Assembly: GCA_964402035.1 (NCBI GenBank)
Contig: CAYOAM010000001.1
Location: 371,558-435,557 of the forward strand
Length of the DNA stretch: 64,000 bases
Direction of reading: 5' to 3'
Source of the DNA: an uncultured Candidatus Saccharibacteria bacterium
GTDB taxonomy: Bacteria; Patescibacteriota; Minisyncoccia; Phycocordibacterales; UBA918
Notes under the pieces: generated by a model
Databases searched by the model: none
What the model saw: only the letters and a program-made list of their open reading frames with translations
What the model was told of the DNA's origin: nothing
Shown: positions 1 to 64,000 of the stretch, one piece after another
How positions within the stretch are numbered: the first letter of the stretch is position 1
Layout of the letters: each line of letters begins with the position of its first letter
Translations under genes and position numbers: made by a program

Positions 1-1294
1 ATGGGTGCATGTGCGTCGTGACCATGGCAAGCTTATCTTTATCGATATTCGCGATCGCGGAGGTCTCCTACAGGTGGTGTTTATTCCACAGGTCTCGACT
101 GAGGCTCATGCGGTTGCATCGACACTCAAAAATGAAGACGTGGTTGAAATCGTGGGCAAGGTCAATGCGCGACCAGAAAAACTCGTGAATCCTAAGATTG
201 CTTCAGGAACTGTCGAAATTGAGGCACATGAAGTACGCGTTCTTGCACGGGCTGCGACCCTTCCTTTCGACATGAGCAAGGATGTTCTCGATGTTGAACT
301 CCCCACACAGCTCGATCACCGCGCACTTACGCTGCGTCACGCTTCGGTACAAGCAGTGTTTAAAGTGCAGGCGGTTATCATCGACTCTTTCCGTGAATTT
401 TTAAAGTCACAAGAATTTGTCGAATTTCAAGCGCCATGCATCACTCCCGCAACAGCGGAAGGGGGTGCGGAAGTATTTGAAATAAAATACTTTGATCAAA
501 AAGCATATCTGACCCAAAGCCCGCAACTCTATAAGCAGATCGTGATGACCGCATTTGAGCGTGTCTTCTCCGTCAACAAAATCTTCCGCGCAGAACCAAG
601 TGTGACCACGCGACACCTAACCGAAATCGTCTCACTCGACGCGGAGATGGGCTTTATCGACTCATGGACTGACGTGCGTGATATGGCAGAAGCGACCGTG
701 CGCTATATCTTGAAAGCTGTCGGTGAACGCTGCACTGCAGAACTCACACTACTCTCTGCCACACTTCCGACCATGACTGAAAAGACGCCCACACTTTCGC
801 TTAAAGAAGCACAAGAAAAGATTTTTGCAGTGACTGGCAAAGATGTACGTGGTGAAAAGGATTTAAATCCTGAGGATGAACGTGCGATCTGCGAGATAGT
901 GAAAAACGAAACGGGCTCTGACTTTGTCTTTGTGTACGGATACCCTACCCGCAAGAGAGCATTTTATGTGTACCCTAATCCTGCAGATCCTGAGGTGAAC
1001 GAAGGCATAGATCTTCTGTGTCGCGGTATCGAGTGGCTTTCAGGAGGTCGTCGTATCAATGACTACGAGCAACTCAAAAAGCACGTAGAGATTTGGGGTA
1101 TGGATGAGGGCAAGATCAAGATGTTTCTCGATGCATTTAAATATGGTGCGCCACCTGAAGGAGGGTTTGCCTTTGGCGCCGAGCGCATGACCATGCAGAT
1201 TTTAGGTCTCAAAAACGTCCGCGAAGCCTGCATGTTCCCTCGTGACCTCTCTCGCATCGACGAACGCTTTGCCGTTGTAGAGGATGAGATATAA
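1..1294 (+). CDS. aspS: aspartate--tRNA ligase, archaeal/eukaryotic type (AspRS2, no GAD insertion domain); 5' end cut by window edge
   Basis: Frame continues from position 2 (WVHVRRDHGKLIFIDIRDRGG = N-terminal OB-fold). Class II motifs QSPQLYKQ and FRAEPSVTTRHLTEIVSLDAEMGF are present. The ~460 aa total length fits type-2 AspRS rather than the ~590 aa bacterial type. Confidence 0.85.
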   Translation, partial: WVHVRRDHGKLIFIDIRDRGGLLQVVFIPQVSTEAHAVASTLKNEDVVEIVGKVNARPEKLVNPKIASGTVEIEAHEVRVLARAATLPFDMSKDVLDVELPTQLDHRALTLRHASVQAVFKVQAVIIDSFREFLKSQEFVEFQAPCITPATAEGGAEVFEIKYFDQKAYLTQSPQLYKQIVMTAFERVFSVNKIFRAEPSVTTRHLTEIVSLDAEMGFIDSWTDVRDMAEATVRYILKAVGERCTAELTLLSATLPTMTEKTPTLSLKEAQEKIFAVTGKDVRGEKDLNPEDERAICEIVKNETGSDFVFVYGYPTRKRAFYVYPNPADPEVNEGIDLLCRGIEWLSGGRRINDYEQLKKHVEIWGMDEGKIKMFLDAFKYGAPPEGGFAFGAERMTMQILGLKNVREACMFPRDLSRIDERFAVVEDEI

Positions 1295-1324
1295 TAGGTA
1301 TTACTTAAATTTAATATTTTTTAA

Positions 1325-1873
1325 ATGACTAATCTAGAGCGAGTAGATTGGACAAAGTTCAATCCAATACCAATCACTTCATTAGATAAAATTAATTCCT
1401 ATATACTAGCAAGAGGAGGAGTGAAGGCATTTTATATTGGCAAGCCGTCTCTAATGAAGCAGCAGGAATTATGGGTAGATATTTTCCCGCATTTAAAAAA
1501 TGCTATTAGAATGAGGCAATCACATGATTTCTCTTTACAAGAACCGTTTATAGCAAGTCTTGATCCTTACCCGGGAAATACCACAGTCACAAAATTATTC
1601 CCAGAAGGTTTTGTCTTGGGAACACTGTATGGTGATGGCACATATCAATTTGTACAATTAAATGGCACGAGAAATATAAAGAATGCTTTGGAAATAATAA
1701 GTGCACATAAGACAGCCGATACATCAATAACAGGTAATTATGAGCAGTTCAAGAACGGAAACATTGACATAATCATTCTGTATCCATGGATTAAAATTTT
1801 CATTCTTTTAGGAATGAGCATACTTTGTACTGGCATACTAACATACTTCATTGGCACGATAATGTACAAATAA
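1325..1873 (+). CDS. hypothetical protein with a C-terminal transmembrane helix
   Basis: 182-aa ORF. A hydrophobic C-terminal segment (IIILYPWIKIFILLGMSILCTGILTYFIGTIMY). AT-rich composition distinct from neighbours. No recognisable motif. Confidence 0.4.
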   Translation: MTNLERVDWTKFNPIPITSLDKINSYILARGGVKAFYIGKPSLMKQQELWVDIFPHLKNAIRMRQSHDFSLQEPFIASLDPYPGNTTVTKLFPEGFVLGTLYGDGTYQFVQLNGTRNIKNALEIISAHKTADTSITGNYEQFKNGNIDIIILYPWIKIFILLGMSILCTGILTYFIGTIMYK

Positions 1874-2042
1874 TCTTCGCACTTTCTAGCTTCATGACAG
1901 TTGTGAATCTCACATACTCTCGCATTGACGAACGCTTTGCGGTAGTAGACGAAGAGAAAAAGAAGTCCTCTAATTTCCAAGGGTAATCTTCGAAATAGAC
2001 AAAACGCTTGGAGACTTGCCTTCTACGCATTGTTAAACATGT

Positions 2043-2474
2043 ATGTCTTTAATACCAAAAGATAACTGGCTTGATCCTAGAGTAGAAATACGAGTGTCTG
2101 GAGTGAGTGGCAAAGGATCATTTGCAAAAGCACCCATTCAAAAAGGTGAGACTGTCGTTATGTGGGGCGGTGGCGTTATTGTCCCAAATGCTGAATTTGA
2201 AAAAGGTTTTGCAGAAGGACTGTATGAACCAGAGACAGCAATCCATTTCGATAAAGATCACAAGTGGGTACAACTCGCATCCGACGATGATAAAGAGGAT
2301 GCATTTCTCAATCACTCATGTGACCCAAACCTGTGGTTTACCAATGGCTGGCCCCTTACGGCACGCCGTGACATCTTGGCGGGTGAAGAACTAACCTTCG
2401 ACTACGCGACGGTGAGACCTATCCACTCAAATCGGAGTGTCAGTGTGGTGCGCCTCAATGTCGAAAACATATAA
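2043..2474 (+). CDS. SET domain protein (putative protein lysine methyltransferase)
   Basis: SET hallmark NHSCDPN followed by ELTFDY near the C-terminus. 143 aa fits the minimal SET fold. Confidence 0.65.
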   Translation: MSLIPKDNWLDPRVEIRVSGVSGKGSFAKAPIQKGETVVMWGGGVIVPNAEFEKGFAEGLYEPETAIHFDKDHKWVQLASDDDKEDAFLNHSCDPNLWFTNGWPLTARRDILAGEELTFDYATVRPIHSNRSVSVVRLNVENI

Positions 2475-2755
2475 CCAGTGAAGAATGGTTAGACAAGCAT
2501 TTTCAAGAAAAGTATAAGGGGCATTTTAATCCCTACATTCAATCACTGATTGATACTGACAGTGCCGTGTAGATCTATGTAAATTCCGTTACATTTGAAT
2601 CCGTGATTTCTATCGAGCGATCCGTTCTATTGAAATGCACAAACTTTGAGTGTTCATTATAGTAATTTCCAAGGTCCGGCCTTGGAAACATAAAAACAAC
2701 TTGGAGGTCCGGTCTCCAAGTGGTTTTTAGTACGTACAGTACGTACTAAGTGCAT

Positions 2756-2785
2756 AAAACCCCAAGCCAGATTGCTTGGGGTTCC
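2756..2785 (-). terminator. rho-independent terminator for the minus-strand gene 2820..3359
   Basis: The hairpin ccccaagc-cagatt-gcttgggg reads on the minus strand as a stem followed by TTTT. Confidence 0.5.
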
Positions 2786-2819
2786 CGTTTAATTGGCATA
2801 TCGGGTGAGCCAAAATTCG

Positions 2820-3359
2820 CTAGTCAACCATCGTTGCCCCCAACCGGAACGCATCGATAAGTGAGCAGTCGCCACACCGAGCAAGCTCATGTGCAGCAAC
2901 GACATCATCGATGCCGAGCCCTTCCGCCATTTTTAAAGCAGCATGGAAGGAATCCTGGCATTCCTTGTAGTGCTCAAGGAGCACTACAAGCACCATTGCC
3001 CTCCGGCTCTGCTCTTTGTACAGAGAAGGAGGTCCAAAGCTCTGCTTGAACACCTTCGGCCAGTAGAACCTCGGTTCTTGCAGAGTGTTGAGGAGCTCAG
3101 CGAACCTTACCAGAACTCGCATCTCCTCGACGTCGCCGGTATAGCTTACAACGTCGACTGCATTCCATCCTGGGGTCCGAGTAGTGATGGTAATCATCCC
3201 ATCACTCTCGATAACGCCGGACAGTCGACCTCCCCACTGGTCTTGTTCGATCAACATCTTGACGGCGGTCGGTAGCGTCATGGACTGCGGAGTGGTGGGA
3301 AAAGCTTTCCCGCCCACCCAGCAAACCTTATTGTAAATAAGCGAGACCGGAATGGTCAT
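2820..3359 (-). CDS. hypothetical protein
   Basis: 179-aa ORF with coding-like composition. No recognisable motif. Confidence 0.45.
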   Translation of the reverse strand: MTIPVSLIYNKVCWVGGKAFPTTPQSMTLPTAVKMLIEQDQWGGRLSGVIESDGMITITTRTPGWNAVDVVSYTGDVEEMRVLVRFAELLNTLQEPRFYWPKVFKQSFGPPSLYKEQSRRAMVLVVLLEHYKECQDSFHAALKMAEGLGIDDVVAAHELARCGDCSLIDAFRLGATMVD

Positions 3360-3570
3360 TGATGAACTCCTTGGATCTAAAATGGTTAAAAGTTAAACTA
3401 CCTGCGATATATTATACCATAACAGACAATATATTGTCAATATCAAAAGCGGTAGATTCCAACCTGAAGTGCAACACCTGTTAACTCATAGAATACTTCA
3501 TACGGTGCCTTTCCACCAAGTCGCCCTGCGGGGTCGCGAGTTTTTTTACCAAGGGCAGCCCTTGGTAAAG

Positions 3571-4194
3571 CTATGGGCGGTTTGGATTGCCCTCATCTGC
3601 AAGGCGCCAGAGGTACCATGACGCGACCGAGCAGTATGGGTGCCAGTCTTTCGCAAGCTTTTGCATCTTTTTATCATCCGGCAATGCGCGAAGTTTAAAA
3701 AGTTTCTGAAAGCCTTTTTTAATTCCTAAATCAAGTGTCGGCAGCACATTGGTGCGTCCCAGGGTAAACATCAAAAACATATCGGCAGTCCATACACCGA
3801 TCCCCTTCACCGCTATCAAGTGCTCTCGTATCTCTTCATCCGTCATCTCGGTGAATTTGTCGGGAGTGATAAACCCTTCATTAAACTTGCGAGCGAGATC
3901 GTAGAGATAGTCTGTCTTTTGATTTGAAAGTCCACATTTTCGCAAGGTCTCACGACGCTTTTTCAAAAGTGCTTGCGGCACAGGTTTTTGATCCGGAAAG
4001 AGTGCGACAAAGCGTCCGTGGATCGTACCCGCTGCTTTCCCTGAAAGCTGCTGGTAGATAATGGACCGGCAGAGCGCCTCATACGGATCACCATTTTTTC
4101 CAATATCTGGTTTTGGATGACGAGCAGTAACTGCCGCAAGCGCAGTATCTTTTCGCAAGTGTCGTAGTCCACGGGCAAACTCTTTTGTGCTCAT
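3571..4194 (-). CDS. alkA: DNA-3-methyladenine glycosylase II / HhH-GPD family base-excision glycosylase (AlkA-like)
   Basis: Helix-hairpin-helix Gly/Pro-rich loop region (VKGIGVWTADMFLMFTLGRTNVLPTLDLGIKKG). Size matches the AlkA core. Confidence 0.75.
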   Translation of the reverse strand: MSTKEFARGLRHLRKDTALAAVTARHPKPDIGKNGDPYEALCRSIIYQQLSGKAAGTIHGRFVALFPDQKPVPQALLKKRRETLRKCGLSNQKTDYLYDLARKFNEGFITPDKFTEMTDEEIREHLIAVKGIGVWTADMFLMFTLGRTNVLPTLDLGIKKGFQKLFKLRALPDDKKMQKLAKDWHPYCSVASWYLWRLADEGNPNRP

Positions 4195-4805
4195 ACGTCA
4201 GAAAGATTCTGGATGAGTTCAACTATTTCAGGAAACTGTTCTTGATTGAAATGACCGCGATCATCAAATACTATTGGGGTCGCAAACGGAAGCGCTTGTG
4301 TGTATTTTCCAAGATCAGCGTACGGTACGACAGGATCGTCACTACTATGTATGAGATACAGCTCTCCCCCTTGCGCAGTACATTTTTCCATGGTGGGCGG
4401 CACTGCAAAATCTGCCAATGAGTAGCCGTATGATCGATCACTGTCATCATAAGGAGCCGCAACCAGTATCGTTGCCCGTATATCCCGTGGCAAATGGTGT
4501 TCAGAGAGATACTTTGCCAGAAAAATACCACCCAATGAATGCCCTACAAAAATCACGCCGTCACGAAGATGTGGAATATATTTTTCAAACCACATTTTCC
4601 ACTCGAAGTACTTAGCATTTTTTGGAGACGGCATGCTTGGTCGTATGACCTCGTAGTCCTCACCCAGATCTTCCGCCAAGTTGTCTTTCCAACCCATCGT
4701 CTTAGGCACGTCAAAATCTATTTCATAACTCTCAAGATAGGTGAGATATTTTTCATACGTATCAAAAGCTTCCCCTCCATGCACCACAAACACCTGCTGT
4801 TTCAT
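4191..4805 (-). CDS. alpha/beta-fold serine hydrolase (YdeN/RBBP9-like)
   Basis: Nucleophile elbow VGHSLGG. ~200 aa. The 4-nt ATGA start/stop overlap with alkA suggests an operon. Confidence 0.55.
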   Translation of the reverse strand: MKQQVFVVHGGEAFDTYEKYLTYLESYEIDFDVPKTMGWKDNLAEDLGEDYEVIRPSMPSPKNAKYFEWKMWFEKYIPHLRDGVIFVGHSLGGIFLAKYLSEHHLPRDIRATILVAAPYDDSDRSYGYSLADFAVPPTMEKCTAQGGELYLIHSSDDPVVPYADLGKYTQALPFATPIVFDDRGHFNQEQFPEIVELIQNLSDV

Positions 4806-4856
4806 ATGAAGAGTATAACAAAAAAAGCCCCCGTCCAGTATGGCGGGGGCCGCATC

Positions 4857-5501
4857 TCAAGAGCAGGCTTGGATAATGTACTGAGCTCGACTGAGCTCGG
4901 CCTTGTACAAAGCAGCTCTGGAGCGTCTATTCGGCAAATTGAGTAACACAAGGCCGACAACCGACAGGCCGACCACACTCCACCATGGTGGAGTACCGTT
5001 CAGGAAGTAAAATACTCCGGCGTTTACCAAAATCCCAAGACAGCACAACGAAAGCAGTTGTGGAGTCCGTAGCAATACCCTATTCCATGCACGCTCCTTA
5101 AGTGCACTAGCACGCAGTATTGCGGTTAACACCTCAAAATAGCGAATCCCGCGAATGCCAGTCAATGTATAGACATCTTGCGCACCGCAGACTCGTACAT
5201 GAAAGACATGCCCGTTCAGTTCTTTCTGCAACAAGTGGTAACCATCATCGACATCCATGTAGCATAATTTCCACTCGCCATGTAGGAATGCTTGCATGAC
5301 CGCACCAAAATCCACTTGGCTCGGTCGAGTGGCTTCGTGCCGAAATAACACTTCAAAATCAGCCGAGATTATGATTTGTTTAGAAGCAGAAAGCTCTTCG
5401 GTGACGTTTTTAATTGATGCAGAAACGCGCACTGGTGCAAGCGTCATAACTTCCTCCACTGAGCGACGTAACCCAAACGGGATGCCTGGGGTGTCGCTCA
5501 A
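4857..5501 (-). CDS. hypothetical membrane protein (two C-terminal TM helices)
   Basis: 214-aa ORF. Hydrophobic segments LLSLCCLGILVNAGVFYFL and WWSVVGLSVVGLVLL. Confidence 0.4.
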   Translation of the reverse strand: MSDTPGIPFGLRRSVEEVMTLAPVRVSASIKNVTEELSASKQIIISADFEVLFRHEATRPSQVDFGAVMQAFLHGEWKLCYMDVDDGYHLLQKELNGHVFHVRVCGAQDVYTLTGIRGIRYFEVLTAILRASALKERAWNRVLLRTPQLLSLCCLGILVNAGVFYFLNGTPPWWSVVGLSVVGLVLLNLPNRRSRAALYKAELSRAQYIIQACS

Positions 5502-5619
5502 AAATTGATCCGACTACATTAAGCGCCGAATATAGTATTTTGTCAATCAATATAACTCCACAGTCTACTCAGACAGAGATGCATCCCTATGCTACTGTCA
5601 TAGGGTACGACAGACTGTC

Positions 5620-6807
5620 ATGGAACATATCCTCACCATAAACGCAGGTTCTTCGAGTATAAAATTTGGCCTATTTGAGGCAGGCACTGAACCCAAGAAA
5701 ATTTTGTGGGGTTGCATGGAAAATATCGGCCTTGAACACACCACATTTTCTATACAAAGTGCCGAAACTGAGTCACCGCAACCGCAACCGGTGGATGCCG
5801 CAAATCTTTCGATCGCTCTCCCGATCTTTATCTCGCTACTCAAAGAGCATCTTGCACCGTACACGATTGTTGCTATTGGTCACCGCATCGTACATGGCGG
5901 TGCAACACACGCCGCATCGATAGTGATTACACCTACCGTCATAGAGGATATACGGCAGCTCACCCATTTCGCACCGAACCACCTCCCTGCTGAAATCGCG
6001 CTTATTGAAGCACTGCAACAGACATTTCCACACGTACCACAAGTGGCGTGTTTTGATACTGCATTTCATCATGACCTACCACGCAAAGCGCAGATCATCC
6101 CTATTCCCCGCTCACATGAATCAAAAGGTCTTCGTGCGTATGGTTTCCATGGAATTTCCTATCAGTTTTTGATGCAGCGCCTCCATGAAATAGGAGGCGC
6201 TGCAGTAGCAGAGAGTCGCGTAGTCCTCGCACACCTGGGAAATGGTGCCAGTCTCGCGGCTGTGAGCAAGGGAGCTGTGGTCGACACTACTATGGGTTTT
6301 TCGCCCGCCTCAGGCATACCCATGAGCACCCGCTCCGGTAGCATCGACCCCGGTATCGTCAACTACTTTCTCGAAACAGAAAAAATGTCAGCGCAAGACT
6401 TGAGCACGCTCCTCACCGAACGTTCTGGGCTCCTTGGTATGTCGGAGACGAGCGCGGATATGCGCCAGCTGTTAGACCAAGAAGCAACGGACATACGCTC
6501 AAGAGAAGCGATAGATGTATTTTGCTACCACATACAAAAAACCATCGGCGCATATGCCGCAGCCATGGGAGGCATCGACACCTTAGTATTTAGTGGCGGT
6601 ATCGGTATGCGAGCGCCAAAAGTGCGAAGTCGCATCTGTGAAAACCTTGTCTTTCTTGGTATCGCTATTGATGCAGAAAAAAATAATGCGGGGGCATTGG
6701 TTATTTCTGTAGCTGATAAACCCGTAACGATATACGTCATCGCAACCGATGAGGAACACATGATTGCAAGCGACACAGCACGTATTTATGCCGCATCAAG
6801 CCAGTAA
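5620..6807 (+). CDS. ackA: acetate kinase
   Basis: N-terminal ILTINAGSSSIKF(G) signature. ~395 aa. Immediately upstream of the phosphoketolase gene. Confidence 0.9.
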   Translation: MEHILTINAGSSSIKFGLFEAGTEPKKILWGCMENIGLEHTTFSIQSAETESPQPQPVDAANLSIALPIFISLLKEHLAPYTIVAIGHRIVHGGATHAASIVITPTVIEDIRQLTHFAPNHLPAEIALIEALQQTFPHVPQVACFDTAFHHDLPRKAQIIPIPRSHESKGLRAYGFHGISYQFLMQRLHEIGGAAVAESRVVLAHLGNGASLAAVSKGAVVDTTMGFSPASGIPMSTRSGSIDPGIVNYFLETEKMSAQDLSTLLTERSGLLGMSETSADMRQLLDQEATDIRSREAIDVFCYHIQKTIGAYAAAMGGIDTLVFSGGIGMRAPKVRSRICENLVFLGIAIDAEKNNAGALVISVADKPVTIYVIATDEEHMIASDTARIYAASSQ

Positions 6808-6825
6808 TATATTAAAAACCAATTT

Positions 6826-9210
6826 ATGCAAACCACACACAACACACTGTCAGACGAAATGCTCGCACGCATCGACGCATATTGGCGCGCCGCAAACTTT
6901 CTCTCCGTTGGACAAATTTACCTGAAAGAAAACCCTCTACTCAAGGAGCCTCTCAAACTAGAGCACATAAAACCAATCCTACTCGGGCATTGGGGAACAA
7001 CACCTGGTCAAAACTTTATCTATGCGCACCTCAATCGCATCATAAAAAAGTATCACCTCAACACGATTTACATATCGGGACCCGGACATGGTGGCCCCGC
7101 ACTTGTTGCGAACACCTACCTTGAAGGCACCTATAGCGAAATCTATCCAAACATTAGCCAAAATGAGGCCGGCATGAAACGGCTCTTTCAGCGTTTTTCA
7201 TTTCCCGGTGGTATTGCAAGTCACGTGTCGCCTGAGTGTCCTGGCTCCATACATGAGGGCGGAGAGCTCGGATACTCCTTGAGCCATGCCTTTGGTGCAG
7301 CATTTGATAACCCCGATCTCGTCGTTGCGTGTGTCGTGGGTGACGGCGAAGCAGAGACCGGGCCGCTGGCAACCGCATGGCACTCAAACAAATTTCTAAA
7401 TCCTGCAACAGACGGCGTCGTGCTCCCCATTTTGCATCTCAATGGTTACAAGATTGCGAACCCAACAATCCTCGCTCGTATTTCACACGATGAACTCGAG
7501 CAACTATTCCGCGGCTATGGATGGACCCCGTATTTTGTTGAAGGAGATGACCCACAGTACATGCACCAGCAAATGGCAGCAACACTGGATACTATTACGG
7601 AGGAAATCCAAGAGATCCATCGAAAGGCACGCGAAGAAGGAAGTACCGAACGACCACGCTGGCCCATGATCGTACTACGATCACCTAAAGGGTGGACAGG
7701 GCCAAAAGTGGTCGGTGGAAAACTAAACGAGAATACGTTCCGTGCGCACCAAGTGCCACTCTCCGATCTTCCCAACAAACCTGAAAATTTGATCCAACTT
7801 GAGGAGTGGCTCAAAAGCTACCGTCCAGAAGAGCTGTTTGATGTTGACGGTCGACTGATACCTGAACTCGCTGAACTAGCCCCAACAGGCGATCGTCGCA
7901 TGGGAGCGAACCCTCACGCCAATGGTGGCGGGCTTCTTCGCGACCTCCAAATGCCTGACTTCCGTGACTATGCAGTCGATGTACCCGCGCCGGGTGTTGT
8001 AAAAAAGGGAGACACTCACGTGATGGGCGTATTCCTCCGCGATGTGACGAAACTCAATGAGTCACAAAAAAACTTTCGTATTTTTGGACCCGATGAAACA
8101 CTTTCAAATGGTCTCGAGTCAGTATTTGAAGTCACGAACAGACAATGGATGGGCAACCGTATGGACGCAGATGAATTTCTATCGCCCAATGGTCGCGTCA
8201 TGGAAATGCTATCAGAGCATCAGTGTCAGGGCTGGCTTGAAGGATATCTCTTGACCGGTAGACACGGTCTCTACAACTGTTATGAAGCGTTCATTCACAT
8301 AGTGGACTCGATGTTCAATCAGCACGCCAAGTGGCTCAAGATTACGTCAGAGCTTCCATGGCGCCACAAAATTGCTTCACTCAACTACCTGCTAGCGTCA
8401 CATGTGTGGCGCCAGGACCACAATGGTTTTACGCACCAAGACCCCGGCTTTATTGACCATGTGGTCAATAAGAAATCAGAAATTATTCGTGTGTACCTAC
8501 CACCGGATGCAAACTGTCTCCTCTCGGTCACTGATCACTGTTTGCGTAGCCGTCACTACGTCAACGTGGTCGTTGCAGGCAAGCACCCTGCCCCACAATG
8601 GCTCAATATTGATGCAGCCATAAAGCACTGCACCGAGGGCATCAGTATCTGGCAATGGGCAAGCAATGATCAAGAGAGCGAGCCGGACATAGTCATGGCC
8701 TGCGCAGGTGATGTACCGACACTTGAAACATTGGCCGCAGTGACGATTCTCCGAGAACACGTACCGAATCTAAAAGTTCGTGTTGTAAACGTGGTTGACC
8801 TTATGAAACTCCAACCACAAGAAGAGCATCCACACGGGCTCAATGAAAAAGATTTTGAATCTATTTTTACCAAAGACAAACCAGTGATTTTTGCTTTCCA
8901 TGGATATCCTATGTTGATACATCGACTCACGTATCGACGTGCAAATCACCGAAACATCCATGCACGCGGGTACAAAGAAGAAGGTACCATCACAACCGCA
9001 TTTGACATGACAGTACTCAATGATCTCGACCGTTTTCATTTGGTCCAAGATGCGATCGAGCGACTACCGCAGCTTGGCACTAAAGGGGACTACCTAAAAC
9101 AAATGATGCAGGATAAACTTGTCGAGCATAAACAGTACATCAAAGAGCATGGCGAAGATATGCCCGAGATACGCGACTGGAAATGGTATGTTGCGGATGC
9201 ACAGCAATAG
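6826..9210 (+). CDS. xfp: xylulose-5-phosphate/fructose-6-phosphate phosphoketolase
   Basis: 794 aa. [18 protein letters not shown] signature and the TPP-binding region GDGEAETG. Canonical ack-xfp pairing. Confidence 0.9.
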
Positions 9211-9215
9211 CTTCT

Positions 9216-9785
9216 ATGGCTCTCAAAAGTTTTTTGATTTCCTGTGCTATTGAATTTGGCCCTATCACACTCTTTTTTTTTGGAACGGAATTTGTAGGGT
9301 TCTTTGTCGGTACGATCCTGCTTGTAGTTGGAACCGCGGCAGCACTCGCTACATCGCTCGTACGTGACAAACGGATACCACTTTTTTCCCTCATTTCAGG
9401 AGGATCCGTGCTGGTATTTGGTATCTCAACACTGAGTCTTCGAGATCCCGTATGGCTCATGATCGAATACGCGCTCTACAATGGCGCATTTGCACTGGTG
9501 CTCCTCGTCGGTAGTGCACTCAATAAACCACTGCTCAAACCACTCTTCATCAACATGTTCCAGATCACTGACCGTGGTTGGTATATCCTCTCATTGCGCT
9601 GGGGTCTGTTTTTTCTCCTTGTTGCGCTTACCAATTGGTACGTGTGGTATACGTATACTGATGATCAATGGGTATTCTATCGACTACTCGCAACTGTACT
9701 GCTATCTCTCTTTGGATTTACACAATTTTTTCTCACACGCAAAGAGCGACTGCCCCACGCAAGCCCTTGGGGTTTACGACTGTAG
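9216..9785 (+). CDS. yciB: inner membrane protein YciB/IspZ family (intracellular septation protein A-like)
   Basis: ~190 aa, 5 TM. Its architecture and the segment KPLLKPLFINMFQITDRGWYILSLRWGLFFLLVALTNWYVW parallel E. coli YciB ([43 protein letters not shown]). The start was moved to the ATG at 9216, after the xfp stop. Confidence 0.7.
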   Translation: MALKSFLISCAIEFGPITLFFFGTEFVGFFVGTILLVVGTAAALATSLVRDKRIPLFSLISGGSVLVFGISTLSLRDPVWLMIEYALYNGAFALVLLVGSALNKPLLKPLFINMFQITDRGWYILSLRWGLFFLLVALTNWYVWYTYTDDQWVFYRLLATVLLSLFGFTQFFLTRKERLPHASPWGLRL

Positions 9786-9801
9786 AAAAGCTACATACCG
9801 A

Positions 9802-10200
9802 CTATGACTCCTTGATACACCGTGTACGCTTTCCGTACGATTCAATATCGTGTGGCGCAAACAGTTTGTGCATGTGTGCGAGCAATGCGTCTGCTAGCGC
9901 GTCGTTGTTCTTGGTGAAATTGCAATAGTGAATCGTGAGCTCGAGCGCCTTCCGTTCTGGCCATGTGTGTATCGCTACATGTGACTCGCCAATAATTGAG
10001 ACGAAGCTGTATCCATGCCCTTCTCCAAATGAATAAAAACATGAATCAATGTAGGTAAAACCAGAATTTTTGATAGCATTCACCAACTCATCATGCGCTC
10101 GCGGCTCATGCAGCATGTCGACATGTTCACACTGATAAAAATCCCACGCGAGATCAATACTTCCCCCAAACTGAGGTACCATTTCTTTTTCCATATACAC
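9802..10200 (-). CDS. speH: S-adenosylmethionine decarboxylase proenzyme, archaeal/Bacillus SpeH type
   Basis: Diagnostic ESHVAIHTWPE motif (self-processing serine). ~130 aa. Confidence 0.8.
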   Translation of the reverse strand: MYMEKEMVPQFGGSIDLAWDFYQCEHVDMLHEPRAHDELVNAIKNSGFTYIDSCFYSFGEGHGYSFVSIIGESHVAIHTWPERKALELTIHYCNFTKNNDALADALLAHMHKLFAPHDIESYGKRTRCIKES

Positions 10201-10349
10201 ATCAACCTATGAGTCGGAGCAAGCTTCGAACTCTTCGAATAATAGATACTATTGTGGTCCCATTGCCCCAAAAATCAAATGGTACTTGTCCCCTGTTTTA
10301 TGATACGATGCGTGCAGATAAGTATAGTGATTTGCAACAGAACCCATGA

Positions 10350-10634
10350 GTGGAGGCTGGCATGTCTACTACGAAACGCAATACAAAAAAGAGCACTCGG
10401 AAAAAACCTCGCAAGCGTCGTCAATCCAAAATGTACATAACTGCAGGACAAGTATTCGATATACTTCATGCTCCGAAGAGTCCAATCAGACAAATGATGG
10501 ACTTCCATGCCGCAGGCGGAACGCACCAGGAACCTGGCAAACCATACGATAGTGATGCTTTGCGGAAGATCAGTAAAGAATCAATTGGAATGCACGTTCG
10601 CAGTGCAGGTAGAACCGCACTCAAGATGAAGTAA
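10350..10634 (+). CDS. hypothetical small basic protein
   Basis: 94-aa ORF with a Lys/Arg-rich N-terminus (TKRNTKKSTRKKPRKRRQSK). A terminator-like hairpin follows at ~10648-10685. Confidence 0.3.
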   Translation: MEAGMSTTKRNTKKSTRKKPRKRRQSKMYITAGQVFDILHAPKSPIRQMMDFHAAGGTHQEPGKPYDSDALRKISKESIGMHVRSAGRTALKMK

Positions 10635-10772
10635 TCGTACACGGTGCGCATAGCCCTCGCCACGACTGGCTAGGGCTTTTTCATATAGAAATGACACAGA
10701 CTGTTTATTATTCATTTTTTATGGTACAAACATCGGCAGACTACGGAGATTCAGCAACCAAGGAGACACAGC

Positions 10773-11090
10773 GTGGGCTTTAGTGATACACGGATTGGAA
10801 ATCGTCCGATCGGAAGCATCGGAAACGGCTGCCTACACAACAAGCATGCTGGCGTGAGGAGGGGCAAAACCGAAGCTGAGCTGAAAACCGCAGCAATTGC
10901 ATTGGCGGCAGAAACGCAAAGACGTGAACAACTGCTTGCACATTTGACCATCCGCAAAATGGTCAGGTACAAAGATGGTGACAGTCCGCTCGGTGTTATA
11001 GTGGGGTTCACCGACCATGGTACTGTTAACGTGCGATCAGGCAGAAAAATTGCATCCTATTGCCCCTCTGTGCTGATCATGATGACCTAA
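10773..11090 (+). CDS. hypothetical protein
   Basis: 105-aa ORF. Followed by the hairpin gctctc-tacg-agagcg plus a T-run (~11096-11127), which could also terminate the convergent ABC operon. Confidence 0.3.
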   Translation: MGFSDTRIGNRPIGSIGNGCLHNKHAGVRRGKTEAELKTAAIALAAETQRREQLLAHLTIRKMVRYKDGDSPLGVIVGFTDHGTVNVRSGRKIASYCPSVLIMMT

Positions 11091-11118
11091 GGCGAGTGCT
11101 CTCTACGAGAGCGCTTTT

Positions 11119-11883
11119 TTAATTTTTGGATGGATTTTTACTATCAAAATGTGATAGGACTTGATCTTCGAGTGCAAAAAACGCAGCAGAGCGTGCATCA
11201 CGTGGTCTTGTGAGCTCATTTTGTATCACCGCTTTAATAGAGCTTGGACGATCAGAGAATACCGCAATTCGATCCGCCAAGAGCACCGCTTCATCAATAT
11301 AGTGACTCACCATGACCACGGTCGTCTTATGCTCTTCCCACAGCGTCAATAGCACTTTCCGTAAGTTTTCTGCGGTAAAAAAATCGAGTTCAGAGAATGG
11401 TTCGTCCAGAAATATGACGTCGGGCTTTATCACAAATGCACGGGCAAGCCCGACCCGTTGCTTCATACCTCCTGAGAGCTCATGTGGAAATCTATCCTTA
11501 AAAGCAATAAGGTCAAAAACTTCGAGTATATGTTTGACCTCAGCATGACGCTGGTGCTCTGGCATACTCTTCCCTATTAAATTAAGTTCTACATTTTGAA
11601 ATATTGTCAGCCATGGAAGCACACCAAAGTTTTGAAAGACAAAACTACTATTTTCTAGCCTAAAGCGTTCACTATACTCTATATGCCCGCTCGTCGCATG
11701 ATCAAGACCAGCCATGATACGAAGCAGTGTAGACTTCCCACATCCAGACGGCCCTAGCAATATGAGAAATTCACCTTGCTCGACCGCAAGGTCAATGTCT
11801 TTAAAGACTTCCACGCGCCTATTCCCTTCCTTTTTAGGAAATATTTTTGCAAGCTTCTTAATGGTAATGATGGGTGTGCGCAT
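11119..11883 (-). CDS. ABC transporter ATP-binding protein (NitT/TauT nitrate/sulfonate/bicarbonate-type)
   Basis: Walker A LLGPSGCGKSTLL, ABC signature LSGGMKQRVGLARA, Walker B VIFLDEPFSELD. Confidence 0.85.
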   Translation of the reverse strand: MRTPIITIKKLAKIFPKKEGNRRVEVFKDIDLAVEQGEFLILLGPSGCGKSTLLRIMAGLDHATSGHIEYSERFRLENSSFVFQNFGVLPWLTIFQNVELNLIGKSMPEHQRHAEVKHILEVFDLIAFKDRFPHELSGGMKQRVGLARAFVIKPDVIFLDEPFSELDFFTAENLRKVLLTLWEEHKTTVVMVSHYIDEAVLLADRIAVFSDRPSSIKAVIQNELTRPRDARSAAFFALEDQVLSHFDSKNPSKN

Positions 11884-11884
11884 A

Positions 11885-12607
11885 TTATTGTTCGAGCATA
11901 CGATGGCTCTTCTCCAAAAGCGGCAACCAAATAAATTTATTCAATGCATAAATGATGGAAAGAAAAATCAAAATGCCAAATAATGTCTTTACCGAGTCAT
12001 TTGAAAATATCGTGAAAAATGGCCCGAGACCTGTTTTGGTATGCAACAGCAACTCAGTTGCAATGAGCGCCTCCCACCCCTCGCCCAAACCAATGATCGC
12101 ACCGGTCACAATACCAGGCGCAGTAACCGGTAGCAAAAAGTAGCGTATGTAATCAATTCCTCGAATACGACTCATACGTACCGCTTCAAGCCAACTGCGA
12201 TCCACTTGCTTTAATGCGCTCACTATGGAAAAGATAATGGGCCAAATAATCGTGATCGTGAGAAAGAAAATAATGGTGGTCTCAGTTTGTCCAAAATAAT
12301 GCACAGCGATCGGTAAAATCACAAAAGTTGGTAGACTTTGTAAGACATCAAAAAGTGCGAGTACCGGACTTTCCGTCTTGCCTCGTATGAGAAGTACAAC
12401 CAGAAACCACGCCAAAACAGTGGCAAGTACAAAAGCCGCAAAAAGTCTCCACATAGAAATCGAGAGATCCCGCATAGCAGTACCAAACGAAATGTCGCTC
12501 ACTTGTGAAAAAACAAACAGTGACACGAGCGGCAACACGAGGATGCCAAAAGCAATGAGCACGTGCCTACGAGAGCGATTGAGCGAGAAGTGGTGATACG
12601 CACGCAT
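11885..12607 (-). CDS. ABC transporter permease (NitT/TauT family)
   Basis: 240 aa, multi-TM. Abuts the ATPase gene with a 1-nt gap. EAA-like loop region. Confidence 0.8.
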   Translation of the reverse strand: MRAYHHFSLNRSRRHVLIAFGILVLPLVSLFVFSQVSDISFGTAMRDLSISMWRLFAAFVLATVLAWFLVVLLIRGKTESPVLALFDVLQSLPTFVILPIAVHYFGQTETTIIFFLTITIIWPIIFSIVSALKQVDRSWLEAVRMSRIRGIDYIRYFLLPVTAPGIVTGAIIGLGEGWEALIATELLLHTKTGLGPFFTIFSNDSVKTLFGILIFLSIIYALNKFIWLPLLEKSHRMLEQ

Positions 12608-12735
12608 TGCATAATGCTACCATATACCTGGAGCCGCTTTTGGTATATCTGAGATGTGAGTATACTCGTTGCGGTATGTACGAGCCTGAGCCAGGAGCAA
12701 TGGCACAAAACCAGTTTACGACTGCTTTCTTGGCG

Positions 12736-14103
12736 CTATTTTTTTATCGAAGCTTTTTTTAGCGGAATGATCATCGGAGTTTTTCCCGTCTTTGGATTTG
12801 GTGCGATACTTTCGACAAACGAAAGCTGCACATCGACATCAGTTTTCCTGAGACATTTTTCTGCAAGAAGAAGTCCAATAAGTGTCTGTATTTCTTCAGT
12901 GATTCGCTCCCTATCACCCTCTACAACCATCCGCAGTACGACTGTCCGCACCCCTGTCTGTTCAATTTGATACTGTTTTAATCCAGGGAAAAATAGACCC
13001 ACAAGATCCATGGGATGAATTTCAACCACTCGCTTATCTTTAAGTGTAAGAGTAATTCGGTCGAGTTTCCTTCCAGTCACCTGACTGATGCGTGTAAATG
13101 AAAAAGCATCATCCTCGCCCTCAATCGTCAGTTCATCGTCAAGTGTATAGCGAATCAGAGGGAAAATATCATTGCCAAAAATAGTGATGACCACCCGCCC
13201 CAATACACCAGAAGGGACAACGGCCCCGTGGTCATCAATAGCCTCAAGTTTTAAAATATCATCAAATACATCGAGCGTGCCAGAGCTATGGAGACTTGCC
13301 GCCATCGCGAGGCATTCAGTTGCGCCGTAGTAGTCGACAGGACGTCTACCGAAAGCAAGTTTGATCCGCTCTTCGCGATCTGCTGTTAGAGGTTCGCCTG
13401 AGGTGATGATCATCTTGGGCGCAAGATCAAGTAGTTTTTGTATTTGCGCTTCAGCAACGACGACAAGCCCACTCGCATACCCCACAAGCACTGTTGGCTT
13501 AAATGCAGTGAGTTTTTTTACTAACTCCTCTTGTGGCAGCGCAACATCGACACTCAAGGTCTTTAGAAATGGCACATCGTTGACGAGGCTAAAGCCTGCA
13601 TGATGTCCCGATGCTTCACCGATAAAAGCGATACGCACGCGTCCTAAAAGGAAATCACTGATCGGGAGTGGCAGCAAACGTGAAGCAACGGTCCCTGAAA
13701 GCCGTGCCCAAAACTTCAAAGAGAACAAGAAGATACCAACAAACCCAGATGAGCCCGATGTATTGATCGCAATATATTTGTTTTGAAAAAGCTCCTTTCC
13801 GGTTGGATCTTGTCGTATAAAATCTTCAATGGCCCCCTTCTCTATCCCCGGGACCGTGATCACGTCCTCAAAATGTGTCATGAGGTCATGTTTATTGACC
13901 GTCGGAAATTTTGAAAGTGGCGTTCGCAGGAGTGTTGCACGTGTAATCCCAGCCTTCGCCCAAAGCTCGCGATAAAATTTTGAATGCGTATGCGCATGGA
14001 GTAACGTCGCATGCAGCCGTCGCTCTTGCAGTGACAATACTTTCTTGCGTGGAAACGAAAAAATCCGTCGTGCATTAAAATAACTTATGATTCCAAAGAA
14101 CAT
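12736..14103 (-). CDS. adenylate-forming enzyme, phenylacetate-CoA ligase (PaaK/CapK/F390-synthetase) family
   Basis: 455 aa. P-loop-like AINTSGSSGFVG matches the PaaK (S/T)SG(S/T)TG motif. The C-terminal domain architecture fits the family. Confidence 0.6.
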   Translation of the reverse strand: MFFGIISYFNARRIFSFPRKKVLSLQERRLHATLLHAHTHSKFYRELWAKAGITRATLLRTPLSKFPTVNKHDLMTHFEDVITVPGIEKGAIEDFIRQDPTGKELFQNKYIAINTSGSSGFVGIFLFSLKFWARLSGTVASRLLPLPISDFLLGRVRIAFIGEASGHHAGFSLVNDVPFLKTLSVDVALPQEELVKKLTAFKPTVLVGYASGLVVVAEAQIQKLLDLAPKMIITSGEPLTADREERIKLAFGRRPVDYYGATECLAMAASLHSSGTLDVFDDILKLEAIDDHGAVVPSGVLGRVVITIFGNDIFPLIRYTLDDELTIEGEDDAFSFTRISQVTGRKLDRITLTLKDKRVVEIHPMDLVGLFFPGLKQYQIEQTGVRTVVLRMVVEGDRERITEEIQTLIGLLLAEKCLRKTDVDVQLSFVESIAPNPKTGKTPMIIPLKKASIKK

Positions 14104-14110
14104 ACCTGAA

Positions 14111-14794
14111 CTAAGTCTCTAAATATTCCTTTAAACGCTCTTCTCCCAACGGGTGATCACCTTTGGGTATTCTAAAACTCTCCCTTAACTCTCTCCAATG
14201 GTTTTTATTTAGTATCCAATTAATGCAAAATACAATAAGCAAGCCAATGAGTCCACCCAACATAGCTAGGGCCATATCTTTTTGGGCATCCCATATATCT
14301 CCCTGACTCCCTAAAAATGCCAACCCGACCGCAGGATCAACACTGCGAGCAGCGGCCCATTCTATGATTTCATACAGAGCTGAAGATGCTCCTACAAGAT
14401 CGAGTGGGAAGTAGTACGACCAAAACCCCTTGACACGCGATATACGTATGAAGACTTCTCGCATAGGATATACCAGAAGCAGACCAAAGCTAAAATGTAC
14501 CAATCGGTCATACATATTTCGGTCAGAACCAAACCAGTCTTGCAGCGTAAAGCCAAAAGGCACACTCGAATACGTGTAATGAGATCCAATAACGTGCAGT
14601 ACCATAAAGAGCGTAATCAGCGTATACGAAATATTTGAAAGCCGAAAATACCGCCCCAGCACAAGTAGGAATGGTACAAAACCAAAAACTAAGTAATTCT
14701 CCAACAGCCAATCGTGCGGATACAACGGGTTAATCGCTGCCCAAATCCACGCAACGACAAAAATAATAAGGAGAGATATCTTGTACATGCTCAC
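14111..14794 (-). CDS. membrane protein, YjdF/DUF2238-like
   Basis: 227 aa, multi-TM. The segments HVIGSHYTYSSVPF and NMYDRLVHFSFG resemble the DUF2238 family. Confidence 0.45.
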   Translation of the reverse strand: MSMYKISLLIIFVVAWIWAAINPLYPHDWLLENYLVFGFVPFLLVLGRYFRLSNISYTLITLFMVLHVIGSHYTYSSVPFGFTLQDWFGSDRNMYDRLVHFSFGLLLVYPMREVFIRISRVKGFWSYYFPLDLVGASSALYEIIEWAAARSVDPAVGLAFLGSQGDIWDAQKDMALAMLGGLIGLLIVFCINWILNKNHWRELRESFRIPKGDHPLGEERLKEYLET

Positions 14795-14978
14795 CCATAA
14801 AGCATATCAGGACACGGAGACTGAATTGTGTGTTGTACACAAATGCTGCTGCGTTTTATAAAATAAACCGGGCAGCCCACCACCTCTGTCTCCTTTTGTT
14901 TTTGAGCTAAATTTGGTATAACAGACGAGCAGATTTACTGCCTGCTTTAAAGTAAGTGAAGTGGTAAATCTAACCGGT

Positions 14979-15167
14979 CTCCCCTTCACAGGGGCAGTAC
15001 ACCTTCAGGATTTTTTGTCTCCCTTCGGTCACAAAAAACCTCTGAAGGTCCCAAAACAGTCCCCCGGACTTTTTCTCCCTACGGGAGCAGTACACCTTGC
15101 TGCTACTTTTGTTGCTTCGCACAAAAGATACCTATCAAGGTCCCAAAACAGTCCCCCGGACTTTTTT
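14979..15167 (+). repeat. tandem direct repeat of two ~95-nt units, each ending in a terminator-like hairpin plus T-run, immediately upstream of tRNA-Glu
   Basis: The units share ...c(c/t)cc(t)-hairpin-gcagtacacctt...aaggtcccaaaacagtcccccggacttttt. The 3' hairpin agtcc-ccc-ggact is followed by TTTTT. Confidence 0.6.
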
Positions 15168-15239
15168 GGCCCTATCGTCTAACGGTTAGGACGGAGCCTT
15201 CTCAAGGCTCAAATCAGGGTTCGATTCCCTGTAGGGTCA
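15168..15239 (+). tRNA. tRNA-Glu (anticodon CUC)
   Basis: Cloverleaf fits. Acceptor GGCCCTA/TAGGGTC, D-arm GTCT..GGAC, anticodon stem GAGCC/GGCTC with loop TTCTCAA, T-arm CAGGG-TTCGATT-CCCTG, discriminator A. CCA is not encoded. Confidence 0.8.
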
Positions 15240-15261
15240 TGGTTTAAGTTTACTTCACAAA

Positions 15262-15290
15262 AGAGCACTATTTCAGTGCTCTTTTGTGTT
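15262..15290 (+). terminator. rho-independent terminator after tRNA-Glu
   Basis: Hairpin aaagagcact-atttc-agtgctctttt followed by a T-rich tail. Confidence 0.55.
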
Positions 15291-15729
15291 TAGTAAACTC
15301 ACCATGACCCTAAGCAGGCAACCTATGTTGCCTGCGTCGGGGAATCGAAGCGGCGCAGTATATCGCAAAGCGATACGAGCCGCCGTCCAGAAGTCTTAGT
15401 ATTTTAAATATTTTAGTATTTAAAATACTAAGAACTTCGGGGACGATCCAGAACCGGCAAGAGTCCTTACGGGACCCGTTTAGGTTGTATGATATTTTTT
15501 TCAAAAATAATCGACAACCTCTTGAGAAGCTACATGTATTCGCTTCTCAACCCTGTAGGGTCACCATTGACAGCTAGCACTAATAGGTTTGTAATGAATG
15601 CATTTAGAGCTAGCTGTAGAAGCATACGAAATCCCCTAAATTGATTAGGGGATTTCGTATGCTTCAAGATAAATCACTTTTGCAAGAGTTTTTCGGTCCG
15701 CGCCATACTGAATCAGTTATACTTGGATA

Positions 15730-16359
15730 ATGTTTGAACGAAACTCTTTAAGTGACAAGATATTATTTTTAAAATTTGGACTTTTAAATCTCATCTTATT
15801 TTTACTAGTCTATGTTCCAACTAATAATTTACCCCATGAAACATACTTTCAACCATATTTTCTCTGGGAACTTCAGACACAACGAATAGACTGGATGATA
15901 ATTCCATACCATAGTTTCAACTTACTCTTTCTCATCCCTTTGTTTCTCCTCAGAGGCAGACATATCAAAATACTTGGAGTATCATTTTTTTTAACCACTG
16001 TAATCGCGGGGCTCTTCTTTATAATATTTCCCACCCAACTTGGTTTTGTGAGAATAGTTCCTGAAGGTTTCTTCACCTTTTTTTACGAGCATCTATACAA
16101 GTTGGATAATACGACAAATCTTGTTCCTTCATTGCATGTTACGTATGTAACACTTTATTTTATATCTTGTGTACCATTCTTGAAGAGAAAGCTTTCTAAA
16201 ATGTTATTCACTCTATTTACTCTGACAATTATAAGTTCAACATTCTTTACACATCAGCATCATATAGTTGATATAGTATCTGGGATCCTCTTAGCTTCTT
16301 CTGTCTACTGGTTTGTCAGCTATAAATTATTTCAGGAAAATTCTCAACATCTGCAATAA
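15730..16359 (+). CDS. PAP2-superfamily membrane phosphatase-like protein
   Basis: 209 aa, multi-TM. PSLH (resembling the PSGH motif) and HQHHIVDIVSG (matching the SRxxxxxHxxxD third motif) suggest an acid phosphatase/PAP2 fold. Confidence 0.45.
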   Translation: MFERNSLSDKILFLKFGLLNLILFLLVYVPTNNLPHETYFQPYFLWELQTQRIDWMIIPYHSFNLLFLIPLFLLRGRHIKILGVSFFLTTVIAGLFFIIFPTQLGFVRIVPEGFFTFFYEHLYKLDNTTNLVPSLHVTYVTLYFISCVPFLKRKLSKMLFTLFTLTIISSTFFTHQHHIVDIVSGILLASSVYWFVSYKLFQENSQHLQ

Positions 16360-17251
16360 CAGCAGGGGCCTTTTCGAAATTTGGTCGCATACCCCACCAG
16401 AGACTCAACCATCGTTTGAAATATGAATATTGTGGGACTGTATGATATTTAGGGTTAGACAACTCTGTCCAAGGAAGAAATGGGAACTTATGGTGTGCAT
16501 GATCCCACTGTCCATTCAAGAGTACTGCACCATGTATCTTACTTACAGAAAGATCTGAAGCTCCTTCAACTACATTTCTTGGTGTCCATGCATGAGTAAC
16601 ATATTGACGCGTTGCCCAATTAATACCAAAGCAAGCGTAAACAATCAAAACACTTTGCCACTGTAAGGAAAGAATATTCCACATTACGATCCATAGGGTG
16701 ATAGTAAAAATAATCTCAAGCCGTACTTTTGTAATAACCTTTCCTTTAAATTCGTTAAATAAGATACTTGAGAATGGCGATTGTCTAAAAGGTTTAGTCT
16801 TAAAGAACCAAGGTGCTATTGCCATCAGTAGATTTCCGAGTGGTACTAATGGGTAATATATGCCGGTGAGTATCCCGTACCATTGAATGTTTTTTGTAAT
16901 CTTATTATCATTGGGATAATAGTAATCGAAGAGTTCATGATCCGTCCTATTTCCCCGATGATGCATTCGATGAGCAATCTCGAACATGGTGAAGGATTTT
17001 GGAAATAAGCTGTGACAAAGTACTCCGAGGATATAATTCATCTTTTTCGATTTATGGAGTACGTGATGTACCGATTCGTGCATAAGTGCATAATTCGTAA
17101 GTAGCACAAACGAAAATAATATTCCTATCGGAATCGACCAAATAAGCTCAAGACGCGAACCTAACCAAAGCAAGCCAAATGCTCCAATTTGAATCAGAAC
17201 AACGAGTAGTAGGTTGAGTCTACTAGGTAATTTAATCGTTGTAATTTTCAT
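16316..17251 (-). CDS. membrane fatty-acid desaturase/hydroxylase superfamily protein (three His boxes)
   Basis: His boxes HESVHH, HRMHH and HAHH with multi-TM spacing typical of di-iron desaturases/hydroxylases. OlsE-type lipid hydroxylases share this fold. Confidence 0.8.
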   Translation of the reverse strand: MKITTIKLPSRLNLLLVVLIQIGAFGLLWLGSRLELIWSIPIGILFSFVLLTNYALMHESVHHVLHKSKKMNYILGVLCHSLFPKSFTMFEIAHRMHHRGNRTDHELFDYYYPNDNKITKNIQWYGILTGIYYPLVPLGNLLMAIAPWFFKTKPFRQSPFSSILFNEFKGKVITKVRLEIIFTITLWIVMWNILSLQWQSVLIVYACFGINWATRQYVTHAWTPRNVVEGASDLSVSKIHGAVLLNGQWDHAHHKFPFLPWTELSNPKYHTVPQYSYFKRWLSLWWGMRPNFEKAPAVIADVENFPEIIYS

Positions 17252-17259
17252 TTGTGACT

Positions 17260-17931
17260 CTACGATTTACTTCTGCGGAAAAATCTAAATGCAATGAAAC
17301 CAAGAATGAGACCAAGTGCCACTCCACCTAAAGCAAAATACTTATTCCATGACTGAGCACTTGTGAGAAGCGGGTTATCGAACAGATTGCTTGTAAATTG
17401 TAAGGAGACAACTTTCCATGAACCATTCTCCTTAACTAGTGTAGTAGACCACTTTGATGTGACTTCCATTTCCATACCGGCTACAAAAGTATAGTGATCA
17501 ACTGCAGTTCCATATGCTATTGCCGTATCGCCGTAAAACTCAGTCAATTTGTCGGCAGTCACTTTTGTCTTTATACTCTTAAGGACGCCACCATTTTCAT
17601 TAAAAATCCTTTCTTGAAATGCTTTGACTTCAGCAACTCCATCAGCAACTTCTGCATTTTGGTAAATAATGTTCACATTTGGATCAAGGTACTTGATCAT
17701 GTCATCAAACCTACCCTCATTAATTGCCTTTTCCGCATCAATCAACATTGTTCTGAGAGCATTATGATCTGCGGTGCGGTCAGAAGTATCAACAGCAGAG
17801 GTGCTCGTTTGAGCAAATGTGGTGAGGCTAAAACTACCTGCTAAAATTAACCCTACCAGAAAAAAGAGTCCTTGTTTCATAAATTTAATTTGTATTATTA
17901 ATATAATGGCACATCTTATATATGATCCCAC
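17260..17931 (-). CDS. secreted/membrane-anchored hypothetical protein (NTF2/SnoaL-like fold suspected)
   Basis: A signal peptide starting at the internal Met (MKQGLFFLVGLILAGSFSLTTFA) and a C-terminal TM anchor. No catalytic motif recognised. Confidence 0.4.
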   Translation of the reverse strand: MGSYIRCAIILIIQIKFMKQGLFFLVGLILAGSFSLTTFAQTSTSAVDTSDRTADHNALRTMLIDAEKAINEGRFDDMIKYLDPNVNIIYQNAEVADGVAEVKAFQERIFNENGGVLKSIKTKVTADKLTEFYGDTAIAYGTAVDHYTFVAGMEMEVTSKWSTTLVKENGSWKVVSLQFTSNLFDNPLLTSAQSWNKYFALGGVALGLILGFIAFRFFRRSKS

Positions 17932-18820
17932 TCATATCACTTGTTCTGAGGAAATGGTCAACTCCCCACACGGGATACACCTCACCAGAGATGTGTATCA
18001 AATCCTTGAGAAGAATTATACCATCATTCGGACCTGATGGAGCAAGTGTTTTATATCTTTTTACAAGAAATGGTTCTACATGTGAAAGTAGTGGGAACCC
18101 AACGATATGAACTACTTTAATATGTGAATCTAGAAGCATTTCTTTTTGCAAAGACTTGTTCCTGCACGCAATTTGATCTGTGACAGCATAATCAATCCTC
18201 AAGACTTTCAGCGTTAAGTACCAAATTATTTTCGTCAAAAAAGTACGAAGTTTTTTATCTGCGTGGGGTGTTCCGTTGATTAGACCACCAATACTGATCC
18301 ATCCTTTAATATTTTTTGCAAGATTTTTACCTCGTAATTCTTCAAGCGCTAAACGAACTTCTGTAGAACCTTTACTTAAAGAGACAAGCCAAACATTGTT
18401 ATGCTGGTTATCACGGAGTTTACTTAAGATGATTTCTTTATTATCTAAAACTGACCCTCGACTAAGCACTTCAACAGTCTCTGTTTCGAATCCAAATTTC
18501 TCTGCAATATTTCTGACCAATAATCCGTCCCCGCCAATATCACCATGTTCTTTATAGAACATGCCCGGTATTATAATTATTTTCGTCGGTTGATTAGGTG
18601 CTGATAGTGACGTGGAGAAATTATTAATAGTGGCAATAAAGTTCTTGTGTTTCATGAGTAAATACTTATACAGCATTGCTGTCGCCTGATCAGTACCATG
18701 CGCAGAAGTCACTTCGTCTACTTTTTCAAGTATCAGGTCACTAGTAAAAACAACTGATGTCTTTTTAAACAGTTCAATTTCATCTATAAGCGGTGAATTA
18801 CGGACAATCCCTCTTTTCAT
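17885..18820 (-). CDS. hypothetical protein, possible alpha/beta-hydrolase-like
   Basis: 311-aa ORF. A weak nucleophile-elbow-like segment LVSLSKGS. No confident family assignment. Confidence 0.35.
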   Translation of the reverse strand: MKRGIVRNSPLIDEIELFKKTSVVFTSDLILEKVDEVTSAHGTDQATAMLYKYLLMKHKNFIATINNFSTSLSAPNQPTKIIIIPGMFYKEHGDIGGDGLLVRNIAEKFGFETETVEVLSRGSVLDNKEIILSKLRDNQHNNVWLVSLSKGSTEVRLALEELRGKNLAKNIKGWISIGGLINGTPHADKKLRTFLTKIIWYLTLKVLRIDYAVTDQIACRNKSLQKEMLLDSHIKVVHIVGFPLLSHVEPFLVKRYKTLAPSGPNDGIILLKDLIHISGEVYPVWGVDHFLRTSDMSGIIYKMCHYINNTN

Positions 18821-18822
18821 AA

Positions 18823-19782
18823 TTATTTATTCATTGGGTATCGAGGCAACTTGTCCCAATAATTCCAAAAATCAACTGCAGAAGCATCTTCTATCGTAAG
18901 AATGCCCTTTTTCGGTTTCATATTCTTTTGTATAGGAAAATCGGGTTTAAGAAAAGAGAAACTCATGAATCTCAAAAATGATAATCTTGGTTTCTCAATT
19001 ATTCGCAGAAATGAGGTTCGGGATTCTTTAGGAAGAGCGACAACAAAATAAAGTGTTGTCGTTTTATTTCCTTCGTTTGGGAGGAGTGCAAGAAAAGCAC
19101 AGTGCCCTGTAATCTTGTTATGAACCATAATAAGATTACCACCGTAATAATCCAATTGAATATTTGACTTAAGTAAACCAAGAAATTTTATTATGTAGTC
19201 ATACCACCTTCTAACAATAAGACCAATTTCAAGGCTAATGCCAATATGAAATATATTCTGACTAAACACAGTATGACTAAACACAGTACGATTATGGACA
19301 TTATAAAAATGCCATGTATCAAAACCATTAAGGCTAACTGCCAGATACGGGTTTTGCAACTGATGCACCAACGGCATTGAATATGCCGGATTTGCTATTT
19401 CAGTAAATTGCGGAATTTCGAAAAGAGGTTTTTCTCCCCAAAATATGAACACGAGACCATACCTTTCCTCCACAAAAAGTCTGCCTGTTACAACTTGTGA
19501 GGGCTTAAGATTTGAGGGTGGCATTTTTGTGCATTCTCCATCTGCATTAAACTGCCATTCATGAAGTGGGCAAGCAATGCAATTGTCCTTAACCGTCCCA
19601 TTTGCAAGGTCGGTTCCCATGTGAGGACAAAACCTGCTCACCATACCGAGTTTTCCATCACCACCTCTAAATAGAAGCCAATCTGTTCCGTTAAACAAGA
19701 TCGGCTTAAGCTGTTTTCTCTTGATTTCACGTGATAAACAGATTGGGTACCATGATTGAGGTAAGGAGAATTGTTCTGCCAT
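18823..19782 (-). CDS. Rieske [2Fe-2S] domain non-heme iron oxygenase-like protein
   Basis: Rieske motifs CPHMG...(17 aa)...CPLHEW at the N-terminus. ~320 aa matches the oxygenase alpha-subunit-like (PaO/KshA-like) architecture. Confidence 0.75.
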   Translation of the reverse strand: MAEQFSLPQSWYPICLSREIKRKQLKPILFNGTDWLLFRGGDGKLGMVSRFCPHMGTDLANGTVKDNCIACPLHEWQFNADGECTKMPPSNLKPSQVVTGRLFVEERYGLVFIFWGEKPLFEIPQFTEIANPAYSMPLVHQLQNPYLAVSLNGFDTWHFYNVHNRTVFSHTVFSQNIFHIGISLEIGLIVRRWYDYIIKFLGLLKSNIQLDYYGGNLIMVHNKITGHCAFLALLPNEGNKTTTLYFVVALPKESRTSFLRIIEKPRLSFLRFMSFSFLKPDFPIQKNMKPKKGILTIEDASAVDFWNYWDKLPRYPMNK

Positions 19783-19903
19783 ATTTTTTAATTATCTAAC
19801 AATTATTCTGTTTTGACAATACAGCACAATACGGTACTATTCGATGCGGATTGCCCTTGTTCATTGAAATAATTCACCAACCTCAACCTCTGGAGATTCT
19901 GAT

Positions 19904-21284
19904 GAAGATCACACTACTTATGCCTCAGAGCGATATGTATCGTAAGGGTGGGATTTTCCCGAAAGCCCTCCGGTATGCACCGCTTACACTCACAACTCTC
20001 GCAGCTTTGGTTCCAGAAGCTCTAAATGCCACTATCAAGTGCCATGACGAAGCTTCTGAAGTCTTTGATCCCGAGAAGTGTGATGCTGACATCGTCGGCA
20101 TCACCGTAATTACACCGACGTCAAAACGTGCGTATGCTTTTGCAAAAAAATTGCGCGCGCGAGGCATCTTTGTGGTTCTCGGTGGTGTCCATGTAACTCT
20201 TGTGCCTGAAGAGGCCCAAAAACATGCCGACGCAATCATCACTGGCTACGCAGAAGAGACATTGCCACAACTTTTGCGAGATTTTGCCAAGAAGCAGACT
20301 CGTAAGAGGTATGACCAAGGACATTCGTATCAGTTTCAAAGCGTGCCAATACCCCGACGAGACCTGCTCAACAGGAAGCCGTACGTAACCATGAACACTG
20401 TGCAAGCAGTGCGTGGGTGCCCATACAAGTGCACCTTCTGTGTAGTTCCGTCAGCTTGGCCTCAATATATGCACCGACCAATCAAAGAAGTCATTGCAGA
20501 AATTGAAGCCCTTGATGGGGACACGTTCTTATTCCTCGATTTGAGTCCTGTGGAAGATCGAAGGTACATCAAAGATCTTTATCGAGCTTTGATACCACTC
20601 AAGAAAAAATGGGGAGGCTTGTCTACGTTCACGATTTGCAAAGATCGTGAGATGCTTGAACTCGCTTCCAAGAGTGGTTGCCGAGGTTTGCTCATTGGTA
20701 TCGAATCAGTGAACCCATCAAACCTACACGAAATGAAGAAAGGGTTTAATAAGCCCGACTCCTACCGTGAGCAGATCAAAATGCTGCACGATCACGGAGT
20801 AGCAGTAAACGGCTGTTTCGTGTTTGGTATGGACGAGGATAACAAAGACGTCTTTGATAGGACGGCTGAGTTTGCAATCGAGACCGCCATTGACTTGCCG
20901 AGGTTTGCCGTGGCTACTCCTTTCCCTGGAACGCCGTTCTTCAAACAACTGCAATCTGAGAAAAGGATACAGAGCTACGACTGGAGCTTGTACAGTGGCC
21001 AACACGTCTTGTTCCAACCAAAGCAAATGACCGCCGAAGAGTTGCATCAAGGTATTCGTAGGACATGGAAAGAGGTTTACAGGCTTGGTTCGGTTTGGAA
21101 GAGAATCTTTTCTTCTGAGGCGAGCAGAGACTGGGACTTACTCAAAGTGTCCATCCCTGCAAACTTGGGTTACGCCGCGTATTCAAAATTTCTCCCACCA
21201 TTCATTTCGATGTCGTGTGGGGAGGAAGATATGTGGCTACCTGAGACAGTGCAACAATCACCAATCGTTCTCAACAGACTCTAG
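19904..21284 (+). CDS. B12-binding domain radical SAM protein (class B radical SAM methyltransferase-like)
   Basis: N-terminal B12-binding-like region, then the CxxxCxxC cluster RGCPYKCTFCVV. The start is set at MKITLLMPQ, which is typical for the family. Confidence 0.8.
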
Positions 21285-21292
21285 GAGGTTTT

Positions 21293-22687
21293 ATGCGTAT
21301 TCTATTTGTCACTCCTCATGTCGGACGAAAGTCTGATATGAGGTATGTGCGAACGTGGCAAATGGAGCCGCTCACCATTGCCACGCTCGCAGCACTAACA
21401 CCGAATGATGTGGAAATTGAGTATGTCGATGAACGCTTAGGCGAACGCATCGACTACTCTGTCCACAGGGACTTGGTCATCATCACGGTAGAAACCTATA
21501 CAGCAAAGAGATCTTACGAAATCTGCGCTGAATGCCGTGAACATGGTCTCCCTACCTTAATCGGCGGGTACCATGTAATGCTCTTGCCCCAAGAAGCACA
21601 GAAGTACGGAGACTCCATAATGGTCGGCTTCGCCGAGCCATTGTGGGAGGAGATGATTTCTGACGCAAAGAAAGGAAGTCTGAAACCTCTCTACGTTCAA
21701 GATAGAACGGTGAAATACCCGTTCGTTATTCCACGCAGAGACATTTTCGGAGGGAGAAACTACTTCAACCTCCACTGCGTGGAAACTGGACGTGGATGTC
21801 CTCTCACGTGCGAGTTTTGCTCGATTACGGCCGTAACAGGTGCAACATACATTGCACGGCCAATAGACAGAGTCGTGGAAGATATTCGATCCCTCAAAGG
21901 AAACAATATATTCCTCGTCGAAGATAACTTCGTTGGCAACAAGCGACACGCCAAGGAATTACTTCGAGCAATGATTCCCCTCAAAATCAATTGGGTTGGC
22001 CAAGGAACACTCAACATGGCCAATGACGAGGAATTACTTGAACTCATGAAAGCAAGTGGGTGTGCAGGGGTGTTGATCGGCTTTGAGTCGCTTAAAAGGG
22101 AGACCTTGATGGCGATGAACAAACCAATCAATACAAGGTTCGACTACGAGAAGTCAATCAAGCAATTGCACCGGTACGGCATCGCACTCTACGGTACGTT
22201 TATCTTCGGGTATGACACCGAGAGTGTGGAAGACATCCGCCTTACTGTCGAAAAAGCAATCGACTTCGGCATCTTCATGGCCGCATTCAATCACTTACTA
22301 CCGTTCCCTGGTACGCCAACGCATGACAGGCTTCAAGCTGAAAAGAGGTTGGTGTATGACAAGTGGTGGCTGTCCCCCGAGTTTCGATTTGGGGAAGTTC
22401 CATTTCACCCGAAAAGTATGTCTCGGGAGAGACTGCATGAAGAATGTTTGCGAGCACGTGAACGTTTCTACAGCATGTCATCAATTCTGCGAAGAGGTGT
22501 TGAAAACATCCAAGGTAACTGCGGTTCTTTGAAGAAAATCGGTGCATACACGTGGATCAACTATTTGCTTCGGCGAGAAGTTGCCGAAAAAGATGGTTTG
22601 CCACTTGGTAATCACCCATTTGTACCAAAACCAAACGAAAGGAGTCCTGGGCATGAAGCGTTTCCTATTCGGATCCGAAGTGCATGA
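21293..22687 (+). CDS. B12-binding domain radical SAM protein (paralog of the preceding gene)
   Basis: MRILFVTPH start and the radical SAM cluster RGCPLTCEFCSI. Same domain order as the upstream paralog. Confidence 0.8.
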   Translation: MRILFVTPHVGRKSDMRYVRTWQMEPLTIATLAALTPNDVEIEYVDERLGERIDYSVHRDLVIITVETYTAKRSYEICAECREHGLPTLIGGYHVMLLPQEAQKYGDSIMVGFAEPLWEEMISDAKKGSLKPLYVQDRTVKYPFVIPRRDIFGGRNYFNLHCVETGRGCPLTCEFCSITAVTGATYIARPIDRVVEDIRSLKGNNIFLVEDNFVGNKRHAKELLRAMIPLKINWVGQGTLNMANDEELLELMKASGCAGVLIGFESLKRETLMAMNKPINTRFDYEKSIKQLHRYGIALYGTFIFGYDTESVEDIRLTVEKAIDFGIFMAAFNHLLPFPGTPTHDRLQAEKRLVYDKWWLSPEFRFGEVPFHPKSMSRERLHEECLRARERFYSMSSILRRGVENIQGNCGSLKKIGAYTWINYLLRREVAEKDGLPLGNHPFVPKPNERSPGHEAFPIRIRSA

Positions 22688-23726
22688 CGAAGCGTGTCGT
22701 GCAATACTTCGAGAAAGTTCGATGGGAAAAGACGTTAGGCTCTCGTTTCGACGGGAGCCTTCTTTTTTTCCAGCAGAAAAAATCACCAACACGTGGTCAC
22801 AACTAGTCGTCTTACTAGACGACGAAAACGACAAAGTGCTTGGCTTCGGTGTAAGGTCAGGAAGACCATACTGGCTCAATGGTCAAGAAGTTGAACTCGG
22901 TTACATCAGTCAACTCAGACTCGTTCCTGAGTTCAGAAATGGACTCTATCTTGCGAAAGGATACAGGAAGTTCAAGGAGTTACACGAACAAGATGGAAAG
23001 GTTCCGTTCTACATTACAACAGTGTTTTCAGACAACGAAATAGCGAGGTCAACACTAGAAAGTAAACGGGTTGGGTTACCGTCCTACAGACCTCTCGACG
23101 AATTATCCTCGTACTTTTTCATTGCACAGAAAGCGCACAGTGAGTCAGCCGAAGCTACACATCAGGCTGATATCGTTGAGGTGCTGACAAAATACAATGA
23201 AGAAGTGCGGGGCGGAAGTCTTGCAACGAGGTACGACGGAAACACGATGTCGTGGATGGCACTGGTTGATCATGAAGCAGTTGCGGTGCACACCAGTAAT
23301 TTCACAGCTTCGGCAGTACTTGTAGATTTCTCAAACGTTAAGCAAGTGGTTATTGATGGGTACTCAATGCCTTACAAAATAATCACAGGACTCGCAAGAG
23401 CCACTGCTCTATTTTTGGGAATTAGACCACCACCAAAGGTCGGTTCACACCTGAGATCTCTCTACCTGACCGCTATGAGTATCACAGGTGACAGAGAAGA
23501 TGGATTTAATACGTTGTTGCAACACGCAAGAGACAGAGCCTTCAAAAGAAACTGTCACGGGGTTGTGTGTGGACTTAGTTCTCGTAGTTCTTTTAATCAG
23601 CACGCAAACCGGATGTGCATCAGCATCACAAAAAGTATTCTGTATGCTGTTGCATGGGACGAGAGCGTGATACCGAAAATAGATGCCGACACTAATCAAA
23701 TCAATGTCGAAGTCGCCACCTTATAG
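22653..23726 (+). CDS. hypothetical protein, GNAT-like acyltransferase suspected
   Basis: The start is set at the Met preceded by AAAGGAG (22637-22643). It overlaps the upstream radical SAM stop by 35 nt. The core LVVLLDDENDKVLGFGV...LGYISQLRLVPEFRNG resembles the GNAT beta-strand/P-loop region. Confidence 0.4.
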   Translation: MKRFLFGSEVHDEACRAILRESSMGKDVRLSFRREPSFFPAEKITNTWSQLVVLLDDENDKVLGFGVRSGRPYWLNGQEVELGYISQLRLVPEFRNGLYLAKGYRKFKELHEQDGKVPFYITTVFSDNEIARSTLESKRVGLPSYRPLDELSSYFFIAQKAHSESAEATHQADIVEVLTKYNEEVRGGSLATRYDGNTMSWMALVDHEAVAVHTSNFTASAVLVDFSNVKQVVIDGYSMPYKIITGLARATALFLGIRPPPKVGSHLRSLYLTAMSITGDREDGFNTLLQHARDRAFKRNCHGVVCGLSSRSSFNQHANRMCISITKSILYAVAWDESVIPKIDADTNQINVEVATL

Positions 23727-23808
23727 CCATTCGTTGCGGAATGGCTATTTTTATAATGCTGTGATAGATTTTCATAAGTTTTTTGTTCATTGTCAAGGAG
23801 CACACACC

Positions 23809-24510
23809 ATGAGTAAAATTATCGGAACGCTTGAGCCTGTATGGTCATGTGGACCAGAAATAAAGCAGGCCTGTTTTGAACTACTGTCACGACATTTTCA
23901 AGGAGTGACGTGGAAGCAGTTCAACTCTGACTTTCATGAAAAACAGTACGTTGCACTTTTGAGGAAAAATGATCGGATTGTCGGTTTTTCAACTATGACA
24001 ATTCTCCCCATATTTCTTTCAGAGGGTCATGCCATGAACGTCGCCTTCTCTGGCGACACGATTGTTGAATTTGAAGACAGGAATACAACTGAACTGGGAA
24101 AGTCACTGGCTTCCTTCTTCCGAGAGGTAATATCTGTTCATGGTGATGGAAACGTATGGTACGTACTTATCTCGAAAGGATGGCGTACATATAAAGCAAT
24201 GGAATTTATGTTCCACCGTTTTGCGCCACATGCCCATCAGAAACTTTCGGGTCTCGAAAAAGAAGTCATTGTTGGATTCGGAAAGGAAAAGTACCTGTCT
24301 CGTTTTGATGAGAAAAGTCTCATCATTAAAGCGCTTGACGGCGATCAAAAACTGCAACCAAATTCACCTGACCTGAAAGTCCCTCCTTCAGAGCTGGGGG
24401 CGTTCTTTATTGAGCGGAACCCCGGCTTTGCAAATGGTGACGAACTTGTTTGTGTGGCTCGGTTGTCCTACAACAATTTTACTGAGAGGTTTAAGCGATG
24501 TTTCAGATAA
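23809..24510 (+). CDS. OlsB/FeeM-like N-acyltransferase (Acetyltransf_5-like), putative N-acyl amino acid/aminolipid synthase
   Basis: The start is set at the Met preceded by AAGGAG (23795-23800). ~234 aa. The segments ALLRKNDRIVGFSTMTILP and AFSGDTIVEFEDR match the pattern of ornithine-lipid OlsB / long-chain N-acyl amino acid synthases. Confidence 0.45.
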   Translation: MSKIIGTLEPVWSCGPEIKQACFELLSRHFQGVTWKQFNSDFHEKQYVALLRKNDRIVGFSTMTILPIFLSEGHAMNVAFSGDTIVEFEDRNTTELGKSLASFFREVISVHGDGNVWYVLISKGWRTYKAMEFMFHRFAPHAHQKLSGLEKEVIVGFGKEKYLSRFDEKSLIIKALDGDQKLQPNSPDLKVPPSELGAFFIERNPGFANGDELVCVARLSYNNFTERFKRCFR

Positions 24511-25940
24511 AGCTACTGCTATGCAATATAGTGCTGTGGCTGTCGTTGCTACCTGAAGCGACACGCTACATCATTGCATTTCTATTTCCGAAACGAGCTC
24601 AGAAAAAAGTACTCATGCAAATCCTTAAGAAGATGAGCATGGACATATCTGAGTTCAGTAATCGCCCTGTCACCAGATATGACGATTACACGGGACAAAT
24701 CGAAGTACTGAAAGAAACAGGAGTTCACCCTACCTACCATGAAGAAGTAACGCGACTGTGTCCAACAAGTGGCACCTCGGGAGGAAGTAAGCTCATACCG
24801 TACACAAAGAGCCTTAAGGGTGCATTCCAAAGTGGATTATACCCTTGGATCTTCTTTATGTACCTGAGATTTCCTTCGCTATTTCTCAAGCGCCAATACT
24901 GGTCAATCACACCAATTATTCAGACCAAAACTGATGATGCTACAAGCAAAGTCAAGATTGGGTTTGAAGACGACGAGGAATACGTTGGTGCTCTGCAGCG
25001 TCACATTACGAAGACGGTATGGGTTGATACGAAAAGGATTACCCACAACTGTCCTGATGTTGAAGCATTTCTTTCCCGACTTGGGGCGAAGTTAAGCAAA
25101 GAGAAGAGGCTGGGTTTAGTTTCAGTCTGGAGCCCGAGTTTAATTTCCTTGCTGGTAAGAAAGTATGGGGGGATACTACCGAAGAATCTTGTTCTCAGCT
25201 CATGGGCACACGGTTATTCAAAGGCGGAATCAGAAAATGTAGTTCAAATTCTCAAGGCAGAGTTACAGCCGAAAGGACTGTTATCTACGGAAGCTTGCGT
25301 CACAATCCCGATCGGCACTGACACCTTTCTACTTTCGTACAATTCACACTATTACGAATTTAGAGACACCAATACGGATAAGCTGGAAACAGCCACAACT
25401 GTAGAGGTTAGTCATGAGTACGAAGTGGTTGTAACCACGCAAAGTGGGTTTGTGCGATACGCCACAGGAGACGTAGTGAGAGTGGTAAAATTTGCGCTTG
25501 GCAGACCCTCTTGCGTGTTCATTGGAAGGATAGGAGTTACAGACCTATTCGGAGAGAAACTTGACGAACGCACTATTGAGAAAGCAGTTGGTGAGCTTTT
25601 GGGCGAACAGAAGACTGAGGAGTCGTTTTGGTTCTTTGCCCCAACAAGAAACCATGACGAATCAATTTCCTACACATTGTTCGCTGGATCAAATGTAGTA
25701 GGTGCTTCGTTACCAGAAAGTCTTGATACTCTGTTACGGACCTCGTATCACTATAACTATTGCAGAGAGCTCGGTCAGCTGGCGCAAGCAAGGATTTTTG
25801 TCATTGAAGATTCTTCGCCAGAAGTACGGTTTATCGAGATATGTTCACGTGAAGGTGGTACTCGACTGGGAGACATCAAGATAGGTCGAATCTCAAAAAG
25901 GTTCGACTGGAATCAACTGTTTTCAGGTCATTTCGTTTAG
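24498..25940 (+). CDS. GH3 auxin-responsive-promoter family protein (acyl-acid amido synthetase-type adenylating enzyme)
   Basis: The GH3 signature TSGTSGGSKLIPYTKS matches SSGTSGG-KLIP. 480 aa. 13-nt overlap with the upstream gene. Confidence 0.7.
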   Translation: MFQIKLLLCNIVLWLSLLPEATRYIIAFLFPKRAQKKVLMQILKKMSMDISEFSNRPVTRYDDYTGQIEVLKETGVHPTYHEEVTRLCPTSGTSGGSKLIPYTKSLKGAFQSGLYPWIFFMYLRFPSLFLKRQYWSITPIIQTKTDDATSKVKIGFEDDEEYVGALQRHITKTVWVDTKRITHNCPDVEAFLSRLGAKLSKEKRLGLVSVWSPSLISLLVRKYGGILPKNLVLSSWAHGYSKAESENVVQILKAELQPKGLLSTEACVTIPIGTDTFLLSYNSHYYEFRDTNTDKLETATTVEVSHEYEVVVTTQSGFVRYATGDVVRVVKFALGRPSCVFIGRIGVTDLFGEKLDERTIEKAVGELLGEQKTEESFWFFAPTRNHDESISYTLFAGSNVVGASLPESLDTLLRTSYHYNYCRELGQLAQARIFVIEDSSPEVRFIEICSREGGTRLGDIKIGRISKRFDWNQLFSGHFV

Positions 25941-25971
25941 GGCTCGGTCATTTGATCGAGCCCTTCTTTTT
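25940..25971 (+). terminator. rho-independent terminator after the GH3 gene, with a second hairpin at 25981-26010 serving convergent dedA
   Basis: gggctcggtca-tttga-tcgagccc followed by TTCTTTTT. The hairpin gatcccaccg...cggtgggtc is followed by a T-run on the minus strand. Confidence 0.55.
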
Positions 25972-26023
25972 GATAAAAAAGATCCCACCGCATTATCTAC
26001 GGTGGGTCTCATAAAGGTCAGTG

Positions 26024-26596
26024 TCATCTTGGTTGGATACTCTTTACGTATTTGTAGAATATGTAGATGGCTCCACCTGCAAGAATAAGTAGCCCAGCAC
26101 TGTACCAACCAAATGTGCCATCACCGTAATTCCTGCCGAAGTAGTAGCCAAAGTACGTCAGTCCTAGTGCCCATAAAAATGATGTGACCGCGATAATCAC
26201 AAAATACAAGGCACGATTCATTTCAGCAATACCTGCTACGACAGGAACAACGACTTTAACCCCTGGAAGAAATTTCCCGAAAAAGATAACTGCGGAGCCA
26301 CGTCTAGCAAAAGCAATCTGTAACTTAGCAATTTTTTCTTCTGAGAATCCTTTCCATTTTCTCACGTATACTATGCCTTTACTCCGGGATGCTTCATACA
26401 GAATCGTATTTCCGATGATATTCCCGATGGTTCCTGACACCGCAATCAACAATATCGACAATTCGATTGTTGGTGCAAAAAATCCTGCGGTGACGTATAC
26501 AAACTGACTTGACGGTAAGCTGATTACGCCGTTTGTGATCATAAAGATCACAATGGCAAGATAGCCAAACGTCACGATGGTTGTTTCGATAGTCAT
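26024..26596 (-). CDS. DedA/TVP38 family membrane protein
   Basis: 190 aa. The conserved DedA segment VTAGFFAPTIELSILLIAVSGTIGNIIGNTILYEASRS. Confidence 0.75.
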   Translation of the reverse strand: MTIETTIVTFGYLAIVIFMITNGVISLPSSQFVYVTAGFFAPTIELSILLIAVSGTIGNIIGNTILYEASRSKGIVYVRKWKGFSEEKIAKLQIAFARRGSAVIFFGKFLPGVKVVVPVVAGIAEMNRALYFVIIAVTSFLWALGLTYFGYYFGRNYGDGTFGWYSAGLLILAGGAIYIFYKYVKSIQPR

Positions 26597-26694
26597 GGCG
26601 ACCTCCCATAGCGTTAAACATCAAAATTCCATTACGACTCTACCATATAAATCCTAGTTCCCTAAGCTCTATAAAAAATACTTCTTGAACTACA

Positions 26695-27423
26695 CTAGTG
26701 TGAAAAGAAAGCCTCAGTATAGATTTGTTCCTCACGGATATTTGCATTTATTAATCCATTCCACATATCTCTCACAAAGTGTATGGAACCACAGATAAAA
26801 TACTCATCGTTACTTGATCCATCCCCTCTGCAATTAACCTCCTCAACAATTAGAGCGGGGGACATCCTGCCTTTTCTGTATGTACCTGAGACAATATCAT
26901 CTTTGGTGATAAAAAAAGTTGCTTGGATGTTAGAATTTTTCTCTACTATTTCTTCCAGTTCGCCTTTAAAGAGGATTGATTCAATAAATGAATTACTGTA
27001 AAAAAGTTCTATTTTTCTTTCTACATTATTTTTTAGAAAATGCCCAAGCATACTCATGATTGGTGTAATACCAATCCCTGCAATAATAAAAATAAGTCTT
27101 GTTTCATTGTTTTCAGTATAAAAATAACCGTAGGGATCAGACGCTTCTATAGTGTCTCCAGCATTTAAATTAGATAGATGCTTAGAAAATTCCCCCATTT
27201 CTTTAACTGTAATAGCGAGAAAGTTGTCTTGAGGCGCACTTGAAATACTGTATGATTTTCCCTCGGTAATAGATGGATCCTGAAGAAAAATATTTATGTA
27301 TTGACCAGGGATGAAAGCAGGGACAGATGATTCTGTTTGTGTGACTAGTTGAATGGTAACCACGTCATCCAGCTCTCTTTTCTTGTCAATCACTTTATAG
27401 GTTCTCTTACTTGTCTGATGCAT
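26695..27423 (-). CDS. FAD/NAD(P)-binding oxidoreductase, ferredoxin-NADP reductase-like
   Basis: FAD-binding RxYS-type motif (KSYSISS) after a beta-barrel segment (GQYINIF), then a Rossmann-like GxGxxP (IIAGIGITPIMSM). Confidence 0.6.
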   Translation of the reverse strand: MHQTSKRTYKVIDKKRELDDVVTIQLVTQTESSVPAFIPGQYINIFLQDPSITEGKSYSISSAPQDNFLAITVKEMGEFSKHLSNLNAGDTIEASDPYGYFYTENNETRLIFIIAGIGITPIMSMLGHFLKNNVERKIELFYSNSFIESILFKGELEEIVEKNSNIQATFFITKDDIVSGTYRKGRMSPALIVEEVNCRGDGSSNDEYFICGSIHFVRDMWNGLINANIREEQIYTEAFFSH

Positions 27424-27874
27424 ATACTGTTTCGTAATTTTTTATCGCTTCTCGTAGTGCTAAGTGTCCAAGTACGGAACAATGATACTTCCTGTCTGGT
27501 AATCCTATTAACCTAGTCACAATTGCTTCTGGTGTTAATCGTTTTGCTCGTTTCAATGTCATTCCACCATTTTCCGTCACCATGATAGACATCATTGAAG
27601 TCGAGGCCACCGCAGATGGACACCCAAACGTCTTCCACTTACATTCAGAGATACTTTTCGTATCTTCCATTACCTTTATCCATACAGCCATCATATCTCC
27701 ACAAGTAGCACTCCCCACAACGCCATAACCATCTGCATCATACTGCGATTCGTCAATCAAACAGTTTTGGGGGTTAAAAAAATGCTCTTTTACGGTATCG
27801 CTATACAACCAACCGAGCTGCTCTGCTTCTTTCTTACTAGCTTTAGAAAAGAGTTTTTGAAAAAAGTTTTTCAT
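27407..27874 (-). CDS. iscU: Fe-S cluster assembly scaffold, NifU/IscU N-terminal domain type
   Basis: GSATCGDMM (matching GSPACGD) and KYHCSVLG (matching KLHCSMLA) scaffold cysteines. Adjacent to the cysteine desulfurase gene. Confidence 0.8.
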   Translation of the reverse strand: MKNFFQKLFSKASKKEAEQLGWLYSDTVKEHFFNPQNCLIDESQYDADGYGVVGSATCGDMMAVWIKVMEDTKSISECKWKTFGCPSAVASTSMMSIMVTENGGMTLKRAKRLTPEAIVTRLIGLPDRKYHCSVLGHLALREAIKNYETVYASDK

Positions 27875-29058
27875 AGCTCGGAAAGTGGAGATAAGTTTGT
27901 TAACGTACTCACGACCTGTGGAAATACTTTAAGAAAATAATCAATCTCTTTTTTTGTTGTGAATCTACCCATGGAAATCCTTAAACTTCCGTGAATCAAT
28001 TCGGGATTTTGTCCAATAGCAGTAAGTACATAGGATGGTCGTAAATCAGTTGCGGAACACGCTGATCCTGTTGAGACACAAATACCATGACTATCAAGCA
28101 TCATGAGCATCGACTCACCCTCTATACTTGGAATTGTTATATGCACCATCGAGGGCACACAGGCGACTTGATCACCATTAAACAGAACCTGAGGAATTTT
28201 CTTTTCCAATTCAGTACGCAAATATTTCTGTAGAACTTCTAATCGTTTGTGTTCGGTCTCTCTTTTCTCATTTGTAATAAATAGTGCTTTAGCAAAACCT
28301 ACAATCAGTGGCACACTTTCCGTTCCTGCTCGGAGATTATTCTCTTGACCCCCGCCAAGAATAAGAGCCTCAATCTTAATCCCAGTTTTTTTGTATAGTA
28401 AGCCCACCCCATTTGGACCGTACACTTTTGAGCTGTTCAGCGTTAAAAGATCTACGCCTAAAGTTTCCACATTAACAGGAAGCAATGTTATAGCTTGGCA
28501 AGCATCAACATGGAGCAAAGGAAGATTATTATGTTTAATTTGTGAAATTCTTGCAGACAGCTCTTCAATCGGTTGTATGGTACCTATCTCATTATTTACA
28601 AGCATTACAGAAATCAAAATTGTTCCATCGGTGATAAATTTTGCGCATTCATCGACATCAATAATCCCCTTCGCATTGGCCGGCACGACACTCACTCGAA
28701 ATCCCTCTCGTTCTAAACTATGCACCGCCTCTAGATTCGACTTATGTTCTATGTTGGAAATAATAATATGGTTTCCCCTATCTTTATAGGCCCTCGCCGC
28801 ACCAACAATAGCCATATTATTTGATTCAGTACCAGAGCCCGTAAAGATGATTTCTTCAGATCTTGCTCCTATGATTTGTGCAATTGATGTACGGGCATCT
28901 TCGATTGCCTTTCTGGATCGTCGTCCGCGGATATGAAGCGATGACGGATTCCCATAAGATTGATCAAAAAAAGGCACCATGCAAGCAGTGACCTCTCTGT
29001 CTATAGGTGTACTGGCGGCGTAATCCAAATACACCTCCTTATGTGAATGGAAAAACAT
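27871..29058 (-). CDS. iscS: cysteine desulfurase (NifS/IscS, class V aminotransferase)
   Basis: PLP-lysine region SSKVYGPNGVGLLY (matching SGHKIYGPKGVGALY) and the active-site-loop Cys in SACSA. The start is trimmed to MFFHSHKEVYLDYAAS, which is preceded by GGAG. The longer ORF-track start lacks homology. Confidence 0.85.
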   Translation of the reverse strand: MFFHSHKEVYLDYAASTPIDREVTACMVPFFDQSYGNPSSLHIRGRRSRKAIEDARTSIAQIIGARSEEIIFTGSGTESNNMAIVGAARAYKDRGNHIIISNIEHKSNLEAVHSLEREGFRVSVVPANAKGIIDVDECAKFITDGTILISVMLVNNEIGTIQPIEELSARISQIKHNNLPLLHVDACQAITLLPVNVETLGVDLLTLNSSKVYGPNGVGLLYKKTGIKIEALILGGGQENNLRAGTESVPLIVGFAKALFITNEKRETEHKRLEVLQKYLRTELEKKIPQVLFNGDQVACVPSMVHITIPSIEGESMLMMLDSHGICVSTGSACSATDLRPSYVLTAIGQNPELIHGSLRISMGRFTTKKEIDYFLKVFPQVVSTLTNLSPLSEL

Positions 29059-29463
29059 AGGGTCTCCAGTGCGTAACGATCCTAGTCTAACATAAATAGG
29101 CAGTACCCACATCGAATATGCCTTGTAAGTACAGATATGCAACATTATTCTTGAAATACGCCAAACAAAGCTGCTCCACATATAAAAATGATTAGCATCG
29201 CTGCACATCATTGTCTAAAGTAGAATTAAGCGACTCATCATAGTACTATGTCTTCTGTACACTATCGGGAGGCGTTACCCCATCCACGCAAAGACGAGCA
29301 ATACGTCCAACAATCTTTTCAAACAAGTTGAAGATGTGGCGAGCCAAACGAGCTGTTTTGTGTGCAAATCTAAATGACGTCTAAATTCGTTACAGTGCCC
29401 ATTTCTTCTCTGTACAAAAAACTATCCGGCACCCTATCCCATGGGTTATAATTTGAAGCAACC

Positions 29464-29814
29464 ATGTTCAAATGGATTAAAAAAATTTACAGAGCTGTTC
29501 GCCCCCTCTCTCGCCTGGGACTCTTGGAGCAGAAACTGGTTGATTTAAAGGATACGGATATTCGCAATGCTGCTGAACACGCCTATGCATTGGCGATCAT
29601 TTATAAGAAAAAAGGAGACACTGCAAAAGCAATCGATTTTGGCCTTGAGTCTCTTGCTCTGTTTGACCGTTCTAAACTTCGCGCTGAATGGGACAGCACA
29701 AGGCATAACACAGTAATAGGCGGCATAACAATCCCTGAAATAATCCACCAAGGCATAGTGCGTGAGCACCTAAAACCCCTCGAACTTAAACACCCTCCAA
29801 AGAAAGAAACGTGA
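29464..29814 (+). CDS. hypothetical protein
   Basis: 116-aa ORF with coding-like composition. No motif. Confidence 0.3.
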   Translation: MFKWIKKIYRAVRPLSRLGLLEQKLVDLKDTDIRNAAEHAYALAIIYKKKGDTAKAIDFGLESLALFDRSKLRAEWDSTRHNTVIGGITIPEIIHQGIVREHLKPLELKHPPKKET

Positions 29815-29945
29815 CCTCTTTTGATTCATACGCGCCTCCCAGCAGTGTGAGGTAAGAAAAATATAAAAAAATCGCCGCTATCTCTAAGGAATGCGGCGGT
29901 TGTTTTGTTAGGTAAGAATAACTTAACTAAAGATGAGGAGCTTCT

Positions 29946-30197
29946 TCACTCGATACGGAACTTCAAATAGGTATGTACCATATACAAGTGCATGAGCTTC
30001 ATAGCTTCTGGACCAAAATTCCTGAGGTTCTGTATTTCAGACTCCGTTCTATTGCAGAGGTCCTCGAAGGTATGTATGCTCGCATTTCGAAACGTTCTCC
30101 TTAAGCTGTTTACCACTCTAGAATGACATATGACGTCAGCATATTCCGCCCAGAAGCGGTAAATCGATCGAGTGAGGATCGTTTCAAAATCATCCAT
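29946..30197 (-). CDS. small protein resembling the RNA polymerase alpha-subunit C-terminal domain (HhH)
   Basis: 83 aa. LRNFGPEAMKL resembles the alpha-CTD hairpin (KNFGKKSL). The preceding SIHTFEDL fits the first helix. Confidence 0.4.
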   Translation of the reverse strand: MDDFETILTRSIYRFWAEYADVICHSRVVNSLRRTFRNASIHTFEDLCNRTESEIQNLRNFGPEAMKLMHLYMVHTYLKFRIE

Positions 30198-30376
30198 TGT
30201 ATCCTACGGCAAGAGTAGCACGTCCCATTCAGGGACATGGTGTCTCTTTGAAACCGAAGGAACTTGCTGAGGGCAAATATATCATGAGTTTAGTCATTGT
30301 CAAATGCGCACATTAAAGAACCGAGCTCTTTGCCCTACAAATACCCCTCCTCACCCATCCATGCTAGGATGCAGAA

Positions 30377-30943
30377 ATGAAAATCGTATCCTCAGTATTT
30401 ATGCGCAGTGTCCAGGGTGATAATGAGATTCTCGATGATGGAATCCCACATATCGCGTTTATAGGACGTTCCAATGCCGGCAAATCGAGCCTCATCAACT
30501 CTCTGACCGGAGTAAAAAATCTTGCCATAAGCGGCAAGACTCCTGGCCGAACACAATCTATCAATGTGTTTTTGATTAACGGTTCTCACTATTTTTTAGA
30601 CCTACCTGGCTATGGATTTACAAAGCGAGACGCAGGGACGCACGAACAATTTGGGAAACTAATCTATTGGTACCTCTTTGATTCGAAACATACACAAAAA
30701 GTAGTACTTATTGTCGACGCAGAAATTGGCCCTACCGATAGTGATATTGCCATGCTCGAAGACCTAGTGCGCGCACACAAAGATATCATCATTGTACTCA
30801 ATAAAGTAGATAAGATTAAGAAATCACAGTACAAGCATCACATAGAAAAGATTGCCTCCCGGCTTTCTCCACATAAAATCTTTGTTCACTCCGCCATAAG
30901 TAAAGTAGGCAAACAAGAATTAATCGATCAACTCTTGGGTTAG
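30377..30943 (+). CDS. engB: ribosome biogenesis GTP-binding protein EngB/YsxC/YihA
   Basis: G1 motif IAFIGRSNAGKSSLINSLTG, G3 motif DLPGYGF, G4 motif NKVDK. 188 aa. Confidence 0.8.
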   Translation: MKIVSSVFMRSVQGDNEILDDGIPHIAFIGRSNAGKSSLINSLTGVKNLAISGKTPGRTQSINVFLINGSHYFLDLPGYGFTKRDAGTHEQFGKLIYWYLFDSKHTQKVVLIVDAEIGPTDSDIAMLEDLVRAHKDIIIVLNKVDKIKKSQYKHHIEKIASRLSPHKIFVHSAISKVGKQELIDQLLG

Positions 30944-30984
30944 ATAAGATACAGACAGGTTATTTCTTTTGTTATAATTGAAAC

Positions 30985-31515
30985 ATGAGTTTTGAGAATC
31001 AATCAGAGAGCATCCGCTTCCCCCACATTGCAAAGGAACTTAAAGCGATGGTCGACATTGACCAAGATATGCGTAATCGTAATCGTAGCGATGATTACTG
31101 GGATGAAACAATTGACGTAAAACATACTGAACGAATGAAACAGATTGTTTCAGAAATTGGATGGCCTACTATATCAAAAGTAGGAATTGTGGGAGCTAGT
31201 AATGCGTGGCTTTTAGTGCAGCACGCTAATCATGATGTAGATTTTCAAGAGCACTGCTTACAGCTGATGAAGGAAGCGCCAGCTGGTGAAGTTAGTATCA
31301 TCGACACTGCCTACCTGACAGACAGAGTAAACGTTCACCGAGGCAAGGGTCAAATATATGGAACTCAAGTTACGCGCGAAAATGGAAAACATATTCCACG
31401 TACGATCGAAGACGAAGTACATGTAGACGCGAGACGCGCCGCAATCGGAATGGGACCACTTTCAGAATATATTGAAATGATTTACAAACAATACCCAATC
31501 AATAACGAGAAGTGA
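30985..31515 (+). CDS. hypothetical protein
   Basis: 176-aa ORF. No motif recognised. Confidence 0.4.
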   Translation: MSFENQSESIRFPHIAKELKAMVDIDQDMRNRNRSDDYWDETIDVKHTERMKQIVSEIGWPTISKVGIVGASNAWLLVQHANHDVDFQEHCLQLMKEAPAGEVSIIDTAYLTDRVNVHRGKGQIYGTQVTRENGKHIPRTIEDEVHVDARRAAIGMGPLSEYIEMIYKQYPINNEK

Positions 31516-31797
31516 TTTGATTCAGTTTACAACAATATCCACAATATTTAACTCCTGACAGTTCCTTAACTGTCAGGAGTTAAAATTTTTTTCTAGAATG
31601 AAGGGAAATAGGGTCAATCACCATTTCTCATTCTTTCTCACCAAAAAAAGTACCTGACACCTTTTCCACTTTTCCTTTTCCTATATCACCTCTTCCACTA
31701 CAAAACTATGAAAGCGCGCGATTGGGTGGCAGATTTAAAAGTTATCGTTTAGGCAGTATTTCGATACCCCCAAAGAGAGTTTAGAACTATTGACTTT

Positions 31798-32457
31798 TTG
31801 TATATACATGGTACATTGCCATCAGCTCTTTCACATTTTGGAGAACTTCCGATGAAGTCCGTTACCCTCACACTCGACTACCGCACCATCGAACAACTCA
31901 TCGACCTGATAGATGAACCACACAGGGTGATTTGTCACAAAATCCTCGTCGACAACCGCGTGCTTTTTGAAAAAACACGTGGCTCGACACACAATCACCA
32001 GACATGGGAAGGTGGCTACATTGACCATGTGACCGACGGGATGAACTACACTTGCCATCTGTACGCATTTGATACCGCCTTTGGCAGACCAATGCCGTTT
32101 ACGTTATCTGATGCCCTGCTTGTCTTTTTTCTCCATGACCTCGAAAAACCGTGGCGGATACAGGTGGATGAGCGAGGCAAAGCATCAAACCGTGAAGGTC
32201 TTCAAACCAAGGACGACTTCAAGAGGTTCCGTGACAAAAAGCTCGCCGACTACGGTCTCGTCCTCAACCCAAACCAGCTGAACGGCTTCACCTACGTCGA
32301 AGGAGAGCTGGCCGACTACAGCAGTTTGCGTCGAGTGATGAATGAACTCGCTGCCTTCTGCCACAAAGTCGATAACTGGTGTGCCCGGGGATGGTATGAC
32401 TACCCAAAAGCCGAAGGTGACGAGTGGACAGGGGCAAAGCGATTTCGTACTACATGA
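31798..32457 (+). CDS. hypothetical protein, possible HD-domain phosphohydrolase
   Basis: HNHQTWEGGYIDHV ... FFLHDLEKPW resembles the H...HD metal-binding pattern of HD domains. Confidence 0.4.
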   Translation: MYIHGTLPSALSHFGELPMKSVTLTLDYRTIEQLIDLIDEPHRVICHKILVDNRVLFEKTRGSTHNHQTWEGGYIDHVTDGMNYTCHLYAFDTAFGRPMPFTLSDALLVFFLHDLEKPWRIQVDERGKASNREGLQTKDDFKRFRDKKLADYGLVLNPNQLNGFTYVEGELADYSSLRRVMNELAAFCHKVDNWCARGWYDYPKAEGDEWTGAKRFRTT

Positions 32458-32531
32458 ACAGAGACAACCAACCCCGCGGTGGAGCATGGCTCCACCGCGG
32501 GGTTTTTTATACTTTTTTTAAAAGAGGTAAC

Positions 32532-33821
32532 CTACATCTTCTGCCACATCTTGTCCTGGCGTACCAACAGATCTGCAGCGGCTTCTGGATGTGCCATGAT
32601 CTCCTCGACAGCGCGCTCGGCGCGGATACTTTGTGAGCCTTTGATCAACACGATGTCGTTTTCTTCGAGCATCTCTTCCAACTCCTTGCCTGCCAATCGT
32701 GCATCTTCATACTGCCGAATCGCTGACTCTTTCATACCAACAGCCATAGCACCTTCTGCTATACCGCGCGCACGGATACCCACCGTAAACAGCATATCTG
32801 CCACACGACCAATCTGGTGACCCGCCTTTTCGTGTGCTTCAACCGAGTACTGCCCTAGCTCCATCATATCGCCTAAGACGGCTATTTTGCGCCCATTGGT
32901 ACGTACTTCCTTCAAAGACTGAATCGCGCGCTCCATGGCGACTGGAGAAGCATTGTAGGTATCATCAATAATTAGTGTGTCTTTGAGACCGGCGACGAGA
33001 CGCATACGCCCTGGTGGCGGTACATGAGCGCGTAGGGATTCCGCACACTCGGTGAGTGGGATTCCAAAAATAGAACCGATAGCAATTGCTGCAGCATAGT
33101 TGTATGCATGTTGTACACCAAGTGAACCCGAAACATGTACCACAACCGCATCCGCGCCATGGGTCAGCGTAAACTCCAGACCTTCTGGTATGCCCTTTTC
33201 ATAAATTATTTGATCACCGGAAGCAGTAAATGGCGAGAATGAATAACGACTATATCCGATAGACTGTTGCCGTATCCCCTCTTTTATTTTTACAATTGCC
33301 TCATCGTCATTGTTGTACACAAAAATACCATCAGGTTTTAATGCCTCTACCAGTTGTCGTTTCTCATCGATCACTGCATCAGGAGAGCTGAAAAACTCGA
33401 CATGTACCGGCACATCAGGAAGCCGCGTCAACACTACAATGTCGGGTTTTATCCACGAAGCCAGGCGTTTGATATCGCCTGGGCGATCCACCCCAATTTC
33501 TAAGACCAGCCAATCAGGATATTTCCCGGGAAAGAGAGCGGTCAAAGCTCCATCAAAAATATTTTTTATCCAACGAAATGGATTACTCCACCCATTTGGC
33601 AGACCTAAAATGGTGAGCGGTACCCCTATTTCAGAATTAAAACTTTTTTCACTTTTTCGGGCATGCACTTTTTGTTTGATGACGGTATAAATAGCGTCCT
33701 TTGTCGATGTCTTTCCTACGCTACCGGTGATGCCAATAATGTGCGGTCGTGTACGCATCAAAAGTACCCTCGCTTCGAGCGTCAGTATGGCTACAATAAT
33801 GTGCTTGAAAACTTGTTTCAT
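32532..33821 (-). CDS. murF: UDP-N-acetylmuramoyl-tripeptide--D-alanyl-D-alanine ligase
   Basis: Mur ligase P-loop GITGSVGKTSTKD. Three-domain length (429 aa). Located directly downstream of ftsI. Confidence 0.85.
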   Translation of the reverse strand: MKQVFKHIIVAILTLEARVLLMRTRPHIIGITGSVGKTSTKDAIYTVIKQKVHARKSEKSFNSEIGVPLTILGLPNGWSNPFRWIKNIFDGALTALFPGKYPDWLVLEIGVDRPGDIKRLASWIKPDIVVLTRLPDVPVHVEFFSSPDAVIDEKRQLVEALKPDGIFVYNNDDEAIVKIKEGIRQQSIGYSRYSFSPFTASGDQIIYEKGIPEGLEFTLTHGADAVVVHVSGSLGVQHAYNYAAAIAIGSIFGIPLTECAESLRAHVPPPGRMRLVAGLKDTLIIDDTYNASPVAMERAIQSLKEVRTNGRKIAVLGDMMELGQYSVEAHEKAGHQIGRVADMLFTVGIRARGIAEGAMAVGMKESAIRQYEDARLAGKELEEMLEENDIVLIKGSQSIRAERAVEEIMAHPEAAADLLVRQDKMWQKM

Positions 33822-33833
33822 AGTAGAAATCCG

Positions 33834-35585
33834 TTATCGATCCGGTGGGACGTCGTAGTAGTTGAGTAAAAACTTCGCGAGGTTGAAAAAAGGTACCGTG
33901 AGTGTCTCCGAGGCATACTGCACTCCTTTTGGTTCTACCGTATAGAGAAATACCAAAAATTGTGGATCATACGCCGGGAAATACCCAAAGAAAGAATGGA
34001 GGTACCGATCCTCATAGTACCCCTTCCCGTTTGGATCCGCAATTTGGGCAGTTCCGGTCTTTGCGGCAATCGTATAGTGCTCCATTTTTTGCTTTCCATG
34101 CGCAAGAGCGGTATCCACCACTTCGACTAACATACGCGTTATTTCCTCGCTTGTTTCCTCTTTAAAGACCCGTTTATCAGGAGGAAGCGTCATCTCTTTT
34201 TGCTTGCCATTTTCATAGATCACCTTCTTTCCGATGTGCGGAGTGATCAACATCCCACCGTTTCCTAGTGTGGAGAGCGCGCGCGCCGCCGCAATAGGCG
34301 TGAGTGCAATACCCTGCCCAAATGATGCCGTAGCATACTCCAGATCGCGAGGGCTTTCCAGATTTTTGGTTAGCCCATGTGTTTCACTTGGTAGATCAAT
34401 CCCTGTTTCCTTATCAAATTCTAATGCTTTGAAATATGTGCGAAATTTATCACGCCCCATCGTCTTTACTACATACGCAACCCCTGTATTCAAAGATTGA
34501 TTGAGAACTTCCTGCATAGACACAACACCACGTCCAACACCATCATAGTTTGAAATGGTGTAATCAGAAAGTTCAATAAATCCTTTATCATCATAAGTCG
34601 TACGACGAGAAATCATGCCCGAATCAATACCCGACGCAATCGTAAGCGGTTTGATAATTGATCCCATCTCATACACACTCTCGATCATTGGATTCTGAAA
34701 GAGTTGCGGATCAGACACACCACTAAAATCATTGAGGTTAAAATCAGGATAATTGCCTATCGCATAGATCGCACCCGTTTTTGGATTGATGATCACGCCA
34801 CCTGTCTGTGCACTATTCCACTGTTCATGTGCCTTTTTTAGCTCAGATTCAAGAAGGCGTGACACCGCTGGTTCGAGTGTCGTCACTACATCGCCTGCTT
34901 TGTTCTCACTTGAATCAAATACCAGTGATCCAAAATTGGTAAAAATTTCTGCAAAGAAATTGACAAAGAGATTGGCGGTGTTTCGTGTCAGTGTATCTTC
35001 ATAGTATCGCTCAAGGCCATAGCGTCCGCCTAAAGAATCTTGATTGTAGGCGACAAAACCGATAGCGTGGGAAGCCAGTGATCCACCTGGGTAATAACGC
35101 CACTGGTCACGATAGAGCGACACGCCAGGCAGCTTTAGTGCACGTATCTTGATGCCGTCTTCTTCACTCACCCGCGTCTTGATTTCTTCATACGGATCAC
35201 CCTTCTTTGCTGCACGGGCTAAAAATACATCCTGATCAATCGACACTACTCCATTCAGTGCTGCATACGTAGCTTCTTGGTCTCGTACGAGATCAGGACT
35301 AATAGCCAACGTATATCCCACTTTTATCGTAGCCGCTGTGACTTCCGTATTATCCTTGGTGGTGAAATACACCATGCCGCGATCAAAGATATTCTGTACC
35401 GAATGCACATACTGTCGCTCTGCTCGATCAACATAGTCTTTGTTATGCATGACTTGGACGACATACAACCGTGCAATCAGCACAAGAGCAACAAGCAAAA
35501 CGCCGCCAGTGACCAACCGAATACGAAAGAGAATGTTAGAACGATTCATTTGAAGAAAATGCAACAGAAGATTTCTTTTCAACAA
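33834..35585 (-). CDS. ftsI: peptidoglycan D,D-transpeptidase, class B PBP (FtsI/PBP3-like; dcw cluster copy)
   Basis: N-terminal TM anchor, SxxK (SIIK) and KTGTA motifs. Positioned between ftsL and murF. Confidence 0.85.
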   Translation of the reverse strand: MLKRNLLLHFLQMNRSNILFRIRLVTGGVLLVALVLIARLYVVQVMHNKDYVDRAERQYVHSVQNIFDRGMVYFTTKDNTEVTAATIKVGYTLAISPDLVRDQEATYAALNGVVSIDQDVFLARAAKKGDPYEEIKTRVSEEDGIKIRALKLPGVSLYRDQWRYYPGGSLASHAIGFVAYNQDSLGGRYGLERYYEDTLTRNTANLFVNFFAEIFTNFGSLVFDSSENKAGDVVTTLEPAVSRLLESELKKAHEQWNSAQTGGVIINPKTGAIYAIGNYPDFNLNDFSGVSDPQLFQNPMIESVYEMGSIIKPLTIASGIDSGMISRRTTYDDKGFIELSDYTISNYDGVGRGVVSMQEVLNQSLNTGVAYVVKTMGRDKFRTYFKALEFDKETGIDLPSETHGLTKNLESPRDLEYATASFGQGIALTPIAAARALSTLGNGGMLITPHIGKKVIYENGKQKEMTLPPDKRVFKEETSEEITRMLVEVVDTALAHGKQKMEHYTIAAKTGTAQIADPNGKGYYEDRYLHSFFGYFPAYDPQFLVFLYTVEPKGVQYASETLTVPFFNLAKFLLNYYDVPPDR

Positions 35586-35853
35586 AAATCTTCACCTCAT
35601 TTTTTTCAAATCCTTGTGTGAGCGCCTGCGCTTCTCCAATAGCGTCCTTTCCAATGACGTAGGCTGACTCAAGCTCGCTAATACGAGTATGCATGGCAGT
35701 AATATCTTGATCCAGCTCCTTGCGTACCACCACATGCGCCACCGCCGCGCTTACAAAATAAATATACAAAACGGCCAAAATAAAAAATAGTGAAACGGCG
35801 ATGCAAAATGCCTGTCGTTCACGTTGATATGTTTTAATGTGCACTCGTGTCAT
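35536..35853 (-). CDS. ftsL: cell division protein FtsL-like (small bitopic membrane protein)
   Basis: 105 aa with a single TM (FCIAVSLFFILAVLYIYFVSAAV) followed by a coiled-coil-like segment. Canonical position between rsmH and ftsI. Confidence 0.45.
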   Translation of the reverse strand: MTRVHIKTYQRERQAFCIAVSLFFILAVLYIYFVSAAVAHVVVRKELDQDITAMHTRISELESAYVIGKDAIGEAQALTQGFEKNEVKIFVEKKSSVAFSSNESF

Positions 35854-36751
35854 TTTTTTCTAAAATACGCAACTTCGCACTCCGCGCCCTCGGGTTTTGG
35901 GCACATTCGTCCTTTGTTGCAATAACAGGTTTCTTTGTAATAATCGTTCCAACGCCACTCTCTGCTGCTACTTTGAATGCGTGCTTTACAATGCGATCTT
36001 CGATGCTATGAAAGGCAATGACTCCCACTCTCCCGCCCGCTGCTAGTCGCAGTTCCGCCGCTTTTAGGAAATCACCAAGTGCATCGAGCTCATCGTTGAC
36101 CGCTATGCGCAATGCTTGGAATGTCTTCGTAGCTGGATGTATGCGTCCATACTGATACGCACGCGGCGTTGCCTCCTTAATGAGCGCAACCAGATCATCG
36201 GTGGTTCGTATTGGTGTACGGATCCTGCTTTCACAGATTTTTTTTGCTATGCGCAGTGCGTAACGTTCGTCTGCATATCCGTAGAGCACATCAGCAATCG
36301 ATTCCTCTCTCCACTCGTTGACAATATCCGCTGCTGTAAATGCATGCGTAGCGGGATCTCCAAAGGTCATGAGCAGCGGTTCTGTGTTCTGAAATGAAAA
36401 TCCCTTCAAACCATGTGCAAACTGATCACTATTCCAACCAAGATCTGCGAGTATTCCATCAACGTGGGTAATCTGTAGGGAATCAAGTACTTCTTCAAGA
36501 AATCTAAAATTTTTGCACACAACGTGCACGGTGCCCGAAGCATCGTGGAAACGTTTCTTCAATGCTTCTACAGCAACAGGATCCTGATCAAGGATGATGA
36601 GTGTCCCGTCTGCACCAATAAGCTCCAGTATGCGCGCGCTGTGGCCTCCACCACCGCCCGTCGCATCGACTATGGTCATACCGTGCTTCACTTGAAGTAA
36701 GGTTACCGTCTCATTGATGAGAACCGGTATATGTCCACTAACGCTCTCCAT
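35834..36751 (-). CDS. rsmH: 16S rRNA (cytosine1402-N4)-methyltransferase
   Basis: HIPVL N-terminus and the SAM-binding DATGGGGGHS motif. Downstream of mraZ. Confidence 0.9.
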   Translation of the reverse strand: MESVSGHIPVLINETVTLLQVKHGMTIVDATGGGGGHSARILELIGADGTLIILDQDPVAVEALKKRFHDASGTVHVVCKNFRFLEEVLDSLQITHVDGILADLGWNSDQFAHGLKGFSFQNTEPLLMTFGDPATHAFTAADIVNEWREESIADVLYGYADERYALRIAKKICESRIRTPIRTTDDLVALIKEATPRAYQYGRIHPATKTFQALRIAVNDELDALGDFLKAAELRLAAGGRVGVIAFHSIEDRIVKHAFKVAAESGVGTIITKKPVIATKDECAQNPRARSAKLRILEKNDTSAH

Positions 36752-36754
36752 ACA

Positions 36755-37189
36755 TTAGAAGACTCCGATCTCACCCAACTTCTCGGCGAGCGCATCACCC
36801 TGCTTCTCAATACGCGCTTTGTACTCACTCCATACCTTCTCATCCCAGATTTCAACCCGATCGTGGATTCCTGCAAGTACCACCTTGCTGGTGAGTCCTG
36901 CAAAATCCTTTAAGAAATCAGGAACGAGAATACGACCGACACTATCGATATCAACTTCTACTGCACCTGACAGAAAGAAGCGATTGAATCCGCGGGTGTC
37001 CGCTTGACCAAGTGGCAGCTGTGCGATCTTTTTAGTGATCTGCTGCCACTCCTTCAAGGGATAAACAAAGAGACAGTTATCGAGTCCACGGGTCACCACC
37101 ACCTTCTTCCCAAGCTCGCGCCGAAATTTAATCGGCAACGACAGCCGTTTCTTGGGATCGAGAGAGTGTGTGTATTCGCCGATGAGCAT
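36755..37189 (-). CDS. mraZ: transcriptional regulator MraZ
   Basis: 144 aa with two DxxxR-like repeat halves (LDPKKRLSLP / VDSVGRILVP). Confidence 0.85.
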   Translation of the reverse strand: MLIGEYTHSLDPKKRLSLPIKFRRELGKKVVVTRGLDNCLFVYPLKEWQQITKKIAQLPLGQADTRGFNRFFLSGAVEVDIDSVGRILVPDFLKDFAGLTSKVVLAGIHDRVEIWDEKVWSEYKARIEKQGDALAEKLGEIGVF

Positions 37190-37379
37190 AACTCGATTTC
37201 TTTACTAGAATATTGAGCGTATCTAGATTTACCACTATCTCCCACCACCCCTACATTCTATAACACTTTGCCCCACCGCACCACACTGTTATCCACATCG
37301 ATCCTCCCTATCCACGATGCACAAAAGGTTCACATAACAAAAAAATCCCCAGCATGTGCCGGGGATTTTTTTGTTGCTA

Positions 37380-38849
37380 TTATGTTTCTTGCTCTGTCTT
37401 TTTTGGACGCATGAGTGGAAACAGTTGTGTCTCACGCAACGGTTTATCCATAAGAAATGCAAAGAAGCGTTCGCCAAATCCAAATCCGCAGGTTGGCGGC
37501 ATTCCATATTCAAGCATCTCAACAAAGTCCCATTCGGGCATCATTGCCTCATCATCACCTGCCGCCAAAAGTTCTTGCTGCAATTCAAAACGTCTTCGCT
37601 GATCGATAGGATCATTGAGCTCGCTGTACCCACGACCGACTTCGCTCCCTGCTATAATTGGCTGAAACATTTCTACCGTCTCTCCGTCAGCGCGGAGTTT
37701 TGCGAGTGGCGCCACCATTTTTGGATGATGCACCAGAAATGCAGGACCCGATATTTTCTTGCGACAGTATTTCCATAGGGTGTCCGTGAGTCGTTCACGA
37801 TTTTTTCCATCATATACAACCCCGAGCTCACGCAACTTTTTTTCCATCTCTTCGAGCGAAGTAGTAATAATATCGACGCCCGTTTGTCGCAGTACTTCTT
37901 CACGATAATCGATGAGCGGCCACTCTGCTGCGAGGTCAAAACTATGACCATGAGAAGTAAACGCCGTTGTGCCAAACACTTCTTGTGCAACCGTACGGTA
38001 TAAATCCTGCACGAGTTTCATACCTTCTCGGTAGTCAGCGTACGCAAGGTAGAACTCCATGTTGGTAAATTCTTGCAAATGCTCGGGACTTGTTCCTTCA
38101 TTGCGATATGCACGCCCAATTTCAAAAGTCTTCGGATATCCTGCGGCCATGAGTCGCTTTTGCCACAACTCACCTATTGAGATGCGTAAGTAAACATCCA
38201 TATCAAAGTCGTAGTGATGTGTTTTAAATGGACGCGCTTCAGCACCACCAGTCGTGACTTCGAGTGTCGGTGTCTCGACTTCTAAAAATCCTTTCGTCTT
38301 CATGAATGAGCGCACGGCATCCCAAAAGAGCGCCTTCTTATAAAACATATTTCGCACATCTTCATTTTGTAGCAAGTCGAGATATCGCTTGCGAAAAAGT
38401 TCCTCCTCGTCTGCAAGCCCATACCAATCACTTGGAACTGCTTGCAGAGCCTTGGTGAGAATGTGCCAAGTAGAGACTTCAATCGTGGCTTCACCACGCT
38501 TTGTTGTAAATGCAGTTCCAGACGCCTGTATAAAATCACTCGCATCAATGGCGTCGGTCAAAAGTGTATACGAAGCATCGCCGAGTATATCCTTTGAGAA
38601 AAATAACTGTAGGCGACCCGTACCATCAAAGAGATCTGCAAAGGTTGATCCTCCATGGCGACGCAACGACATGATGCGACCTGCGATCGTGACCACCGTG
38701 CGATCGGTACTATGTACTTCAAAATCAGTGCGCACAGCACCTATGGTGTGCGTGCGTGAGGTTGCTGCAGGATATGCATCTTGACCCGCTTCCTTTAATA
38801 GCTCGAGCTTTCGCTCGCGCTCCGCCTTTAGTTCTTCACGAGTTGACAT
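37380..38849 (-). CDS. lysS: lysine--tRNA ligase (class II)
   Basis: N-terminal OB-fold anticodon-binding region, then class II motifs FRNEG and GxGxGxDR-type (GFGFGERF). 489 aa. Confidence 0.9.
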   Translation of the reverse strand: MSTREELKAERERKLELLKEAGQDAYPAATSRTHTIGAVRTDFEVHSTDRTVVTIAGRIMSLRRHGGSTFADLFDGTGRLQLFFSKDILGDASYTLLTDAIDASDFIQASGTAFTTKRGEATIEVSTWHILTKALQAVPSDWYGLADEEELFRKRYLDLLQNEDVRNMFYKKALFWDAVRSFMKTKGFLEVETPTLEVTTGGAEARPFKTHHYDFDMDVYLRISIGELWQKRLMAAGYPKTFEIGRAYRNEGTSPEHLQEFTNMEFYLAYADYREGMKLVQDLYRTVAQEVFGTTAFTSHGHSFDLAAEWPLIDYREEVLRQTGVDIITTSLEEMEKKLRELGVVYDGKNRERLTDTLWKYCRKKISGPAFLVHHPKMVAPLAKLRADGETVEMFQPIIAGSEVGRGYSELNDPIDQRRRFELQQELLAAGDDEAMMPEWDFVEMLEYGMPPTCGFGFGERFFAFLMDKPLRETQLFPLMRPKKTEQET

Positions 38850-38870
38850 AGCAGTATCCTATCGTGTCTG

Positions 38871-38896
38871 TGAGAAAAGTACAAAGCCCGCTCATG
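38871..38896 (-). terminator. rho-independent terminator downstream of greA (minus strand)
   Basis: caaagcccgc-tcat-gcgggctttg. On the minus strand it is followed by GTACTTTT. Confidence 0.5.
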
Positions 38897-38911
38897 CGGG
38901 CTTTGGCTTCT

Positions 38912-39385
38912 CTACCTGACCTCGATAATCTTATACGACTGTTTTCCGTTTGGCGTTTGAAAATTGAACACATCGGCTTTTTGTTTTCCCATAAGCGCTT
39001 CGCCCAGTGGGGAAAGGTATGAAAGTTTGTGTTCGTGAATATTTGCTTCTTCGGATCCGACAATGGTGTACACACGATTGTCTTTCTCTCCGTCGCGCAC
39101 CATAGTAACTATGGAACCCAAGCCCACTACTGCACCTTTCTTGTCCCCGACAACGATCTTCGCTTCCTTGATGACGCGCTCAAGATGCTGGATACGTTCT
39201 TCGATAGCGGCTTGCATATCACGTGCCTCCTGATACTCAGCATTCTCCGAAAGGTCTCCAAGGCTTCGTGCGTACTCCAGAGACTCTGCCACTTCCTTTC
39301 TTCGATTCGTTTTTAAGTGTTCCAGCTCTTTTTTTAATTCCTCAAACTTTTCAGCGGTGAGAAATGCGTCATGTGAATCACTCAT
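38912..39385 (-). CDS. greA: transcription elongation factor GreA
   Basis: 157 aa. N-terminal coiled-coil with acidic tip residues and a C-terminal FKBP-like domain. Typical length. Confidence 0.9.
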   Translation of the reverse strand: MSDSHDAFLTAEKFEELKKELEHLKTNRRKEVAESLEYARSLGDLSENAEYQEARDMQAAIEERIQHLERVIKEAKIVVGDKKGAVVGLGSIVTMVRDGEKDNRVYTIVGSEEANIHEHKLSYLSPLGEALMGKQKADVFNFQTPNGKQSYKIIEVR

Positions 39386-39441
39386 ATATTTTCCAAACTA
39401 AATTGTGGCTCTATTATACGTGCAGGTCGATCGAAGTCAAA

Positions 39442-41127
39442 TCACACCGAATCAGCGGGGTCAAAAACATACTCTGGCATGTGTGCAATCATCCATCCAA
39501 CAAACTGACTAAAGATGGGAGATGCACCGAAAAGGTTTGCTCGTGGACCTCGTTCCATCAACAATACAAATGCATATTTAGGTTTTTCGTATGGATAAAA
39601 TCCCACCACCCAAGAATTTACAAACTCTTTCCGCGATCCCAATTCTGCCGTACCTGTTTTTCCACCAAAATGAATGTCTGGCCGATTGAGCGCACGCGCA
39701 GTCCCTTCCGTCGCAGAAAGGCGCATACCTTCATGAATAATCTTTAGATGTTGCGGATTAATATCTATTTTTTCTGCAAGCTGCGCTTCGCCTTTCACTA
39801 TGAGCGGACGAAGCAACGTACCACCGTTTGCGATGGCGGCGTATGCACGCAACATTTCAATCGGTGTCACCTGAAATCCAAACTGTCCAATGGATGTATG
39901 ATAGGTATCCCCTAGTCTCCAATCGTCATCAAACACTTCCTTTTTCCAAACTGGATTTGGAATAACGCCGACAGATTCTCCTGGTAGTGCGATACCGGTC
40001 TTTGTATCAAAACCGAACCGATGCATGTAGTCATATATTTTTGTTATACCAAGACCTGGCTGATCACCAAATCCTCCACCGACATAATAAAAATATACGT
40101 TCGATGAAACCGAAATAGCATGCCGCATATCGACGTACCCATGCGCTCGCCAATCCATAAACACCGACGGCTGCGATGGATTGTATTTGTTTGGCAGAAT
40201 CAGTGAACCCGTGCTTAATATCTCTTTTTCAGGACTTATAATCCCTTCACCAAGTGCAGCAAGCGCCATAAAAGGTTTAACAACAGAACCGGGTGTATAA
40301 ATACCCGCAACAATTTTGTTCAAAAAAGGCAATCGGTCATCGGCATTGTATGCCGCCAACTCCTCTGCACTTCCGCGCGTCATAACCTCGGGATCAAAGG
40401 CCGGATAACTCGCGAGCGCTACAATTTCTCCCGTCTCAACATCCATAATGACTCCTGCACCGCTACGGAAGCCCACCTTGGTCGCTGACGTCGCTATTTG
40501 ATCATAGAGTGCCTCACTCAGCTTTGCATCAATAGTGAGCGAGATAGGGGTACCTGGCTCGGGTGCATGCACCACATGCTCGGATATCGTCTCTCCAAAT
40601 GCATCAACTTCAAGTAGCTGTTCACCATTGGTGCCATGCAACACGTCCCCAAATGATTCCTCGACACCACCGCGTCCCGTATAGTCAGTACGAAAATAGT
40701 AGCCGGCTTTGTCCTTTTTTGGATAATTGACGTACCCCAGGAGCTGCCCCAACCCTCTCCGGTCGGTATACACACGCTCGGCAAAATCGCTCGCATCATC
40801 ACTTTCTGCATTCCACGCAAGCCGCTCACCCGTTCGATCAAAAATGACTGCGCGCTCAGCAAAAATAATGTTTCGATCAAGATGATTGTTTACACTACGC
40901 TTGGCGTACGCCGCTCCCGATACGACCTGCAGTTGTATCAGTTGACCTAAAAATACCAAAGCTATGAGCGTAAAAAGCACCCCCACACCAAAGACACGAA
41001 AGCGTGTGAGCGGCTGCTCGAGTCGACCTTCTAACCGTCCACGATTAAATTCCGGAAGATTTGAAGCGTCCATAAAGATCTGCTCGACATCAATGGTTTT
41101 TTTCTTTCGGGGTTTTAAAAAAAACAT
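39442..41127 (-). CDS. mrdA: peptidoglycan D,D-transpeptidase, class B PBP2 (MrdA-like; elongasome copy)
   Basis: TM anchor, SxxK (SVVKP), SxN (SSN) and KTGTA motifs. Downstream of mreBCD. Confidence 0.85.
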   Translation of the reverse strand: MFFLKPRKKKTIDVEQIFMDASNLPEFNRGRLEGRLEQPLTRFRVFGVGVLFTLIALVFLGQLIQLQVVSGAAYAKRSVNNHLDRNIIFAERAVIFDRTGERLAWNAESDDASDFAERVYTDRRGLGQLLGYVNYPKKDKAGYYFRTDYTGRGGVEESFGDVLHGTNGEQLLEVDAFGETISEHVVHAPEPGTPISLTIDAKLSEALYDQIATSATKVGFRSGAGVIMDVETGEIVALASYPAFDPEVMTRGSAEELAAYNADDRLPFLNKIVAGIYTPGSVVKPFMALAALGEGIISPEKEILSTGSLILPNKYNPSQPSVFMDWRAHGYVDMRHAISVSSNVYFYYVGGGFGDQPGLGITKIYDYMHRFGFDTKTGIALPGESVGVIPNPVWKKEVFDDDWRLGDTYHTSIGQFGFQVTPIEMLRAYAAIANGGTLLRPLIVKGEAQLAEKIDINPQHLKIIHEGMRLSATEGTARALNRPDIHFGGKTGTAELGSRKEFVNSWVVGFYPYEKPKYAFVLLMERGPRANLFGASPIFSQFVGWMIAHMPEYVFDPADSV

Positions 41128-41138
41128 ATGTCAGTACG

Positions 41139-41405
41139 TTACACATAATCGACATCAGTGCCTCGGAGAAACGGTTTTATGCTTTCAGCCGCCACGATGA
41201 GTATACCCGCAGCAAGTGTATACGCAATCGGTACAGGAAAAATATGGTCTGCATTTCCAAAATGTAGATCAAGGACCATCGCAAAAAAGACGATTTCGTA
41301 TGCCGTATAGCGGAATACATAGATACAAGTACACAAAAGCGTCAGCCACCAAGGGCCCACAACGGCGATAGCAAAGAGTGCAATTCCAAAAGCAGTGTGC
41401 TGCAT
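41139..41405 (-). CDS. mreD: small polytopic membrane protein, possibly a short MreD
   Basis: 88 aa, ~3 TM. Sits in the mreD position between mreC and mrdA. The assignment is by synteny only. Confidence 0.35.
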   Translation of the reverse strand: MQHTAFGIALFAIAVVGPWWLTLLCTCIYVFRYTAYEIVFFAMVLDLHFGNADHIFPVPIAYTLAAGILIVAAESIKPFLRGTDVDYV

Positions 41406-41407
41406 AG

Positions 41408-42331
41408 TTATGGTGCTTCCGCCGTCGTCGAAGCTGTTGTTGAAGCGATAGGTAAGCTCTCGATTAGCGTCCCTATGCTCGAAGTTCCTTGCAGATAATG
41501 AGATTTTGTATAGGCAACCATACGTTCGGCCTCTTCAAACGATATCGGCTCAAGTGCCTTTGTATCAATCGCAACAAAGCGCAATGTATTGATCGGTGGT
41601 TGCATTGTGACATACGCATATTGCTCCGGTTTTGATGGATCAACCTCAAGATTTTCAACCAAACCAAAAACGGCGGAAGGTGTTGTCGGTATAACGACAG
41701 GATCCCGTAGGGAGACAGGAACTCCTTGCGGCACTCCGAGCCGTACAACACCACCACCCATCCCCGTACCGTGCACAAAAATATTGGCTCCATATATGTA
41801 CATAGGACTCTTGACGCCCGCGGTCGAAAACAGCACGACAAATGCACTACCCGGAAGCACGCGACCAACCGTACCGATAACTGCGCCATTGCCGTACACC
41901 AAAGCGCCTTCGACGATGCCGTCTGCCGACCCCTGATCAACAACCAATGAATCATACGGTGTTTCATAGGGTCGACGTACGATGTTTGCTACGATCCGTG
42001 ACGAGTTGGCACTACTCGCCATAGGAAACAATTTTTTTTCTTCCGCCAATATACGCACATAGAGTTCGTCAACATGTGCACGTACCAATCGCTCCCGCAG
42101 CTCCTCATTTTCTTGTTGCAGAGCAGCGCGCGAGCGAAAATAAAATGGAATCATCGAATCAGATGTCACGAGCCACACACGCACCACAGAAAGTGGAGCA
42201 ATCACATACGAAGTCAAAAAACTAAGGGGTCCCGAAAAAAAGAATACTCCAATGCACGCAACGGCGACAGCAAAAAACACGTTCCGTCGTGTGCGTGTTG
42301 TTCTAAAACGCTGCTGAGAATTCATTCTCAT
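41408..42331 (-). CDS. mreC: rod shape-determining protein MreC
   Basis: N-terminal TM + coiled-coil, then a Gly-rich beta-domain (VVDQGSADGIVEGALVYGNGAVIGTV). Confidence 0.75.
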   Translation of the reverse strand: MRMNSQQRFRTTRTRRNVFFAVAVACIGVFFFSGPLSFLTSYVIAPLSVVRVWLVTSDSMIPFYFRSRAALQQENEELRERLVRAHVDELYVRILAEEKKLFPMASSANSSRIVANIVRRPYETPYDSLVVDQGSADGIVEGALVYGNGAVIGTVGRVLPGSAFVVLFSTAGVKSPMYIYGANIFVHGTGMGGGVVRLGVPQGVPVSLRDPVVIPTTPSAVFGLVENLEVDPSKPEQYAYVTMQPPINTLRFVAIDTKALEPISFEEAERMVAYTKSHYLQGTSSIGTLIESLPIASTTASTTAEAP

Positions 42332-43373
42332 TATCTATAAGCACTTCAGCATACCGATCCATATGCTCAAGAATTATGCCAGTACCGCGGACGACCGATG
42401 TCAGTGGATCAGGGACCACAATCACCGATACCTGTAACACTTCTTCGAGGAGACCAGCAACTCCCGGTATGAGTGAACCACCACCCGCAAGATAGATACC
42501 GCGCTGCATTATATCAGAGAGGACTTCAGGAGGCGTACGCTCCAATACGTCTCGGACGGCCTCAACAATACTATCGATTGAATGTGATATTGCTTCACGG
42601 ATATCAGCGTCGGTGATCACCACTTCACGCGGTAATCCGGTCACCACATCACGACCACGGACCACTGTCTCACGAGCAGCATCAAGTCTCACGATCGATG
42701 CGAGCAATATCTTTACATCTTCGGCCGTCTTATCCCCGATTAATATTTTAAAGTGATCGCGAATATAACTGGTGACATCATCGTCCAGTGTATCGCCCGC
42801 CACGTGCAAATTTCGGGATACCACGATGCCATTGAGAGAAATAACCGCGATGTCGGTTGTACCACCCCCAATATCAATAATCATATTCCCGACAGGTAAA
42901 TGAACGGGGAGTTTCGCACCGATAGCCGCAGCCATCGGCTCCTCGACAAGAAATACTTCACGCGCGCCGGCATTGCGCGCCGCATCACGTGCCGCCCGCA
43001 TCTCAACGTTCGTAATCCCGGATGGAACACCAATAAGAACACGCGGACCAACGAGTGATCGTGAGTCAGCGCGCACCTTTGCTATTAAATATGCCAGCAA
43101 TTCTTCCGTCATCTCAAAATCTGAAATAACACCATCAACCAGCGGTCGCACTACTGCGATATGGGCTGGTGTGCGTCCCAGCATATTTTTTGCCGCCTTT
43201 CCAACAGCAACCAACTGATCCGTTTTTTTATTGATAGCCACTATGGTGGGCTCGTTGAGAATGATGCCCTTATTCTTTTGATATACGAGGGTGTTTGCCG
43301 TACCAAGATCAATCCCAATATCAGTTGAGATAGTACCTAAAATACGCTGCGCAATTCGCCTAAGCTGAATCAT
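42303..43373 (-). CDS. mreB: rod shape-determining actin homolog MreB
   Basis: Actin-fold motifs DIGIDLGTANT (phosphate 1), DIGGGTTD (phosphate 2), adenosine motif and GIYLAGGGSL. Confidence 0.9.
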   Translation of the reverse strand: MIQLRRIAQRILGTISTDIGIDLGTANTLVYQKNKGIILNEPTIVAINKKTDQLVAVGKAAKNMLGRTPAHIAVVRPLVDGVISDFEMTEELLAYLIAKVRADSRSLVGPRVLIGVPSGITNVEMRAARDAARNAGAREVFLVEEPMAAAIGAKLPVHLPVGNMIIDIGGGTTDIAVISLNGIVVSRNLHVAGDTLDDDVTSYIRDHFKILIGDKTAEDVKILLASIVRLDAARETVVRGRDVVTGLPREVVITDADIREAISHSIDSIVEAVRDVLERTPPEVLSDIMQRGIYLAGGGSLIPGVAGLLEEVLQVSVIVVPDPLTSVVRGTGIILEHMDRYAEVLIDNENEFSAAF

Positions 43374-44638
43374 GCTTCCGCCTCGTTACGATCAGGGGTT
43401 AAAAGTGCAAAAAGTTCATCCTCCGTAACAAAAGATACCGCACCTGATTTCCGCTCAACGACTTCAAACTTACCTTCTTCCTTTGTTTTCTTTCCGACAA
43501 CAACTCGGTATGGAAGTCCAATAAGATCACTGTCGGCAAATTTTTCTCCGGGACGAAGATCGCGATTATCGTACAACACTTCTATGCCCGCACTCTTGAG
43601 TGAAGCATAGATGCCGTCAACATAATCCTTCATTTCGGGCTGATCGAGTGATAGTCCTACCAAGTGTACGGTATACGGCGCAAGCGTTGCTGGCCACACT
43701 AATCCCTTTTCATCAGCAAACGTCTCAACGGCGACACCCATGAGTCGTGTAATACCAATACCGAAGCAACCCATGATTGGATACTGTGGAGCACCGGCCC
43801 GATCTTTATACGTGAAATTAAAATCGGTTGGATATTTGATACCTAAATCAAAAATATTACCTACCTCCGACGCCTTCGCGCGGGCCAACGTCCCGTTGTC
43901 GCAGCGCGTACATGCATCACCCTCTTTTTGGTCAGAAATCTCTACGTTTGCGCAGTACGAGCATGAAGAACAATATAAAATGTCATCCTCACCCGCATCA
44001 GTAAGCACCATAAACTCATACGAGAGTTTTTTGGTAAAACTACCACCCGAAGCTTCGGTTGCTTTTGCAATGAGTCCGCATCGTGTATAGACCCGCAAAT
44101 AGGCTTCTTTTGCCTCCGCATAAAATCTATCGAAATCTTCTTGCGTCTCATGAAATGAGTACATGTCTTTCATGGTGAACTCGCGCCCGCGCATGATACC
44201 GGATTTTGCACGCAATTCATCACGATATTTCTGTCCCATCTGATAGATAGCGACTGGCAAGTCTTTGTACGAAGAAATATACTCTTGTGCGATAGGGGTC
44301 ACAATCTCCTCTTCACTTTGCCCGACAGTATATTCTTTTTCGGTGCGACTCTGTATCTTAAAAACAACATCGACACTATCCCATGCGCCAGTTTTTTTCC
44401 ACGGTTCGGACGGATGCAATGTTGCCATGCGCACCTCGATTCCTCCAATAGCGTCCATCTCACTTCGTACTATTGCTTCTATTTTTTCGAGTACACGTCT
44501 GCCAAGTGGCAGATATGAATAGACCCCCGCCATCTCTTTATGAATAAAACCGGCACGGATCAATAGCTGTGCGTTTTTTGAAACTTCATCTTTTGGCGCT
44601 TCGCGCCGAGTCTTTGTAAAGAGTCGAGTCTGTCGCAT
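43370..44638 (-). CDS. proS: proline--tRNA ligase (short bacterial form lacking the INS editing domain)
   Basis: N-terminus MRQTRLFTKTRREAPKDEVSKNAQLLIRAGFI matches the bacterial ProRS start. Class II core and C-terminal anticodon-binding domain. 422 aa. Confidence 0.85.
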   Translation of the reverse strand: MRQTRLFTKTRREAPKDEVSKNAQLLIRAGFIHKEMAGVYSYLPLGRRVLEKIEAIVRSEMDAIGGIEVRMATLHPSEPWKKTGAWDSVDVVFKIQSRTEKEYTVGQSEEEIVTPIAQEYISSYKDLPVAIYQMGQKYRDELRAKSGIMRGREFTMKDMYSFHETQEDFDRFYAEAKEAYLRVYTRCGLIAKATEASGGSFTKKLSYEFMVLTDAGEDDILYCSSCSYCANVEISDQKEGDACTRCDNGTLARAKASEVGNIFDLGIKYPTDFNFTYKDRAGAPQYPIMGCFGIGITRLMGVAVETFADEKGLVWPATLAPYTVHLVGLSLDQPEMKDYVDGIYASLKSAGIEVLYDNRDLRPGEKFADSDLIGLPYRVVVGKKTKEEGKFEVVERKSGAVSFVTEDELFALLTPDRNEAEA

Positions 44639-44700
44639 ATCGCACTATTGTATAGGCAAAGGAATATGCGGTCAAAAAATCCGTATGTACGCACCAAAAT

Positions 44701-45792
44701 CTACCCGATCAGTCGCACTATATCGTTGTAGGTTACTGCGACCATAAGGAGCATGAGGAGAATAAACCCAAATGCATTAAGGCCATACGCAATTCTTGGT
44801 GCAATTGGCGAACCCTTAACCATCTCAACAATAACCATCAACAACCGTCCTCCATCAAGAGCTGGAAACGGTAGGACATTAATAACCGCCAAATTTAAGG
44901 ATATAAATGCCGTAAACATAATAAGTGACGTGAGGCCAAATGTTGCAGCATCACCCACAAGGCCTGCAATACCAATAGGTCCAGCGACACCTGAAAAATC
45001 TGCCTTAAACCTGACTGCATCGTACGCCAAACTAGCGATTCCAAGTGCAACAGCCTTTATACTTGAAAGCGTATACCCCGCCGCTTCATACATTGCCGTG
45101 TGAATCGGCATCGATGTTGTCTCTAGAAGCCCCATCGTGATACCGAGCACTTTTTTGTTTGGATCGTCAGCAACAAGACCTGCCGCAGACGAAATAGTCT
45201 CCACATGTTCTTTTTGGTTACGGACATAAGTGATGGCAACAGTCTCTTCATCCTGGATAAACGTTGATACCACACTCGGCTTCAAACGATCAGCATCTAC
45301 GCCATCAATGTTTTTTACCGACACAATGCTGTCACCCAACAGCAAACCTGCTTTTGCGGCAGGACTTTCTGGAAGTACCGAAAGTACGGTCAACGTGGCA
45401 TCGGCACTTGCCTCAGACTCATCGACGGCTGTACGTGTACCAACAGTAAACGCTATTGAAAAAAGAAACCATGCGAAAAGTACATTCATGGAAACACCTG
45501 CTATGAGCACGGCGATTTGTGCCAGAAAAGGGCGGTTGCCAAAAGCACGAACGCTATCTACATCTCCAGCAGCGGCATCTGCATCCTCCCCGTAGATTTT
45601 TACAAAGCCACCCAATGGAACAGCATTGAGTGTATAGACGGTCTCCCCTCTCTTCATACCAAATAAACGCGGTGGAAAACCAATACCAAATTCATCAACG
45701 CGCATGCCCGTCTTTTTTGCCACAATAAAATGACCGAACTCATGGACGAGCACTAGGACAAACAGCACTGCAATAAAAATAAGTGCGCTCAT
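44701..45792 (-). CDS. rseP: RIP metalloprotease RseP (site-2 protease) with PDZ domain
   Basis: HEFGHF zinc motif in TM1, central PDZ, C-terminal LDG motif (FPALDGGRLL). Confidence 0.85.
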   Translation of the reverse strand: MSALIFIAVLFVLVLVHEFGHFIVAKKTGMRVDEFGIGFPPRLFGMKRGETVYTLNAVPLGGFVKIYGEDADAAAGDVDSVRAFGNRPFLAQIAVLIAGVSMNVLFAWFLFSIAFTVGTRTAVDESEASADATLTVLSVLPESPAAKAGLLLGDSIVSVKNIDGVDADRLKPSVVSTFIQDEETVAITYVRNQKEHVETISSAAGLVADDPNKKVLGITMGLLETTSMPIHTAMYEAAGYTLSSIKAVALGIASLAYDAVRFKADFSGVAGPIGIAGLVGDAATFGLTSLIMFTAFISLNLAVINVLPFPALDGGRLLMVIVEMVKGSPIAPRIAYGLNAFGFILLMLLMVAVTYNDIVRLIG

Positions 45793-45797
45793 AATGG

Positions 45798-46349
45798 TTA
45801 TTGCTGTATTTCAGCTTCTTTACGTACCAACATATCATCGAGCGTCAGATTTCCTGCATCGATTCTTTTTTGCACACCCTCCTTGCACGCAAACTTTTCA
45901 TCTTCACTCATATCTCCACCTTTTTCTTTAGCATCGATATCTTTCATCACTTCATCACGAGATTTTCGCAGCGCTACACGCGCTTCTTCGAGTTTTGCTT
46001 TTGCAACCTTGAGTAGTTGCACCCTGCGCTCACTCGTAAGCTCCGGGAAAACGACGCGAATACCTTTGTCGTCCGTGACAACCGAGAGACCAAGATTTGC
46101 GTCCACAATAGCCTTTTCAATAGCTTTGATTTGATTTTTATCCCACGGTGATATACGAAGTGTACGAGCATCTTCGGTTCCAACTGAGCCTACTTGCTGC
46201 AGAGGCACTTTTGTCCCGTACGACTCCACATGCACCATATCGAGTAGTGTTGGTGTTGCACGACCTGTTCTGATGGAGGTAAACTCACGTGTCAACCATT
46301 CAGTAGTCTCTCTAATACGTCCCTCAAATGGTTTAAAATCATACGCCAT
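45798..46349 (-). CDS. frr: ribosome recycling factor
   Basis: 183 aa. Conserved RRF segments (IRTGRATPTLLD..., LSERRVQLLKVAK...). Confidence 0.9.
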   Translation of the reverse strand: MAYDFKPFEGRIRETTEWLTREFTSIRTGRATPTLLDMVHVESYGTKVPLQQVGSVGTEDARTLRISPWDKNQIKAIEKAIVDANLGLSVVTDDKGIRVVFPELTSERRVQLLKVAKAKLEEARVALRKSRDEVMKDIDAKEKGGDMSEDEKFACKEGVQKRIDAGNLTLDDMLVRKEAEIQQ

Positions 46350-46386
46350 ACCTTATGATAGCTTTACTACGGGCGCGACGCAAGAA

Positions 46387-47013
46387 TTAACGTTGTATGG
46401 GTAGCGCAAGTGAAAGATGCTCAAGCAACATCTTTACCGATGATCCTCGAGCGAGAAAATGCCGCGAAACCACCGCAAGATCCCTAAGCACCGCGGTATG
46501 CATGGACGCATGAAAGATTTCTTCAAGCGAAGAAATGAGTTCACCACACCACGCCATATCCTTTGCCTTATGCCGACGAGCTATTTCTTCAAATCGTTGT
46601 GCATATGACAGCGCCAAAAAATCGGATGCCACGCGATGCTCTATTCGTGTATGCAAAAGACGGACCACTTCAAAACGAGAACGTAACGTAGGGAGGATGC
46701 GATCATCGCGGTCGATCGAAAGCACAAATGCACTCGTCAGCGGAGGATCTTCAAAAAGTTTCAAAAGTGCGTTCTGCGCCTCATGTGTGACGTTGTCAGT
46801 ACGGATAACAAATACGCGATACGGCCTAACTACGGGTCGCTGATACGCGTACTGTTGCAGTGCCCGCACTTCCTCAATGCCAAATACCGTATAAACAAAC
46901 GCTTGGTAGTCAGGATTTCCTACCGTATCCTCGTCCACTATGCCATGCAGACTTGATGCCTTTTGTTGGGCAGCTTCCCAGGATCCTACAAGTAGATATG
47001 CATGATGCGCCAT
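46387..47013 (-). CDS. holB: DNA polymerase III delta-prime-like clamp-loader subunit (short)
   Basis: HAYLLVG start, sensor motif EAQNALLKLFEDPP (matching AANALLKTLEEPP), and SRC-like LRSRF. No Walker A, as expected for delta-prime. Confidence 0.55.
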   Translation of the reverse strand: MAHHAYLLVGSWEAAQQKASSLHGIVDEDTVGNPDYQAFVYTVFGIEEVRALQQYAYQRPVVRPYRVFVIRTDNVTHEAQNALLKLFEDPPLTSAFVLSIDRDDRILPTLRSRFEVVRLLHTRIEHRVASDFLALSYAQRFEEIARRHKAKDMAWCGELISSLEEIFHASMHTAVLRDLAVVSRHFLARGSSVKMLLEHLSLALPIQR

Positions 47014-47042
47014 ACACTAGCAGTATACCGTCACCAAAGCAG

Positions 47043-48479
47043 TTACGCAGCTTGCTGCATACCAGCCATCACAACACGACGCACAAAATGTTCAACAAGC
47101 TCACGTTCAATCGGCAGTAGTTTGTATGCATCGCGCCACGCTCGCAGATTTTCACCGACATTATTAAACGTCTCAGGACGGATTTCTTTTGGAATAGTGC
47201 CATCATTATGGAGCAAGTCTTCAATCATGATATGTCGTACCGCAATCCAATCGGGATGCTGCGTGCCCGACTGCCCACCGATGCCGAGGAAACCTGTGGT
47301 ACCTAACCAACGCGTAAGCAAATCATTGAGACCTTTTGTCACCTCAGGGGCCAACAGCGGATCGATCGGTGTACTTTCTCTGAGCACTGCAGCATTTGCA
47401 TCACCCACATTCTTTTGCTTTTCAGTTAGAATGCTCCCTGCGGTCACTACACCAGAAGCAGGAGCACGGGGCACTGCTACTGGTGCAGACGGAACAGCAT
47501 CTGGTCTTGGAATTGATGGCGTCGTCACCGCTTCATTACTCTGTTTATTGATCACGATGTCGAGTGGTGCATCGACATGCTTACTGGTGCCATAATTGGT
47601 CGGCGCAGAAACATCGACTGGTGGAGGTGGAGGGACAGCAGCCTCCACAACTGGCTTAGTGAGAATTGAGACACGCGCTTTCAGAACGGCAGGCGGAGGG
47701 ACGGATGCTGCTGCCGATGGAGGAGTGGTTTCTGGCTTCGGCACATGACTATCTTTTCCCACAACCATACGTACTGATTCCGCTTGTTTTTTCAAACCCT
47801 CCAAACGCTGCTCTAAAGCAGGTATATCAATACCTGCAGTTATTGATGCAAGTGCCGCTCGAATCTCAAGCAACTCTTTTACATACTCGCGATACCCAGT
47901 CGTCGTATCATTGAGCCACTGAAATGCTCTTCCACGTCCAAATGCAATGAGCTCATCGTTTGTCTTTTCGAGCCGAGTGCGCAAGGCCTGTATTGCAGTA
48001 TCCACTCCTGTGCCCGCCGAAGTTTCCGACACTGCTACTACGGGTTCGGCTTGAGGTACTGGCACGGGCGCTGAAGTAACCGAAGCCGCAACGGGTGCTC
48101 CAAAATCAGGTCCTCGCTTTCGCGGAGCAGAAACGACCGCATCTACAGACGATCGTGCGGGGTCGACTGACTGGACTTCTATCTTTTTTGATACGACAAC
48201 AGGAGCAGGTGCGTCAGGTGTAGTAGGCGCAGATGCAGGTTGTGTGGCTGGAAGCGCTGCCACAGGAACAAGAAAGTGGGCAAGCGTTTTTAATTGTGCG
48301 TCAACATGAGCAGGAGTTCCACCTCCTCGCGCAAGCTGCATAAGTTCATCACGAAGTGTATTGTACGCCGCACGCTCAACATCATTAAAAGAAGCAGATG
48401 CTTTCTGAAGCGTCACAAACATACGCGCACGATCGGCAGCATTTTTTATATCAAAATTCTGAGGAGCATTTCCGTTCAT
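47043..48479 (-). CDS. hypothetical protein with a long Pro/Ala/Val-rich low-complexity linker
   Basis: 478 aa. A structured N-terminal ~110 aa, a >200-aa P/A/V-rich region (PPPPVDVSAPTNY...) and a C-terminal ~120-aa domain. No signal peptide seen. Confidence 0.5.
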   Translation of the reverse strand: MNGNAPQNFDIKNAADRARMFVTLQKASASFNDVERAAYNTLRDELMQLARGGGTPAHVDAQLKTLAHFLVPVAALPATQPASAPTTPDAPAPVVVSKKIEVQSVDPARSSVDAVVSAPRKRGPDFGAPVAASVTSAPVPVPQAEPVVAVSETSAGTGVDTAIQALRTRLEKTNDELIAFGRGRAFQWLNDTTTGYREYVKELLEIRAALASITAGIDIPALEQRLEGLKKQAESVRMVVGKDSHVPKPETTPPSAAASVPPPAVLKARVSILTKPVVEAAVPPPPPVDVSAPTNYGTSKHVDAPLDIVINKQSNEAVTTPSIPRPDAVPSAPVAVPRAPASGVVTAGSILTEKQKNVGDANAAVLRESTPIDPLLAPEVTKGLNDLLTRWLGTTGFLGIGGQSGTQHPDWIAVRHIMIEDLLHNDGTIPKEIRPETFNNVGENLRAWRDAYKLLPIERELVEHFVRRVVMAGMQQAA

Positions 48480-48523
48480 ACGATACCACTACTATAGCAT
48501 CACCCAAATCGGCAACCGAGATG

Positions 48524-51262
48524 TCATCGTTGATAACGTGCTTGAATATCATTTTCAATAGCAGCTCGTTCTTTTCCGTACCGCACGTACGACGCGTTCA
48601 TGAGCGCCTCAATACGGTGAGCGTCACCAACAACAGGAGGAAATGTAGCGATGGAAAATGGTTTTGCCGGCACTCCCTCGACCAACATGCGTACGTATGC
48701 ATGTCTGTTTTCTATGTGCATCAAATCATGCGCTTTAAACTCTGGTGCAAATTGCTTTTCCAAAAATTCAGCGTCAGCAGAACCGACACGAAACGCACAG
48801 ATTGAACCCACGTTGCCAAAAACCGCATCACGAATTTTTTCATCTATTTGCGCTATAAACTGGTGTGCTATTGTGAGCCCAAGCTTGTATTTGCGCGCCT
48901 CAGAGAGAATCGATGCGATCGAGTTTGTGGTGATATTTTGAAACTCATCGATGTGGAGATAAAACGGTGCGTAGTCGCCCGATCGATCATCGACGCGTGA
49001 GAGCGCAGCCATGAGTATTTTTCCGACAATGATCATACCGATGAGGTTCGCATTGATTTCTCCCAAACGCCCCTTGGAGAGATTTACCAATAAAATTTTC
49101 TTACTGTCCATCACTTCACGCATATTAAATGCAGATGTTTGTTGACCAATGATCGGACGCATAAAATCGTTTGCGGTAAAGATATCAAACTTGGAGGTGA
49201 TATACGGCACCATATTTTCAAGCGCAGCATCTCCGCCGGCCTTGGTCGCAATTTCTTTCCAAAACTGGATGACGACGGGATTTGTCGCTTTGCTCAATTT
49301 GAGACGACGAAATTCGGCATCAGCCATGACGCGAGAGACATCGAGCAAAGTTGAACCACTTTGAGGATCATCAAGGACGAGCATGGTGGCGTTTCTAAAA
49401 TACTGTTCAAATATCGGACCCATTGATTCCGGTACCGCGCCATACAATTTTTGAAAAATTGAAAAAAGTTCGTTGACAACAAACGTTTTCTGCTCGGGAA
49501 ATTGCGGATCGTACTCGAGCATGTTGAGTCCGAGCACATGTTCCGTGTGCGCAGGATCAAAATAGATAATATCTTTTTCTCGCTCAGGGGGAACAGCAGC
49601 CAATACATCTGCAATATCGGTACCGTGTGGGTCAATAAAGCACACGCCTGCCCCATTTTTCATGTCGTCAATCACCATGTTTTTGAGCAATACCGATTTT
49701 CCCGTACCGGTCTGCCCCACGACATAAAAATGTCGCAGACGATCTTGTGGCGAAATATAAATATCAGTTTCTTTGCCACGATGTGAATTTTTTCCAATGC
49801 GCGTCCCTTGCTGCGGCATTACGATCGGTGCGGGAGCAGTTTTTGCTTGCACCTGTTTAAATTGTGGCGCAAGTTCATTGCTACCACGCGGTATATGGAT
49901 GAGTGTTGCAATTTCGCGCTCAGACAGTGGCAGTGCATACTCGTCTGCAAACTCACGAAATGAGAATCGTTGTAGTTCGCGCGTGCTCGTCCGACCCTTG
50001 AGCGTAGAAAAAGAAATACTATTTCCCATGGTGTGTTCAAACTGATTGAACGCCGCCTCTATTTCATGGACGAGCTGCTGCGCACGTGCTTCTTCCTTTG
50101 CTGAAATAGCGATACGTATCACCACCTCATGAATGGGTCGTTCAATCTTCTTTTGAAACAATTCGAGTTTCTCTTGCGGTATATCGTGCTTCTCTTTCTC
50201 CTCTTCTTTTTTCTTTGAGCTAAACAATTCATCCTGCACAAAGTGTAGGACGCTACCAAACATGGTCGACTGCTCTATCGCCTTGTCAACCGAGGTACCT
50301 TTCCGCACTTTTTTTATAATATCCTCGTACTTTTTTTGATAATCAAATGGACGAGGACGCACTAGTATCTGGAGCGATGCTCCGCCTCCCTCGCGTTCTA
50401 TTTTTGAAAACGCATTCAAGAGAACTCGCAATGGGTCATGGTCAAATGTATCGTACGTCCGTATCGGATAAATCGGAAACTTCTTGAGCTTCGCCACTGA
50501 GACGAGCGAAATTCCACCTTCAGAAAAAATATTGTAGTCATTTTTCTCTTCAGTCAAAACGGCATGTGGAAAAAGTGAGAGTAGCTGTTTTTCAAAAAGG
50601 TCAATGTACTGCGTTGGTACCGCCATATAAAAAACAATGTCGTCACTCTTGTCGGAGACCGCAATTTCGAGCGAATAATGAAAGTGCTGTTTGCGATCAC
50701 CCTTGCCAATGGTCTGGAGTCCCGCAAACAATTGCTCCATCGCCGATATGATAGCCGTCAATTCTTGCGCTTCTTCTTTTTCATCGGGAGATTCTGGGAG
50801 CGACACCGAAAACAATGTCATATGGAGAATATTCCACTCAGGTGCTCCGTCTTTGAAATTTGCAACATGCTTGCCGGTGCGGATATGCGCTACGAGTGCG
50901 CGATGCGCCTCATCGATAATAAATGAGTTTCGTGTTCGCTCAAGCACCGAAAGCGCATTGCGGATACCATAGTCTTCGGCAAGATGTATAACTTCCTCAA
51001 CCTTGTTGCGCGCCACGCTAACCTGCTCTGCAAGTCCGACCGTGAGTGCTGGCGAGAGTCTGCGATCCTCGGGCAAGACGGCGCTCGGTTCATGTTCACC
51101 ATATTCACGCAAAGCGGCCTTGCCCAAGGTCTCATAGTCTGCCGTATCGCCATTCCCTTGCCGCTCCATCATTGTACGTTCACGCTTTGCTATTTCTGCG
51201 CGCAAATACGCAATCTCTGCTTCAGGAGACCCAAAACTCTTCGGTTGTGGCCGCTCACTCAT
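48524..51262 (-). CDS. HerA/FtsK/VirB4-superfamily ATPase (DUF87-like), 912 aa with a large unknown N-terminal region
   Basis: Walker A GQTGTGKSVLLKN is followed by FIDPHGT (HerA/VirB4 DPHGE-like). Walker B YLHIDEFQNI. Arginine-finger segment EARKYKLGLTIAHQ (matching EGRKYGVGL). Confidence 0.7.
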   Translation of the reverse strand: MSERPQPKSFGSPEAEIAYLRAEIAKRERTMMERQGNGDTADYETLGKAALREYGEHEPSAVLPEDRRLSPALTVGLAEQVSVARNKVEEVIHLAEDYGIRNALSVLERTRNSFIIDEAHRALVAHIRTGKHVANFKDGAPEWNILHMTLFSVSLPESPDEKEEAQELTAIISAMEQLFAGLQTIGKGDRKQHFHYSLEIAVSDKSDDIVFYMAVPTQYIDLFEKQLLSLFPHAVLTEEKNDYNIFSEGGISLVSVAKLKKFPIYPIRTYDTFDHDPLRVLLNAFSKIEREGGGASLQILVRPRPFDYQKKYEDIIKKVRKGTSVDKAIEQSTMFGSVLHFVQDELFSSKKKEEEKEKHDIPQEKLELFQKKIERPIHEVVIRIAISAKEEARAQQLVHEIEAAFNQFEHTMGNSISFSTLKGRTSTRELQRFSFREFADEYALPLSEREIATLIHIPRGSNELAPQFKQVQAKTAPAPIVMPQQGTRIGKNSHRGKETDIYISPQDRLRHFYVVGQTGTGKSVLLKNMVIDDMKNGAGVCFIDPHGTDIADVLAAVPPEREKDIIYFDPAHTEHVLGLNMLEYDPQFPEQKTFVVNELFSIFQKLYGAVPESMGPIFEQYFRNATMLVLDDPQSGSTLLDVSRVMADAEFRRLKLSKATNPVVIQFWKEIATKAGGDAALENMVPYITSKFDIFTANDFMRPIIGQQTSAFNMREVMDSKKILLVNLSKGRLGEINANLIGMIIVGKILMAALSRVDDRSGDYAPFYLHIDEFQNITTNSIASILSEARKYKLGLTIAHQFIAQIDEKIRDAVFGNVGSICAFRVGSADAEFLEKQFAPEFKAHDLMHIENRHAYVRMLVEGVPAKPFSIATFPPVVGDAHRIEALMNASYVRYGKERAAIENDIQARYQR

Positions 51263-51357
51263 AGTAGCTTCATCGTACTTGATCTCGCCTACCGCTAGAA
51301 GTGTTTCCGTCCACAGGCCATATCACACAAGAAGGTTGTTGCGCAGCAATCGTCCAA

Positions 51358-52368
51358 TTATTGCTTAGAAACAATACTACGTTTATAAGTATCCAAATGC
51401 TCAAGCGCAATGCCAGTACCTTTTGCGACACAGTAGAGCGCATTGTCCGCAAGAATTGCTTTTACACCGGTACGACGACGTACGAGCTCGGGAAAATTGC
51501 GGAGTTGCGATGTACCTCCCGTCATAATGATGCCTTTATCAATAATATCTGACGCAAGTTCTGGTGGTGTTTCTTGAAATACATCCTTGATTGCTCGCAC
51601 CATGTCACGCAACTCGCGCGAGATAGCACGCACGATTTCATTTGTCTTGATTTCAACCGTACGTGGAAGTCCCGTCAGCAAATCGCGACCTTTGACTTGC
51701 ATCACCAACTCTTCTTCAAGTGGCAACGCTGATCCAATATTTATTTTTACTTCCTCCGCAGTCTTGTCTCCGATTGCAAGGTTGGCACTTTTTTTAACAT
51801 AGTCGATGATGGCGTGATCAATATGATTTCCTGCACACTTCACCGAGTTTGCCGCGACAATACCGCCAAGTGAAATAACCGCAACGTCGATCGTTCCGCC
51901 TCCGACATCGACGATCATGTGCCCACGCGGCTCATATATAGGTATGCCAGCTCCAATTGCGGCGAGGATCGGCTCTTTGACCACATAGGCATTGCGAGCT
52001 CCGACATTCATCGCCGCCTCGACCACAGCACGCTTTTCAGTCGAAGAAACTCCAGCAGGTACCGACACCATGACATCCGGCTTAAATATCGAATACGGTC
52101 CAAGAGCTTTGCGGAGAAAATACCGCAACATCGCCTCAGTCACGCGATAGTCTGCGATGACGCCATCTTTCATCGGACGATACGCACGAATATTTTCTGG
52201 CGTCCGACCCACCATCTCTTTTGCCTCCGCGCCCACAGCAAGGATTTTTTTATCATCAGATATCGCCACAACCGAGGGTTCATTGAGTACAATCCCCCGC
52301 CCAGGGATAAAGACGAGCACATTAGTTGTACCCAAATCAATACCAACTTTTGGAGTGAAATAAGACAT
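51358..52368 (-). CDS. second actin-like MreB/Mbl paralog
   Basis: Actin-fold motifs VGIDLGTTN, DVGGGTIDVAV and IIMTGGTSQL. 336 aa. Shares only low identity with the mreB at 42303..43373. Confidence 0.8.
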   Translation of the reverse strand: MSYFTPKVGIDLGTTNVLVFIPGRGIVLNEPSVVAISDDKKILAVGAEAKEMVGRTPENIRAYRPMKDGVIADYRVTEAMLRYFLRKALGPYSIFKPDVMVSVPAGVSSTEKRAVVEAAMNVGARNAYVVKEPILAAIGAGIPIYEPRGHMIVDVGGGTIDVAVISLGGIVAANSVKCAGNHIDHAIIDYVKKSANLAIGDKTAEEVKINIGSALPLEEELVMQVKGRDLLTGLPRTVEIKTNEIVRAISRELRDMVRAIKDVFQETPPELASDIIDKGIIMTGGTSQLRNFPELVRRRTGVKAILADNALYCVAKGTGIALEHLDTYKRSIVSKQ

Positions 52369-52501
52369 ATCTCTAAAACGTGCTTAGTATAGCAGTTTTT
52401 TAGCTTATATATTGAAGATACTTGCTTTATTCATGTTATATGGTATAATTGACACCTGATATTGTTCCCAGTTCTTCTCACTATCGACAGGGAGTATCCC
52501 A

Positions 52502-52984
52502 ATGAACAATTCTTCAATGCAAGCAAACCCCTGCATTCTTGTTGCTTTACGTGGAGGTATCAAGGATGCGTTTGCCGAAATCATAAGGCAAATCGAGCTA
52601 TTAGAAATGGAATTCGATGCACTGCGTTTGAGACCGCTCGACTCCGAAGAAGAGAGACGATTCCTACTTTCTTTTCACAAAGAAATAGGCGTCTCTCTAA
52701 AAAGTATATTGCGTCAATCCGCCACGATGGATGTTGTCAATACAATGACATCAATCGACACTGTTCTCTGTCTTTACGCATTCGCCACAAGCAACCGATG
52801 CATTGAAAAGGTGAAACCAAGAACGATTGTTGTTCTGACAGAATTTAGGGTGACGTTTCAAGCTCTTGACCGGGCACGAAAATGGCTTCAAAGGGAAGTT
52901 GAATACATTACCAACCCGCCACCATTGTGGTGGCGCATACTTGCGGGTCTAACGAACAGCCGAGCACCGTTGCGCGGTCGGTAA
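52502..52984 (+). CDS. hypothetical protein
   Basis: 160-aa ORF in the divergent region between mreB2 and murA. No motif. May be spurious. Confidence 0.3.
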   Translation: MNNSSMQANPCILVALRGGIKDAFAEIIRQIELLEMEFDALRLRPLDSEEERRFLLSFHKEIGVSLKSILRQSATMDVVNTMTSIDTVLCLYAFATSNRCIEKVKPRTIVVLTEFRVTFQALDRARKWLQREVEYITNPPPLWWRILAGLTNSRAPLRGR

Positions 52985-53047
52985 CAACATTCGCCCACGA
53001 AGAGTCGCTTGCGACCTTCGTGGGCGATTTTTCTATTTATCTTTCCA

Positions 53048-53095
53048 TACCAAGGGTAGCCCTTGGTAGATATTTTTTCCAAGGGTTACCCTTGG
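53048..53095. promoter_or_regulatory. two tandem 17-21-bp perfect palindromes CCAAGGG-N3-CCCTTGG upstream of murA (candidate operator pair)
   Basis: taccaagggTAGcccttggta (53048-53068) and ccaagggTTAcccttgg (53079-53095). Centres are ~30 bp apart. They lie 60-110 bp upstream of the murA start. Confidence 0.4.
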
Positions 53096-53155
53096 CAGTA
53101 TCTGTCCTTACCTTGAGATCTTCCCTCAAAGTCTATATTGACGTATCATTTCGCT

Positions 53156-54493
53156 ATGACCGATCCTAAAAGCCACAAGATCAATGTCAGTCTCTCTATT
53201 GAAGGCGGACACCCACTCTCGGGGACTATTGAAACAAACACCAGCAAAAATGGTGCTGTTGTGCTCTTGGCCGCTTCCCTACTCAACAAAAAAACCACAA
53301 CGCTGCACAAAATGCCACAGATCGAAGAGGTGTTTCGCCTCATTGAAGTGTTGCGCAGCATCGGAGTTGTCGTCACCTGGAGCGGTTCAACACTCACTCT
53401 AACTCCACCTCCAAAATTTTTACTTGACGATGTCGATGTACCCGCAGCACAGCTCACCCGCAGCATTTTGATGTTTATTGGTCCCCTACTGCATCATTTT
53501 TCTTCTTTTTCACTTCCTCAGTCAGGCGGATGTAGACTCGGTGCACGCACAGTACGTCCGCACTTTTTTGCACTCGAACCATTGGGAGTTGCAGTCACAA
53601 CCGAAGAAGAGCGCTTCAATATTTCACACGAGAAGCTTACACAGCCTGCAGAAATCATCCTCTATGAGTCTGGCGACACGGTCACAAACAACCTCACCAT
53701 GGCGCTCGCACTAATGGAAGGCACGACGACAATCAAGTACGCCTCAGCCAACTACCAAGTGCAGGAGCTCTGTTTCTTCCTCGAAAAATGTGGGGTCAAG
53801 ATTGAAGGAATTGGATCTACCAACCTCACCATCACCGGTGTACGTGAAATCGCACAAGATATTGAGTACACACTTTCAGAAGATCCGATAGACAGCATGT
53901 TTTTTATCGCTACAGCGATCGTGACGAAGTCTGCGATCACTATCACTCGCGCGCCGATCGAATTTCTGGAACTCGAACTTTTGAAATTGGAAAAGATGGG
54001 TTTTGTGTACACCAAAAGCGCTCCGTACTTCTCACACAATGGTCGCACCAAACTTGTCGACATTCATACACAACCATCCAAGCTCATTGCACCAGAAGAA
54101 AAAATTTATGGCCGCCCCTATCCGGGACTCAATATCGACAACCTCCCATTTTTTGCTGTCATTGCGACACAAGCCGACGGACAGACACTGATCCATGACT
54201 GGGCATACGATGGCCGCGCCATCCACTACACCGAACTTTCAAAACTCGGAGCCGAAGTACTGCTGGCTGACCCACATCGCATCTTTATCTCAGGACCATC
54301 GACCCTAACACCTGCCGATCTCACCTGTCCTCCAGCACTACGGCCTGCAGCGATACTCTTAATCGCCATGTTGGGTGCGGAAGGCACGTCCAAACTCCGC
54401 AATATCTATAGTATCAAGCGTGGCTACGAAAACTTGGCTGAACGACTTGCTTCGATTGGTGCGCATATCACCTCCTTTGAAGAAGATCTCTAA
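53156..54493 (+). CDS. murA: UDP-N-acetylglucosamine 1-carboxyvinyltransferase
   Basis: EPSP-synthase-fold repeats. The conserved N-terminal (L/V)SG-type segment (GGHPLSGTIETNTSKNGAVVLLAASLL) and the active-site Cys region. The start is trimmed to MTDPKSHKINVS. Confidence 0.9.
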   Translation: MTDPKSHKINVSLSIEGGHPLSGTIETNTSKNGAVVLLAASLLNKKTTTLHKMPQIEEVFRLIEVLRSIGVVVTWSGSTLTLTPPPKFLLDDVDVPAAQLTRSILMFIGPLLHHFSSFSLPQSGGCRLGARTVRPHFFALEPLGVAVTTEEERFNISHEKLTQPAEIILYESGDTVTNNLTMALALMEGTTTIKYASANYQVQELCFFLEKCGVKIEGIGSTNLTITGVREIAQDIEYTLSEDPIDSMFFIATAIVTKSAITITRAPIEFLELELLKLEKMGFVYTKSAPYFSHNGRTKLVDIHTQPSKLIAPEEKIYGRPYPGLNIDNLPFFAVIATQADGQTLIHDWAYDGRAIHYTELSKLGAEVLLADPHRIFISGPSTLTPADLTCPPALRPAAILLIAMLGAEGTSKLRNIYSIKRGYENLAERLASIGAHITSFEEDL

Positions 54494-54546
54494 GATAGAT
54501 CGGAGCTGTAGGAAAATCGCGGACAACGTTTTTTGCAATAGCAACC

Positions 54547-54607
54547 AATGCCCGCAAGCCCTTTTAAAAAAACGTGGCCAGCGGTTTATGTTGGGCATTT
54601 TTTTTTG
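54547..54607 (+). terminator. terminator-like structure after murA
   Basis: The long-range stem aatgccc ... gggcatt is followed by T9. Confidence 0.4.
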
Positions 54608-54640
54608 GTTTTCTGATTCTCACAAGGTACACTACTCCTG

Positions 54641-56527
54641 ATGTTTGTTATTGAAATTACTCCCATTGGTCGTGGTGTTTTGGCTGAATCACTCTCCTAT
54701 TTTTCGCATACCGCCTACCCACTGGGCGCACTACTCTCCATTGCCGTTCGAAAAAGTACTCAACTCGGTGTCGTGACCAAAATCACCGATGCTTTTTCAA
54801 TGAAAACTGCGCTGCGTGCAGCAACATTTTCACTGCGCAAGCTCGACGAACAGGTACCAAAGCATCATCTTTCACCGCATATCATAGAGACAGCAACCAA
54901 GGCTGCTGCTTTTTACGCTGCATCCATGGGATCCGTTCTTTTTTCGTTGATCCCAAAAGAGATACGCGAAGGAACCATTCCTTTTTTAGAAGGGACTGAA
55001 CACAATGATATACTCCCCAATACTGAAAAACCCTACGTATTTATTGCCCCCGCAAAAGAACGGTACCGTGAATATCGGAGAATGGTGCGAGAATCGTTTG
55101 CAAATAAAAAATCAGTGCATTGTGTACTGCCAACGCTCGAGTATGTGAGCGAGGTACAAGACCTACTAAGTACCGGCATCGAGGCATACACCGTACTACT
55201 ACACAGTGGCCAGCCCAGGTCTTCCTTCCAAAAAATGTACGAGCGGCTACGAAATGAAGGACATCCACTGCTCATCATCACAACTCCAGGACATGCTTTT
55301 ATTGATAGAAAAGATATTGGCACGGTTATCGTGGAGCACGCACGGTCAAACGGGTATCGTGCAAAAATACGGCCATATATCGACTACCGCTTTGCGCTTG
55401 AGGTGCACGCGACCGCACACCGCCGCACACTGATATATGCAGATACCGTGGCGCGCTCCGAAGAAATATATCGATTGCACAACGGGAGTGCTACGTCATT
55501 TGGAGAACTGCCAAAAAGACACAGTCTCCCAGCAACACTGCAGGTCATCACCATGGAAAGCGAAGCAGACCCAGCAACTTTTTTGCTTATATCACCAGAG
55601 CTCAAAAAGCACTTGGAGCTCGCGGTAAAAAACAAAGAGCGGTTCTTTCTGTATTCAGCACGACGTGGACTCGCGCCACTTGTCGCATGTGCTGATTGTA
55701 AACATATTTTTAGAGACCCACATTCAGGATCACCGCTCGCGCTCATACGCGCAGCGCATCATGGTGAACAAAAAAGATTCTTGGTGAGTTCTGTGTCCGG
55801 ATATCGCATGTTGGCACCTGACACCTGCCCCACCTGCGGCGGATGGCGTCTGCGCGAACGAGGCATTGGTATTCAGCATGTGTACGACGAACTTTCAAAG
55901 ATCATCGATCCTGCATCTATATTTTTGTTTGACCATATCACCGCATCGACACACAAAAAAGCGCAGAAAATCCGAGACTCATTTTATGAAAAAAAAGGAT
56001 CGATTCTTTTGGGAACCGCCCTCGCACTGCCATACATTGCGCACCCCGTACACCACAGCGCTATCATGAGTATGGACTCTCTTCGTGCCCTCCCCTCGTG
56101 GCGACAACAGGAAGAAGTATTTGCACTCATGATGTCACTGCGCGAAAAGACGATGGGCAGCGTCTTTGTGCAAACCCGGAGTGAGGATGATATTTTTGAA
56201 TTGGTCCGCCGTGGTGAATTGCAGGAGTTCTATGACCAAGAACTCAAATTGCGCGAACAATTTCGTTATCCGCCCTACGATATTTTTTTGCATCTTACGT
56301 GGTATGAAAGTGAGAACACTACAACCACTCGGGATATGCTTGGGCAACAGTTTGCACCATACGCCATTTCCCTTTATAGTGCACCCAATGTGAGCGCTGG
56401 AAAACAGCTATGGTACGGACTTATACGCATCCCGCGTTCAGACTGGCCTTTAGAAGAACTTTCCCAACAGTTACGAACGCTCCCGCCCACAATTCGTATT
56501 ATGATTAACCCTGATCGTATTATCTGA
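54641..56527 (+). CDS. priA: primosomal protein N' (PriA)-like protein with degenerate ATPase motifs
   Basis: The PriA-like N-terminal domain, the conserved-order helicase-core segments (VLLHSGQ..., LLIITTPGHAF) and the C-terminal Zn-finger cysteines CADCKHIF...CPTCGGW are all present. The Walker A position reads IAPAKERY and the DExH position reads VEHAR. Confidence 0.55.
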   Translation: MFVIEITPIGRGVLAESLSYFSHTAYPLGALLSIAVRKSTQLGVVTKITDAFSMKTALRAATFSLRKLDEQVPKHHLSPHIIETATKAAAFYAASMGSVLFSLIPKEIREGTIPFLEGTEHNDILPNTEKPYVFIAPAKERYREYRRMVRESFANKKSVHCVLPTLEYVSEVQDLLSTGIEAYTVLLHSGQPRSSFQKMYERLRNEGHPLLIITTPGHAFIDRKDIGTVIVEHARSNGYRAKIRPYIDYRFALEVHATAHRRTLIYADTVARSEEIYRLHNGSATSFGELPKRHSLPATLQVITMESEADPATFLLISPELKKHLELAVKNKERFFLYSARRGLAPLVACADCKHIFRDPHSGSPLALIRAAHHGEQKRFLVSSVSGYRMLAPDTCPTCGGWRLRERGIGIQHVYDELSKIIDPASIFLFDHITASTHKKAQKIRDSFYEKKGSILLGTALALPYIAHPVHHSAIMSMDSLRALPSWRQQEEVFALMMSLREKTMGSVFVQTRSEDDIFELVRRGELQEFYDQELKLREQFRYPPYDIFLHLTWYESENTTTTRDMLGQQFAPYAISLYSAPNVSAGKQLWYGLIRIPRSDWPLEELSQQLRTLPPTIRIMINPDRII

Positions 56528-56535
56528 CGAACACT

Positions 56536-57087
56536 ATGGCGAAACTCGTACCACAAAAACATCCTGCACTGCATCAAATAGCGGAGGAAGTACCGCTTGA
56601 AGATATTGGCTCCCCGAAGCTTAACAAAGTGCTCGCAGACATGCGGACAGCACTCCATGCATACAATGTGGAAGGTTTTTCTGGTGTCGCCATTGCAGCG
56701 CCGCAAATCGGCATTCCCTTTCGTATTTTTCTTATCGAGGATATGAATCCTGTCCGAGATGATGGAGTGGTTATCCCAGCACTTGTTGCCATAAATCCGA
56801 CCATCGTGAAAATGTCGAAACAAAAGAAAGTTGTTGGTGAAGGTTGTCTTTCGGTACCGGAAGCGTACGGTGCAGTCTCGCGATCGGTCCGCACGACGAT
56901 CCGTGCATACGATGAGAACGGCAACCTGTATGAGCGCGGTGGCAGCGGTCTTTTGGCACAAATATTCCAACATGAAGTCGATCACCTCGACGGCATTCTC
57001 TTTGTTGATAAGGCAACAAAGGTGTGGGACAAAATAGAGGAACAGGAAAAACGTCTGAATAAATCTAAAAAGGAAACACCTGAATGA
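56536..57087 (+). CDS. def: peptide deformylase
   Basis: Motifs GVAIAAPQIG, EGCLS and QHEVDHLDG. Confidence 0.9.
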   Translation: MAKLVPQKHPALHQIAEEVPLEDIGSPKLNKVLADMRTALHAYNVEGFSGVAIAAPQIGIPFRIFLIEDMNPVRDDGVVIPALVAINPTIVKMSKQKKVVGEGCLSVPEAYGAVSRSVRTTIRAYDENGNLYERGGSGLLAQIFQHEVDHLDGILFVDKATKVWDKIEEQEKRLNKSKKETPE

Positions 57088-57962
57088 AAAAAATACGCAT
57101 TGCTTTTTTTGGGACACCAGAATTTTCAGTCGATATTCTACGCGAATTGGAGAAGGCGCATATTGTGCCGTCTCTTGTCGTAACAGCTCCTGATGCGCCA
57201 CGCGGACGCCACCTCGTACTCACGCCCCCCGAAGCAAAAGTCTGGGCTCAAGAACACGATATCCCAGTACTCCAACCGACCACCCTACGGCTCACCTCCA
57301 AAGAGGACAACGATCGCGACGCACTCTATAACAGCGAATGGGATCTATTTATTGTCGCCTCATATGGAAAAATCTTGCCACAGACACTGCTCGATATCCC
57401 ACGTCACGGTACCTTAAACGTTCATCCTTCTCTACTCCCACTGTATCGTGGCGCAAGTCCGATACGATCAGCAATACTTGAAGACAACAAAGCTGCCGTC
57501 GGCGTCACCATCATGCAACTGACCGAAGGGCTCGATGAAGGACCGATCATCGCGCAAGGCCGCGTCGAGACAGAAGAGTGGCCTCCACACGCACTTGTGT
57601 TAGAAAAGCTCCTCGCACACGAAGGTGGCGAGCTATTGGCTGAGGCAATCCCTCTCTGGGTTGCAGGGGGTATCACACCAGAAGCACAGGACAACGCTCA
57701 AGCAACATTTTCATCGAAAATCACTAAAGAGATGGGCGAAATAGATCTTGCTGGTGACCCGTATCAAAATTTCTTAAAAATCCGCGCACTTGAAGGTTGG
57801 CCTGGTACCTACTTTTTTGTAGAGAAAACAGGAAAGAAAATGCGTGTAAAAATTACCGATGCATCATATGCAGATGGCACACTTCATATTGAAAAAGTTA
57901 TTCCCGAAGGAAAAAATGAAATGTCCTACGAACAATTTCAAAAATCACAAGCGACTACCTAA
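57084..57962 (+). CDS. fmt: methionyl-tRNA formyltransferase
   Basis: N-terminal formyltransferase domain (FFGTPEFSV, HPSLLPLYRG) plus a C-terminal domain. 4-nt overlap with def. Confidence 0.9.
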   Translation: MKKIRIAFFGTPEFSVDILRELEKAHIVPSLVVTAPDAPRGRHLVLTPPEAKVWAQEHDIPVLQPTTLRLTSKEDNDRDALYNSEWDLFIVASYGKILPQTLLDIPRHGTLNVHPSLLPLYRGASPIRSAILEDNKAAVGVTIMQLTEGLDEGPIIAQGRVETEEWPPHALVLEKLLAHEGGELLAEAIPLWVAGGITPEAQDNAQATFSSKITKEMGEIDLAGDPYQNFLKIRALEGWPGTYFFVEKTGKKMRVKITDASYADGTLHIEKVIPEGKNEMSYEQFQKSQATT

Positions 57963-57977
57963 GCAAACACCATAATA

Positions 57978-58010
57978 AAAGGCTGGCACCGTTGGCGCCG
58001 GCCTTTTATT
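57978..58010 (+). terminator. rho-independent terminator after fmt
   Basis: The GC-rich hairpin ggctggcacc-gttg-gcgccggcc is followed by TTTTATT. Confidence 0.55.
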
Positions 58011-58022
58011 ATGTGCCGAGTA

Positions 58023-58394
58023 CTAGCCACCAAACCGAAACATTTCTTTCGCACGACGCGCACCACGGCGCATCAAACTTTCTGATCGCGAGTTTGTGCG
58101 TCGCAACTCTTCTTTAATTTCATTTTTCATACGATCAATAGCATTTTCCATCGTCTCCTCCGTCGCTTCCGCGCGCAACACCGTCCCATTTATCTTAAGT
58201 GTGATCTCAGCTCGATAAATCTTGCCTGTCTGATGATGTTCGGTCACCTTTTCAAGCTCAACATCACACACCATATCTGCTGCTTTCCTTGGTAAAAAAT
58301 GCTCGAGAGAAATCAATTGTTTATTGAGCTTCTCTTCTATTTCTGCCGTCATTTGAAAATTCTTGGTCTTTGTATTGATATGTGGAAATGTCAT
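58023..58394 (-). CDS. hpf: ribosome hibernation promoting factor (HPF/RaiA, short form)
   Basis: 123 aa. The beta-alpha-beta-beta-beta-alpha core pattern (MTAEIEEKLNKQL...YRAEITLKINGTVLRAEATEE). Confidence 0.8.
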   Translation of the reverse strand: MTFPHINTKTKNFQMTAEIEEKLNKQLISLEHFLPRKAADMVCDVELEKVTEHHQTGKIYRAEITLKINGTVLRAEATEETMENAIDRMKNEIKEELRRTNSRSESLMRRGARRAKEMFRFGG

Positions 58395-58400
58395 AGGATA

Positions 58401-58619
58401 TTAACTTATGCGAATAACTTTGTTCCGCGAATGATGACCTGACATAATACGGACCTGAGCAAGTCGCACCTCAAAATGATCAGCAAGCATCTCACGCACA
58501 CGGAGATTTGCTTGGTTCTCAATCTTTGGTGCTCGTACCCCGATCCGATACATATTAGTACGCTCCTCCTTGATAGATTCCTTTCGTACTTCGGTCAGAA
58601 CCTTGACACGTATCTCCAT
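58401..58619 (-). CDS. DUF167/YggU family protein
   Basis: 72 aa with the C-terminal GHHSRNKVIRI motif typical of YggU. Confidence 0.6.
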   Translation of the reverse strand: MEIRVKVLTEVRKESIKEERTNMYRIGVRAPKIENQANLRVREMLADHFEVRLAQVRIMSGHHSRNKVIRIS

Positions 58620-58867
58620 TATTCTTGTGCCTTTGCGACCTCACGCTGGTCAAGATAGTCCACTATCTCAGCAGACTCATACATTTCAATACCAGCTTCT
58701 GCATCAACCAAGTACGGCACCTGTCGCTTGCCACCGCGAGCTACAAGCTCCTCACCCACTCCAGATTCAGCAATATCTTTTTCATCATATTCAAGACCAA
58801 GCTCCTCGAGCTTATGAATCACCATAGCGCAAAATGGACATCCCGACTTCACGTAGAGCATGAGCAT
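58619..58867 (-). CDS. glutaredoxin-like protein
   Basis: CPFC active site in MLMLYVKSGCPFCAMV. 82 aa thioredoxin fold. Confidence 0.7.
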   Translation of the reverse strand: MLMLYVKSGCPFCAMVIHKLEELGLEYDEKDIAESGVGEELVARGGKRQVPYLVDAEAGIEMYESAEIVDYLDQREVAKAQE

Positions 58868-58884
58868 AGTTTATATCTCATTAG

Positions 58885-59574
58885 TTATGAACCTTGTAAT
58901 CGAGCGTACCTTGAGAGGAGCTCCGTCTGCTGCAGTATGTGCCCATGCATTGCCTTTTCTACTTCAGCTTTAGTCGCCCCCTCCTCTAATTCTAACACGA
59001 CATCGAGGGCAAAGAGTTTCCAAAAATACCGATGCTCACGATCCGGTGGACAGGGACCGGTGTAGGTATTTTTGCCACTAGAATTTTTCCCCAACGCCCC
59101 ACCCGCCGCTTGATCCCCTTCTGCTAGGTGTGTAGTTGTAGCGGGAATGTTAAAAAGCACCCAATGATCAAAGACATCAATACCCATTCTTTCTTTCACA
59201 AAATTCGGAATATCTGGGTCTTCCATCAAAAGCACAAGCGACCGTGTCCACTCTGGAACACCCGAAATCTGAAGCTCCGGATTTTTGTTTTCCCCATCAC
59301 ACGTGTATTGAGACGGTATCAAGCCGCCCTCAGTAATAGCTGGACTGGTGAGTGAAAATGTGGATGTTGCTTTACTTGCGTCATTCGTAGGTGTAGCCTG
59401 CATTATTGGTTGCTTAGTTTGGTAAAAAATAAAAAACAGTGCAGCCGCAATGATCAAAAAGCCGAGACTCGAAAGCGTAAAAGCCAACCGCATACCCCAT
59501 CCTACCATGTTGAATCTCCACCATTTTGATGTACAATGCAGAGCGTTCGGATCAAAGACCCGAACAAGAAGCAA
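58885..59574 (-). CDS. YbhB/YbcL family (PEBP/Raf-kinase-inhibitor-like) protein with an N-terminal membrane anchor
   Basis: The PEBP core (LIPSQYTCDGENKNPELQISGVPEWTRSLVLLMEDPD). The true start is more likely the internal Met (MVGWGMRLAF, ~59508), because the long start abuts the tRNA-fragment repeat. Confidence 0.7.
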   Translation of the reverse strand: MLLVRVFDPNALHCTSKWWRFNMVGWGMRLAFTLSSLGFLIIAAALFFIFYQTKQPIMQATPTNDASKATSTFSLTSPAITEGGLIPSQYTCDGENKNPELQISGVPEWTRSLVLLMEDPDIPNFVKERMGIDVFDHWVLFNIPATTTHLAEGDQAAGGALGKNSSGKNTYTGPCPPDREHRYFWKLFALDVVLELEEGATKAEVEKAMHGHILQQTELLSRYARLQGS

Positions 59575-59598
59575 TTCCGATGTAGCTCAATGGTAGAG
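59574..59598 (+). repeat. 25-nt exact duplicate of the tRNA-Asn 5' exon start (attccgatgtagctcaatggtagag), followed by a structured ~110-nt insert and a degenerate anticodon-stem copy
   Basis: Identical to 59736-59760. Downstream at ~59710-59724 gctcgctgGgaacag mirrors the tRNA segment gctcgctgTgaacaa. The interval contains the hairpins gacaatttt...aaattgtc and cctct-gtaa-gaggg. Confidence 0.6.
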
Positions 59599-59737
59599 TG
59601 AGAAAGTCTGGGAGACTTTCGCAAGAGGTTGTCGACAATTTTGAGCTTGAGAGAAATTGTCATACAACCTGAACAGCCTCTGTAAGAGGGCTCGCTGGGA
59701 ACAGTTTGGTGAAGTGGAGGTAGGTACAAGTACATAT

Positions 59738-60065
59738 TCCGATGTAGCTCAATGGTAGAGCAGCTCGCTGTGAACAAAAAAGTTCCAATCGCAGCTTCCT
59801 AGAGAAACCTAGGTTGAAAAACAAGGTGAATTGCTGGAAACCCCTTTGGGGCAATCAGCAGCCAAGCCCGATCGTATCGCAGATACGATTTAGGGAAGGT
59901 TCAGAGACTATCCCTTCGGGGAGTAGCAGGATAACGTTAATCTTTGCGAAGCGCCTTGCACCGTCATTTTGATCAAACAAAATCGGTGATGATATAGTCC
60001 ATCCCTTTTAGCAATAAGAGGAGCAATGTAACGAGTTGGTTGTAGGTTCGAATCCTACCATCGGA
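59738..60065 (+). tRNA. tRNA-Asn(GUU) interrupted by a group I intron between anticodon positions 35 and 36 (exons 59738-59771 and 60028-60065)
   Basis: Exon 1 TCCGATG-TA-GCTC-AATGGTA-GAGC-A-GCTCG-CUGU. Exon 2 UAA-CGAGT-TGGTT-GTAGG-TTCGAAT-CCTAC-CATCGGA-G. The acceptor stem pairs perfectly and the discriminator is G73. After splicing the loop reads CU-GUU-AA. Confidence 0.7.
59772..60027 (+). ncRNA. group I self-splicing intron (256 nt) in the tRNA anticodon loop
   Basis: P1: exon GCUGU (59767-59771) pairs with IGS GCAGC (59791-59795), placing U:G at the splice site. Core elements are P aattgctggaaa (59829-59840), Q aatcagcagcc (59853-59863), R gttcagagacta (59899-59910) and S gatgatatagtcc (59987-59999). 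P2 is cctag/ctagg, P8 has a UUCG loop, and the intron ends in G60027. Confidence 0.75.
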
Positions 60066-60069
60066 GCAA

Positions 60070-60106
60070 AATAAAAAGAGCCACATTTGTGGGCTCTTTT
60101 TATTTT
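60070..60106. terminator. bidirectional rho-independent terminator after the tRNA
   Basis: An A-run, then the hairpin gagcc-acatttgt-gggctc, then a T-run (ctctttttatttt). Confidence 0.55.
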
Positions 60107-60378
60107 GCGTAGATGGAGGAAGTGAACAGTTTCACTTCCGTTAGGATTCGAACGACGGAGTATGTTGCAGAGCAACTACGAGTCGGTGCCCAGACAAATT
60201 TCCATTTGGAAATTTAGTCGAGGGAGAAATTCATACCATCGGAGCCCACGATAAAAGCCTTATCAATAGGGCTATTATCTTTGCGCCTCAGACAGGATTC
60301 GAACTAAAGCGCTTGTGTTCTAGCAACATTTATTAAAAATGCTATGCTTCGCGCAGACACCAGCGGAGGAAATGTGCA

Positions 60379-60726
60379 ATGTTTCGATGCGTCAACTGCG
60401 GATGCAAGCGCGAGGAGCATATTCCTGACTTAGTTAACGAGCCTGCCGAAGGAGAATTCGCAGGCATCGACACGGTAATGCCGGGATATACCATGTCGAT
60501 CTTGGACTGCATGGAAACTCCATGGCCACCAGATTACCAGAAGCAAGCTGACGAACTATGTTTTGGTTCTCTTTGTGTTCGAGATGGACGAGGTTACATC
60601 TCACCAGATATGGAACGTGAAGAGGTCGAGGCAAGATCAAAGCTTGCGACGGCGGCTGGCACAGGATCAGTACTCATTGTTTATGATGAACGTACCGGCA
60701 TGTCCCACATATTATATCTTGAGTGA
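60379..60726 (+). CDS. hypothetical small protein with an N-terminal CxxC pair
   Basis: 115-aa ORF (MFRCVNCGCKREEH...). The upstream region is full of tRNA-derived fragments. No motif beyond the cysteines. Confidence 0.35.
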   Translation: MFRCVNCGCKREEHIPDLVNEPAEGEFAGIDTVMPGYTMSILDCMETPWPPDYQKQADELCFGSLCVRDGRGYISPDMEREEVEARSKLATAAGTGSVLIVYDERTGMSHILYLE

Positions 60727-60925
60727 ATTCGCACCCTACGGTCCATTTGACTCCGTTGGGTGCTTTTTTATACTCTCACCACTTCACTGTTACACAGGTT
60801 CTAACATCCTTCATCAACTGGAGCTGAATATAAATAACCATATTGATATGGTTATTTTTAATTCAGATTAGATACCCTGTGAAGACGTACGAATCATCTC
60901 AAGTTCGGCGAGCACCGTAACCCTC

Positions 60926-61660
60926 TCACGACCTTGGCACCATCTCCTGTGGAATCATCTTAATGGATAAATGAACTCGTTCAGTATTATAGTATCGCAG
61001 ATATTTTTTCAACGCACAGTTGATTGCACGCACATCAGTGGGTACATGGTCTAAACACTCCTCTTGGAGAGTTCTGTTGAAGCGCTCAATGTGTGCGTTG
61101 TCGTTTGGTTTCCCGATACGCGAATAGCGATGGTCATGCTTGATTCTGGAGACAAACCATGACGAGAACTCAGGTCCATGATCAGACTGCAGCATCGAGA
61201 ATCGAAAGGTGCAGTGTCGTGCTGCTTCGCGCACGAAACGCACACTGGTTCTGCCGTTCATGCGCGCGTATGCTTTCGCATACGCAACACGAGAGTTCAC
61301 GTCGATGAGTGAGAACACATACAGTCGCTTTTTCTGGTCAATCATGCGGTGGATGGTATCGATTTCCACTAAGGAACCTGGCCGTGCTGCGATCGGTCGA
61401 TCGATATGCGGGTGGTACCGTTTCCACGGACTTCGTTTCTTGAGGAGCCCGTGTCGTTCGATGGTACGGTGTACCGTATTTCGAGACACCATCACCCCCT
61501 CACGCATGAGCATCAGATGTATTGCTTCCGTACATCGCCCCGTACTGAGCCGCAGGCGTACAATCCGTTGTTCGACTGCATCGGGAATACTGCGTGGATG
61601 ATGACGAGGACGAGAGCTTCTGGTGGGTATGGTATGATACCCAATCCTCTTCGCTCTTCA
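60926..61660 (-). mobile_element. IS3-family transposase OrfB (DDE integrase core) fragment without a detectable orfA (truncated IS remnant)
   Basis: The 195-aa ORF carries the rve-domain pattern (LMREGV..., VEIDTIHRM, DHGPEF, IERFNRTLQEE). The same frame extends upstream to ~61660 without a stop (...IPDAVEQRIVRLRLSTGRCTEAIHL). No HTH orfA or slippery heptamer was found. The next plus-strand gene starts at 61903. Confidence 0.6.
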
Positions 61661-61902
61661 CACCCACTTCATCACCGCAGTATGGTGGTACCCAAGGTAC
61701 CGACCAACCTTGCGTGCACTCCATCCTTTGTTGAGGACAAGATACGCCGCTTCGCGGCGTATCTTTGGCATCTGTGGATTTTTGGTATACATGGCACTAG
61801 TATGTGGTGCCAAGGTATTGGGGGATTACGGTAAATTTGACAAACACGTAGCATAATCGTATAGTCGCTCCCGATTGCTCTTTCACAAAGAAAGGACTTC
61901 CC

Positions 61903-63405
61903 ATGAAGATTGAAGATGTTCTCGCCCGCCTCGATCATGAGCACAAAAACGGTGCCTCTGAAGAGGATCTCGCAAATACGGCTAAATCGATCATTCGTCC
62001 ACCTGCCGTCGCGCACCTTAATCCACACTCGACGAGGAAAATGGTGGGAACAAGGGAGTCGTTTGACAAGTCGAGCGTCACCATTTCGTTAGAAACCGAA
62101 CATGGGATGGCGACAGACGAGATTCGTCGTACTCTCGCGGAGACACTTGCAACGTTCGGCACACTGGAAGCACCTCCTGACATGTTTACGGCAGAAATTA
62201 GCTATCGCTGGGAATCGATTGCGGCATTTCTACGAGAAACGGAAATTTCGCCAAAGGTCAGCCATATTACGATTAGTCCGCATTACGCCACTATCGACAA
62301 GACGAAGCTGCGTATGCACAAACCCCGTGGCAACTCCGTTGATCTTAAACTGGACTACTGGCCGAACTACAAAGGTCCGCATATCGAGATCGCCACGAAG
62401 CACAGTGTGCAATTGCACGAGGAGATCGTACGGGCAATTCGTCCGTGGGTTACCTACTCATTCAGTAGGCCTGCATGGCTTCCACGTCTGAGGCGCAGAG
62501 ATACCACACAGATGCGATTCAATTTCGGCGGAGGCGGCGGTATTTCTTTTGCAGAATTCGAGCCCACGATCAATATTCCCGCGCCTGCAAACTTTCTGCT
62601 CGGCGTCGGAAGACTCTTTGGCACGAAACTACCGCTGCCAACGGAGTTCAGGAAGGCAGTTTTCAACAGCGACCGCCTTCTTGAGTACCTGCAGACAGCA
62701 AGCAGCCTCTTTAGCAAGCATCAAGATGCTGCGACGAACAAATACGAACCGCCGAGCGAGGAAGAGACAGCACGCATGTTCCATCAAGAGCTGCTCGTCA
62801 TCGATTCCTTCGGAAAGGACAAGTCGGGCAACGAGTGCTGGCCTTCCTCAATTGCAGCAGGCCGCGCTGCAGTCAGGATGATCCAGGAACATTTCGGGTG
62901 GAATCACCAGCACATGCAAGCACTCATGCTTGTAACTCCATATCCATGGAATCTTGGTGTGTGGATCACGCACGTATCGGATACATACGGCGTTGAACTG
63001 GAACCCGACTACCCTTCGTGCATTCCCGAGAAAGATACCCAGATCATTCGCTTGTGGTGTCTCCTTCGGGCATTTCGGAAGAGCTTTGCAGCTGATCCGA
63101 AAAATTCATATAGGCGCTACCACGAAGAATATCTTCACCCGACATACTTGTGGTCGAGCTACGTAGAGAAGTGTGACCTGAACGAAGTCGTCCACACGCC
63201 AAAGCCGATGCATGCAGATCTGCAGAAAGTCAGCTTCGGCCATGCGGACATACGCCGCGACAACAAAGACTTCTTCAAGGTGGAATGCTCAACTTTCGAA
63301 CCAAATACCTTGAGCTTTGCGCTTTCGCTCAACACGGGGTCCGATACACCGTTCTTTCCTTTCTACAACAGTGTTCTCAAGCAACTGGGATACACACTCG
63401 GCTGA
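61903..63405 (+). CDS. hypothetical protein (500 aa), no recognisable domain
   Basis: A long uninterrupted ORF with coding-like composition and a GGGGG loop (FNFGGGGGISF). It directly abuts the IS3 remnant. Confidence 0.5.
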   Translation: MKIEDVLARLDHEHKNGASEEDLANTAKSIIRPPAVAHLNPHSTRKMVGTRESFDKSSVTISLETEHGMATDEIRRTLAETLATFGTLEAPPDMFTAEISYRWESIAAFLRETEISPKVSHITISPHYATIDKTKLRMHKPRGNSVDLKLDYWPNYKGPHIEIATKHSVQLHEEIVRAIRPWVTYSFSRPAWLPRLRRRDTTQMRFNFGGGGGISFAEFEPTINIPAPANFLLGVGRLFGTKLPLPTEFRKAVFNSDRLLEYLQTASSLFSKHQDAATNKYEPPSEEETARMFHQELLVIDSFGKDKSGNECWPSSIAAGRAAVRMIQEHFGWNHQHMQALMLVTPYPWNLGVWITHVSDTYGVELEPDYPSCIPEKDTQIIRLWCLLRAFRKSFAADPKNSYRRYHEEYLHPTYLWSSYVEKCDLNEVVHTPKPMHADLQKVSFGHADIRRDNKDFFKVECSTFEPNTLSFALSLNTGSDTPFFPFYNSVLKQLGYTLG

Positions 63406-63627
63406 CACAGTGCGACGGCAACGTCGCACTTTTTTTATACAGGAGTGGAATAAGGGTGTCAGGTACCTTAAAAATTGTCCCTGTCCCCATTTCTCCGTGT
63501 TGCACTATGATGCTATCAAGTTGTATATCGTGCTCTTTGGCGTAATTTCCAGGTCTCATGGACCAGTAATATCACAACAAGAAAAATACGCAACTTAACC
63601 TTTTCGGCACTCAAAGTTTTTATCGCT

Positions 63628-64000
63628 TTACAATTCTAGGAATTTCCACTCGCTTAAGTCATTCGGATTGAAATGATACTTCTTTTGCTCGCTTATACGC
63701 CAACTTTTTCCATCAGGAATCACAATCCCTCCAAAGAGCTTAGTCTTCCGTTTACTTCGCTCAAGAATATACTTTGAAAGTCCTTCTGCACGTGACCCTG
63801 CTGTTTCTGCAGTAAGACCACCCTTTGTATCGAACAGACCAATTGAACCATCTTTAAGTTGCACTACAAAGTCGACATAAAATGCCTTCTCTTGATCATG
63901 TTCAACATACGGGACCGCAAAATATGTCGCATCACCAACTCCATTTTTAAACCACCACAAAACATTTTTAGACTTCTCGAGAAAATCAATAAATGAGACC
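63628..64000 (-). CDS. hypothetical protein, C-terminal part only (gene continues past the window end), possible PD-(D/E)xK nuclease-like fold
   Basis: The frame stays open upstream of the TTG at 63958-63960 all the way to the window edge. VDFVVQLKDGSIGLFDTKGG resembles a D...(E/Q)xK nuclease core. Confidence 0.35.
   Translation of the reverse strand, partial: VSFIDFLEKSKNVLWWFKNGVGDATYFAVPYVEHDQEKAFYVDFVVQLKDGSIGLFDTKGGLTAETAGSRAEGLSKYILERSKRKTKLFGGIVIPDGKSWRISEQKKYHFNPNDLSEWKFLEL

Follow-up and report, generated by a model that had tools for sequence, protein, structure and literature searches.

Tandem B12-binding-type radical SAM paralogs as candidate tailoring enzymes of a conserved GH3/GNAT gene module

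Two adjacent genes of an uncultured Candidatus Saccharibacteria bacterium encode paralogous radical SAM enzymes, here called rSAM1 and rSAM2, that open a conserved operon; the genes that follow encode a tandem-GNAT protein (C), a single-GNAT protein (D) and a GH3-like adenylating amide synthetase. The reading preferred here is that rSAM1 and rSAM2 stand for types 1 and 2 of a separate radical SAM clade, as yet uncharacterised, and act as tailoring enzymes of a conserved and horizontally mobile module. We put the probability of this at about 0.45, and would say the same of the explanation taken whole, in which the module makes an acyl amide that the two enzymes tailor, with methylation as the guessed chemistry. 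The stretch of DNA analysed, 64,000 nucleotides in all, is referred to as the window. The features discussed below are these:

15730..16359 (+): PAP2_3-family membrane phosphatase/phosphotransferase, 209 aa (Pfam PAP2_3, 33 bits; cut-off 27)
16316..17251 (-): membrane fatty-acid-desaturase-family di-iron enzyme, 311 aa (Pfam FA_desaturase, 56 bits)
17260..17880 (-): membrane-anchored DUF4440/SnoaL-like protein, 206 aa (Pfam DUF4440, 31 bits)
17885..18820 (-): alpha/beta-hydrolase-like protein, 311 aa (ortholog profile matches carboxyl esterase MGS0156, 5d8m, E 1.3e-8)
18823..19782 (-): Rieske [2Fe-2S] oxygenase, 319 aa, divergently transcribed (Pfam Rieske, 75 bits)
19783..19901 (no strand): divergent intergenic region with promoter-like sites for both operons (consensus matches only)
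19902..21284 (+): rSAM1, type-1 B12-binding-domain radical SAM enzyme, 460 aa (Pfam Radical_SAM and B12-binding; type-1 clade)
21293..22687 (+): rSAM2, type-2 paralog, 464 aa (identity to rSAM1; Pfam Radical_SAM; type-2 clade)
22653..23726 (+): protein C, tandem-GNAT putative N-acyltransferase, 357 aa (AF2 model, Foldseek)
23809..24510 (+): protein D, single GNAT domain, 233 aa; the ORF could begin at 23683 (AF2 model, fold match)
24498..25940 (+): GH3-like adenylate-forming amide synthetase, 480 aa (Pfam GH3_M and GH3)
25939..25964 (+): terminator-like hairpin at the GH3 stop codon (11-bp stem, 7 GC pairs, then a T-run)

An earlier sequence-only reading had described two adjacent genes here, of 477 and 464 aa, separated by 8 nt, with the second overlapping its downstream neighbor. 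The genes are where it put them, both on one strand: the spacer (21285..21292) is 8 nt, and the end of rSAM2 overlaps the gene for protein C by 35 nt, so that operon-like packing is supported. The length of rSAM2 stands as well; 477 aa is true of rSAM1 only if a longer ORF (19851..21284) is read from an upstream TTG. The ATG at 19902 sits behind GGAG, is the start chosen by gene callers, agrees with all orthologs and gives 460 aa; position 19904, from which the pair had been counted, falls inside this codon. Promoter-like sequences lie in the divergent intergenic region, TTGACA-16-TACTAT at 19813..19840 (+) and TTGTCA-17-GATAAT at 19819..19791 (-), each with 10/12 matches and each a consensus match only.

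The architecture that had been proposed for both proteins, in which a B12-binding-type domain precedes a radical SAM core bearing CxxxCxxC, is borne out by Pfam and by motifs. Both belong to the Radical_SAM superfamily (PF04055; 59.3 bits for rSAM1 and 65.4 for rSAM2, cut-off 29.5), with RGCPYKCTFC at residues 171-180 of rSAM1 and RGCPLTCEFC at 167-176 of rSAM2. The three cysteines (C173, C177 and C180 of rSAM1) occur without exception in the relatives (226/226); beyond these, a single cysteine is kept across both types, so that an auxiliary cluster is not expected. Profile searches do find a B12-binding-type Rossmann region: rSAM1 passes Pfam B12-binding (PF02310) with 42 bits against a cut-off of 32.1, and 34 of 35 type-2 orthologs match the same model (best E 1.5e-10). 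rSAM2 itself gives no match to that model at E<0.01; its N-terminal domain aligns with that of rSAM1 from residue 1. Judged by these profiles and alignments, the pair has the class B architecture, with an N-terminal B12-binding Rossmann domain. Among the 226 relatives of both types the GG of a GGxH motif (rSAM1 residues 94-97) is invariant and the whole motif nearly so, as is an N-terminal D..(S/T)..T. The DxHxxG motif is absent from both proteins; to our knowledge, other class B enzymes also lack it. Cobalamin binding by the pair is best called putative: no sequence motif decides it, and non-binders of the AprD4 type show that carrying the domain does not prove it. Weighing against cobalamin use is the expectation that CPR bacteria do not make cobalamin. 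An Rfam search found no riboswitch, of the cobalamin class or any other, in the window or in seven related loci. The sole ABC permease seen in the window (11885..12607) is of the BPD_transp_1 type.

That the two genes stem from an old duplication with specialisation was also part of the sequence-only reading, and here it has held up well. rSAM1 and rSAM2 are 36% identical over 409 residues (E 4e-82), a similarity far beyond chance, and so are real paralogs; their 226 relatives fall into two reciprocally distinct clades of 113 sequences each, spread across many phyla, and type 1 is directly followed by type 2 in 52 of the 70 loci that hold both. By this sequence evidence the duplication is ancient. 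What that reading missed is the gene context, that is, the conserved GH3/GNAT/GNAT module and its lipid-type accessory genes. The order rSAM1-rSAM2-C-D-GH3 is the commonest complete one (19 loci), and the module is present in 50 of 80 genome loci, from many phyla, retrieved with an rSAM1 profile. In all it spans more than 20 phyla; its carriers include CPR bacteria, Peptoclostridium litorale, one Nanoarchaeota MAG and an IncF plasmid of Citrobacter. The copy on that plasmid, at 51417..63512 of NZ_CP134684.1, has no counterpart elsewhere in PLSDB, and none of 5,426 E. coli genomes contains it. The number of radical SAM genes per cluster runs from 0 to 7, some clusters carrying arrays of two to seven site-diverged paralogs. 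Homologs outside the module gave no clue to function: stand-alone type-1-like genes of Riflebacteria, and plasmid genes of Paraclostridium, Synechocystis 6714 and Aureibacter that are 32-37% identical, lie in unrelated contexts.

The partner proteins suggest what the module makes. Protein C, identical to database protein P0121, adjoins the radical SAM pair in 56 loci; its AF2 model (pLDDT 87) has N-myristoyltransferases as all of the best 50 Foldseek PDB matches listed (best E 6e-12, TM ~0.6), a likeness at the level of the fold only, with ~10% identity. Protein D is modeled with higher confidence (pLDDT 96.8), and its N-terminal ~135 residues, and only these, match the GNAT fold (AAC(2'), Naa60; E 6e-6); a conserved C-terminal extension of ~100 aa follows. 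Its family comprises 2,415 clusters at 50% identity and includes natural fusions of D with GH3 (P0362, for example). Profile searches of both proteins against PDB sequences and Pfam gave marginal GNAT matches only, and 10 of 39 protein C orthologs weakly match GNAT Pfam models; on the predicted structures C and D are GNAT-fold proteins, with acyl-donor binding putative. The fifth protein belongs to the GH3 family (GH3_M 56.6 bits; GH3 33.1 bits against 23.6), shows the nucleotide motifs TSGTSGGSK and YATGD in its alignment, and has a hydrophobic N-terminus (residues 1-19).

The scheme proposed is as follows. The GH3-like enzyme would adenylate a carboxylic acid (most probably a fatty acid) before coupling it to an amine; proteins C and D would add or transfer acyl groups; the product would be an N-acyl amide, aminolipid-like, at the membrane; and rSAM1 and rSAM2 would each use a 5'-deoxyadenosyl radical, derived from SAM at a [4Fe-4S] cluster, to attack a different unactivated C-H of that product. 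For the radical step the committed guess is cobalamin-mediated C-methylation at two sites. The acyl-amide product is a prediction, drawn from the likeness of the protein C fold to enzymes that use long-chain acyl-CoA (the N-myristoyltransferases), from the GNAT fold of D and from the D-GH3 fusions. The aminolipid reading looks to OlsH of Singulisphaera acidiphila, the only characterised bacterial GH3-like enzyme, which makes N-acyl ornithine from a fatty acid and ATP (PMC12493201).

A lipid-type product is favored further by the accessory genes that travel with the module, which are of membrane or lipid type: desaturase, PAP2_3, alpha/beta hydrolase and anchored SnoaL-like protein. The PAP2_3 protein is a neighbor of the core on the Citrobacter plasmid as well as in 10 loci; the SnoaL-like protein, which has hydrophobic segments at both ends, is one in 23 loci, that plasmid included; the alpha/beta-hydrolase-like protein (S146, S148, D287 and H288 invariant; no NCBIfam match at E<0.01) accompanies the core in 10. 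Homologs of the Rieske protein, which among NCBIfam models comes closest to the sterol monooxygenase SdmA (60 bits, cut-off 600), adjoin the C/D/GH3 core in five distant loci (L108, L122, L149, L160 and L018); desaturase homologs occur beside the core in the same five, in L022 and L128, and on the Citrobacter plasmid. Some partners argue against a lipid: other loci have Rieske (VanA_C type), AurF-like, P450 and Amidohydro_2 proteins, which are typical of aromatic chemistry as well. Other neighbors were considered as module members and set aside, an F390-synthetase-like ligase (12736..14103) because it accompanies the module in the two closest relatives at most, and DUF2238, DedA, an FNR-like reductase and NifU/NifS because they do so only in those two relatives or never. 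Nothing in the gene context suggests a defense system.

Radical SAM genes and oxygenases are distributed around the core in a complementary way. In a small sample, limited to D-anchored loci that hold the full core and have 6 kb or more of flanking sequence, radical SAM genes alone occur in 10, oxygenases alone in six and both in three, while no locus lacks both (Fisher p = 0.003); clusters without radical SAM genes always carry O2-dependent oxygenases (Rieske, desaturase, P450 or AurF-like). Only 4 of 50 genome loci bearing radical SAM genes include an oxygenase homolog. The window holds both sets.

Whether the pair methylates at all, as had been supposed in the sequence-only reading, is less easily settled, and the claim is not established: methylase function is plausible but unproven, every characterised family model scoring far below its cut-off. 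Against the curated NCBIfam cut-offs, the bit scores (rSAM1/rSAM2) are 117/69 for BchE (TIGR02026; cut-off 481), 94.5/82.5 for HpnJ (TIGR03471; 577.6), 75/91 for PhpK (600), 56/44 for HpnR (650), 65/54 for QCMT (360) and 48.7/38.6 for AprD4 (NF033070; 500), every one of them under 25% of the cut-off; TsrM gives 28/37 (500), and none of the class B methyltransferase models (PhpK, HpnR, QCMT/MgmA, TsrM, KedN5, Sden_1168) reaches its threshold. By HMM score, methylating and non-methylating families are about equally distant from the pair. Rankings by HMM and BLAST score neither bear out nor contradict the expectation that the two would group with methylases: rSAM1 is nearest to BchE and HpnJ, rSAM2 to the P-methyltransferase PhpK. 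All 25 type-1 members compared score highest with BchE (best E 1e-33) and next with HpnJ; plasmid genes annotated as BchE and HpnJ are 23-28% identical to the pair. Among solved structures, the radical SAM core aligns with QCMT (9ccb), TsrM, TokK and CysS; only AprD4 (6fd2) also aligns with rSAM1 through its N-terminal domain (query residues 6-354), and it is the best match of the type-2 profile (69 bits). The guess of methylation is favored by the paralog arrays, which resemble the multi-methylase sets of the bottromycin, thienamycin and gentamicin pathways, and by the nearly invariant N-terminal residues; it is opposed by the failure of any methylase model to come close, by the non-methylating character of the best rSAM1 matches, BchE and HpnJ, and by the match of the type-2 profile to AprD4, a cobalamin non-binder.

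The known families themselves can hardly house the pair. Ordinary membership in one of the known families of lipid or pigment methylases and cyclases (HpnP/HpnR, BchE/BchQ/BchR or the ladderane-type TIGR04072) would account for weak matches to all such models; it is contradicted by the curated cut-offs, TIGR04072 (67 bits against 360) faring no better than HpnR or BchE. Nor did the hopanoid, bacteriochlorophyll or antibiotic setting suggested earlier find genes to go with it: the window contains no bch, hpn, shc or fatty-acid-synthase genes, and fatty-acid-synthase, hopanoid and bacteriochlorophyll genes are likewise missing from the related loci. We regard such membership as very improbable. 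A more serious contender, possible though on balance doubtful, casts the pair, along with the larger arrays, as oxidative enzymes that neither methylate nor need O2, with BchE-like hydroxylation, desaturation or ring formation as their chemistry; under anoxia they would do the work of the Rieske, desaturase, P450 and AurF-like enzymes of aerobic clusters. An oxidative role would fit the constant presence of oxygenases in clusters without radical SAM genes, the rarity of loci with both, and the uniform ranking of BchE and then HpnJ for type 1. Yet rSAM1 falls far short of the BchE cut-off and type 2 lies nearest to a P-methyltransferase family; the window, its relatives and the Citrobacter plasmid hold radical SAM genes together with desaturase or Rieske genes, so the two are not simple substitutes; methyl branching and desaturation, as two routes to membrane fluidity, would give the same either/or pattern; and the locus sample is small.

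A different possibility is that the N-terminal Rossmann-like domain works without cobalamin, as in AprD4 or ArsL, and that the chemistry is plain radical SAM dehydration, rearrangement or C-C chemistry. The structural matches to AprD4 point this way, as do the failure of rSAM2 itself with the Pfam B12-binding model and the minimal genomes of the CPR and DPANN hosts; AprD4 does not bind cobalamin, and non-binders lie within the B12-radical-SAM similarity network (PMC12931638). The AprD4 family model nevertheless scores below BchE, HpnJ and PhpK, rSAM1 and nearly all type-2 members do match B12-binding, and the glycine and D..(S/T)..T motifs are kept in both types, which together make this account improbable. 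Less probable again, a long shot, is a substrate other than a small lipid amide: either a ribosomal peptide, with RiPP-like C-methylation, or the N-terminus of a protein, lipidated in the manner of N-myristoyltransferase. N-myristoyltransferase, which protein C resembles, acylates protein N-termini; the RiPP enzyme ApyD is among the better type-2 matches (1.4e-29); and arrays of B12-type radical SAM enzymes occur in RiPP pathways. Set against these are the fold-level nature of the protein C likeness, the lipid-type membrane enzymes among the accessory genes, and the recurrent neighbors, among which no genes for RiPP-type proteases, transporters or leader-binding proteins turned up; the genes of the operon (19902 to 25940) lie close together, and an unsystematic look at its short gaps noticed no conserved small ORF.

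Should the acyl-amide reading be right, the module may, tentatively, make an undescribed class of N-acyl amide membrane lipids or signals, decorated by radical SAM enzymes in anoxic organisms and by oxygenases in oxic ones. As both CPR bacteria and one Nanoarchaeota MAG carry it, it might let such organisms build or remodel lipids from scavenged fatty acids; these hosts are thought to be without lipid synthesis, and the module would be a route to lipids of their own. Its presence in CPR and DPANN genomes bears in any case on how such organisms obtain and tailor membranes. Some of the most difficult C-H reactions in biology are the work of B12-type radical SAM enzymes, most of whose subfamilies have no assigned function; for two new subfamilies there is now a defined set of partners with a very wide distribution, and the marker protein D alone forms ~2,400 clusters at 50% identity. 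The radical-SAM-or-oxygenase pattern suggests a possible new anaerobic/aerobic enzyme pair. Because there are culturable hosts (Peptoclostridium litorale DSM 5388, a Desulfuromonas isolate, and Citrobacter portucalensis 64A:C with a mobilizable IncF plasmid), product and chemistry are directly testable.

Among known systems, the class B enzymes (TsrM, TokK, CysS, QCMT/MgmA, PhpK, HpnR, BchE, HpnJ) share with the pair the order of domains, the lack of conserved auxiliary-cluster cysteines and the occurrence of several paralogs per cluster; unlike them, the pair approaches no family cut-off and its two types form clades of their own. The searchable literature describes no class B enzyme in a context of GH3 and two GNAT proteins, nor was a paper found there that ties a GH3-like enzyme to radical SAM enzymes, and we know of no radical SAM enzyme in any aminolipid pathway. 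BchE and AcsF, which catalyse the same biosynthetic step, the former anaerobically as a B12-radical-SAM enzyme and the latter aerobically as a di-iron enzyme, offer a parallel to the complementary sets around one conserved core, BchE being also the best-scoring family for type 1; the likeness is one of distribution only, as there are no tetrapyrrole genes here and the window holds both enzyme sets together. The radical SAM diol dehydratase AprD4 ranks first or second among the solved structures matched, N-terminal domain included, whereas its family model scores an order lower than required (39-49 bits) and no aminoglycoside genes are present. Eukaryotic N-myristoyltransferase shares the tandem-GNAT fold of protein C; unlike it, protein C has no Pfam NMT match and sits in a bacterial operon.

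By analogy, the OlsH/OlsI ornithine-lipid pathway is the only characterised counterpart of the module core. The GH3-like protein here is not itself an OlsH (NF052613, 19.2 bits against a cut-off of 620), and its acyltransferase partners are GNAT-fold, whereas OlsH works with an alpha/beta-hydrolase acyltransferase, OlsI (PMC12493201). Ornithine lipids are decorated by hydroxylations, one of them by an enzyme of the di-iron fatty-acyl hydroxylase type, and by N-methylation (PMC12971839). The OlsH/OlsI/OlsG operon and the module nonetheless have the same plan: an acyltransferase and a tailoring enzyme are encoded together with an ATP-dependent amide synthetase of the bacterial GH3-like kind, and an alpha/beta hydrolase is present here too, in the extended cluster.

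One strand of the window carries the radical SAM pair and the three genes behind it, with an accessory block divergent upstream:

19902..21284 (+), rSAM1, 460 aa, ATG at 19902 after GGAG
21293..22687 (+), rSAM2, ORF of 464 aa
22653..23726 (+), protein C, 357 aa, identical to database protein P0121
probably 23809..24510 (+), protein D, a single GNAT domain in its AlphaFold model
24498..25940 (+), GH3-like adenylating amide synthetase
divergent to rSAM1: Rieske oxygenase, alpha/beta hydrolase, DUF4440/SnoaL-like protein, fatty-acid-desaturase-family enzyme and PAP2_3

The sequence-only reading had described two adjacent genes with an 8-nt spacer, the second overlapping the next gene, and that layout holds, both ORFs lying on the same strand: the rSAM2 3' end shares 35 nt with the protein C gene, which starts at 22653. 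The first protein, however, has 460 aa, not 477; ORF 19851..21284 yields the longer form if TTG-started, whereas the source-contig gene calls and near-identical database proteins begin at ATG 19902. A promoter-like site lies upstream of rSAM1, the three genes after rSAM2 have overlapping or near-abutting ends, and a strong T-run hairpin stands at the GH3 stop. The proposed shared architecture, a B12-binding-type N-terminal domain and a radical SAM domain, is borne out as well: both proteins exceed the Pfam Radical_SAM cut-off, and rSAM1 exceeds that for B12-binding (42 bits; cut-off 32.1); rSAM2 searched alone does not pass the latter, and 34 of 35 rSAM2 orthologs match it. The two share 36% identity over 409 residues aligned from residue 1 (E 4e-82).

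The duplication is ancient, as had been supposed. A midpoint-rooted neighbour-joining tree of 226 sequences (224 full-length relatives collected at 168 loci, plus the two window proteins) divides into two clades with 113 members each, type 1 including rSAM1 and type 2 including rSAM2; identity across phyla is 40-62% among same-type orthologs, against 31-37% between types. Type 2 directly follows type 1 on the same strand in 52 of the 70 loci holding both. The CxxxCxxC cysteines are invariant (226/226), and in the N-terminal domain both types keep D, (S/T), T, GGxH, P and E with little or no variation; they share just one other conserved cysteine, so that no auxiliary cluster is expected. Riflebacteria/Ozemobacter MAGs (L023-L032, L034, L036) carry solitary type-1-like genes (45-47% identity) among housekeeping neighbours (Fpg, RsgA), with neither type 2 nor the C/D/GH3 core; a type-1 enzyme thus exists outside the module too.

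Sequence family searches gave no confident match for proteins C and D, and their orthologs gave weak GNAT matches. In confident AlphaFold models, C (pLDDT 87) has a tandem GNAT fold, and among its listed PDB neighbours every one of the top 50 is an N-myristoyltransferase (best E 6e-12, TM about 0.6); D (pLDDT 96.8) has one GNAT domain and, C-terminal to it, an extension of some 100 residues without a match. Clustered at 50% identity, the D family comprises about 2,400 clusters. Candidate natural fusions of D with GH3 exist (P0361, P0362 and P0374, 726-788 aa; the fusion was checked in P0362 only, with D at residues 5-236 and GH3 at 269-788), which ties the two activities together.

The module is conserved, mobile and phylum-spanning; its commonest complete order is R1-R2-C-D-GH3 (19 loci). 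The window belongs to a 453-kb metagenome contig (ENA ERZ3430527 NODE_5). The nearest genome records, with rSAM1 proteins 97% and 93% identical, come from MAGs that bear the labels Candidatus Saccharibacteria and Candidatus Paceibacteria and are syntenic with the window across a dozen genes, which makes a CPR/Patescibacteria bacterium the most probable source. Other MAGs with the module carry labels of several CPR lineages, Chloroflexota, Actinomycetes, Flavobacteriales, Planctomycetota, Verrucomicrobiota, Lentisphaerae, Acidobacteriota, Desulfobacterota, Bdellovibrionales, Myxococcota, Nitrospirae, Armatimonadota, Omnitrophota, a non-photosynthetic cyanobacterial lineage and Nanoarchaeota. 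Among cultured bacteria, Peptoclostridium litorale DSM 5388 has it with four rSAM paralogs; integrase genes adjoin it there and in a metagenome locus (L084 6820..7965, 19666..20720; L122 2833..4269), and the P. litorale module also has a group II intron and its reverse transcriptase next to it. These neighbours point to horizontal mobility. In Citrobacter portucalensis, a gull isolate has the full module on a mobilizable IncFIB/IncFII plasmid (L169, NZ_CP134684.1 51417..63512), with five B12-type rSAM paralogs and PAP2, DUF4440 and desaturase genes; this cluster occurs once in PLSDB and not at all in complete E. coli genomes.

Elsewhere in the window, phosphoketolase, acetate kinase, Mur ligase, penicillin-binding protein and aminoacyl-tRNA synthetase genes are consistent with a small fermentative genome. 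At 59738..60067 (+) lies a tRNA gene whose anticodon loop contains a ~257-nt group I intron (Rfam RF00028, 88 bits, 59762..60021); ARAGORN, introns allowed, calls tRNA-Asn(GTT), an identity that hinges on the exact splice site. G+C drops to 37-39% over 16001..20000 (the minus-strand accessory block) and 26001..28000 (past the operon); the rSAM-GH3 operon itself, like most of the window, has 45-48%.

The accessory genes are not chance neighbours, since homologs (27-60% identity) adjoin the core in distant loci; soil loci L149 and L160 hold one rSAM-less operon, D-GH3-C-(AurF-like)-desaturase-Rieske-DUF4440-hydrolase-PAP2. The alpha/beta hydrolase ortholog profile matches an esterase (E 1.3e-8), and the window's DUF4440/SnoaL-like protein is predicted to be membrane-anchored. 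Just outside the block lie an F390-synthetase/PaaK-like adenylating enzyme (12736..14103, minus strand; 92 bits, cut-off 252) and a DUF2238 membrane protein, neither of which accompanies the module at other loci.

Core-bearing loci hold 0 to 7 rSAM copies (mode 2), and around the core rSAMs and oxygenases (Rieske, desaturase, P450, AurF-like) are complementary. Anchoring on D, which is unbiased for rSAMs, and taking loci with a complete core flanked by 6 kb or more, 10 have rSAMs only, 6 oxygenases only, 3 both and none neither (Fisher p = 0.003): a small sample, in which the pattern is clear. Only 4 of 50 rSAM-anchored core-bearing genome loci have an oxygenase homolog. In many anaerobic versions there is also a third radical SAM enzyme, of about 390 aa and lacking a B12 domain (18 loci), and an Amidohydro_2 protein (11 loci); L134 (9514..12110) further has a metallo-beta-lactamase-fold protein. 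In rSAM-less aerobic versions (L088, L138, L153, L159, L160) a ~950-aa protein with an RnfD/NqrB-like membrane domain, FG-GAP repeats and UnbV_ASPIC adjoins the Rieske gene. With this complementarity, and a conserved, mobile, phylum-spanning module, the finding gains interest over its sequence-only version.

What the pair does is not readable from homology. No family model reached its cut-off; scores for rSAM1/rSAM2 were 117/69 for BchE (cut-off 481), 94/82 for HpnJ (578), 75/91 for PhpK (600), 65/54 for QCMT (360), 56/44 for HpnR (650) and 49/39 for AprD4 (500), a ranking unchanged across 25 type-1 and 35 type-2 members. The core aligns with solved structures of QCMT (9ccb; identified via PMC12931638), AprD4, TsrM, TokK and CysS, and the two types thus form new subfamilies within the B12-binding-domain radical SAM group. 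The methylase claim of the sequence-only reading exceeds this evidence, and the lipid and pigment contexts it cited do not apply.

We nevertheless favour site-specific C-methylation, which rSAM1 and rSAM2 would carry out on an N-acyl amide product. Diverged-paralog arrays are typical of class B methylases, and such arrays, with the conserved cofactor-domain residues, argue for it; lipid packing can, moreover, be tuned either by methyl branching or by desaturation, and this choice would also account for the either/or distribution of rSAMs and oxygenases. The main rival supposes an O2-independent, BchE-like oxidation in place of the oxygenases; the distribution agrees with it, as does the best family match of rSAM1, BchE, far below cut-off as that match is. 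A lesser rival is an AprD4-like, cobalamin-independent enzyme.

As substrate class we infer a lipid-like amide, from the OlsH precedent, the hydrophobic N-terminus of the GH3 protein, the lipid-type membrane enzymes that travel with the module, and the likeness of protein C to N-myristoyltransferase, a user of long-chain acyl-CoA; partners at other loci (VanA_C-type Rieske, AurF-like, P450, Amidohydro_2) would suit aromatic substrates equally. We found no literature linking GH3-like with radical SAM enzymes. OlsH, the only characterised bacterial GH3-like enzyme, makes N-acyl ornithine from fatty acid and ATP, and its partner is an alpha/beta-hydrolase O-acyltransferase (PMC12493201). The decorations known for ornithine lipids comprise O2-dependent hydroxylations, N-methylation and taurine transfer, none of them by a radical SAM enzyme (PMC12971839). 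The window protein is GH3-like as OlsH is, but is not an OlsH (19 bits against 620).

Follow-up and report, generated by a model that had tools for sequence, protein, structure and literature searches.

VirD4-like homologues of type IV secretion system (T4SS) coupling proteins (T4CPs) occur in nearly all Patescibacteria, with 5,713 of them counted in 2,918 of 3,035 genomes (~ 96%), and only 148 lie near virB4 (PMC12102498). VirB4 itself was found in fewer genomes (2,417 vs 2,918), and patescibacterial VirB4 is encoded with VirB3, VirB6, VirB8 and TrsD near dnaA and dnaN (PMC12102498). The authors of that survey raised exaptation of the T4CP homologues as a possibility and reported that the homologue of S. 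epibionticum is not essential for epibiotic growth (PMC12102498). The VirD4 protein of the conjugative plasmid pLS20 carries two transmembrane helices (PMC8557374).

The locus described here holds an ATPase that shares several of these features, placed between a second MreB paralog (MreB2) and a gene for a Pro-rich protein. It lies in a 64-kb window, by which we mean the whole stretch of DNA that was analysed. We put a probability of about 70% on the reading that the locus is a lineage-specific juxtaposition, in which the ATPase is an orphan motor of the T4CP branch and MreB2 belongs to an older gene block. The features that the text refers to are the following, in positions of the window.

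39442–41127, PBP2-type transpeptidase, after MreB1 and MreC
41408–42331, MreC, after MreB1
42303–43373, minus strand, canonical MreB (MreB1; PF06723, E 1.3e-130), with MreC and Transpeptidase/PBP_dimer matches downstream
46387–47013, minus strand, holB (DNA polymerase III delta'; PF13177)
47043–48479, minus strand, Pro-rich cytoplasmic protein, 478 aa, from the ORF and an ortholog alignment
48524–51262, minus strand, soluble ATPase of the FtsK/HerA/VirB4/VirD4 superfamily (DUF8128 plus a DUF87/TraG-D_C-type P-loop domain), 912 aa
48527–49807, minus strand, P-loop half of the ATPase, aa 486–912, closest to T4SS coupling proteins by profile matches
48878–48901, minus strand, EARKYKLG, aa 788–795, candidate arginine-finger segment
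48941–48958, minus strand, Walker B LHIDEF, aa 769–774, from the translation
49694–49717, minus strand, Walker A GQTGTGKS, aa 516–523, from the translation
49868–50827, minus strand, DUF8128 domain, aa 146–465, with a fold like the VirB4 N-terminal domain
50828–51262, minus strand, N-terminal helical extension, aa 1–145, all-helical in the predicted model
51358–52368, minus strand, MreB2, the second MreB paralog, 336 aa (PF06723)
53138–54493, plus strand, murA (PF00275), divergent, conserved neighbour upstream of MreB2

Three minus-strand ORFs of 336, 912 and 478 aa lie exactly where an earlier, sequence-only reading had placed the members of a proposed three-gene module, and the gaps it gave are likewise exact, with 95 nt between MreB2 and the ATPase and 44 nt between the ATPase and the Pro-rich gene. 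A further 29 nt separates the Pro-rich gene from holB, which opens the downstream housekeeping run holB-frr-rseP-proS-MreB1-MreC-PBP2; domain matches confirm the flanking genes holB, frr and murA. The GC content of the region is ordinary (0.47–0.49), and counts of promoter and terminator sites across it are at chance level. As the gaps are short and no terminator-like sites were seen between the three genes, co-transcription of the ATPase with MreB2 in the source genome is possible.

The same reading had joined the three genes into one apparatus for DNA uptake or cell-cell attachment, with the MreB-like filament positioning the translocase ATPase and the Pro-rich protein serving as a tether. 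The common strand, the compact spacing without intervening terminator-like sites, the recurrence of the MreB-ATPase arrangement in the closest clade and the confinement of the Pro-rich gene to genomes with the ATPase at this site would all agree with such a unit. Across relatives, however, the co-occurrence fails: an MreB gene lies at most 3 kb upstream of the ATPase in 8 of the 9 close loci (ATPase at least 55% identical), but in none of the 56 more distant ones (Fisher p 1.8e-9). Genes intervene even within the close clade, including an opposite-strand APH gene between MreB2 and the ATPase in locus L004, and genes spanning 2.4–4 kb separate the ATPase from the Pro-rich gene in L011, L012, L035 and L062. 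The three proteins also diverge at unequal rates, with 80–84% identity for MreB2, 57–61% for the ATPase and about 20–30% for the Pro-rich protein. The ATPase and the Pro-rich protein both lack a predicted transmembrane helix and signal peptide, and thus a predicted route to export or membrane insertion, so that a role as a surface or cell-cell tether finds no support in their sequences. Synteny already largely refutes the three-gene apparatus, which we regard as highly improbable; the region is a lineage-specific juxtaposition and not a machine.

The identification of MreB2 as a second MreB paralog apart from the canonical MreB set proved correct. It is a full-length MreB (PF06723, E 4.6e-130, 433.7 bits vs a cut-off of 27, profile positions 3–326 of 327; TIGR00904, 429.7 bits vs a cut-off of 365.75) and is 43% identical to MreB1. 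Among 17 ortholog loci (68–82% identity), holB comes right after MreB2 in 14, without an intervening ATPase, and the ATPase does so in only two, which speaks against a conserved three-gene module, and the murA-MreB2 arrangement is conserved in related genomes. MreB2 is part of an older, widely conserved envelope/housekeeping block (murA-MreB2-holB-frr-rseP-proS-MreB1-MreC-PBP2) and not of an ATPase unit. Because MreB2 mostly stands directly before holB, the ATPase sits within this older block. In the source lineage, the ATPase and Pro-rich genes probably arrived between MreB2 and holB by insertion, as the uninterrupted block is the more widely distributed arrangement.

The Pro-rich protein is indeed rich in Pro, Ala and Val, as had been described, but the single linker of more than 200 residues between two domains gives way to two Pro/Ala/Val/Ser/Thr-rich linkers (aa 76–165 and 246–375, 64–71% of these residues) between three islands conserved in the ortholog alignment (aa 1–75, 166–245 and 376–478). 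It has no match in Pfam, NCBIfam, PADLOC or PHROG, and a large word-indexed search returned only three relatives. Its family was therefore assembled from syntenic ORFs, and iterated HMMs of the three islands, run against all loci, gave matches solely in close-clade loci. The protein is clade-restricted, fast-evolving and, as judged from its sequence, cytoplasmic, and a functional link with the ATPase is possible. A relationship of its C-terminal domain to the C-terminal ends of long proteins encoded downstream of the ATPase in other loci was considered and rejected (hhalign probability < 1%).

The ATPase had been read as a P-loop protein of the HerA/FtsK/VirB4 superfamily, and this assignment holds. 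Walker A and a Walker B of the hhhhDE form precede a conserved arginine, and the structural matches of the chain comprise VirB4, HerA, DotL, Cag-beta and TrwB. All four motifs picked out earlier (GQTGTGKS, DPHG at aa 544–547, HIDEF and ARKYKLG) are present in the translation. In an alignment of 45 family members, reaching down to 30% identity, their key residues are invariant (G516, G519, K522, D544, P545, G547, D772, E773, E788, R790 and K791), together with Q801 and Q805. By analogy with FtsK/HerA-class ATPases, EARKYKLG would supply the arginine finger.

The N-terminal half, previously left unassigned, corresponds to Pfam DUF8128 (PF26449) and adopts the fold of the VirB4 N-terminal domain; the Pfam match is precomputed for the exact protein (P0001) and for its homologs, and a full-text literature search returned no mention of DUF8128. 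The preceding helical extension (aa 1–145) is missing from relatives of ~ 800 aa, whose alignment starts at query residue ~ 146. The full-length model has moderate overall confidence (pLDDT 72), which is low over a portion of the P-loop half, and it is collinear with TrwK, the VirB4 of R388, over about 900 columns. A hydropathy scan predicts no transmembrane helix: the first 700 residues are free of hydrophobic segments, and the sole Kyte-Doolittle peak (1.87, aa 736–754) is the core helix before Walker B.

Sequence profiles draw the P-loop half toward the coupling proteins, and its nucleotide-binding domain is homologous to those of TrwB, TraD and TraG. Classical VirD4 proteins (TrwB of R388, DotL, Cag-beta and the product of pLS20 gene 48) are its best sequence-profile matches, and Foldseek retrieves VirD4-type coupling proteins at E 7e-6 to 1e-4. 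The family profile searched against PDB finds TrwB (1e-6) and DotL (7e-6), with VirB4 absent from the matches. Pfam gives DUF87 at E 1.8e-6 and TraG-D_C at E 8e-4, and other family members bear TrwB_AAD_bind, T4SS-DNA_transf and TraG-D_C. The match to TIGR03743 (TraD; E 1.9e-13) scores 49.8 bits, far under the trusted cut-off of 366, indicating homology and not equivalog-level membership. Whereas classical T4CPs combine an N-terminal transmembrane domain with an all-alpha domain, the ATPase has the VirB4-like N-terminal domain and, by the hydropathy scan, no N-terminal anchor; neither the 64-kb window nor the recurrent neighbours of 80 loci associate it with relaxase or T4SS genes. With the transmembrane domain absent and the best whole-chain structural match being VirB4 rather than VirD4, "T4CP" is a label of homology and of gene position in plasmids, not of full membership.

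The ATPase shares with VirB4 (TrwK; PDB 7o42, 8rtd) the P-loop superfamily and the domain order, with a VirB4-type N-terminal domain ahead of the P-loop domain, but not a significant sequence match (TIGR00929, E 0.027; TraC, E 0.01). Together with VirB4_plasma, these models give E 0.01–0.03 and 13–14 bits vs cut-offs of 567–643. VirB3, VirB6 and VirB8 (PrgI, PrgH, PrgL) are absent from the window and the related loci, and, unlike the patescibacterial VirB4 cluster near dnaA and dnaN (PMC12102498), the window ATPase lies elsewhere. TrsD, a VirB4-N-terminal-like protein reportedly abundant in Patescibacteria, was considered as an identity and rejected; it mostly adjoins virB4 and is therefore a different protein. 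HerA and FtsK/SpoIIIE have in common with the ATPase the P-loop superfamily, both Walker motifs and the conserved arginine (Foldseek, HerA 4d2i, E 1e-6), but their sequence matches are limited to ~ 50 residues around Walker A (HerA/DUF87, aa 495–547; FtsK_SpoIIIE, PF01580, E 0.016, aa 503–530). Neither a HerA HAS-barrel nor an FtsK membrane or gamma domain was detected (no FtsK_gamma match in Pfam), and no NurA or other partner gene is adjacent. Identity with FtsK, which the sequence-only reading had named as an outcome that would overturn it, did not materialize.

Both halves are shared with ATPases of the "DUF87 / T4SS conjugative DNA transfer family" from Tcp/Prg-like monoderm conjugation, encoded for example on plasmids of B. 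subtilis (NZ_CP032854, NZ_OX419581) and Embleya (NZ_CP108778). These align at 22–27% identity over 75–80% of the query (E down to 7.5e-63) and show the same two-domain architecture, Walker motifs and TraG-D_C-type region. In blastp, the N-domain alone matches Embleya (9e-7), phage TP-84 (1e-5) and B. subtilis (1e-3), and the C-domain matches the plasmid T4CP-slot proteins at 9e-55 and 6e-32; against the VirB4-slot proteins of the same plasmids, the alignment covers only the P-loop, at E ≥ 0.002. The plasmid genes stand directly upstream of a "replication-relaxation family" gene and adjoin genes for TcpD, TcpE or PrgI and for another ATP-binding protein, which takes the VirB4 position, a placement that points to a T4CP role for these homologs. 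In contrast, none of these neighbours (relaxase-family gene, TcpD, TcpE, PrgI, VirB4-slot ATPase) is found near the window ATPase, which also lacks the N-terminal hydrophobic helix of the Embleya protein and carries the extra 145-aa helical extension. A pLS20-like identity of the Bacillus plasmids that bear these homologs was rejected, as the pLS20 T4CP has two N-terminal transmembrane helices and does not adjoin the relaxase gene.

At least 584 GTDB species representatives encode a full-length ortholog (44–67% identity), and relatives at E ≤ 1e-30 fall into 5,212 clusters (50% identity). For ten distant family representatives, the cluster members bear no informative names; relatives sharing only the P-loop half come from non-CPR accessory contexts and were set aside as uninformative. 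The identity of the ATPase to its relatives (about 60%) is similar to that of frr, rseP and proS in the same loci. Its neighbours differ by clade, with arrangements such as secY-adk-map-[ATPase]-ndk, holin-like-[ATPase]-...-FKBP-tgt and [ATPase]-YqeY-RmuC; in 23–24 of 65 loci it follows the run rpsE-rplO-secY-adk-map and has ndk behind it. Long fast-evolving proteins (580–1400 aa) are encoded 12–54 nt downstream of it in about 19 loci, and their two families have weak mutual similarity (hhalign probability 41%). The ATPase is thus a lone T4CP relative, retained almost throughout Paceibacteria among housekeeping neighbours that change from clade to clade, and only in this one lineage does it adjoin MreB2. 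A literature search for Patescibacteria MreB together with DUF87 gave nothing relevant.

Housekeeping-like conservation and varied housekeeping neighbourhoods make the ATPase a core gene rather than a piece of a mobile element or of a defence island. A HerA-type anti-phage component, or the remnant of an integrated plasmid, ICE or prophage, could be suspected from its weak PADLOC matches (mad8, E 1e-12, over the P-loop half only, and HerA models), its strong match to the phage family phrog_5156 (E 7e-71) and its plasmid homologs and those in phages of Bacillus and Geobacillus. Presence at stable, clade-specific housekeeping positions in so many species is, however, contrary to what a mobile element or a defence island would show, and neither a patchy, strain-variable distribution nor a consistent nuclease or effector partner was seen. 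No nuclease, Sir2, NurA, relaxase, integrase or T4SS gene is adjacent in the window or recurs among the neighbours in 80 related loci, the base composition is ordinary and the HerA matches stay within the Walker A region. We consider such an origin extremely improbable. The earlier statement that pilin, secretin and NurA are missing was borne out among ORFs of at least 150 aa in the 64-kb window, where no other T4SS gene was found either.

The ATPase probably belongs to the orphan VirD4-like T4CP homologues published for Patescibacteria (Quinonero-Coronel et al. 2025, PMC12102498), with which it shares the phylum, near-universal presence and a location away from virB4 and relaxases. We equate the two sets through Pfam/NCBIfam T4CP-type matches and source annotations ("TraM recognition domain-containing", "T4SS DNA-binding domain-containing"). 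The published set consists of HMM-search counts; the VirB4-like N-terminal domain, the missing anchor and the gene contexts are described here and not there. Full exaptation to a T4SS-independent housekeeping task, such as DNA translocation in division or processing of imported DNA, would explain the location in the ribosomal-protein/secY operon and the near-universal retention. The map-[ATPase]-ndk placement, the housekeeping-like level of conservation and the published excess of T4CP homologues over VirB4, almost never adjoining virB4 (PMC12102498), agree with it. Housekeeping genes, however, dominate neighbourhoods in tiny genomes whatever the function of a gene, the VirB4-like N-terminal domain suggests docking to T4SS-type membrane partners, and an essential division role is opposed by the dispensability of the S. 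epibionticum homologue for epibiotic growth, provided that it is an ortholog (PMC12102498). Full exaptation appears unlikely to us.

We favour an orphan T4CP-branch motor, which would work as follows. The ATPase would be a chromosomal single-gene member of the T4CP/VirD4-like branch of the FtsK/HerA superfamily, a branch presumably inherited from monoderm conjugation machinery that Patescibacteria domesticated. Its build is VirB4-like, with a soluble DUF8128 domain of the VirB4 N-terminal fold, no N-terminal membrane anchor of the classical VirD4 kind, and a P-loop motor with intact Walker A and B and a conserved arginine. By analogy with relatives, it would oligomerise, most likely as a hexamer, and dock through its VirB4-like domain on a membrane partner. 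ATP would then drive a macromolecular substrate, either DNA or protein, into a translocon, most likely the patescibacterial T4SS, which would be encoded at another site of the genome and served in trans; alternatively, the ATPase may have been exapted to a T4SS-independent housekeeping task.

These results remove the proposed actin, translocase and tether apparatus as a lead. The conserved block from murA and MreB2 through holB to MreB1 and MreC makes two MreB paralogs a conserved feature of the group, which may matter for cell shape in ultrasmall bacteria. Given that Paceibacteria have lost the greater part of their biosynthetic capacity, the retention of a lone conjugation-type motor ATPase asks for an explanation. 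One joint reading, which we find distinctly doubtful, is that the ATPase may have left the role of T4SS accessory and become a core motor in its own right, fixed within the secY-adk-map ribosomal operon of many lineages. Its task could be, for example, to translocate DNA or process it, whether imported or chromosomal. A docking domain of the VirB4 N-terminal type would then replace the usual membrane anchor, the motor may work with the long fast-evolving proteins encoded downstream, and its place after MreB2 could link its expression to the cell envelope in the lineage of the window. The VirB4 N-domain fold of the N-terminal half, the lack of a predicted anchor and the plasmid relatives in the coupling-protein slot are new here. 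They sharpen the published suggestion of exaptation of T4CP homologues and indicate candidate partners, namely inner-membrane proteins of the T4SS or the long variable protein whose gene follows closely in many genomes.

The three genes that the sequence-only reading had combined into one apparatus were all recovered on the same minus strand, at exactly the coordinates it had claimed and with intergenic gaps of 95 and 44 nt:

51358-52368, minus strand: MreB2, a second MreB paralog; 336-aa ORF, full-length MreB (PF06723, TIGR00904)
48524-51262, minus strand: the ATPase; 912-aa ORF
47043-48479, minus strand: the Pro-rich protein; 478-aa ORF

A further 29 nt separate the Pro-rich gene from holB. 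The surroundings are likewise as described earlier, with holB, frr, rseP and proS downstream of the three genes and a divergent murA upstream. MreB2 matches PF06723 over its full length (E 4.6e-130), scores over the TIGR00904 cut-off and is 43% identical to MreB1, the canonical MreB (42303-43373), 3' of which lie MreC and then a PBP2-type transpeptidase. The architecture proposed for the Pro-rich protein holds in part: linkers are present, but in place of a single one between two domains there are three conserved islands (aa 1-75, 166-245 and 376-478) with two Pro/Ala/Val/Ser/Thr-rich linkers in between. The nearest named relatives are MAGs of Kaiserbacteria, Parcubacteria and Paceibacteria.

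Several other genes of the window deserve mention. Between murA and MreB2 lies a 160-aa ORF without family match (52502-52984, plus strand), kept at the same place in the related loci of the close clade, in which the ATPase is at least 55% identical to that of the window (cluster c32: L001-L005, L008, L011, L035, L062). A 628-aa protein 3' of murA (54641-56527, plus strand) has no Pfam match; its relatives, 24-46% identical, are syntenic with murA and MreB2, and, given the Cys-rich CADC...CPTCGG motifs, it might be a zinc-binding helicase resembling PriA. GC content drops to 0.37-0.42 at ~14000-20000 and 26000-32000, against ~0.47 elsewhere. The first of these stretches encodes a fatty-acid desaturase, a SnoaL/DUF4440 protein and a Rieske protein, with two radical-SAM/B12-binding enzymes and a GH3-family ligase beside it, a gene set that is unusual for a reduced Patescibacteria genome and may have been acquired horizontally. 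Acetate kinase adjoins a full-length phosphoketolase (XFP) at 5620-9210 (plus strand), which suggests a phosphoketolase-based route to ATP. A 195-aa integrase-core (rve/rve_3) ORF at 60926-61513 (minus strand) is probably an insertion-sequence fragment.

The ATPase is distributed like a core gene, with orthologs in at least 584 of the GTDB species representatives. Eighty of these were fetched with flanks, against which each neighbour in the window was run by tblastn; loci with an ATPase less than 55% identical to that of the window are termed distant.

Neighbours of the ATPase gene in related loci
MreB within 3 kb upstream, close clade: 8/9 loci; ATPase identity 56-61%
MreB within 3 kb upstream, distant loci: 0/56; Fisher p 1.8e-9
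map upstream: 23/65 loci; ATPase identity 44-51%
ndk downstream: 24/65 loci; ATPase identity 44-51%
4-TM holin-family protein upstream: 12/65 loci; ATPase identity 48-51%
YqeY downstream: 4/65 loci; ATPase identity 47-51%

Other housekeeping contexts are seen in the distant loci: rpsE-rplO-secY-adk-map-[ATPase]-ndk-membrane protein-beta-CASP RNase; 4-TM holin-family protein-[ATPase]-long variable protein-FKBP-tgt; and the ATPase with YqeY and RmuC downstream of it. Even within the close clade the arrangement varies, with an opposite-strand APH gene splitting MreB2 from the ATPase in L004 and 2.4-4 kb between ATPase and Pro-rich gene in L011, L012, L035 and L062. At ~60% identity, the ATPase is about as conserved as the frr, rseP and proS genes of these loci; for holB identity is 41% and for the Pro-rich protein ~27%. 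A PBP2-type transpeptidase or MreC lies a few kb from the ATPase in several distant loci (L087:13779-14522; L073:5008-6621, a PBP2-like gene ending ~380 nt upstream of the ATPase; L029, L030 and L065), a proximity that may be due to chance in small, housekeeping-dense genomes.

The same picture emerges from the MreB2 side. A metagenome scan followed by tblastn gave 17 MreB2 orthologs (68-82% identity) with readable downstream sequence. In 14 of the 17, holB follows MreB2 directly, in some cases after only 31-47 nt, and then frr-rseP-proS-MreB1(-MreC), indicating that the widespread order is murA-MreB2-holB-frr-rseP-proS-MreB1-MreC-PBP2. The ATPase takes this place in only the two closest orthologs (MreB2 82% identical), and something else in the remaining one. 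Judging by the wider spread of the uninterrupted block, the ATPase and Pro-rich genes, which in the lineage of the window sit between MreB2 and holB, were likely inserted into it. The Pro-rich family is found only in genomes with the ATPase at this site; the Pro-rich gene may therefore be tied to the ATPase insertion, and not to MreB2. The trio thus fails to co-occur across related genomes, the observation that the sequence-only reading had itself named as contrary to its proposal. Despite the compact arrangement in the window, a single apparatus built from all three products is quite improbable.

The catalytic motifs of the ATPase are intact and invariant: GQTGTGKS, DPHG, HIDEF and ARKYKLG, as noted earlier, are all found in the translation, and their key residues do not vary among 45 members of the family, some of them as little as 30% identical. 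Sequence profiles place only the P-loop half, in agreement with the superfamily previously assigned. Pfam returns DUF87/HerA (E 1.8e-6, confined to the Walker A surroundings) and TraG-D_C, NCBIfam the TraD coupling protein (E 1.9e-13), and a direct PDB sequence search TrwB as sole match. A profile of the diverse family matched TrwB (1e-6), DotL (7e-6) and HerA (0.003) among PDB sequences, VirB4 being absent from these matches. Relatives bear TrwB_AAD_bind, T4SS-DNA_transf and TraG-D_C, under source names such as 'TraM recognition domain-containing' or 'T4SS DNA-binding domain-containing'.

The N-terminal half corresponds to Pfam DUF8128 (PF26449), on which a literature search returned no publication. 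Its predicted model (aa 140-465; pLDDT 82, pTM 0.83) has the fold of the VirB4 N-terminal domain: in Foldseek, each of the 13 matches that reach E<=1e-3 is a TrwK chain. Modelled at full length (pLDDT 72), the protein aligns with TrwK over ~900 columns, with HerA, DotL, Cag-beta and TrwB ranking behind. The ATPase thus unites the two-domain architecture of VirB4 with a P-loop half whose sequence is nearest to coupling proteins. A hydropathy scan predicted neither TM helix nor signal peptide; classical VirD4, in contrast, has a membrane anchor. FtsK was excluded by the Pfam profile search and the hydropathy scan. In other representatives the same P-loop module follows different N-termini (P0232 and P0253, each with a response-regulator receiver domain), or DUF8128 heads giant fusions of 1200-2006 aa; the representative P0170 (L088:7001-13021) sits between pheST/YkuD and gyrBA.

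Two-domain homologs (query ~195-900, 22-27% identity) were also detected by tblastn on plasmids of Bacillus, Streptomyces, Staphylococcus and others, and in Bacillus phages G and SP-10 and Geobacillus phage TP-84; among PHROGs, phrog_5156, annotated as function unknown, matches at E 7e-71. On two B. subtilis plasmids and one Embleya plasmid, the homolog lies immediately 5' of a 'replication-relaxation family' gene and adjoins TcpD, TcpE or PrgI; the VirB4 slot beside it is taken by a separate ATP-binding protein. By gene position, these homologs occupy the coupling-protein (T4CP) slot of a monoderm conjugation module. In blastp, the N-domain alone matches at 9e-7 (Embleya), 1e-5 (TP-84) and 1e-3 (B. 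subtilis), and the C-domain at 9e-55 and 6e-32, confirming kinship at the sequence level through both halves. The VirB4-slot proteins of the same plasmids match in the P-loop only (E>=0.002).

Patescibacterial VirB4 forms a clade derived from monoderm conjugation systems and clusters with VirB3, VirB6, VirB8 and TrsD, often close to dnaA and dnaN (Quinonero-Coronel et al. 2025, PMC12102498). The same study counted 5,713 VirD4-like T4CP homologues in 2,918 of 3,035 genomes, only 148 of them near virB4. From annotation, profile matches and context, we infer that the ATPase belongs to this orphan class. TrsD, a VirB4-N-terminal-like protein mostly adjacent to virB4 (PMC12102498), is hence a different protein and was rejected as its identity. 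We favor, at a probability of roughly 0.7, an orphan T4CP-family motor that a lineage-specific rearrangement brought beside MreB2. Epibiotic growth of S. epibionticum did not require its T4CP homologue, for which reason the authors of that study leave room for exaptation (PMC12102498). Exaptation in this broad sense is contained within our estimate and appears rather unlikely; its more specific form, an autonomous core motor, has a smaller chance still. Most of the rest of this estimate falls to an ATPase acting in trans with the chromosomal T4SS.

A defence system or mobile-element remnant is very improbable: the PADLOC HerA and mad8 matches are at P-loop level only, the adjacent genes include neither a nuclease nor a relaxase or integrase, base composition of the region is ordinary, and the position of the ATPase is stable inside each clade. 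As reported previously, neither a pilin nor a secretin nor NurA turned up in the window, among ORFs of at least 150 aa.

As an orphan T4CP-family motor, the ATPase would assemble as a ring, as its relatives do, and its VirB4-NTD-like domain would dock; in R388, the VirB4 N-terminal domain contacts VirB3 and VirB8 (7o42 and 8rtd structures). The motor might then push a macromolecular substrate into a translocon.

In ~19 related loci, a very fast-evolving long protein (580-1400 aa, no Pfam match) is encoded 12-54 nt 3' of the ATPase; the window lacks this gene.

Long proteins encoded downstream of the ATPase in related loci
L007:7824-12038, L010:2942-5317, L011:9753-12614
L012:2870-6478, L035:9750-12545, L062:9764-12094
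First plus-strand ORF 3' of the ATPase: L018, L019, L022, L024, L026, L028, L032
First plus-strand ORF 3' of the ATPase: L036, L039, L041, L050, L056, L058

These proteins carry a Gly/Ala-rich hydrophobic segment, a LysM-like 'Y.V..GDTLW.I' motif and low-complexity regions, and form two BLAST families with weak mutual similarity (hhalign probability 41%). They could represent the true partner or substrate of the ATPase.

What is new for this family is the predicted VirB4-NTD-like fold of DUF8128 in a protein with no predicted membrane anchor, together with its plasmid relatives in the T4CP slot and the varied housekeeping contexts in which its genes reside.

Follow-up and report, generated by a model that had tools for sequence, protein, structure and literature searches.

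The gene upstream of def and fmt in a 64-kb window (the whole stretch of DNA analysed here) of a Parcubacteria/Paceibacteria (CPR, Patescibacteria) genome codes for a 628-aa protein that keeps the body plan of the primosomal helicase PriA but not its ATP-binding elements, which raises the question of whether it is a true PriA and what a PriA devoid of its motor would do. The reading favoured here, to which we assign a probability of roughly 70%, is that the gene is the priA orthologue of this genome and that its product is an ATPase-dead pseudohelicase for fork recognition and helicase reloading. The features on which the argument relies are collected in Table 1.

Table 1. Position of the priA-like gene, of its neighbours and of the segments of its product within the window.
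Feature	Coordinates	Strand	Details
murA	53138..54493	+	Pfam PF00275 E = 4.2e-43; upstream of priA, 147-nt gap
priA-like gene (ATPase-motif-less PriA orthologue, candidate pseudohelicase)	54641..56527	+	628 aa; ATG 54641, TGA 56527
3' DNA-binding domain (3'BD)	54641..54955	+	aa 1-105; PF17764 E = 0.0039, sub-threshold; hhalign
Short linker instead of winged-helix (WH) and Q-motif segment	54956..55033	+	aa 106-131 (26 residues); alignments, AF2
RecA-like lobe 1, degenerate	55034..55576	+	aa 132-312; Foldseek, hhalign
Motif I / Walker A remnant VFIAPAKERY	55037..55066	+	aa 133-142; alignments; R141 = Walker-lysine position
Motif II / Walker B remnant VIVEHARS	55325..55348	+	aa 229-236; phmmer against 4NL4, MAFFT, hhalign
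Conserved loop IRPYIDYRF	55367..55393	+	aa 243-251; at canonical segment Y335-R338
RecA-like lobe 2	55577..56275	+	aa 313-545; motifs IV, IVa, V retained
Cysteine-rich region (CRR)	55679..55846	+	aa 347-402; only outer CxxC pairs
Motif VI remnant LMMSLREKT	56126..56152	+	aa 496-504; 5-residue deletion relative to QVAGRAGRAGK
C-terminal domain (CTD)	56276..56524	+	aa 546-628, after conserved YPPY motif; hhalign to end
def (peptide deformylase)	56536..57087	+	Pfam PF01327 E = 1.4e-39; 8 nt 3' of priA
fmt (methionyl-tRNA formyltransferase)	57084..57962	+	Pfam PF00551/PF02911; 4-nt overlap with def

The relationship to PriA is supported by both profiles and fold. Specifically, the profile-profile alignment (hhalign) of 140 family members with five canonical PriAs reaches a probability of 100% (E = 1.4e-70, 603 columns), and TIGR00595 together with nine PRK05580 PriA models match the 628-aa protein with E values from 1e-16 to 2e-40. 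The NCBIfam TIGR00595 score of 138.8 bits lies under the equivalog cutoff of 230.35, and with the PRK05580 and PRK14873 models the protein scores far under every cutoff; scores below the equivalog cutoff also account for the label "hypothetical protein" that the NCBI pipeline gives to many genes of the family. The AlphaFold (AF2) model of the protein (pLDDT 94.8, pTM 0.93) has two RecA-like SF2 lobes in the PriA-specific overall arrangement, and the top nine Foldseek matches are all PriA, with 8FAK (8FAK_H) as the best (E = 1.7e-37, TM 0.79), 6DCR as the second-best (E = 2.5e-32), and 4NL4, 6DGD, and 4NL8 among the others, the first non-PriA family appearing only at about 1e-10, while the identity to solved PriA structures is only 16-17%. 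The domain order of canonical PriA (TIGR00595, COG1198; 4NL4, 6DGD, 8FAK) that was originally proposed for this protein is borne out by hhalign and Foldseek for the 3'BD, the two RecA lobes, the cysteine-rich insert within lobe 2, and the CTD; the zinc-binding nature of the insert stands only in part, since the outer CxxC pairs are present and just four of the canonical eight cysteines remain.

The retained portions carry much of what is invariant in canonical PriA. The 3'BD is recognised through homologues that pass the PF17764 threshold, through hhalign, and through the matches to PriA structures, its own Pfam match being sub-threshold (17.4 versus 22.7 bits); it keeps 6 of 11 canonical-invariant residues, and Y20 (E. 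coli Y18) and G29 are conserved in 100% and 99% of the family. In lobe 2, motifs IV (RRG, 341-343), IVa (GIG, 408-410), and V (GT, 458-459) are near-invariant family columns, conserved as in canonical PriA together with the outer CxxC pairs and the YPP motif, and the canonical-invariant residues kept amount to 4/5 for motif IV, 2/3 for IVa, 3/6 for V, and 5/9 for Va. The CRR keeps 11 of 14 such residues and shows a graded state across the family: the outer cysteines (C350, C353, C396, and C399 in the 628-aa protein) are conserved at 100% in every set, and all eight are present in 122 of 151 diverse representatives, whereas the 628-aa protein, unlike the canonical arrangement of four CxxC pairs for two zinc ions, has D359, S362, S383, and S386 in place of the inner pairs. 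Cysteine is absent at the C448 column in 118, and at the C466 column in all, of its 120 closest relatives, and the inner of the two predicted zinc sites is lost in this subclade. The CTD follows a (Y/L)PP motif and keeps 6 of 10 canonical-invariant residues; R538, P544, and P545 are invariant, E. coli R625, P631, and P632 being kept in 100% of the family.

Conversely, the elements for ATP binding and hydrolysis are missing. The register of the motifs was checked in three ways, namely with two MAFFT alignments, one of E. coli PriA and 120 or 151 members of the family and the other including five canonical PriAs drawn from four phyla, and with the profile-profile alignment. In all three, GVTGSGKT of E. 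coli PriA (G224-T231) pairs with IAPAKERY (I135-Y142), the substitution first noticed in the sequence, and R141 falls in the column of the Walker lysine K230. A regular-expression scan of the whole 628-aa protein detects neither the GxxGSGKT form of Walker A nor [AG]x4GK[ST], GK[ST], GxGK, DExH/DEAD, or QxxGRxxR, and all six frames of positions 54301-56700 lack a Walker A, so that a shifted register and a hidden frameshift are ruled out and the intact P-loop elsewhere, which the original prediction had named as one of two refuting findings, does not exist in any register. In the AF2 model, a strand at 132-135 and a helix from 138 leave only two residues at the position of the P-loop. At motif II, DEEH of E. 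coli (D320-H323) corresponds to EHAR (E232-R235); the VEHAR reported earlier is this segment with the preceding hydrophobic residue. The Asp position is still acidic, and the position of the catalytic Glu is occupied by His. The wider family mostly reads E[RKH]E[SN] at this motif, with few members, such as P0235, that read DEEH, and the second Glu is gone in the subclade of the 628-aa protein. At motif VI, the five-residue gap is also required by hhalign and the arginine-finger pattern QxxGRxGR is absent, and the Q-motif segment is absent along with the winged-helix segment (E. coli ~110-220). Of the canonical-invariant residues, 1/10 is kept in motif I, 3/7 in motif II, and 2/10 in motif VI. 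From the alignments and the model, we infer that the 628-aa protein has lost ATPase activity.

The erosion exceeds the earlier description, which named only motifs I and II as replaced; it further takes in motif VI, the stretch of Q-motif and WH, and half of the zinc region. A few matches to [AG]x4GK[ST] do occur in relatives, but they are scattered over unrelated positions (107, 162, 200, 275, 385, and 591) and are attributable to chance.

An unconventional site might still bind or hydrolyse a nucleotide, for instance through R141 and the acidic residue of Walker B or through a second weak site. Such a reading would fit the virtual invariance of R141 and of the acidic residue in the D320 column, as well as the second Glu (E-x-E) kept by most of the wider family, with a few members retaining DEEH, and a possible second nucleotide site has been considered for E. 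coli PriA (PMC5778457). It is nevertheless highly improbable, because the glycine-rich loop is absent and replaced by the two-residue loop of a confident model, the acidic positions before R141 would repel phosphate, the Q-motif and the arginine fingers of motif VI are deleted, and the K-to-R change by itself abolishes the ATPase activity of E. coli PriA.

The distribution of these changes indicates when they arose. In 489 family proteins from Parcubacteria/Paceibacteria MAGs, down to 27% identity, motif I never takes the Walker A form. Arg occupies the Walker-lysine column in 120/120, 149/151, 119/119, and 103/103 relatives (491 of 493 alignment rows), and the five-residue deletion at motif VI is present in all of them (120/120, 151/151, 119/119, and 103/103). 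Moreover, the residue preceding the invariant Arg is acidic in 134 of 151 members, and at least one of the four positions before it is acidic in 143 of 151. The original prediction had asked whether orthologues of close relatives retain GKT and DEEH; the loss of the P-loop in all 489 and the Arg in nearly all indicate an ancient, lineage-wide change and neither an inactivation of recent date nor faulty sequencing. The family extends further: 769 clusters at 50% identity match it at E <= 1e-30, and an outward stepwise search from the 628-aa protein, from P0235 (which keeps DEEH), and from P0195 (nearest to E. coli among the members) retrieved 340 further proteins, all of the pseudo type and labelled Parcubacteria/Paceibacteria. 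Any boundary to canonical PriA inside the CPR would lie beyond this sample, as do the other CPR classes.

An error of sequencing or assembly, or a decaying gene, could in principle mimic the loss of a catalytic site, and this explanation is refuted to the point of having practically no probability, nothing having been found in its favour. The identical protein is found in independent samples and assemblies, the reading frame is unbroken and the other frames contain no Walker A, and hundreds of full-length orthologues share the same features. The gene is under strong purifying selection similar to that on murA and def, with dN/dS values of 0.014-0.064, as compared with 0.009-0.051 for murA, 0.016-0.058 for def, and 0.058-0.184 for fmt; values of ~0.01-0.06 speak against a pseudogene.

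The neighbourhood is likewise preserved. The murA-priA-def-fmt synteny is nearly universal in related loci: def lies downstream of priA in 71/72 and fmt in 65/65, which confirms the conserved priA-def-fmt context recognised at the outset, and murA lies upstream in 67/71. The canonical priA of Bacillota, as in Listeria and S. aureus, also adjoins fmt or def. This position bears on the possibility that a canonical, ATP-hydrolysing PriA is encoded elsewhere in the genome and that the 628-aa protein is a decayed second copy in an accessory role. The inspection covered 64 kb, on a contig whose length is at least 453 kb, and the family pattern was sought in genomes with family-specific patterns derived from a 25-sequence family alignment, by which a canonical copy is not detectable; both leave room for a second gene, and the former does so for a different restart factor as well. 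A paralogue is, however, very unlikely, since in 80 species-level genomes with the family pattern, all Patescibacteria MAGs, the priA-like gene sits at the ancestral priA position by def-fmt, none of the 489 relatives retrieved down to 27% identity is canonical, and several sources name the family genes primosomal protein N'. CPR genomes, moreover, are small and seldom retain duplicates.

The purifying selection and the conserved synteny support the pseudo-enzyme scaffold that the original prediction offered as one of two outcomes. A scaffold may, however, have acquired a task other than replication restart, the gene being the only PriA-like one and of PriA descent; recombination or competence, initiation, and a role linked to the def-fmt operon are examples of such tasks. 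The erosion that extends to the DNA-contact motifs of lobe 1 and to the 3'-end pocket, where E. coli F16, D17, and G37 are changed to L, S, and R, would fit such a shift, as would the missing WH domain and the new near-invariant motifs of the family, K55-x3-R59-AATFSLRKLP in the 3'BD and R235 in the clade of the 628-aa protein. We consider a new function unlikely, although less so than a paralogue: the full PriA-specific architecture is kept under strong purifying selection, the precedent of Deinococcus PriA retains fork and DnaB binding, and the def/fmt neighbourhood, which canonical priA has too, is uninformative on a new function.

As to lobe 1, the canonical-invariant residues kept are 1/6 in motif Ia and 5/13 in the Ib/Ic region, and the core of the helicase may consequently bind DNA in another way than canonical PriA does. 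The same lobe contains the IRPYIDYRF loop, in which P245 is invariant, D248 and R250 are conserved in at least 90% of the family, and the counterpart of E. coli R338 is kept in 94%. The segment E. coli ~110-220, whose part ~110-200 is the WH domain, has no counterpart in either MAFFT or hhalign, and the linker that takes its place is the block of lowest pLDDT (73-85) in the AF2 model. The WH domain is probably not universal among PriAs: short natural canonical PriAs devoid of it appear to exist according to NCBIfam NF004069, a 612-position model that aligns along residues 14-564. A structural parallel in this respect is the WH-deletion protein of E. coli (6DCR), which likewise has no WH between the 3'BD and lobe 1; that protein is engineered and ATPase-competent, whereas the absence of WH in the CPR family is natural.

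Under the favoured reading of an ATPase-dead PriA orthologue, the 3'BD, lobe 2, the CRR with its predicted zinc, and the CTD would bind stalled or repaired forks in a structure-specific manner, and the protein, in which acidic residues precede the Arg at the Walker-lysine position, would serve as a static platform to which the replicative helicase DnaB is recruited, either directly or via SSB or a loader, with neither translocation nor unwinding. This mechanism would resemble those of E. coli PriA K230R in the PriA-PriB pathway and, as proposed, of D. radiodurans PriA. The K230R variant (priA300) is ATPase-dead, still assembles the primosome, and supports PriA-PriB restart (PMC5778457), in agreement with the precedent that the original prediction invoked. 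Like K230R, the CPR protein has Arg at the Walker-lysine position; priA300, however, is a single substitution in an intact helicase, whereas the CPR protein is devoid of the whole site, and priA300 depends on PriB and DnaT, neither of which is known or seen in the present case.

The nearest natural counterpart is the PriA of Deinococcus-Thermus, a pseudohelicase (PMC4504706): in D. radiodurans, PriA carries the K-to-R change, has no ATPase or helicase activity, binds ssDNA and forks, and interacts directly with DnaB (Lopper, Boone & Morrow 2015, PMC4504706). The CPR orthologue shares the traits that define this class, namely Arg for the Walker lysine, poor agreement with the consensus of motifs I and II, and a change that is lineage-wide and not a defect of a single strain. 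It differs in that it belongs to a different and unrelated phylum, lacks the whole glycine-rich loop and not the lysine alone, has a fixed five-residue deletion at motif VI and neither Q-motif nor WH, is short (628 aa), and is devoid, in its subclade, of one predicted zinc site; moreover, the properties of the Deinococcus protein are measured, and those of the CPR protein are predicted. The two losses are likely, but unproven, to be independent, all labelled relatives of the CPR family being Patescibacteria. No Deinococcus or Thermus PriA was found in plasmid or phage collections, and five metagenome matches to the published D. radiodurans priA primer were dismissed as chance (38-aa ORFs, GC 0.57). 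The suggestion of a different replication-restart logic loses its surprise, as Deinococcus-Thermus PriA and E. coli K230R have already made this a known option.

A literature search on PriA, the primosome, and replication restart in CPR, Patescibacteria, or Parcubacteria found no relevant paper, the one joint match (PMC10849945) concerning phylum UBP6. The CPR lineage of PriA pseudohelicases is apparently undescribed, while ATPase-dead PriA as such is already known (PMC4504706, PMC5778457). The family would represent a second and much larger pseudohelicase lineage; it makes up a major class within the CPR radiation, and its ATP site is erased and not merely mutated while purifying selection stays strong. 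As a natural experiment, it would show which activities of PriA, such as fork recognition and primosome nucleation, need no motor, and it suggests that a scaffold-only PriA underlies restart in ultra-small, reduced genomes. The graded natural variants, with eight versus four cysteines and E-x-E versus EHAR at motif II, are suited to structure-function work, and helicase or ATPase GO terms are not to be transferred to the CPR family genes.

A broader proposal joins a motorless PriA restart throughout Parcubacteria/Paceibacteria with a carboxylate-Arg "nucleotide mimic" and a convergent K-to-R change in Deinococcus-Thermus; taken as a whole, it is rather doubtful. Were it true, the PriA motor would have been absent throughout the diversification of a major bacterial class that comprises at least several hundred clusters at 50% identity; the protein's own carboxylates would fill the former phosphate site, pair with the Arg, and lock the core in one conformation; the Arg would have a structural role in every PriA that has abandoned ATP; and a direct, loader-independent hand-off to DnaB would be a widespread and possibly ancestral mode of restart.

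Lastly, the surroundings of the gene add a few minor observations. A scan for promoters and terminators at the locus gave no promoter signal above background, and a 160-aa ORF in the gap between mreB and murA shows no conservation in relatives. None of the replisome partners sought (dnaB, dnaG, ssb, and a loader) lies within the 64-kb window, where the only replisome-related match is a short holB-like gene.

The 628-aa product of the intact priA ORF (ATG to TGA) is a PriA homologue along its entire length. It matches NCBIfam TIGR00595 (E = 2.1e-40; 138.8 bits, under the 230.35 equivalog cutoff) and nine NCBIfam PRK05580 models (E = 1e-16 to 2e-40), and a PDB sequence search returns PriA alone (K. 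pneumoniae and E. coli; E = 4e-14). Moreover, hhalign of 140 members of the CPR family, namely its Parcubacteria/Paceibacteria homologues, against five canonical PriAs (E. coli, Bacteroides, Listeria, S. aureus, and Acaryochloris) gives 603 aligned columns spanning the N-terminal 3' DNA-binding domain (3'BD) through the C-terminus (probability 100%, E = 1.4e-70). The nine best Foldseek matches in the PDB to the AlphaFold2 model (mean pLDDT 94.8, pTM 0.93) are PriA, led by the fork-bound E. coli protein 8FAK_H (E = 1.7e-37, TM 0.79) and the winged-helix-deletion PriA 6DCR (E = 2.5e-32), with 4NL4, 6DGD, and 4NL8 following; DbpA/Mfd come next, about 27 orders of magnitude weaker. Profiles, hhalign, model, and Foldseek thus bear out the PriA identity assigned in the original prediction.

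That prediction had also read the Walker A position as IAPAKERY and DEEH as replaced, a register on which three alignments concur: MAFFT with E. coli PriA and 120 or 151 relatives, MAFFT with the five canonical PriAs, and hhalign. Specifically, E. coli motif I (GVTGSGKT, G224-T231) corresponds to IAPAKERY (I135-Y142), with K230 paired with R141; motif II (DEEH, D320-H323) to EHAR (E232-R235); and motif VI (QVAGRAGRAGK) to SL-----REKT, with a 5-residue deletion, while a 26-residue linker (aa 106-131) stands in place of the Q-motif and winged-helix domain (E. coli residues ~110-220). In hhalign, canonical GVTGSGKT is unpaired with any part of the CPR profile; the TIGR00595 match begins at profile position 14 (protein residue 145) and, by transitivity via the E. 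coli alignment, the Walker A part of that profile is probably unmatched. In the AlphaFold2 model, a helix starting at residue 138 (pLDDT 98) comes directly after strand 132-135, leaving just two residues at the site of the eight-residue P-loop. Nor does a P-loop occur in a shifted register: a string scan of the whole protein finds no P-loop-like, DExH/DEAD, or QxxGRxxR string elsewhere, and no frame of 54301-56700 encodes a Walker A. That the protein is a cryptic NTPase is considered very improbable.

The canonical-invariant PriA residues that the family retains number 1/10 in motif I, 2/10 in motif VI, 3/7 in motif II, 4/5 in motif IV, 2/3 in motif IVa, 5/9 in motif Va, 11/14 in the cysteine-rich region (CRR), 6/10 in the C-terminal domain (CTD), and 6/11 in the 3'BD. 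The lobe-1 DNA-contact motifs are eroded too (Ia, 1/6; Ib/Ic, 5/13), so that retention of DNA-binding motifs can be claimed only with qualification. Invariants new to the family include, in the 3'BD, the ...LRAATFSLRKLP segment, and elsewhere R141 and the RPY.D.R loop. In canonical PriA, two zinc ions are bound by eight cysteines (PMC5778457); in the window protein, the outer CxxC pairs alone remain (C350, C353, C396, C399) and the inner pairs are replaced by D359, S362, S383, and S386. The outer four are 100% conserved and both inner pairs are absent jointly, a pattern that suggests the abandonment of one zinc site out of two. The predicted Zn-binding insert is present, the loss of its inner pairs having gone unremarked.

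The loss of the ATP site is lineage-wide and ancient. All 120 closest proteins (43-56% identity) carry Arg at the Walker-lysine column and the motif VI deletion, and none has a Walker A; among 151 representatives of 50%-identity clusters, reaching down to ~27-28% identity, the counts are 149/151 for Arg and 151/151 for the deletion. Both features are likewise present in every row reached outward from P0235, a member retaining DEEH (119/119), and from P0195, the member nearest E. coli PriA (103/103). Walker A at motif I is found in 0/489 family proteins, the substitutions being common to relatives. A whole-library search yielded 769 representative clusters (E <= 1e-30). Every taxon label among the relatives is Patescibacteria of Parcubacteria/Paceibacteria/Minisyncoccia type, including Kaiserbacteria, Nomurabacteria, Zambryskibacteria, and Pacebacteria; the closest species-level genome is only 55% identical. 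Some TPA MAG relatives are labelled "uncultured Candidatus Saccharibacteria", which is regarded as generic because these MAGs match the window as closely as Kaiserbacteria entries and have its synteny. The family clusters into two main clades. The major clade (126/151 representatives) keeps all eight cysteines. Its motif II is mostly E-[RKH]-E-[SN], with DEEH, DDEH, or EEEH in a few members, which nevertheless lack motifs I and VI. The window's clade comprises 15 representatives together with all 120 closest proteins. Its motif II additionally lacks the second Glu and reads EH[AS]R, the H323 position being taken by a newly conserved Arg (115/120); the clade has apparently also given up the inner zinc site, a loss seen again in other small clusters. 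In the simplest history, ATP binding (motifs I and VI, Q-motif) would have been lost early, with motif II and the second zinc site coming under relaxed constraint afterwards. Annotation of the family (P0004, P0051, P0059, P0074, and others) is inconsistent: NCBI often gives "hypothetical protein", and JGI and some NCBI records give "primosomal protein N' (superfamily II helicase)", a helicase label that is probably wrong.

The priA-like gene is functional. In close species pairs, its dN/dS is 0.014-0.064; neighbouring murA, def, and fmt give 0.009-0.051, 0.016-0.058, and 0.058-0.184, respectively. Contigs of independent samples (ENA ERZ3430527, a 453-kb contig, and Logan SRR7369911) encode the identical protein, and its start is correct, since homologues open with the identical MFVIEV... 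N-terminus. An artefact or pseudogene is effectively refuted. The predicted priA-def-fmt context holds in the window and extends to 80 related genome loci, in which def lies downstream of priA in 71/72 loci with enough sequence, fmt downstream in 65/65, and murA upstream in 67/71, the commonest order being mreB(-) murA priA def fmt hpf(-) (54/80). Canonical priA shares these neighbours (priA-fmt in Listeria, priA ... def in S. aureus). This conserved order and these shared neighbours support an orthologue in the ancestral position and no stray paralogue, a second copy having been sought in the 64-kb window; a degenerate paralogue, with a canonical PriA encoded elsewhere in the genome, is improbable. 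The remaining window content is housekeeping (a mraZ-mraW-ftsI-murE cluster, mreB/mreC and PBP2, rseP, frr, a short holB-like gene, several tRNA synthetases, phosphoketolase and acetate kinase), and neither dnaB, dnaG, ssb, a helicase loader, nor a second PriA was found within it.

Coordinates of priA, its neighbours, and other features (window positions)
Feature	Position	Strand	Description
Low-GC stretch	16000-20000		GC 0.37-0.38 vs ~0.46-0.48 elsewhere
Radical-SAM/GH3 cluster	19851-25940	+	two radical-SAM genes (one with B12-binding domain), GH3-family adenylating enzyme
ORFs in this cluster	22542-23726; 23683-24510		no Pfam match
MreB-like genes	42303-43373; 51358-52368	-	~8 kb apart
holB-like	46387-47013	-	DNA polymerase III delta'-like, 208 aa
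ORF	47043-48479		478 aa, after the ATPase gene, no Pfam match
ATPase	48524-51262	-	912 aa, FtsK/HerA/TraG-like; weak HerA/DUF87, AAA, TraG-D_C matches
mreB-murA gap	52369-53137		770 bp
ORF in gap	52502-52984		160 aa, unsupported
Hairpins in gap	52999-53068	+	two, strong, terminator-like
murA	53138-54493		upstream of priA, 147-nt spacing
priA	54641-56527	+	PriA-like
def	56536-57087		8 nt 3' of priA
fmt	57084-57962		4-nt overlap with def
tRNA-Asn(GUU)	59738-60067	+	anticodon loop split by 257-nt group I intron (Rfam RF00028, 88.1 bits)
rve-family ORF	60926-61513	-	integrase/transposase, 195 aa, just 3' of tRNA-Asn
ORF	61903-63405		500 aa, one of the ORFs near the rve-family ORF, none of which has a Pfam match

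E. coli PriA K230R lacks ATPase, helicase, and translocase activities, yet its behaviour is close to wild type and it sustains restart by the PriA-PriB pathway; only the PriA-PriC route and certain special substrates call for helicase activity (PMC5778457). D. radiodurans PriA, with Arg at the Walker lysine, has no ATPase or helicase activity, retains ssDNA and fork binding, and binds DnaB directly (PMC4504706). By analogy with these two proteins, CPR PriA would recognise abandoned forks via the 3'BD, lobe 2, CRR, and CTD and, as a static assembly platform, would allow DnaB to be reloaded with no unwinding step, a reading to which we assign a probability of about 0.7; a neofunctionalised scaffold with a role outside restart is unlikely. 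In 134/151 members an acidic residue directly precedes R141, and in 143/151 at least one of the four preceding positions is acidic, which suggests, speculatively, that carboxylates of the protein itself, paired with this Arg, fill the former phosphate site.

The CPR family would be of the same kind as Deinococcus-Thermus PriA, a known lineage-wide pseudohelicase with a K→R change, and a 2018 review still names only Deinococcus as departing from the conserved helicase activity of PriA; a literature search for PriA, primosomes, or restart in CPR returned nothing. In contrast to Deinococcus-Thermus, the erosion in this different lineage is far deeper: the P-loop, Q-motif, and winged-helix domain are all absent, motif VI carries the deletion and, in the window's clade, one zinc site is apparently lost. 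Although the concept has precedent, the family would modestly surprise a replication-restart specialist, and it provides an extensive natural collection of PriAs predicted to lack a motor. The holB-like product is a further replication protein of reduced length in this genome, matching only the distal DNA_pol3_delta2 profile (positions 80-157 of 161).

The tRNA-Asn(GUU) was missed by default tRNA scanning. The same tRNA, 3' of the priA-def-fmt-hpf cluster, is intact in two related loci (L002, L009) and interrupted in others, so that the group I intron is variably present among relatives: ARAGORN places an intron at tRNA position 35-37 in six (L046, L052, L057, L062, L064, L073), of ~250-280 nt in five and 169 nt in L046, and L005 has an Rfam group I intron at the equivalent position (11403-11642), where no tRNA was called. 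Earlier literature already notes such introns in tRNAs of CPR bacteria (PMC8172020). Upstream, one MreB-like gene belongs to the mreB-mreC-PBP2 cluster, and the other, divergent and upstream of murA-priA, is kept beside murA in most related loci. The ORF in the mreB-murA gap has no Pfam match and no conservation in the 80 related loci, and no Rfam family matches the gap; its hairpins suggest an unannotated transcript. The low-GC stretch, encoding a fatty-acid desaturase, a Rieske 2Fe-2S protein, a DUF4440/SnoaL-like protein, and PAP2, may be horizontally acquired, and the radical-SAM/GH3 cluster is perhaps a small cassette for biosynthesis or modification, unusual in a reduced CPR genome.
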